From: Pachysolen tannophilus NRRL Y-2460
Lineage: Eukaryota
Length of the DNA: 20,000 nucleotides
Reading direction: 5' to 3'
NCBI GenBank assembly: GCA_001661245.1
Contig: KV454013.1
Span: 1,731,654-1,751,653 of the forward strand
The translations under genes and the position numbers were made by a program. Numbering within the stretch: the stretch's first letter is position 1; each line of letters begins with the position of its first letter. Shown here piece after piece: positions 1 to 20,000 of this stretch. The notes beneath the pieces were generated by a model. It was given only the letters and a program-made list of their open reading frames with translations, searched no databases and was not told where the DNA came from.

Positions 1-137
1 TGTACAAGCTTATCTTTGAAACTGTATCTAACTGTGAATTACCTTATTCGGAAGTGTTCCAAGTGCCTATTTTTCTGTGAGCAAAAGTAACCCAAAATTC
101 AAACGTTTAACCGCTGATTAAATTATTATATATTTTT

Positions 138-147
<10 letters not shown>

Positions 148-173
<26 letters not shown>
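148..173. repeat. (AT)n microsatellite
   Basis: About 13 AT units read directly. Similar (TA)n tracts lie near 5365-5390, 8053-8068, 8109-8123, 10896-10908 and 11986-12001, all intergenic. Confidence 0.9.
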
Positions 174-427
174 TAGTTATTCATTTTTCTAATCTAAGGG
201 TATCGATTTTTTTGTCAGTGGGAAACTGTTGTTAAATTATAGTAGAGTTTATTTTGGAGTGGTGTTTCTCAGTTTAATTTTTGTGAAATTGATTAGAAAA
301 GAAGTTCTAATTTCTAAAAACTAAATCATCTTGGCTGTTGTTTGTCACAATTTTTTTTTTTTTTTTTTTTTTTGATTTTTGATTCAACTAGTTTTGAAAA
401 GGTTACAAACTATAAGATCAAGGGAGG

Positions 428-2797
428 ATGCAAGAATTACAGTTCACTTCGTTGGTTGATACTTCATCTCGACTTAAAGTCGATAAAATGGGTAATTTTG
501 TTGAGAGCAAGTCAGGAAGAAGAGTGACATTGAAAGGTATAAATCTTGATTCGTCGATGAAAATACCTACTTCACCACCACATATGACAAGTTATAGACC
601 TTTTAAAGATGGATTGTTTTGGGATGGTGACAATGTTTCATTTGTAGGGAGGCCATTTCCGATAGAGGAAGCAGAGGAGCATTTTAATAGAATCAAATCA
701 TGGGGTTATAATACTATTAGATATATTATTACTTGGGAAGCTATAGAACATTTTGGACCTGGTCATTATGATGATGAATTTGTTGAATATACAATTAAGA
801 TTTTGAAAATAATTGATCGAATCGGTGGTTTATACGTTTTCATTGATCCACATCAAGATGTTTGGTCTAGATTCACTGGTGGTTGTGGAGCGCCTCTTTG
901 GACTTTATATGCAGCAGGGCTTAATCCTCATAAATTTGCAACCACAGAGGCAGCATTTATTCAAAATAGTTATCCTGATCCTATAAATTTTCCAAAGATG
1001 GTTTGGCCAACAAATTATACCAGATTAGCAACTTTTACAATGTTTACAATGTTTTTCTCTGGAAAGAAATTTTTCCCTAAATGCATTATAGATGGTGTAA
1101 ATATTCAAGATTATTTACAATCTCATTTTTTAAATTCTTTAAAATATTTTCTAGTTGCATTGGAAAGTAATGTACCTAAGCTTATGAATACTACTATTAT
1201 TGGATTTGAAACATTAAATGAACCTTCTTGTGGTCTATATGGTAGGCAAGATTTATCAGTTTTACCTAAGGATCAAGAATTGAGGGTTCATACAACACCT
1301 ACAGCTTTTGAAGCCATGAAATTAGGGATGGGTATTCCTTGTGAGATTGATACTTATGAAATTAGAATTATTGGTCCTACAAGGACTGGGAAAAAATTAG
1401 TTAATGAACAAAAAGATAATTGTTGGATTAAAGATTACAAATGGGATGATCATTATGGGTTTAAAAGAGATAAAAATTGGAAAATAGGACAATGTGTTTA
1501 TGCGTTACATGGTATCTGGGATATTAAAACTGAAACATTATTGATTCCAGACTATTTTGGTAAAGACCCAAATACGGGCACAATTTTAAATAAAGATGTT
1601 TTCGTTAACGAAGATTTTCTAGATTTTTATATTTCATCTAAACAAATGTTACGGTCCATTAATTCTGATTTATTCAGCATGATGCAAATTCCAGTTTTTG
1701 AAATTCCACCTAATTTAATGAATACTGATATAGTAGATAATCGTACTATATTATGCCAGCATTATTATGATGGTATGTCACTCATGTTTAAGACATGGAA
1801 TAGAAAATATAATGTTGATACTTTGGGAATCTTAAGAGGTAGGTATTTGAATCCAATTTTTGGGATTGTATTTGGTGAAAAAAACATTAGAAGATGTATT
1901 AAAAATCAATTTAATGAGATGAATAGAGAAAAAATTGAGTATATGGGTAGAAGTGTTCCTATGATGATATCTGAGACGGGTATGCCATTTGATATGGATG
2001 ATAAAAAATCTTTTGATGACGGAGATTATTCTTCTCAGATTTCAGCATTAGATTGTATTGGATACGCTTTAGAAACGAACAATTTATCTCATACTTACTG
2101 GTGTTATTCTTCAATTAATTGTCATAAATGGGGTGATAGATGGAATAATGAGGATTTTGGTTTTTGGTCGAAAGATGATTGTAAAGATTGGGATTATACT
2201 AAGAAAATGTTATATGATTCTACTAGGAGATTTAATACTGATCGAACGTTTGTAGATTCAATTAAAGATGAGAATATCTCAAGTTCAAAGAGGAAAATGG
2301 ATTTTGAATCCGATTCAACAGTTACCGAATCAATATTATTGAAAGATCAAAAGCAGCATGTAAAAGAGGATTTATCATTATTTGCAGATGGTGTGCGTTC
2401 ATTGGATTCGATAGTAAGACCTTACCCAGTATTGATAAATGGAACTGTAGAATATTGTGAATTTGATTTGTCGAATTTAACATTTGAATTGATTATAAAC
2501 ACAAAATCTTCTTCAAATATAGTATTTCCAAGTGTTATATATTTACCGTCATTTCATTTTCCTATTGATGATGTTGAAATTCAGGCTTCAACAGGAACTA
2601 CAAAGTATAAGTTTAATGATTTTTTGCAAGTTTTACATTGGCATCATGATATCAATATTGGTAAACAGCGATTATATGTTCAGCTAAATCAAAATAATGA
2701 AAATAAAGAGGCGAGTGCTTTAAACTTCTCAGCCTGTGGATGTGGAAGTGGGAGTTCGGGTTATGGAAAAAATCCAGAAGCTTGTACGATTATTTAA
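428..2797 (+). CDS. EGH1: GH5 steryl-beta-glucosidase / endoglycoceramidase-related protein (Egh1/YIR007W-like), 789 aa
   Basis: Motifs VGRPFP, TWEAIEH, IDPHQDVWSRFTGGCGAPLW; GH5 acid/base ETLNEP; nucleophile region ISETGMPFD; WGDRWNNEDF; C-terminal beta domain; ends in CaaX CTII. Confidence 0.88.
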   Translation: MQELQFTSLVDTSSRLKVDKMGNFVESKSGRRVTLKGINLDSSMKIPTSPPHMTSYRPFKDGLFWDGDNVSFVGRPFPIEEAEEHFNRIKSWGYNTIRYIITWEAIEHFGPGHYDDEFVEYTIKILKIIDRIGGLYVFIDPHQDVWSRFTGGCGAPLWTLYAAGLNPHKFATTEAAFIQNSYPDPINFPKMVWPTNYTRLATFTMFTMFFSGKKFFPKCIIDGVNIQDYLQSHFLNSLKYFLVALESNVPKLMNTTIIGFETLNEPSCGLYGRQDLSVLPKDQELRVHTTPTAFEAMKLGMGIPCEIDTYEIRIIGPTRTGKKLVNEQKDNCWIKDYKWDDHYGFKRDKNWKIGQCVYALHGIWDIKTETLLIPDYFGKDPNTGTILNKDVFVNEDFLDFYISSKQMLRSINSDLFSMMQIPVFEIPPNLMNTDIVDNRTILCQHYYDGMSLMFKTWNRKYNVDTLGILRGRYLNPIFGIVFGEKNIRRCIKNQFNEMNREKIEYMGRSVPMMISETGMPFDMDDKKSFDDGDYSSQISALDCIGYALETNNLSHTYWCYSSINCHKWGDRWNNEDFGFWSKDDCKDWDYTKKMLYDSTRRFNTDRTFVDSIKDENISSSKRKMDFESDSTVTESILLKDQKQHVKEDLSLFADGVRSLDSIVRPYPVLINGTVEYCEFDLSNLTFELIINTKSSSNIVFPSVIYLPSFHFPIDDVEIQASTGTTKYKFNDFLQVLHWHHDINIGKQRLYVQLNQNNENKEASALNFSACGCGSGSSGYGKNPEACTII

Positions 2798-3651
2798 AAA
2801 CTGCCATCCACAGGCTTATGGGTATATTTATAAGGCTCCTACAATTAACAATTTTAATTTTCTTGAGAGTATTTTGGTGGCTATTAGGTGTCTTTACTAG
2901 GGCTTGTTGAAGATACATTTTTTTTAAATATATTTTCATATGTTGAGCATTATTATTACTTGTCTTTTATACTTTTAAATAAATATAATTATGTCAGTTC
3001 TAACATTCCATCCTGTAGCCATTTAAAATTGACGAGTTAAAACAATTATTAGCATGTGTTTTTTTTTTTTTTCTTGGCTTACCAAATACTTGTTGAAACG
3101 TGTCTTTTTAGATTTGCAATTGGCCAAACTTAAAGCCAACAACCCGTCAAATCAGATTAAATCGTTACATCAGTTTCTAAATCGGTGAAAAAGAGCGGGG
3201 GGTAAACAAAGGAAACACAACTTCCTAATACGGCAATACGGCAAAATCTCCGGTTGACCAGTATTTAGAAAGACAACATTCTGCATGTGGTACGTCTCCA
3301 AACCTTAGTTTTGGCAAATTTGTCCTATGTTTTATGTTGTACTTGCCTCTTTCCGAGTATTTATTGTAATCGGAATTAAAACTTCACCAATTAGATGCTC
3401 TAAAAGGCTATGAGAGATTTTTTTGTTGGGTGTTTTAAAGTTTTCATATTCAATGAATCGGCGCAATTCGTAGTTTTTAATTTGTAATTTGTAAATCATG
3501 GAGATTGTGTTCAACTCTTTTGAATTTTCCTTGAGAGGGAAGAACAGTACTTAAAGGTTAGTTATTGCCAGTTTTATTTTCTATAATTCAATTTTTCTTT
3601 ATATATAAGTTGAAATTTTTTTCATAAATTATTTTACAATATAAAGATATA

Positions 3652-5235
3652 ATGAGTCCATCTAGTTTTATTCCTAAAATCAAGGTTGCAACCGATAAGT
3701 GTAAGTTTCAAGGAGATACCTTATTATCGTCATACACGTATCAAAATGCTCTTGTTTCTAAAGATTTAGAGACAGGTATATTTAACGTTGAGCCGCAATC
3801 TACTGATTACAATTTCAAATTAGATTTGAAAATTCCAAAAGTTGGATTAATGTTAGTGGGTCTTGGTGGTAATAATGGATCCACAGTAGTTGCCGCGGTC
3901 TTAGCCAATAAGCATCAATTATCTTTTGAAACTAATAAAGGTGTTGTTAAACCTAATTACTATGGTTCGGTAACTCAATCTGCAACTTTGAAATTAGGTA
4001 TTGATAGGCATGGTAGTGACGTTTATGCTCCTTTTAATGATGTTTTACCTCTTGTTAATCCAAATGATCTTGTTGTTGGTGGTTGGGATATTAATGGTGC
4101 TGATTTGAAAAAGGCAATGGAACGTGCCCAAGTCTTGGATATCGATTTACAGAAAAAATTGGGTCCATACATGAAAGATATAAAACCATTACCATCTGTT
4201 TACTACCCTGATTTTATTGCTGCAAACCAAGATGATAGAGCAGATAATTGTTTTAATAGAGAAAACGTAAATGGTGTTGTTTCAACAAAGGGAAAGTGGT
4301 CACATGTTGAGAAGATCAGATCTGATATTAGAGAGTTCAAACAGAAAAATAATTTAGATAAAGTTATTGTTTTATGGACTGCAAATACTGAACGTTATGC
4401 AGATGTTGCTGCAGGAGTAAACGATACTGCTGAAAATTTGATCAGTTCTATTAAAAAAGATGACGAAGAAGTTTCTCCTTCTACAATTTTTGCAGTTGCA
4501 TCAATCTTAGAGAAAGTCACTTTTATCAACGGTTCCCCTCAAAACACTTTTGTTCCTGGTTGTATCGAATTAGCTGAAATTAATAAAACATTTATTGGTG
4601 GTGATGATTTCAAAACTGGACAAACAAAATTGAAATCAGTATTGGCCCAATTTTTGGTTGATGCAGGTATTAGACCAATTTCTATTGCTTCATATAATCA
4701 TTTGGGAAATAATGATGGTTATAATTTAAGTTCTGCAAGACAATTTAGATCTAAAGAAATTTCTAAAAAATCAGTTGTTGACGATATGATTGCTTCAAAT
4801 AAAATTCTATATAATGAGGAAAAAGGAAACACAATTGATCACTGTATTGTCATTAAATATGTCCCTGCTGTTGGTGATTCCAAGATTGCCATGGATGAGT
4901 ATTACTCAGAATTAATGTTAGGAGGGCATAATAAATTGGTGGTTCATAATACATGTGAAGATTCTTTATTAGCAACTCCTTTAATAATTGACTTAGTAAT
5001 CATGTCAGAATTTTTATCGAGAATTAATTACAAGAGAGCTGATGAAACAGAATACCATGATTTCTATTCAGTATTATCATTTTTATCCTACTGGTTAAAA
5101 GCACCATTGACAAGACCTGGATACGACGCTATTAATGGTTTAAATAAGCAAAGACAAGGTATTGAGAATTTAATGAGATTACTCATTGGGCTTCCAGCGT
5201 TAGACGAATTAAGATTTGAGGAGAGATTAGTTTAA
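3652..5235 (+). CDS. INO1: Myo-inositol-1-phosphate synthase, 527 aa
   Basis: All four MIPS core motifs present: [37 protein letters not shown]. Confidence 0.98.
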
Positions 5236-5357
5236 AGGAATAGTGTTAGACAAAGTCGAATTTATAATTTTTTTTTCTTTTCTTTAATGGAATGAACATC
5301 TTTTCCAACTTCTGTTTTAAATTTATATTAAATTAATAAAATTGATACAATATTCTT

Positions 5358-5389
<32 letters not shown>

Positions 5390-5444
5390 TGTTGGGGTAT
5401 ATACATATCCGCTCAAAAACAACCTATTAAAATATGCAATACAT

Positions 5445-6686
5445 TTAAAAATTTCTTCTTGAAGGTGTAATGTTTTTTGGACTTCCTCCAATGTTCATAT
5501 TTGAAAAACTACTAACAAACGAACTTGATTTTGCTGGATCCAGCGAATTATCTTTGAATTTAAAATTTTCTTTTATCATTGGAATCTTATCGATATCATT
5601 CAAATCCACTTTATCCTTTAGAACTGGAGAAACAGTTTCCTCTTTTTTCTCGATAGCCTTATTTTCAACTTTTAAATCCAATCCAAGCAATTCACGTTGT
5701 GCATTAGATAATGGTAAATCTAAACACTGATCTTGTTTTTTAAATATTTGAAATAGACATAACAGTAGGTTGAAACTAATGACTGAATAAAAAATTAATC
5801 TTATGAATCGACATACAGAGACAGAAAATATGGTATCATTTAAATAATCCAACAATGACGTGTTGATATAAATATACTTTATTAGGCTTACAAGTAGCTT
5901 GAAAACAAATAAAAGGAAAACGTTGAAAACAAATGTTTTAACGTATAATTCTTTATTCAGAATTCTTGTCATTGCAAGTTGGACATTTTCATCCAATAGT
6001 GGTTCAAATGTGGTTTTTTGATTAAGATAAGATTTATCATTTGATGCTAAATTTGATGAAGTTGAAGATATTTCGCATTCTTGTTCAACATTTTTTTGAG
6101 CATTATTAAAATATGTGTTTTGTAAGTTATTCGATATTTCAAATGGAGTTTTGTTAATCTCTTGAGGTATCATATTTTGAGAATTTTTAAAAACTAAATT
6201 TGGATTTAAATACCTATTGACATCATTTGAAAATTCCGCATAAATTGGTGATGATGTTGAAAGCAAACTTTTATCATTTTTTCTATCTTTTTGAAGACGT
6301 AATTGTTGTTTGAAAAAAGTATCTTTAGATGTTGTTGGTGACAGTTTAAAAGGTGAAACAATTGTTTGTTTTTCTATTGGGGACCTATTGATCGAGGGGA
6401 AAAATTTTTTTTTAAGTTCAACTTCTTCTGGATTACGGTCATTCAAATCACCATTTTGAAACTGCTTTATCCTTGTTGATGGAGTCTCATTTATTATATT
6501 AGAACTTTGCTGTTGATTTTTCGGAGTTTGAAAACTATTAATTGCTGCTAAATGCTGTAAATCAATATAGTTACCACTTCTCGATTTCGTTCTATTATGT
6601 TTGATACCTACAAAAGTATCATTTGGACCCGGCGTACTAAACGAGTCCGTATCAAAAGGAGTCTTCACTGGAGTAACAAATGACAT
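5445..6686 (-). CDS. POM34: Probable transmembrane nucleoporin Pom34, 413 aa
   Basis: Long S/T-P-rich disordered N-terminus, two hydrophobic helices, then DQCLDLPLSNAQRELLGL, resembling the Pom34-family DLPLxxxQRxLLGL motif. Adjacent to MEU1, as YLR017W/YLR018C are in S. cerevisiae. Confidence 0.72.
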   Translation of the reverse strand: MSFVTPVKTPFDTDSFSTPGPNDTFVGIKHNRTKSRSGNYIDLQHLAAINSFQTPKNQQQSSNIINETPSTRIKQFQNGDLNDRNPEEVELKKKFFPSINRSPIEKQTIVSPFKLSPTTSKDTFFKQQLRLQKDRKNDKSLLSTSSPIYAEFSNDVNRYLNPNLVFKNSQNMIPQEINKTPFEISNNLQNTYFNNAQKNVEQECEISSTSSNLASNDKSYLNQKTTFEPLLDENVQLAMTRILNKELYVKTFVFNVFLLFVFKLLVSLIKYIYINTSLLDYLNDTIFSVSVCRFIRLIFYSVISFNLLLCLFQIFKKQDQCLDLPLSNAQRELLGLDLKVENKAIEKKEETVSPVLKDKVDLNDIDKIPMIKENFKFKDNSLDPAKSSSFVSSFSNMNIGGSPKNITPSRRNF

Positions 6687-6942
6687 CTTTCCTTATCCTT
6701 ATCCTTCTCATCAGAAAGATTCTATTAACTTGAAATTTAAAACAACAAATTATATAAGTTACAGTTTGTTACTACTAATAAATTCTCGAGAATAAAAATA
6801 TATAAATAAGTGATTAAATCAATTCTTCTGTTTGGTAAGTTCATACACTACAAAAGTGGTGTGAGATGTTTTCTATATATTATTTACTATGGGATAATTA
6901 TTGTATTGATAAAATTGGTGTGATATGGAATGTATCAATGTA

Positions 6943-7923
6943 TCAATGAATTGGCCAATAACCAGGGAATAAATAGTGCATTTTTTCCAATAGTTCACGT
7001 TTAACACCATCTGGAGAGGTACTTACGGAGTATTTCATTGATCCCAGGAGATCATTACCAACGTTACCGGCTTTAATTTCAGTTTCCAATCTGTCAATAA
7101 GTCTTTCAGCAAGAATATGAGCATTCGCACTATTTGCTGACAAATTACCAATAACAGTTTCAACTGTAACGGGTTCTTCTTGATCATTCCAAGCGTCGTA
7201 ATCGGTAGACATACAGATCATTTGGTAAGCGATTTCAGCTTCTCTAGCTAATTTTGATTCTGGAATAGCAGACATGTTAATGACGGATCCACCCCAAGAT
7301 TTGTATAATCTTGATTCTGCTCTTGTAGAAAAAGCTGGACCTTCCATACAGACCAAGATAACATCGTCTTTTAAAGTTTCCTTAGTATGGAAAATAAGAT
7401 TATCACCTTGTAATAAATTTTTTTCAACACCAACTTCTGCAACAATTTTATTTAATTTTAAATCAAAAGGTTCACCAAAACCTGCATGTGCAACAAATCC
7501 TTTTTCAAAAAAAGTTGAAGGTCTTATACCTTTTGTTCTATCAATGATTTGATTTGGTAAGACAAAATCTCTTGGTTTAATATGTTTTTGTAATGAACCA
7601 ACTGCACTAAAGGCAATAATACATTTGACTCCCAATTTCTTTAAAGCTGCAATGTTTGCCCTACTTGGAACATCAGAAGGTAATAAATCATGATGTAAAC
7701 CATGTCTAGCTAAGAAAGCAATAGGGAACCCCGACTCAGTTTTCGAAATTGTAATTGGTGATGATGGGAATCCCCATGGTGTTGAAACAGTTAATTTGGC
7801 CACTGCAGTTAAAGTATCTAGCTTATATAATCCAGTACCACCTATTACAGCTAATGTAACCGGCTCATGAAACTCGGTAGGCAAAGGCTGACCTTCACTC
7901 TTTGAATTGCGATGTAAAGACAT
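6943..7923 (-). CDS. MEU1: S-methyl-5'-thioadenosine phosphorylase (MTAP), 326 aa from the first ATG
   Basis: Motifs AVIGGTGLY, TPWG, FLARHG, RANIAALK, MEGPAFSTRAES, INMS, STDYD. The ORF-track start at 7989 is a TTG; the first ATG is at 7923-7921 (MSLHRNSK). Confidence 0.96.
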   Translation of the reverse strand: MSLHRNSKSEGQPLPTEFHEPVTLAVIGGTGLYKLDTLTAVAKLTVSTPWGFPSSPITISKTESGFPIAFLARHGLHHDLLPSDVPSRANIAALKKLGVKCIIAFSAVGSLQKHIKPRDFVLPNQIIDRTKGIRPSTFFEKGFVAHAGFGEPFDLKLNKIVAEVGVEKNLLQGDNLIFHTKETLKDDVILVCMEGPAFSTRAESRLYKSWGGSVINMSAIPESKLAREAEIAYQMICMSTDYDAWNDQEEPVTVETVIGNLSANSANAHILAERLIDRLETEIKAGNVGNDLLGSMKYSVSTSPDGVKRELLEKMHYLFPGYWPIH

Positions 7924-8371
7924 TTTCTTAATATCTCTTTTAAAAATTAATAAAACTGGGTTAAGCTTAAACACACTGAAAAAAACCAAAAAAAATCAAA
8001 CCAAAAAAAAAAATTAAACTTTGCAATTGACTCAAAAGAAACGCAAATAACTATATATATATATATATGTAAATATAATCTATCTATCTTTTCTAGCTCT
8101 ACCCACCCATATATATATATATAGTAATAATTGGTGAAGTTTTAAAAAAAAACGTTGAAATCTGAGCAATCGCAAATTCGCCTTTTTTCGTTCTTTTTTT
8201 TGGTTTTTTTATGATATAAACAAATATATTTATATGTGCGGAGGCATGTGCTCATAAACCACAGTTTTGAACTACTAACTCTACAAAGTGAGATAATAAT
8301 GGATAAATTAAATTGTATTGAAAGCCTTTATTATAAATTACTTTATTATAAATTACTATGAACTTGAATCT

Positions 8372-9340
8372 TTATGATAGTCTTTCACCTTCTTCAATCT
8401 GGGGTTCTTGTTGACCTAATAAACCTTGAGTTACACCATTTTTATCACGTTGAGAATTTTCTATTTCGTTTATATGACTTGTATCTGAATCTGAATCGTG
8501 AATAAAGTTTTGATGTTGGTGTTTATATTCTGGAGATTGAATGATGTTGTCAATCAAGTAGTACTGTAAGGAATTCATTACTAATGGGAAAATCATCAAT
8601 ACAAATACCAATTGTAAATTTTCGTACTGATCGCTCCAACTAAGAATCCAGTCAGCAATTTTTACCAAGAATGGGAACAGTTCCAATATCATATATATGA
8701 TTAATTTCATGAAAATTAGCCCTATAAAATATAGCGATAATTGTTTTAAATAGTAAGATATCTTTGGTGGTACACCGTATTGGCCACTGGATATACCTTG
8801 TATATTTGCTTTACTTGCTAAGGAGTAAATCATCAATAACATGAGCCATAAGATGGGCACTCCAATTGTGGTATCAAACAAGATATTTAAAAAATAATAG
8901 TTACACGGATCCGTCATAAAATCATCATTGTTACCGCCATTATTAGAGCTATTCCCAGGGGAATGATTAATTCTATGATTAGAACCAAGACTGGATCCAT
9001 CTTTAGACCCATCTCTATACCCATCATCTCTATTGTTCCCATTGGTGTAGTCTCGTATCCTAATTAATGAAAACCTATCATGTCCACCATGATCCCCTTG
9101 GTTACCACTTATTATACTTAACAGAACATTTAACATGTGAATGCCTAAACTACCAAAAACTTGTTTTGAAACATCAAAAAACCATATTTTCCAAGGTCTT
9201 CTATTTGGATATTCTCTAAACCTTTTTAAAACCAATGACGAAAGAGCCAATAACCCTAGACATACTTGGACAAATAGTGCAAATGGTCCAATTAACTTGC
9301 ACTGATCTGTCTTATCCGCTATATTCCATGAGAATATCAT
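8372..9340 (-). CDS. Vacuolar membrane protein, YPL162C / STIMATE (TMEM110) family, 322 aa
   Basis: Motifs CKLIGPFALFVQ, KRFREYPNRRPWKIWFFDVSKQ, PCNYYFLNILFDTTIG, SGQYG, VFVLMIFPLVMNSLQYYLIDNII; about five hydrophobic segments. Confidence 0.85.
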   Translation of the reverse strand: MIFSWNIADKTDQCKLIGPFALFVQVCLGLLALSSLVLKRFREYPNRRPWKIWFFDVSKQVFGSLGIHMLNVLLSIISGNQGDHGGHDRFSLIRIRDYTNGNNRDDGYRDGSKDGSSLGSNHRINHSPGNSSNNGGNNDDFMTDPCNYYFLNILFDTTIGVPILWLMLLMIYSLASKANIQGISSGQYGVPPKISYYLKQLSLYFIGLIFMKLIIYMILELFPFLVKIADWILSWSDQYENLQLVFVLMIFPLVMNSLQYYLIDNIIQSPEYKHQHQNFIHDSDSDTSHINEIENSQRDKNGVTQGLLGQQEPQIEEGERLS

Positions 9341-9841
9341 AACTTCTCACTAAAGACTAGACTAATTCTTAAAACATATAGCTACATTTGTTTTAAGCAA
9401 ATAAAGCCTTAATTAAATAAATAAATAAAAAAATTGCTGGTAGTGCGCTCGGTACTAAAATAATTCTTGAAGATAAAAGAGTTTCCCAATCAAGTAACTA
9501 GTTAAATACGGCAGTCGGTCCAAATTAGGCAATTGCCCCTGGATACTTATTTTTTATTTTTTTTTCCGTTTTTGATTCAGAATTTTCGGAACGGTTTTTT
9601 GAAAAAAAAGTTGTGGCGAGTGAGAAGGGTTTCGGGAAAATTACGATTAAGAAGAAGCTCCCATTTAGGAAAGAGGGGTTTTTCCACCACCTTTTCTACC
9701 TTTTTCACCTTTTTTTTTGTTTTTTTTGTTTTTTTCCGATCAAAACAAAACGGTACAAATTAAAAGAAAAAAACTAATTATCGAAATTTTTCATTTCATA
9801 TATCTAGTTTTAATCCATTTTATAAATAAAATTTTTTCAAT

Positions 9842-10114
9842 ATGGTTGAACCAAAAGAGACCAAGGCACCTGATGCTTCAAGTAAGTTTTGTTAATTTTG
9901 AGTATTTATACTGTTCATTTTAAAATTTCCAAGTTTCTCAGCTGACTAATTGTTCTTTATAGCTTCTAAACCAAAACCATGTTGTGTTTGCATTCCTCAA
10001 AAACAATCAAGAGATGAGTGTTTGTTGCTTAACGGTCAAGAAAGTGGGAAGTGTGATTCCATAATCCAAGAATACAAAACGTGTATGAAAGGCTTTGGCT
10101 TTGAGGTGAATTAA
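9842..10114 (+). CDS. COX17: Mitochondrial copper chaperone Cox17, 63 aa, two exons (9842-9881 and 9963-10114)
   Basis: Manual splicing gives MVEPKETKAPDASTSKPKPCCVCIPQKQSRDECLLLNGQESGKCDSIIQEYKTCMKGFGFEVN*, with KPCCxC and twin CX9C motifs. Not in the ORF track. Confidence 0.96.
9882..9962 (+). other. Spliceosomal intron of COX17 (81 nt, phase 1)
   Basis: 5' site GTAAGT at 9882, branch-like GACTAAT at 9944-9950, 3' TAG at 9960-9962. Removal restores the frame; retention hits an in-frame TAA. Confidence 0.92.
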
Positions 10115-10950
10115 TTTAAAGATATTTTAAGATTTTAAAAGTCTGTTTTTTTTTTCTTCTTCTTTTTACTTGTATATATATATATTCCCTTTTAATGCTA
10201 CGATTATTAGATTTATTTATTATTAATACCTGATAGTTTTAGAGAAAAATAAATAAAATAAAGCTAAAAAATGAAACATGGGTGATTTAAAAAAAAAAAA
10301 AAAAAAAATTAAAAATATGGAGAATTAAAATAATAATGAAAAATGAAACTAGTTTAGGTCAATCGGTATTTTTCAATTTTACTATTCTATTATATATAAC
10401 AATATATAACGGGATCGGCTTGGTTAAAATTAAAATTATTCATATTCAAATAATGATGACATCTTTTCACGTACAATAAAATAATAATAATAATAATATT
10501 TTACCTTCCTTCATGTCCTTCGTAAGCAGATTACGTAATTGATATAGGATAAACTACATTGTTTGGAACTATATTTTTCAATAAAAGTGCGGGATGGACT
10601 TAACCTAAGACACCAATTCTCGAAAACTGGCACCTTTTTTACTTTACCTGATCGCAAGCGGTTTCGCATTGAATACGGCCAAAGCTATTTGCTATAGGTA
10701 GATCCATGTAGTTGGTTGGTTATTCTCCCTTAACTTTTATTATTATTTTTTTTTTTTTTGAAATTTTAGCTTTCAAGTTATTCGAGCAAGCTGAAATTGA
10801 AATTGTATTTAAGCATATCGGTTTCCCCAGAAAAAGATCGGAATAAGTTTTTAAGATTATTTATATTAAATAATTATTATTTTTTATTAAGGTAATATAT
10901 ATATATATAACTTAATTTTTGAAAAGAAAAAAAATAAAAATAGAATAAAT

Positions 10951-11913
10951 ATGTCTCTGCCTTTTTTCACTCTTAATAATGGATCTAAGATTCCTGCTGT
11001 TGGTTTAGGTTGCTGGAAATTAGCAAATGAAACTGCTGCAGATATGGTTTATAGTGCCATTAAGCAAGGTTATCGTTTATTTGATGGTGCTTGTGATTAT
11101 GGAAATGAAAAAGAAGTTGGTGAAGGAATTAACAGGGCAATTAAAGATGGTTTAGTTAAAAGAGAGGAATTATTTGTTGTCTCAAAGTTATGGAATAATT
11201 TCCATGCAAAGGAAAATGTTAAGAAAGCTTTTAAAAAACAATTGAGTGATTTAAATTTGGATTACTTGGATTTATATTTAATACATTTCCCAATTGCATT
11301 CAAATTTGTTCCATTTGAAGAAAAATACCCACCGGGATTTTACTGTGGTGATGGTGATAAATTCCATTATGAAGATGTTCCTATAATTGAGACTTGGAGA
11401 GCATTGGAAGAATTGGTTGATGAAGGTTTAGTCAAATCAATTGGTGTTTCAAACTTTAGAGGTGCCTTACTTCAAGATTTAATAAGAGCTGCTAGAATTA
11501 AGCCAGCTTCTTTACAAATTGAACATCATCCTTATTTACAACAAAATGAATTGGTTGAATACGCTCAATCACAAGGTATTGTTGTTACAGGTTACTCCTC
11601 TTTTGGTCCATTATCGTTTATTGAACTAGAAAACGAAATTGCTGCAGGCACTACTCCATTGTTTGAAAATAAAGTCATCACTTCAATTGCTGCAAAACAC
11701 GGAAAGTCACCTGCACAGGTCTTGTTAAGATGGGCAACTCAAAGGGGTATTGCAATTATTCCAAAATCAAATAACCCACAAAGATTATCGGCAAATTTGA
11801 ATGTAAATGACTTTGATTTGACAAAAGAGGATTTTGCAGAAATTGCTAAGTTAGACAAAAACTTAAGATTCAATGATCCATGGACTTGGGACAAAATTCC
11901 AACTTTTGTCTAA
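10951..11913 (+). CDS. XYL1: NAD(P)H-dependent D-xylose/aldose reductase (AKR2B), 320 aa
   Basis: Motifs [16 protein letters not shown] (catalytic Asp and Tyr), SKLWN (Lys), LIHFP (His), [16 protein letters not shown] cofactor motif, [16 protein letters not shown] terminus. Orthologous to S. cerevisiae GRE3. Confidence 0.96.
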
Positions 11914-12007
11914 AAAACATTTTGATTCTATTTTTTTTTTTTTACTTCCTTTTTTTTTTTCATTCAAGATTTTTAGATAAAATTTATATATATATATATA
12001 TTTTTTC

Positions 12008-12562
12008 NNNNNNNNNNNNNNNNNNNNNNNNNNNNNNNNNNNNNNNNNNNNNNNNNNNNNNNNNNNNNNNNNNNNNNNNNNNNNNNNNNNNNNNNNNNNN
12101 NNNNNNNNNNNNNNNNNNNNNNNNNNNNNNNNNNNNNNNNNNNNNNNNNNNNNNNNNNNNNNNNNNNNNNNNNNNNNNNNNNNNNNNNNNNNNNNNNNNN
12201 NNNNNNNNNNNNNNNNNNNNNNNNNNNNNNNNNNNNNNNNNNNNNNNNNNNNNNNNNNNNNNNNNNNNNNNNNNNNNNNNNNNNNNNNNNNNNNNNNNNN
12301 NNNNNNNNNNNNNNNNNNNNNNNNNNNNNNNNNNNNNNNNNNNNNNNNNNNNNNNNNNNNNNNNNNNNNNNNNNNNNNNNNNNNNNNNNNNNNNNNNNNN
12401 NNNNNNNNNNNNNNNNNNNNNNNNNNNNNNNNNNNNNNNNNNNNNNNNNNNNNNNNNNNNNNNNNNNNNNNNNNNNNNNNNNNNNNNNNNNNNNNNNNNN
12501 NNNNNNNNNNNNNNNNNNNNNNNNNNNNNNNNNNNNNNNNNNNNNNNNNNNNNNNNNNNNNN
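12008..12562. other. Assembly gap (555 N)
   Basis: Run of N flanked by poly-T/(TA)n low-complexity sequence; isolated Ns at 12566 and 12578. Confidence 0.99.
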
Positions 12563-12902
12563 NTTTNTTTTTTTTTTNTTTTTTTTTTTTGGTTTACTTC
12601 ATTTTACAGTTTTTCCTCAAATATAAGACATCAATTACAATTATTTATCGATCTTTTAAAGAGAGGTTTATGTGTATATATAATAAGGTATCGTCGGTGT
12701 CCTTCATGTATCTGTCCAGAATTTGTCCCCTATATGTGTGTCACTGTTGTGTCTTCAGTGACAGTGTCAAGCAACAAAAATCGCACTACCTTTCTTTCTA
12801 TCTTTTAAAGGTATTTCTGCCGATGTCTTTTGATCTAAGTTGTTTAACGAAATAGCAGTTGTTTCTATGATAAGAAGAAGAATAATTGATAAACGAGATA
12901 TT

Positions 12903-13775
12903 ATGTCACCTTTATTGAAAACTCTTAGTATTGCGTTAATTCAATTGCATACCACGGCAAATAAGTCGTCGAATTTATTAAAAGTCAAGCAATATGTCCA
13001 AAAAGCATTGACTGAGAAACCTAGTTTAGATTTAGTAATGTTACCAGAATGTTTTAATTCTCCTTATTCTGTCACTGAATTTAGAAATTATGCTGAAAAT
13101 GTTCCTAATGGTGAAACTACTAAATTTCTTAGCGAATTGGCAAAGGAACATAAAGTTTTCATTATTGGAGGATCGATTCCTGAGTTAGGCTTAGACAATA
13201 AAGTTTATAATACTTCTCTTTCCTTTGATAAGACAGGAAAGCTTATAGCCAAACATAGAAAAGTTCATTTGTTTGATATTGACATTCCTAATGGGATTAC
13301 TTTTAAAGAAAGTATCACTTTAAGTGGTGGTGAGAAGGCTACAGTTTTTGATTTGGATGGATATGGGAACGTAGGTTTAGGAATATGTTATGATATAAGA
13401 TTCCCAGAATTAGCTGCAATTGCAGCAAGAAAAAACTCTTTTGCAATGTTTTACCCTGGTGCGTTTAACACTACTACAGGTCCACTTCATTGGCATTTAT
13501 TAGCTAGGGCAAGGGCAATTGATAATCAAACTTATGTTGTCTTATGTTCTCCTGCTCGAGATTTATCTAGTGGTTACCATGCTTATGGTCATTCTTTAAT
13601 CGTCGATCCAAATGGTAAAATTATTGTTGAAGCAGGAGAGAATGAAGAAATTGTTTACGGGGAATTAGATCCATCGTATATAGATCAAATCAGATCGGGA
13701 ATCCCAATTACTACCCAGAGAAGATTTGACGTGTACGACGATGTCAGTGTTAATGCTAAAGTCAGTGACATTTAA
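12903..13775 (+). CDS. NIT3: Omega-amidase Nit3 (nitrilase superfamily); an upstream in-frame ATG also exists at 12867
   Basis: Glu-Lys-Cys triad in LPECFNSPY, HRKVHLFDIDIP and GICYDIRFPE; YPGAFNTTTGPLHW. The ORF-track start at 12840 is a TTG. Confidence 0.92.
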   Translation: MSPLLKTLSIALIQLHTTANKSSNLLKVKQYVQKALTEKPSLDLVMLPECFNSPYSVTEFRNYAENVPNGETTKFLSELAKEHKVFIIGGSIPELGLDNKVYNTSLSFDKTGKLIAKHRKVHLFDIDIPNGITFKESITLSGGEKATVFDLDGYGNVGLGICYDIRFPELAAIAARKNSFAMFYPGAFNTTTGPLHWHLLARARAIDNQTYVVLCSPARDLSSGYHAYGHSLIVDPNGKIIVEAGENEEIVYGELDPSYIDQIRSGIPITTQRRFDVYDDVSVNAKVSDI

Positions 13776-13964
13776 TATAAATGTATATGCTATACAGTTA
13801 ATTACGTATAATAACTCGATAAATACTTTTATCAAAAACCCTATACAGGATATTTCTGACTTTTAAATCTATTCTAAATTGTAAATTATAGATACTGGGC
13901 TATATATTATCTGATGCTTCTAGAATAAGGAAAACCTTTATTCTCCGCTTTTCGCTATTATTTC

Positions 13965-13976
13965 CCCCAGATTTTT
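13965..13976 (-). promoter_or_regulatory. Putative Mig1/CreA glucose-repression site upstream of the NMO gene
   Basis: CCCCAGATTTTT is the reverse complement of AAAAATCTGGGG, matching WWWWWN-SYGGRG. A second core CTCCGC is at 13943-13948. Confidence 0.4.
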
Positions 13977-14236
13977 CAGCCATACTATTTTTCTTCAAAT
14001 ACAACTCATTTAATCACTTTCACTGGAAGTCATTATTATTCTGTAGAAGTATTCTATATTCTCTCTTATTTACGAATTGCAAAAAAAAAAAAAGAAAAAA
14101 AATATATATGAAAATATAATATAAAAGATAAAAAAACATATTCTTTTATAATAGTCTGAAATCAATGACTTTGTTGCTAAAAAATTGTTCATAATAAGTT
14201 AATTATCTAAATATAATTTTAGTTGTAATTCAAAAG

Positions 14237-15310
14237 ATGACACCTAATGAAGATGCAAATTTAATTCAAGAGCTATTTCCATGGGTTTCCACACCTCCAA
14301 TTATCAGTGCACCAATGCGTGGGGTCTCTGGTCCTGAATTAGCTGTTGAAGTCTCAAAGGCTGGTGGTCTTGGCTTTATTGGACCCGGATTGACTGAATC
14401 TTCTCTAGAATTGAACTTGATTCAAGCAGAGAAATTAGTTGCTGGAATAAGTCAATTTCAAAAATTAGATGTTCTTCCGATAGGTGTTGGTTTTATTGTT
14501 TGGGATAGTGTATTGGAAGTTGCATTAAATGTTATTTTAAAGTATAGACCATCTGCGGTTTGGTTATTTGCCGCACGGGAGGGTCAAAAAGATTTTGATC
14601 TTTGGATCAATAAACTTAATGAGGTTTCACCTGCTACGAAAATATTTATTCAGTTGGGATCTGTTACACAAGCAATTGAAGCTTTCAAGAGCAAATCTAG
14701 ACCTGATTTAATTGTAGTCCAAGGATCTGATGCTGGAGGTCATGGCTTGAAGAAAGGGTGTGGTCTAATCCCACTTTTATTAGAAATTCGTGATAAATTG
14801 GATGAACTTTCATATTCTTTAAAAATTCCAAAATTACCTTTAATCGCAGCAGGAGGAATTGCCGAAGGTCGAGGGGTAGCAGCTTCATTGATATTAGGTG
14901 CTTCTGGAGTTGCAATGGGGACTAGATTCTTGGCATCCAACGAGTCTTTAGTTGCCCAGGGTTATAAGAATGCTTTAATTGAGGCAGAAGATGGAGGTCA
15001 AAATACCAAACGTACATTTTTATTTGATCAGCTTCGTGGCACCACAGGATGGCCAAAAGACTATAATGGCAGGAGTGTAATCAACCAGAGTGTGAGAGAT
15101 GACGAACTCAACAGTATCCCATTTGAAGAAAACAAAAAATTATACGAAGAAGCTTTAGCAAAAGGTGATCAAGGTTGGGGATTTGAGAACGGAAGATTAA
15201 CTACATTTGCTGGTGCTGAAGTTGGCTTGATTAAAAAAATTGAACCTGCTGCTCAACTTGTATTCAAAGTTAGGGAAGATGCAATCAAATGTCTTCATAT
15301 AGCTTTATAA
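14237..15310 (+). CDS. Nitronate monooxygenase / 2-nitropropane dioxygenase family FMN enzyme, 357 aa
   Basis: Motifs IISAPMRGVSGPELAVEVSKAGGLGFIG, VVQGSDAGGHG (catalytic His), LIAAGGIAEGRG, GASGVAMGTRFLAS. Confidence 0.9.
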   Translation: MTPNEDANLIQELFPWVSTPPIISAPMRGVSGPELAVEVSKAGGLGFIGPGLTESSLELNLIQAEKLVAGISQFQKLDVLPIGVGFIVWDSVLEVALNVILKYRPSAVWLFAAREGQKDFDLWINKLNEVSPATKIFIQLGSVTQAIEAFKSKSRPDLIVVQGSDAGGHGLKKGCGLIPLLLEIRDKLDELSYSLKIPKLPLIAAGGIAEGRGVAASLILGASGVAMGTRFLASNESLVAQGYKNALIEAEDGGQNTKRTFLFDQLRGTTGWPKDYNGRSVINQSVRDDELNSIPFEENKKLYEEALAKGDQGWGFENGRLTTFAGAEVGLIKKIEPAAQLVFKVREDAIKCLHIAL

Positions 15311-15734
15311 ACATTAAATTACAATTAATAGCACATGCTTTCCAAAAATCAAGATTATCATTATTACCCATACTGTTTAAAGAAATTACACGATACTTAT
15401 TTTACTTATTTACAATTAACTTATAATATAGGCCTAAAATCTATTTCGCGATAATGCAGTTAGCCGCAGTTCCATTGATAGACAAGTAGTGATAAGATTG
15501 GATCATATTAGTAGCGGGATTATATTTGTGCTGTTTAAATGTAGTATATTACAATGTAACATTTTCTGTTTTCATTTGTAGCCTTTTTCTAGTTAGATAG
15601 CTCATAATCTGCAACTGGTAACGAAAATAAAAAAATGTTACCCCAGTCGATTAGAATTTGTATACATATATAATCAACCAACCACGCAACTTCTAATTCT
15701 AATTAAACAGTCTAAGGAGTATGAATAAAGTAAA

Positions 15735-17069
15735 ATGACTGTGGAACAACCTATTTTGAACTTACTTGTTATAGGAGCTGGAGGAAGAGGAGAAGCTTAT
15801 ACCAATGCCTTGAAAACTTCTAAATTTGTTAAAATTACAGGTATTGCTGACCCTAATACAGTCAGGCTAAAGAATTTGAAAAATTTTTACTTAGGTTTGA
15901 GGCCTGATATGGACAGCAGTGAAATTAAAGAATATTCTGATTGGAAAAATTGTGTTGAAGATGCTAATCTTTACCATGGTGTTTTGATTTGTGTAATGGA
16001 CCAAATGCATAGGGATGTTGCAGTGACATTTGCTGATTTAGGTAAGCATCTATTATGTGAGAAGCCAATGGCTACCACCTGGCAAGAATGTAAGGATATC
16101 TTTGATGCAGTTATTAGAAACAACGTCTTATTGGCTGTTGGTCATGTCTTGCGTTATTCACCTCACAATGTTATGTTGAAGAGTTTATTAGATGAGGGAG
16201 CCGTTGGTGATATCGTTAATATCAATCATACCGAGCCTGTTGGTTTCCAGCATTTTGCACATTCATATGTAAGAGGTAATTGGAAAAACCAAAAGACCTC
16301 AACTTTTTCATTGATGGCAAAATGTTGTCATGATATTGATGTCTTAATGTGGATTCTTGGAAGTGATAATTGTAAGAAAATTTCTTCTTTCGGTTCTCTT
16401 TCGCATTTCAAAAAAAGTAAAAAGCCTTTGAAAGCAGGAAATGCAGTTAGATGCCTTGATTGTGAAGCAGAGTCCAATTGCTGTTACTCTGCTAAAAAAA
16501 TTTATTTTGATTCTTTTGAAAAAGGTTCAAAAGGCTGGCCTGTTAGAGCGATTACTGACATAGAAGATATTCCTCATATTATTGAAGCTCTAGAAAATTC
16601 TGATTATGGGAAATGTGTGTATGAATCAGATAATAATGTTCTTGATAACCAGATTGTGTCCCTTGATTTTGGGGATGTAACTGCAACAATGACAATGGTG
16701 GCATTTTCAAAAGAAATATGTTTCAGAAAGATGTGTTTTTATGGAACTAAGGGTGAGATTTATTCAGATTCAAAGACCATTCAAGTCTACGATTTTTTAA
16801 CAGACAAGACTACAGAATATAAGCCGGAGATTGTTGAAGAGTCAGGACATGGAGGCGGTGACTTGGGTTTGGCCGCATGTTTTGCTGGGGCCATGAGAGA
16901 TGTTATTATTAACCAAAAGCCTCTTGCTGAAGCTCAAATCGATAATATCAAGTGTACTCCAATGGACATGTTGGTATCTCACAAAGTTGTATTTTTAGCA
17001 GAACAAGCTAGGTTAAAAGGTACTGTAGTTGATATCAACGATGAGATTATTTCAGATCTCTTTGTATGA
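15735..17069 (+). CDS. Gfo/Idh/MocA-family NAD(P)-dependent oxidoreductase (YteT/StrI-like subgroup), 444 aa
   Basis: Rossmann VIGAGGRG, LCEKPMA, GHVLRYSP, HFAHSYVRGNW, AKCCHDID, Cys cluster CLDC-x5-CCYSA...GKCVY, GHGGGD. Confidence 0.9.
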   Translation: MTVEQPILNLLVIGAGGRGEAYTNALKTSKFVKITGIADPNTVRLKNLKNFYLGLRPDMDSSEIKEYSDWKNCVEDANLYHGVLICVMDQMHRDVAVTFADLGKHLLCEKPMATTWQECKDIFDAVIRNNVLLAVGHVLRYSPHNVMLKSLLDEGAVGDIVNINHTEPVGFQHFAHSYVRGNWKNQKTSTFSLMAKCCHDIDVLMWILGSDNCKKISSFGSLSHFKKSKKPLKAGNAVRCLDCEAESNCCYSAKKIYFDSFEKGSKGWPVRAITDIEDIPHIIEALENSDYGKCVYESDNNVLDNQIVSLDFGDVTATMTMVAFSKEICFRKMCFYGTKGEIYSDSKTIQVYDFLTDKTTEYKPEIVEESGHGGGDLGLAACFAGAMRDVIINQKPLAEAQIDNIKCTPMDMLVSHKVVFLAEQARLKGTVVDINDEIISDLFV

Positions 17070-17395
17070 GGAAAGAAATATATCTTAGAAAAAAAAAAAC
17101 CGTTTTCAAATTTTAGTTAATGTAGTTTTCGATTTCATTCTTATAGTAAATATCATAATTTTTCATTTTTAATTCAAAAAAACTATTAAGTAAAAATTTA
17201 TAGTAAGATGAACTTAGTTATACATAATAAAGTCAAATAGGACAGACAGTACTATCGGGTTTGGATATTGTACTCAATCATCCATTAAAAACTGTTTTAG
17301 GAAATTTTCAAGATACAACCTAATTAACTATATTGGTTACGTGAGGCTACCTGATGGTGCATTTCCGAACATATACAAACCACATAATGTTGCAA

Positions 17396-17405
17396 ATTTC
17401 ACATG
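17396..17405 (-). promoter_or_regulatory. Perfect UAS-INO/ICRE consensus (CATGTGAAAT on the minus strand)
   Basis: The plus strand reads ATTTCACATG, about 505 bp upstream of the transporter ATG. Confidence 0.35.
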
Positions 17406-17577
17406 AGGTACAAAATTTATTATGATTATTTATTTGTAGAAAGATAGACAAGTTGTGTCCCCTGAATAAGTGTTCCATTATATGGAAAATAATAGCAGGG
17501 AAGTGAGTACACTTTCAATGTTTATCGTACATATTACAATGTATCCCAATTATATGCGGCTCAAATTTACAATACTT

Positions 17578-17748
17578 GATAAGACTTTTAATATCAAAGA
17601 TAAGGAAGTTACATTGATGAAATAAGATGCAAATAATAAAAAATAAAAAATAAAAAGTAACCACTAGAGATCAATGCTTACAATGTTACATAAATGATCT
17701 TGGATCCGATTGAGCAGGTAATATAGGGGAACATTCTTATCAGATAAA
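17578..17748. promoter_or_regulatory. Cluster of GATA-factor sites upstream of the MFS transporter
   Basis: GATAAG at 17578-17583 and 17599-17604; CTTATC at 17736-17741 back-to-back with GATAAA at 17743-17748. Confidence 0.5.
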
Positions 17749-17910
17749 GATTCTGAACATAAAAGGTGCTGTCGTTAAACTTTATATATAATACTATAAT
17801 GAATATATTAGTTTTTTTTTTTTTGTTTTCAGTTCTTTGTCTTCTTAGGTTCTGTTTTTAGTTAGTATTAACTTCAACTAGGATTTTTTTCAAAAGAACG
17901 TAGAAAGGTA

Positions 17911-19440
17911 ATGATGACTAGTGACAAAGAAATCTTATCTACTATTCCAGATAGTCATGTTGAATCAACAGACACTGAGAAAGAAAGTGTTTCAAAAGGT
18001 GCATATATCGATATAAGTATTGAAGAGGTCTCAAAAGAAGAGAATGCTGATTTGGAATCTTTGAGCTCCATTGATAACAATAAGTGGTACAATAAGAGTA
18101 AGACCATATTTGGTTATAAGTTACTACCTTATTCACAAGGTCGAAGTCAAATATTGATGGTTTCCTTTGTTGTCTTTATGATTGTAGGTATGTCTTCCGC
18201 AATTGGTGGTTTAGGAGCTGGAGGTACATTAAATGCAACTGTTGTGAACAATTCAAATGTGGCAGTTTATACTGCTTTTGCATTTTTAGCGTTCTTTTGT
18301 GGGCCAATTTGTAACAAAATTGGAGTAAGAGCTACTTTGTGCTTTGGAGGTTGGGGTTATGCGTTATACTATGGTTCTTTACTTTGTTATAATAAAACTG
18401 GTAATGGTACTTTTGTAATTGCCTCAGGAGCTATAGAAGGTCTTTGTGCTGCATTTTTATGGACTGCACAAGGTAATATTATGCTCAGTTACTCAGAGGA
18501 AGAAAATAAAGGGAAGAACATTGCAAGATTCTGGGCGATCTTCCAGATGGGAAATGTTATTGGTTCTTTGGTTCCTTTGATTCAAACAATTCATTCCACA
18601 AGTGAAACACTAGCTGATAGTACTTACATTGCTTTTATAGTAATTATATCTACGGGTGCAATTATGGCTACCATGTTATTACCAACAAGACTCGTTCGGA
18701 AGGCGGACGGAACGAGAGTCATTTTAAAGAAAAATCCAACTTGGAAATCAGAGATGAAAGCTCTATGGACAGTTTTAAAACTCCAACCGTGGTTCATTGG
18801 AATGTTTCCTATGTTTTGGTCGAGTAATTGGTTTATGACTTACGAGTCTAATGATTACAACTTAGTCCAATTTAATCTTAGAACGAGATCACTCAATAAC
18901 CTAATGTTTGCTATTTTTGAAGTACTAGGTGCATTCAGCGCAGGATATTTGCTTGATTCAAGATTTTGTTCTAGAAAAACAATGGCCAGAATTGGGTGGG
19001 GTCTATTAATGGGTTTTACATTAATTATATGGGGTGGTGGCTTAAAGTCACAACTTAGATATACTAGACAAACCGTTGATGATGATGAGCTTAGTCTATT
19101 AGACTGGACGAGTTCTGGATATGGGGCATATTTAGTACTATATATGCTATATGGAGCATTTGATGCTTGGTGGCAGACATATTCTTACTGGGTGATGGGT
19201 TCCTTGACCAATTCTTCGAGAAAGTTGGCCATTTATACAGGTTTTTACAAGAGCATCCAATCAGCTGGGGCAGCAGTAGTTTGGAGATTAGATGCATTGG
19301 ATACGCCCTACATGGCCATGTTTGGGTCAACCTGGGGATTATTATTGGGATCATTGCTTATTGCTTCCCCTGTTATTTATTCTCGAATTTTAGAAGAAAC
19401 TGATCCAGATGATGACATAAAATTTACAGAGAATGACTGA
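17911..19440 (+). CDS. UNC93-like (DUF895) major facilitator superfamily transporter, 509 aa
   Basis: Acidic N-terminal tail then about 12 hydrophobic segments; family-like motifs GMSSAIGGLGAGG, AAFLWTAQG, FWAIFQMG, FWSSNWFMTY, RTRSLNNL, GFYKSIQSAGAAVVW. Tandem ATGs at 17911 and 17914. Confidence 0.88.
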   Translation: MMTSDKEILSTIPDSHVESTDTEKESVSKGAYIDISIEEVSKEENADLESLSSIDNNKWYNKSKTIFGYKLLPYSQGRSQILMVSFVVFMIVGMSSAIGGLGAGGTLNATVVNNSNVAVYTAFAFLAFFCGPICNKIGVRATLCFGGWGYALYYGSLLCYNKTGNGTFVIASGAIEGLCAAFLWTAQGNIMLSYSEEENKGKNIARFWAIFQMGNVIGSLVPLIQTIHSTSETLADSTYIAFIVIISTGAIMATMLLPTRLVRKADGTRVILKKNPTWKSEMKALWTVLKLQPWFIGMFPMFWSSNWFMTYESNDYNLVQFNLRTRSLNNLMFAIFEVLGAFSAGYLLDSRFCSRKTMARIGWGLLMGFTLIIWGGGLKSQLRYTRQTVDDDELSLLDWTSSGYGAYLVLYMLYGAFDAWWQTYSYWVMGSLTNSSRKLAIYTGFYKSIQSAGAAVVWRLDALDTPYMAMFGSTWGLLLGSLLIASPVIYSRILEETDPDDDIKFTEND

Positions 19441-19728
19441 AAATCGACAGTTTTGCTAATATTTTTTTTTAACTCTAACTACTTCTCAAATTTTAGAGAT
19501 GATAATACATACTATATTTGTATTACCCCTTTTTGTTGTTATTACTTTAAATATATAATTTATCAAAGTATTATTTGTGTACGTAAAATCTCAAGTAAAT
19601 AAAATTAATATAAAGTAGATAAGAAGAAGATTGAATAAAATAGATGTTGAGTTTATTTAAGTAATGGAAATTGACAGTAATTTCTAGACAGATGTGAATG
19701 TCCGCAAATGTTGAAATGAAGAAACTGG

Positions 19729-20000
19729 TGGTGTGAGAGGTGTGAGAGGTGTGAGAGTGGTGTGAGTGGTGTGAGTGGTGTGAGTGGTGTGAGTGGTGTG
19801 AGTGGTGTGAGTGGTGTGAGTGGTGTGAGTGGTGTGAGTGGTGTGAGTGGTGTGAGTGGTGTGAGTGGTGTGAGTGGTGTGAGTGGTGTGAGTGGTGTGA
19901 GTGGTGTGAGTGGTGTGAGTGGTGTGAGTGGTGTGAGTGGTGTGAGTGGTGTGAGTGGTGTGAGTGGTGTGAGTGGTGTGAGTGGTGTGAGTGGTGTGAG
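19729..20000 (+). repeat. Telomeric repeat array, 9-bp unit TGGTGTGAG
   Basis: 27 perfect units from 19758 to 20000, preceded by TGGTGTGAG, two AGGTGTGAG and an extra AG. The G-rich strand runs 5'->3' toward the sequence end, as expected for a right telomere. Confidence 0.95.

Follow-up and report, generated by a model that had tools for sequence, protein, structure and literature searches.

Do the three genes that lie next to the telomere in this Pachysolen tannophilus sequence serve one pathway, or are they separately acting neighbours? The window, that is, the whole stretch of 20,000 nucleotides analysed here, had been predicted to carry a subtelomeric module of three co-oriented genes for the uptake and oxidation of a nitrogen-containing sugar or cyclitol. 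An ORF scan found three uninterrupted ORFs on the + strand at 14237-15310, 15735-17069, and 17911-19440, encoding proteins of 357, 444, and 509 aa, and Pfam searches confirmed the claimed families: nitronate monooxygenase (NMO; PF03060, E 2e-33), Gfo/Idh/MocA oxidoreductase (GFO_IDH_MocA PF01408, 2e-21), and UNC93-like transporter (UNC-93 PF05978, 2e-17; MFS_1, 5e-17). No coding differences were present over 12600-19725 among the contigs of four runs from one sample, and an ESM Atlas search returned only the Pfam families without additional information. The subtelomeric position was borne out as well. An array of about 30 copies of a 9-bp unit (19728..20000, + strand) starts 288 bp past the last stop codon; as the window ends with its contig (C3) and the same repeat marks the ends of other contigs of the genome, with the G-rich strand outward, the array represents the telomere. 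Upstream, and outside the proposed module, are a carbon-nitrogen hydrolase (12867..13775, + strand), which we take to be NIT3/omega-amidase-like, and an aldo/keto reductase (10951-11913, by Pfam), with an assembly gap (about 556 N) between the two. In codon fit the three genes resembled a baseline set of 56 ORFs, falling inside its spread, and CTG is used in none of them; given this ordinary codon use, a recent joint horizontal import of the three-gene block was rejected.

The first gene (14237..15310, + strand) encodes an FMN-dependent NMO-family protein according to Pfam, trees, and alignment. It is the sole clear NMO-family gene found in the genome and belongs to a subfamily otherwise seen, among the matches listed, in filamentous ascomycetes. 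The named proteins in the best 120 of 2087 matches came from Pezizomycotina and Lipomyces (46-52% identity). The N. crassa NMO was not among them, nor was any protein named from Kuraishia, Sugiyamaella, Trichomonascus, or Blastobotrys, which does not prove absence from these genera. A quick tree (LG+G4) placed the protein on a long unresolved branch within a Pezizomycotina clade, while joint inheritance with the Lipomyces NMO was rejected (p-AU 4e-5 for the grouping); its history may reflect an ancient transfer or loss in other yeasts. The PF03060 FMN barrel is common to the class I enzymes (PaNMO/CsNMO) and the class II Neurospora NMO, and the invariant GGH histidine (H169) and conserved N-terminal Met (M27) are likewise retained; we presume that the protein resembles the Neurospora class II enzyme, a type active on neutral nitroalkanes. 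Its profile favours FabK (143 bits versus 129 on class I NMO structures), and Gly85 replaces the FabK-type Asn, which we take to be the class I Asn position. The class I active site consists of Met, Asn, His, Tyr, and Lys (PMC11510023), and the residues found here lean against a class I assignment. The enzyme would most likely have a detoxifying role, acting as an oxidase of alkyl nitronates or of nitroalkanes that yields a carbonyl and nitrite, and the nitrite could be used by the nitrite reductase of the genome's own nitrate/nitrite reductase cluster. Our search results contained no functional study of a Pachysolen NMO or of NMO transfer in yeasts, and PMC9323177 offered nothing on the NMO classes.

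These features bear on a pathway for a plant nitro-glycoside, an example given in the original prediction, in which a glucose conjugate of 3-nitropropanol or 3-nitropropanoate would be imported, cleaved oxidoreductively by the Gfo protein, and denitrified by the NMO at its aglycone. Such chemistry would be coherent if the Gfo protein were a glycosidase, the genes are adjacent and co-oriented, and the nitrite is assimilable. However, class I enzymes are the propionate-3-nitronate specialists, of whose typical residues the NMO probably lacks at least one, and its relatives, with the four yeast genera above unnamed among the listed matches, differ from those of the other two proteins. With linkage, trees, and promoter motifs also against it, as described below, we regard this pathway as very improbable.

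The second gene (15735..17069, + strand) encodes, by Pfam, alignment, and tree, a YteT-like NAD-binding Gfo/Idh/MocA oxidoreductase, the only copy of this subfamily in the genome. It is a direct member of the putative oxidoreductases annotated as YteT-like, 'StrI-like', or zgc:154075, with full-length similarity, the HFAHSYVRGNW motif, a four-Cys insert, and GHGGGD, features that were taken from our own 76-row alignment and not from a published definition. Proteins with these annotations from fungi, molluscs, fish, and springtails are 42-63% identical to it over the full length, including Kuraishia, with which it groups (63%), and bacterial ones 30-39%. Residues K110, H137, E167, K196, H199, D200, D202, H372, and D376 are invariant, as are four cysteines (240, 243, 249, and 294). 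No functional study of the family appeared in search results for yteT, StrI with GlcNAc, or the zebrafish gene, and no NCBIfam model matched at cut-off. An inositol pathway linked to the INO1 gene of the window was not supported, as inositol dehydrogenase models scored 70 bits against cut-offs of 355-540.

In a two-gene reading, the Gfo protein and the transporter form a sugar module and the NMO is a bystander. The carrier would import an amino sugar or small hexosaminide (e.g., glucosamine or galactosamine, free or as a glycoside), and the enzyme would oxidise it at C3 or cleave it by GH109/GH188 NAD+ recycling, feeding the Nag1 pathway. In its favour, the structures nearest to the Gfo model were GH188 glycosidases (Z 38.0, rmsd 2.5, 340 aligned) and the best profile matches were YjhC/RgNanOx; yet the GH188 identity is just 16-19% and plain dehydrogenases lie within 1-2 Z. 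The C-terminal profile matched GH188 only at E 0.15-0.63. No GH109 entry was among the matches listed in the profile and structure searches, which does not exclude its presence. GH188 (SqgA), GH109, YjhC/RgNanOx, and levoglucosan dehydrogenase share the fold (Foldseek TM 0.66-0.67, Z 37-38), and the window protein has in common with them the fold, an EKP lysine, an HxD histidine, and a GHGG-type histidine; it differs in sequence (16-21% identity) and in the four-cysteine insert, which is invariant in the YteT-like family. Two catalytic histidines are described in ArSqgA of GH188 (H193/H321) and in AmGH109A (H259/H404), families described as metal-independent; a sulfonate-binding Arg/Lys loop (GH188) or a C2 tyrosine is a further mark of such glycosidases. 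By motif and spacing, the invariant H199 and the GHGGGD H372 would fit these histidines, which would suit the two-gene reading. The protein is very likely a sugar or glycoside enzyme, with a probable metal site and putative glycosidase-like catalytic residues; its most likely reaction would be NAD+-dependent oxidation at C3 of a pyranose or glycoside. Sugar-catabolic neighbours accompany bacterial relatives in 13 of the 19 loci scanned, a further point for a sugar module, but they indicate many sugars, with hexosamine-directed hydrolases at 2-3 of 19 and no random control. Neither an NMO nor a UNC93 gene was near YteT-like homologues at any of 42 loci, nearly all prokaryotic, which counts against the nitro-glycoside pathway. 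Both were likewise missing from 19 metagenome loci, which were mostly bacterial with one non-fungal-looking eukaryotic contig and are uninformative on fungi.

The third gene (17911..19440, + strand) encodes a UNC93-like (DUF895) MFS transporter with 12 helices. On the basis of Pfam, tree, and alignment, it is a paralogue that has diverged from Ngt1, the importer of GlcNAc: PF05978 and the MFS fold are common to it and to Yarrowia YALI0D09801p, Candida albicans Ngt1, and Trichoderma NGT1, and it falls inside a 99%-supported clade with characterised yeast Ngt1 proteins. It is 48% identical over 503 columns to YALI0D09801p, which has been named NGT1 (PMC4376941). This descent from an N-acetylhexosamine carrier argues against nitro-glycoside uptake. 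Unlike Ngt1, the transporter lies with Kuraishia proteins (65-66% identity) in a separate subclade, members of which (n=5) are 53-66% identical to it, and carries S96, Q212, and E337 in place of N80, N195, and Q320 (Candida Ngt1 numbering). The latter were singled out for Candida Ngt1, with roles assigned from docking only, a limit that also weighs on the two-gene reading. N/N/Q was kept in 115/115 other matches, while all five clade members had S, Q or K, and E. Four of 69 near-invariant columns were altered in all five, and three of these are the N80/N195/Q320 positions, and such targeted changes on an Ngt1 ancestry favour a two-gene sugar module; the exchange of Gln for Glu would be appropriate for binding a free amine. 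Searches of solved structures returned generic MFS folds only.

The transporter could alternatively be a second importer of GlcNAc that is redundant or relaxed, its residue changes being neutral drift. It keeps 111/125 columns near-invariant among 17 Ngt1-type proteins, including the equivalents of W167, N289, and Q435, as such an importer would, but the altered positions are polar, intramembrane, and changed throughout a clade while fixed elsewhere, a pattern that suggests selection for a new cavity, and we consider drift unlikely. This alternative concerns the transporter alone and is compatible with separate neighbours. The N/N/Q changes suggest a different, possibly cationic, amino sugar, and the transporter would be a duplicated Ngt1 with a changed substrate cavity, whose most likely cargo is an amino sugar distinct from GlcNAc. 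The amino-sugar idea of the original prediction was supported for the transporter alone and not as a three-gene pathway. The ordinary Ngt1 copy of the genome resides elsewhere, in a GlcNAc cluster with UNC93, deaminase, amidohydrolase, GH3, and NDT80 genes (G000:C1, ~153-163 kb). Fungal GlcNAc catabolic clusters comprise ngt1, hxk3, dac1, dam1, nag3, and ron1 (PMC4950302); the window has the transporter family in common with them but is not such a cluster, and Pfam detected in it neither a kinase, a deacetylase, or a deaminase nor a GH3 protein or a regulator.

Co-clustering elsewhere, as a common pathway would predict, was not seen in the yeasts compared. Gfo and UNC93 homologues were adjacent in none of the four yeasts with locus tags: Kuraishia (Gfo 2074; UNC93 2034 and 2228), Sugiyamaella (3771; 4273), Blastobotrys (D12474; D00946), and T. 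ciferrii (003803; 004094). As only the Kuraishia transporters fall in the window's clade, those of the other three being ordinary Ngt1-type, linkage of true orthologues was 0/1. One Kuraishia copy is 40 tags from the Gfo gene on the same scaffold. Quick trees (LG+G4) were discordant, with the NMO grouping with Pezizomycotina, and the Gfo protein and transporter with the same sister genus Kuraishia, so that the expected concordance failed for the NMO. Among clade members with species names, no window-type transporter was identified for four named Gfo-clade yeasts of the Trichomonascus/Sugiyamaella/Blastobotrys group, which tells against a two-gene module. At the seven other telomere-bearing ends checked, a transporter was present at six, an oxidoreductase or oxygenase at four, and both within 10 kb at three; one end had five co-oriented genes.

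Promoter motifs carry modest weight (P values for the predicted sites from 2000 shuffles, nine tests, uncorrected). The predicted CCCCAG cores (13965, 15641) and GATAAG sites (15491, 17578, 17599, and reverse at 17736) were found, whereas position 17743 reads GATAAA. Mig1-type sites have a SYGGGG core with an AT-rich flank. Among these cores, only that before the NMO gene (13965..13977, - strand) has the flank, making it a candidate Mig1/CreA-type site (P 0.014); the core upstream of the Gfo gene (15641..15646, - strand; P 0.057) has a poor one. Three GATAAG before the transporter gene (17578..17741; 0.44 expected, P 0.009) mark a putative GATA-factor promoter of the nitrogen catabolite repression type, and the single one before the Gfo gene had P 0.19. 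Neither GATAAG in the NMO promoter nor SYGGGG in the transporter promoter was present; of ten comparison promoters, four had SYGGGG and seven GATAAG. Ndt80-type sites have the consensus CRCAAA, which proved uninformative as a GlcNAc-regulon mark, being missing from the GlcNAc cluster's own promoters. Shared regulation was not supported: no motif was common to the three promoters, whose best pairwise matches ranked 145 (NMO-Gfo), 94 (NMO-transporter), and 48 (Gfo-transporter) among 153 pairs. An 11-mer is common to the Gfo promoter, where it precedes GATAAG (15477..15496, + strand; weak and post hoc), and the transporter promoter (17443..17453, + strand, 468 bp before the ATG), with P 0.023 by shuffling, post hoc. 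It has four copies in the genome (reversed control, six), the other two, one ahead of an unrelated gene and one within an ORF, being unremarkable and speaking against a module signal.

We consider it somewhat probable that the three genes are independent subtelomeric neighbours that act separately, as the original prediction had allowed in its fallback. The different NMO relatives, the non-adjacency in all four yeasts, the lack of an all-promoter motif, and the similar sets at other ends support this explanation; the common sister genus and sugar chemistry of the Gfo protein and transporter, the 40-tag distance in Kuraishia, and the 11-mer count against it. A two-gene module, against which the non-adjacency in Kuraishia counts, is possible but less probable. 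Separate neighbours would represent accessory genes of catabolism that have come together near a chromosome end, with the NMO a presumably glucose-repressed flavoenzyme acting apart from the other two, and the transporter presumably expressed under nitrogen limitation.

As a cluster, the locus is of little importance, since the chromosome ends of this yeast usually carry sets of an oxidoreductase and a permease. The transporter provides a natural three-residue test of the specificity of Ngt1 for GlcNAc, a sugar that acts as a signal in fungi that are dimorphic or pathogenic, and may itself be dedicated to importing a sugar of the glucosamine type. The YteT-like protein is intronless, compact, and easy to express and screen, and its family is widespread. 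It is an unlikely prospect that a neofunctionalised Ngt1 (N/N/Q to S/Q/E) and the YteT-like enzyme constitute an undescribed eukaryotic route for a non-acetylated amino sugar or hexosaminide, processed through either NAD+-dependent oxidation at C3 or cleavage of the GH188/GH109 kind. If true, this route would provide the first function for an enzyme family whose conservation extends from bacteria to fish, and would define a new Ngt1 specificity class.

The window forms the final 20 kb of contig C3 in a yeast genome of 12.6 Mb, and it terminates in ~30 copies of a 9-bp repeat. Since the same repeat caps further contigs, the array was taken to be a telomere, which lies 288 bp beyond the last stop codon. 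The three plus-strand genes, encoding a nitronate monooxygenase (NMO; 14237-15310, 357 aa), a Gfo/Idh/MocA oxidoreductase (Gfo; 15735-17069, 444 aa) and an UNC93-like transporter (17911-19440, 509 aa), were each confirmed as an intact single ORF of the family originally predicted, and contigs from four runs of one sample showed no coding difference. All four runs' contigs carried one extra, non-coding A at 17088 in the poly-A tract 3' of the Gfo stop codon. Between aldose reductase and amidase lies an assembly gap (12008-12578; ~556 N plus single N positions), and the 248-aa ORF spanning it is an artefact. Comparison of a named Pachysolen tannophilus protein with the matching gene of this genome revealed three Ala-for-Leu readings, one Ile/Val position and a short N-terminal difference in the gene model; CUG is probably decoded as Ala in this genome.

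Telomeric arrays were detected on 7 of the 11 contig ends examined. Within 10 kb of these seven, a transporter gene was found in six, an oxidoreductase or oxygenase gene in four, and both in three, while one such end carries five co-oriented genes. Judged by the contents of these ends, the gene composition of the window is ordinary for this genome. In the left telomere region of contig C2 (L073, positions 1-10000) are genes for a DUF924 protein, a GH92 glycosidase and an MFS transporter. An amino-acid permease gene immediately upstream of the window (L058:7903-9716) is split into two consecutive ORFs, as is a 5-oxoprolinase-like gene (L060:1278-5224), through an intron, a frameshift or a sequence error.

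The original prediction proposed that the three genes form one uptake-plus-oxidation pathway. By locus tags, the Gfo and UNC93 matches were adjacent in none of four yeasts, a comparison in which true orthologues of the window transporter occurred in Kuraishia only. There, the transporters and Gfo share a scaffold at distances of 40 and 154 tags, possibly through chance or as a remnant of former linkage. The CCCCAG and GATAAG motifs cited for the pathway are present where quoted, but no motif is common to all three promoters. A good Mig1-type site precedes the NMO gene, where GATAAG is absent; the transporter promoter carries GATAAG three times (shuffle P 0.009) and lacks a Mig1 core; each motif occurs once, as a weak copy, upstream of Gfo. 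Among ten comparison promoters, a Mig1-type core occurred in four and GATAAG in seven. An 11-mer common to the Gfo and transporter promoters (shuffle P 0.023, picked post hoc among three pairs) ranks 48 among 153 promoter pairs, the higher ranks shown being of poly-A type, and its two copies elsewhere in the genome are both unremarkable. We lean towards the three genes being independent neighbours at a chromosome end.

The NMO relatives named among the best 120 of 2087 matches come from filamentous ascomycetes and Lipomyces, all at ~50% identity. In two quick trees, the window NMO formed a long branch in an unresolved clade with those proteins (99% support). Its codon usage is host-like; an old transfer and loss elsewhere would both be compatible with the data. 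The Lipomyces copies sit within a group made up mostly of Aspergillus and Penicillium proteins, with high support for P0157, P0173 and P0370, and were likely transferred from filamentous fungi. Joining the window NMO with the Lipomyces copies was rejected (p-AU 4e-5). No other clear NMO-family gene was detected in the genome, a second match being weak (28 bits). The window NMO presumably resembles the class II enzyme of Neurospora. All 72 aligned rows keep the catalytic GGH histidine; the profile fits FabK a little better than it fits structures of class I NMOs, and Gly stands where FabK has Asn. This leans against assignment to class I by the residues listed in PMC11510023. With a nitrate/nitrite reductase cluster present in the genome, nitrite freed by the NMO could be used. 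A nitro-glycoside pathway comprising all three genes is considered highly improbable.

The Gfo protein belongs to the YteT-like subfamily, which occurs in fungi, animals and bacteria, and falls in a yeast clade (99% support) with Kuraishia (nearest, 63%), Trichomonascus, Sugiyamaella and Blastobotrys. Cysteines 240, 243, 249 and 294, K110, E167, H199 and the GHGGGD histidine 372 are invariant in all 76 alignment rows, and the four cysteines may form a metal site. The best match of its structure model (pLDDT 96.5) was to GH188 NAD-dependent sulfoquinovosidases (Z 38.0, rmsd 2.5, 340 aligned, 18% identity), a top score tied by an uncharacterised oxidoreductase, with sugar dehydrogenases 1-2 Z lower. 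The best sequence matches were YjhC and RgNanOx by profile and levoglucosan dehydrogenase by single-sequence search. GH188 and GH109 have two catalytic histidines in common, one within a GGHGG loop, according to PMC10755693; H199 and H372 fit these by motif and spacing only, the C-terminal profile reaching E 0.15-0.63 against GH188. Sugar-catabolic neighbours, with many sugars named, were found at 13 of the 19 loci of bacterial relatives that were scanned out of 23 retrieved, counted over selected ORFs, with some loci redundant and without a random control. The most likely activity would be NAD+-dependent C3 oxidation on a pyranose or glycoside substrate, possibly accompanied by cleavage. At three of four loci (L006, L007, L009), the nearest YteT-like genes of actinobacteria stand directly behind a ROK-family regulator. 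Two other Gfo/Idh/MocA genes of the genome (L063, L065; contig C4) each adjoin a PhyH dioxygenase gene.

The closest genomic paralogue of the window transporter (50% identity) lies head to head with a glucosamine-6-phosphate deaminase gene, in a GlcNAc cluster that adds amidohydrolase, GH3 and NDT80 factor genes (contig C1, ~153,700-163,500; L054, L055). This cluster matches the GlcNAc cluster described in PMC4950302; no hexokinase gene was found among the ORFs scanned beside it, and four hexokinase-family genes lie elsewhere. The window transporter shares 48% identity with YALI0D09801p, which carries the name NGT1 in PMC4376941; Ylngt1 deletion abolished growth on GlcNAc, as PMC12570498 reports. 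The Candida albicans Ngt1 residue positions derive from docking only (bioRxiv 10.1101/2025.04.14.648653), and their numbering was anchored by a Candida viswanathii match that agrees with 17 of the 21 quoted positions at a single offset. A third UNC93-like paralogue, with ~28% identity to the window transporter, is oriented divergently to a 2-oxoglutarate dioxygenase gene (contig C2; L056:4781-8429), with seven GATAAG sites in the 1-kb promoter between them, and this couple is a stronger candidate for a nitrogen-regulated pair.

The window transporter clusters with two Kuraishia copies and two further proteins (100% support). At the N80/N195/Q320 equivalents, all 115 other matches listed have N/N/Q, and all five clade members have S, then Q or K, then E (S96/Q212/E337 in the window). 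Of 69 near-invariant columns, only 4 are altered throughout the clade: these three and one Tyr-to-Phe change. In a 12-helix model, the three positions sit in helices 1, 5 and 8. These helices usually line the cavity in MFS proteins. Such clade-wide swaps point to a changed substrate, and the new acidic residue would, speculatively, be suited to glucosamine or another free amine. Gfo and the transporter as a two-gene module for an amino sugar or glycoside is a possibility we hold tentatively, behind independent neighbours. The literature searched, largely without subscription papers and with supplements excluded, yielded no description of the S/Q/E Ngt1 paralogue, the three-gene set or a YteT-like activity. 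The locus presents an altered version of a known transporter beside a widespread, uncharacterised enzyme.
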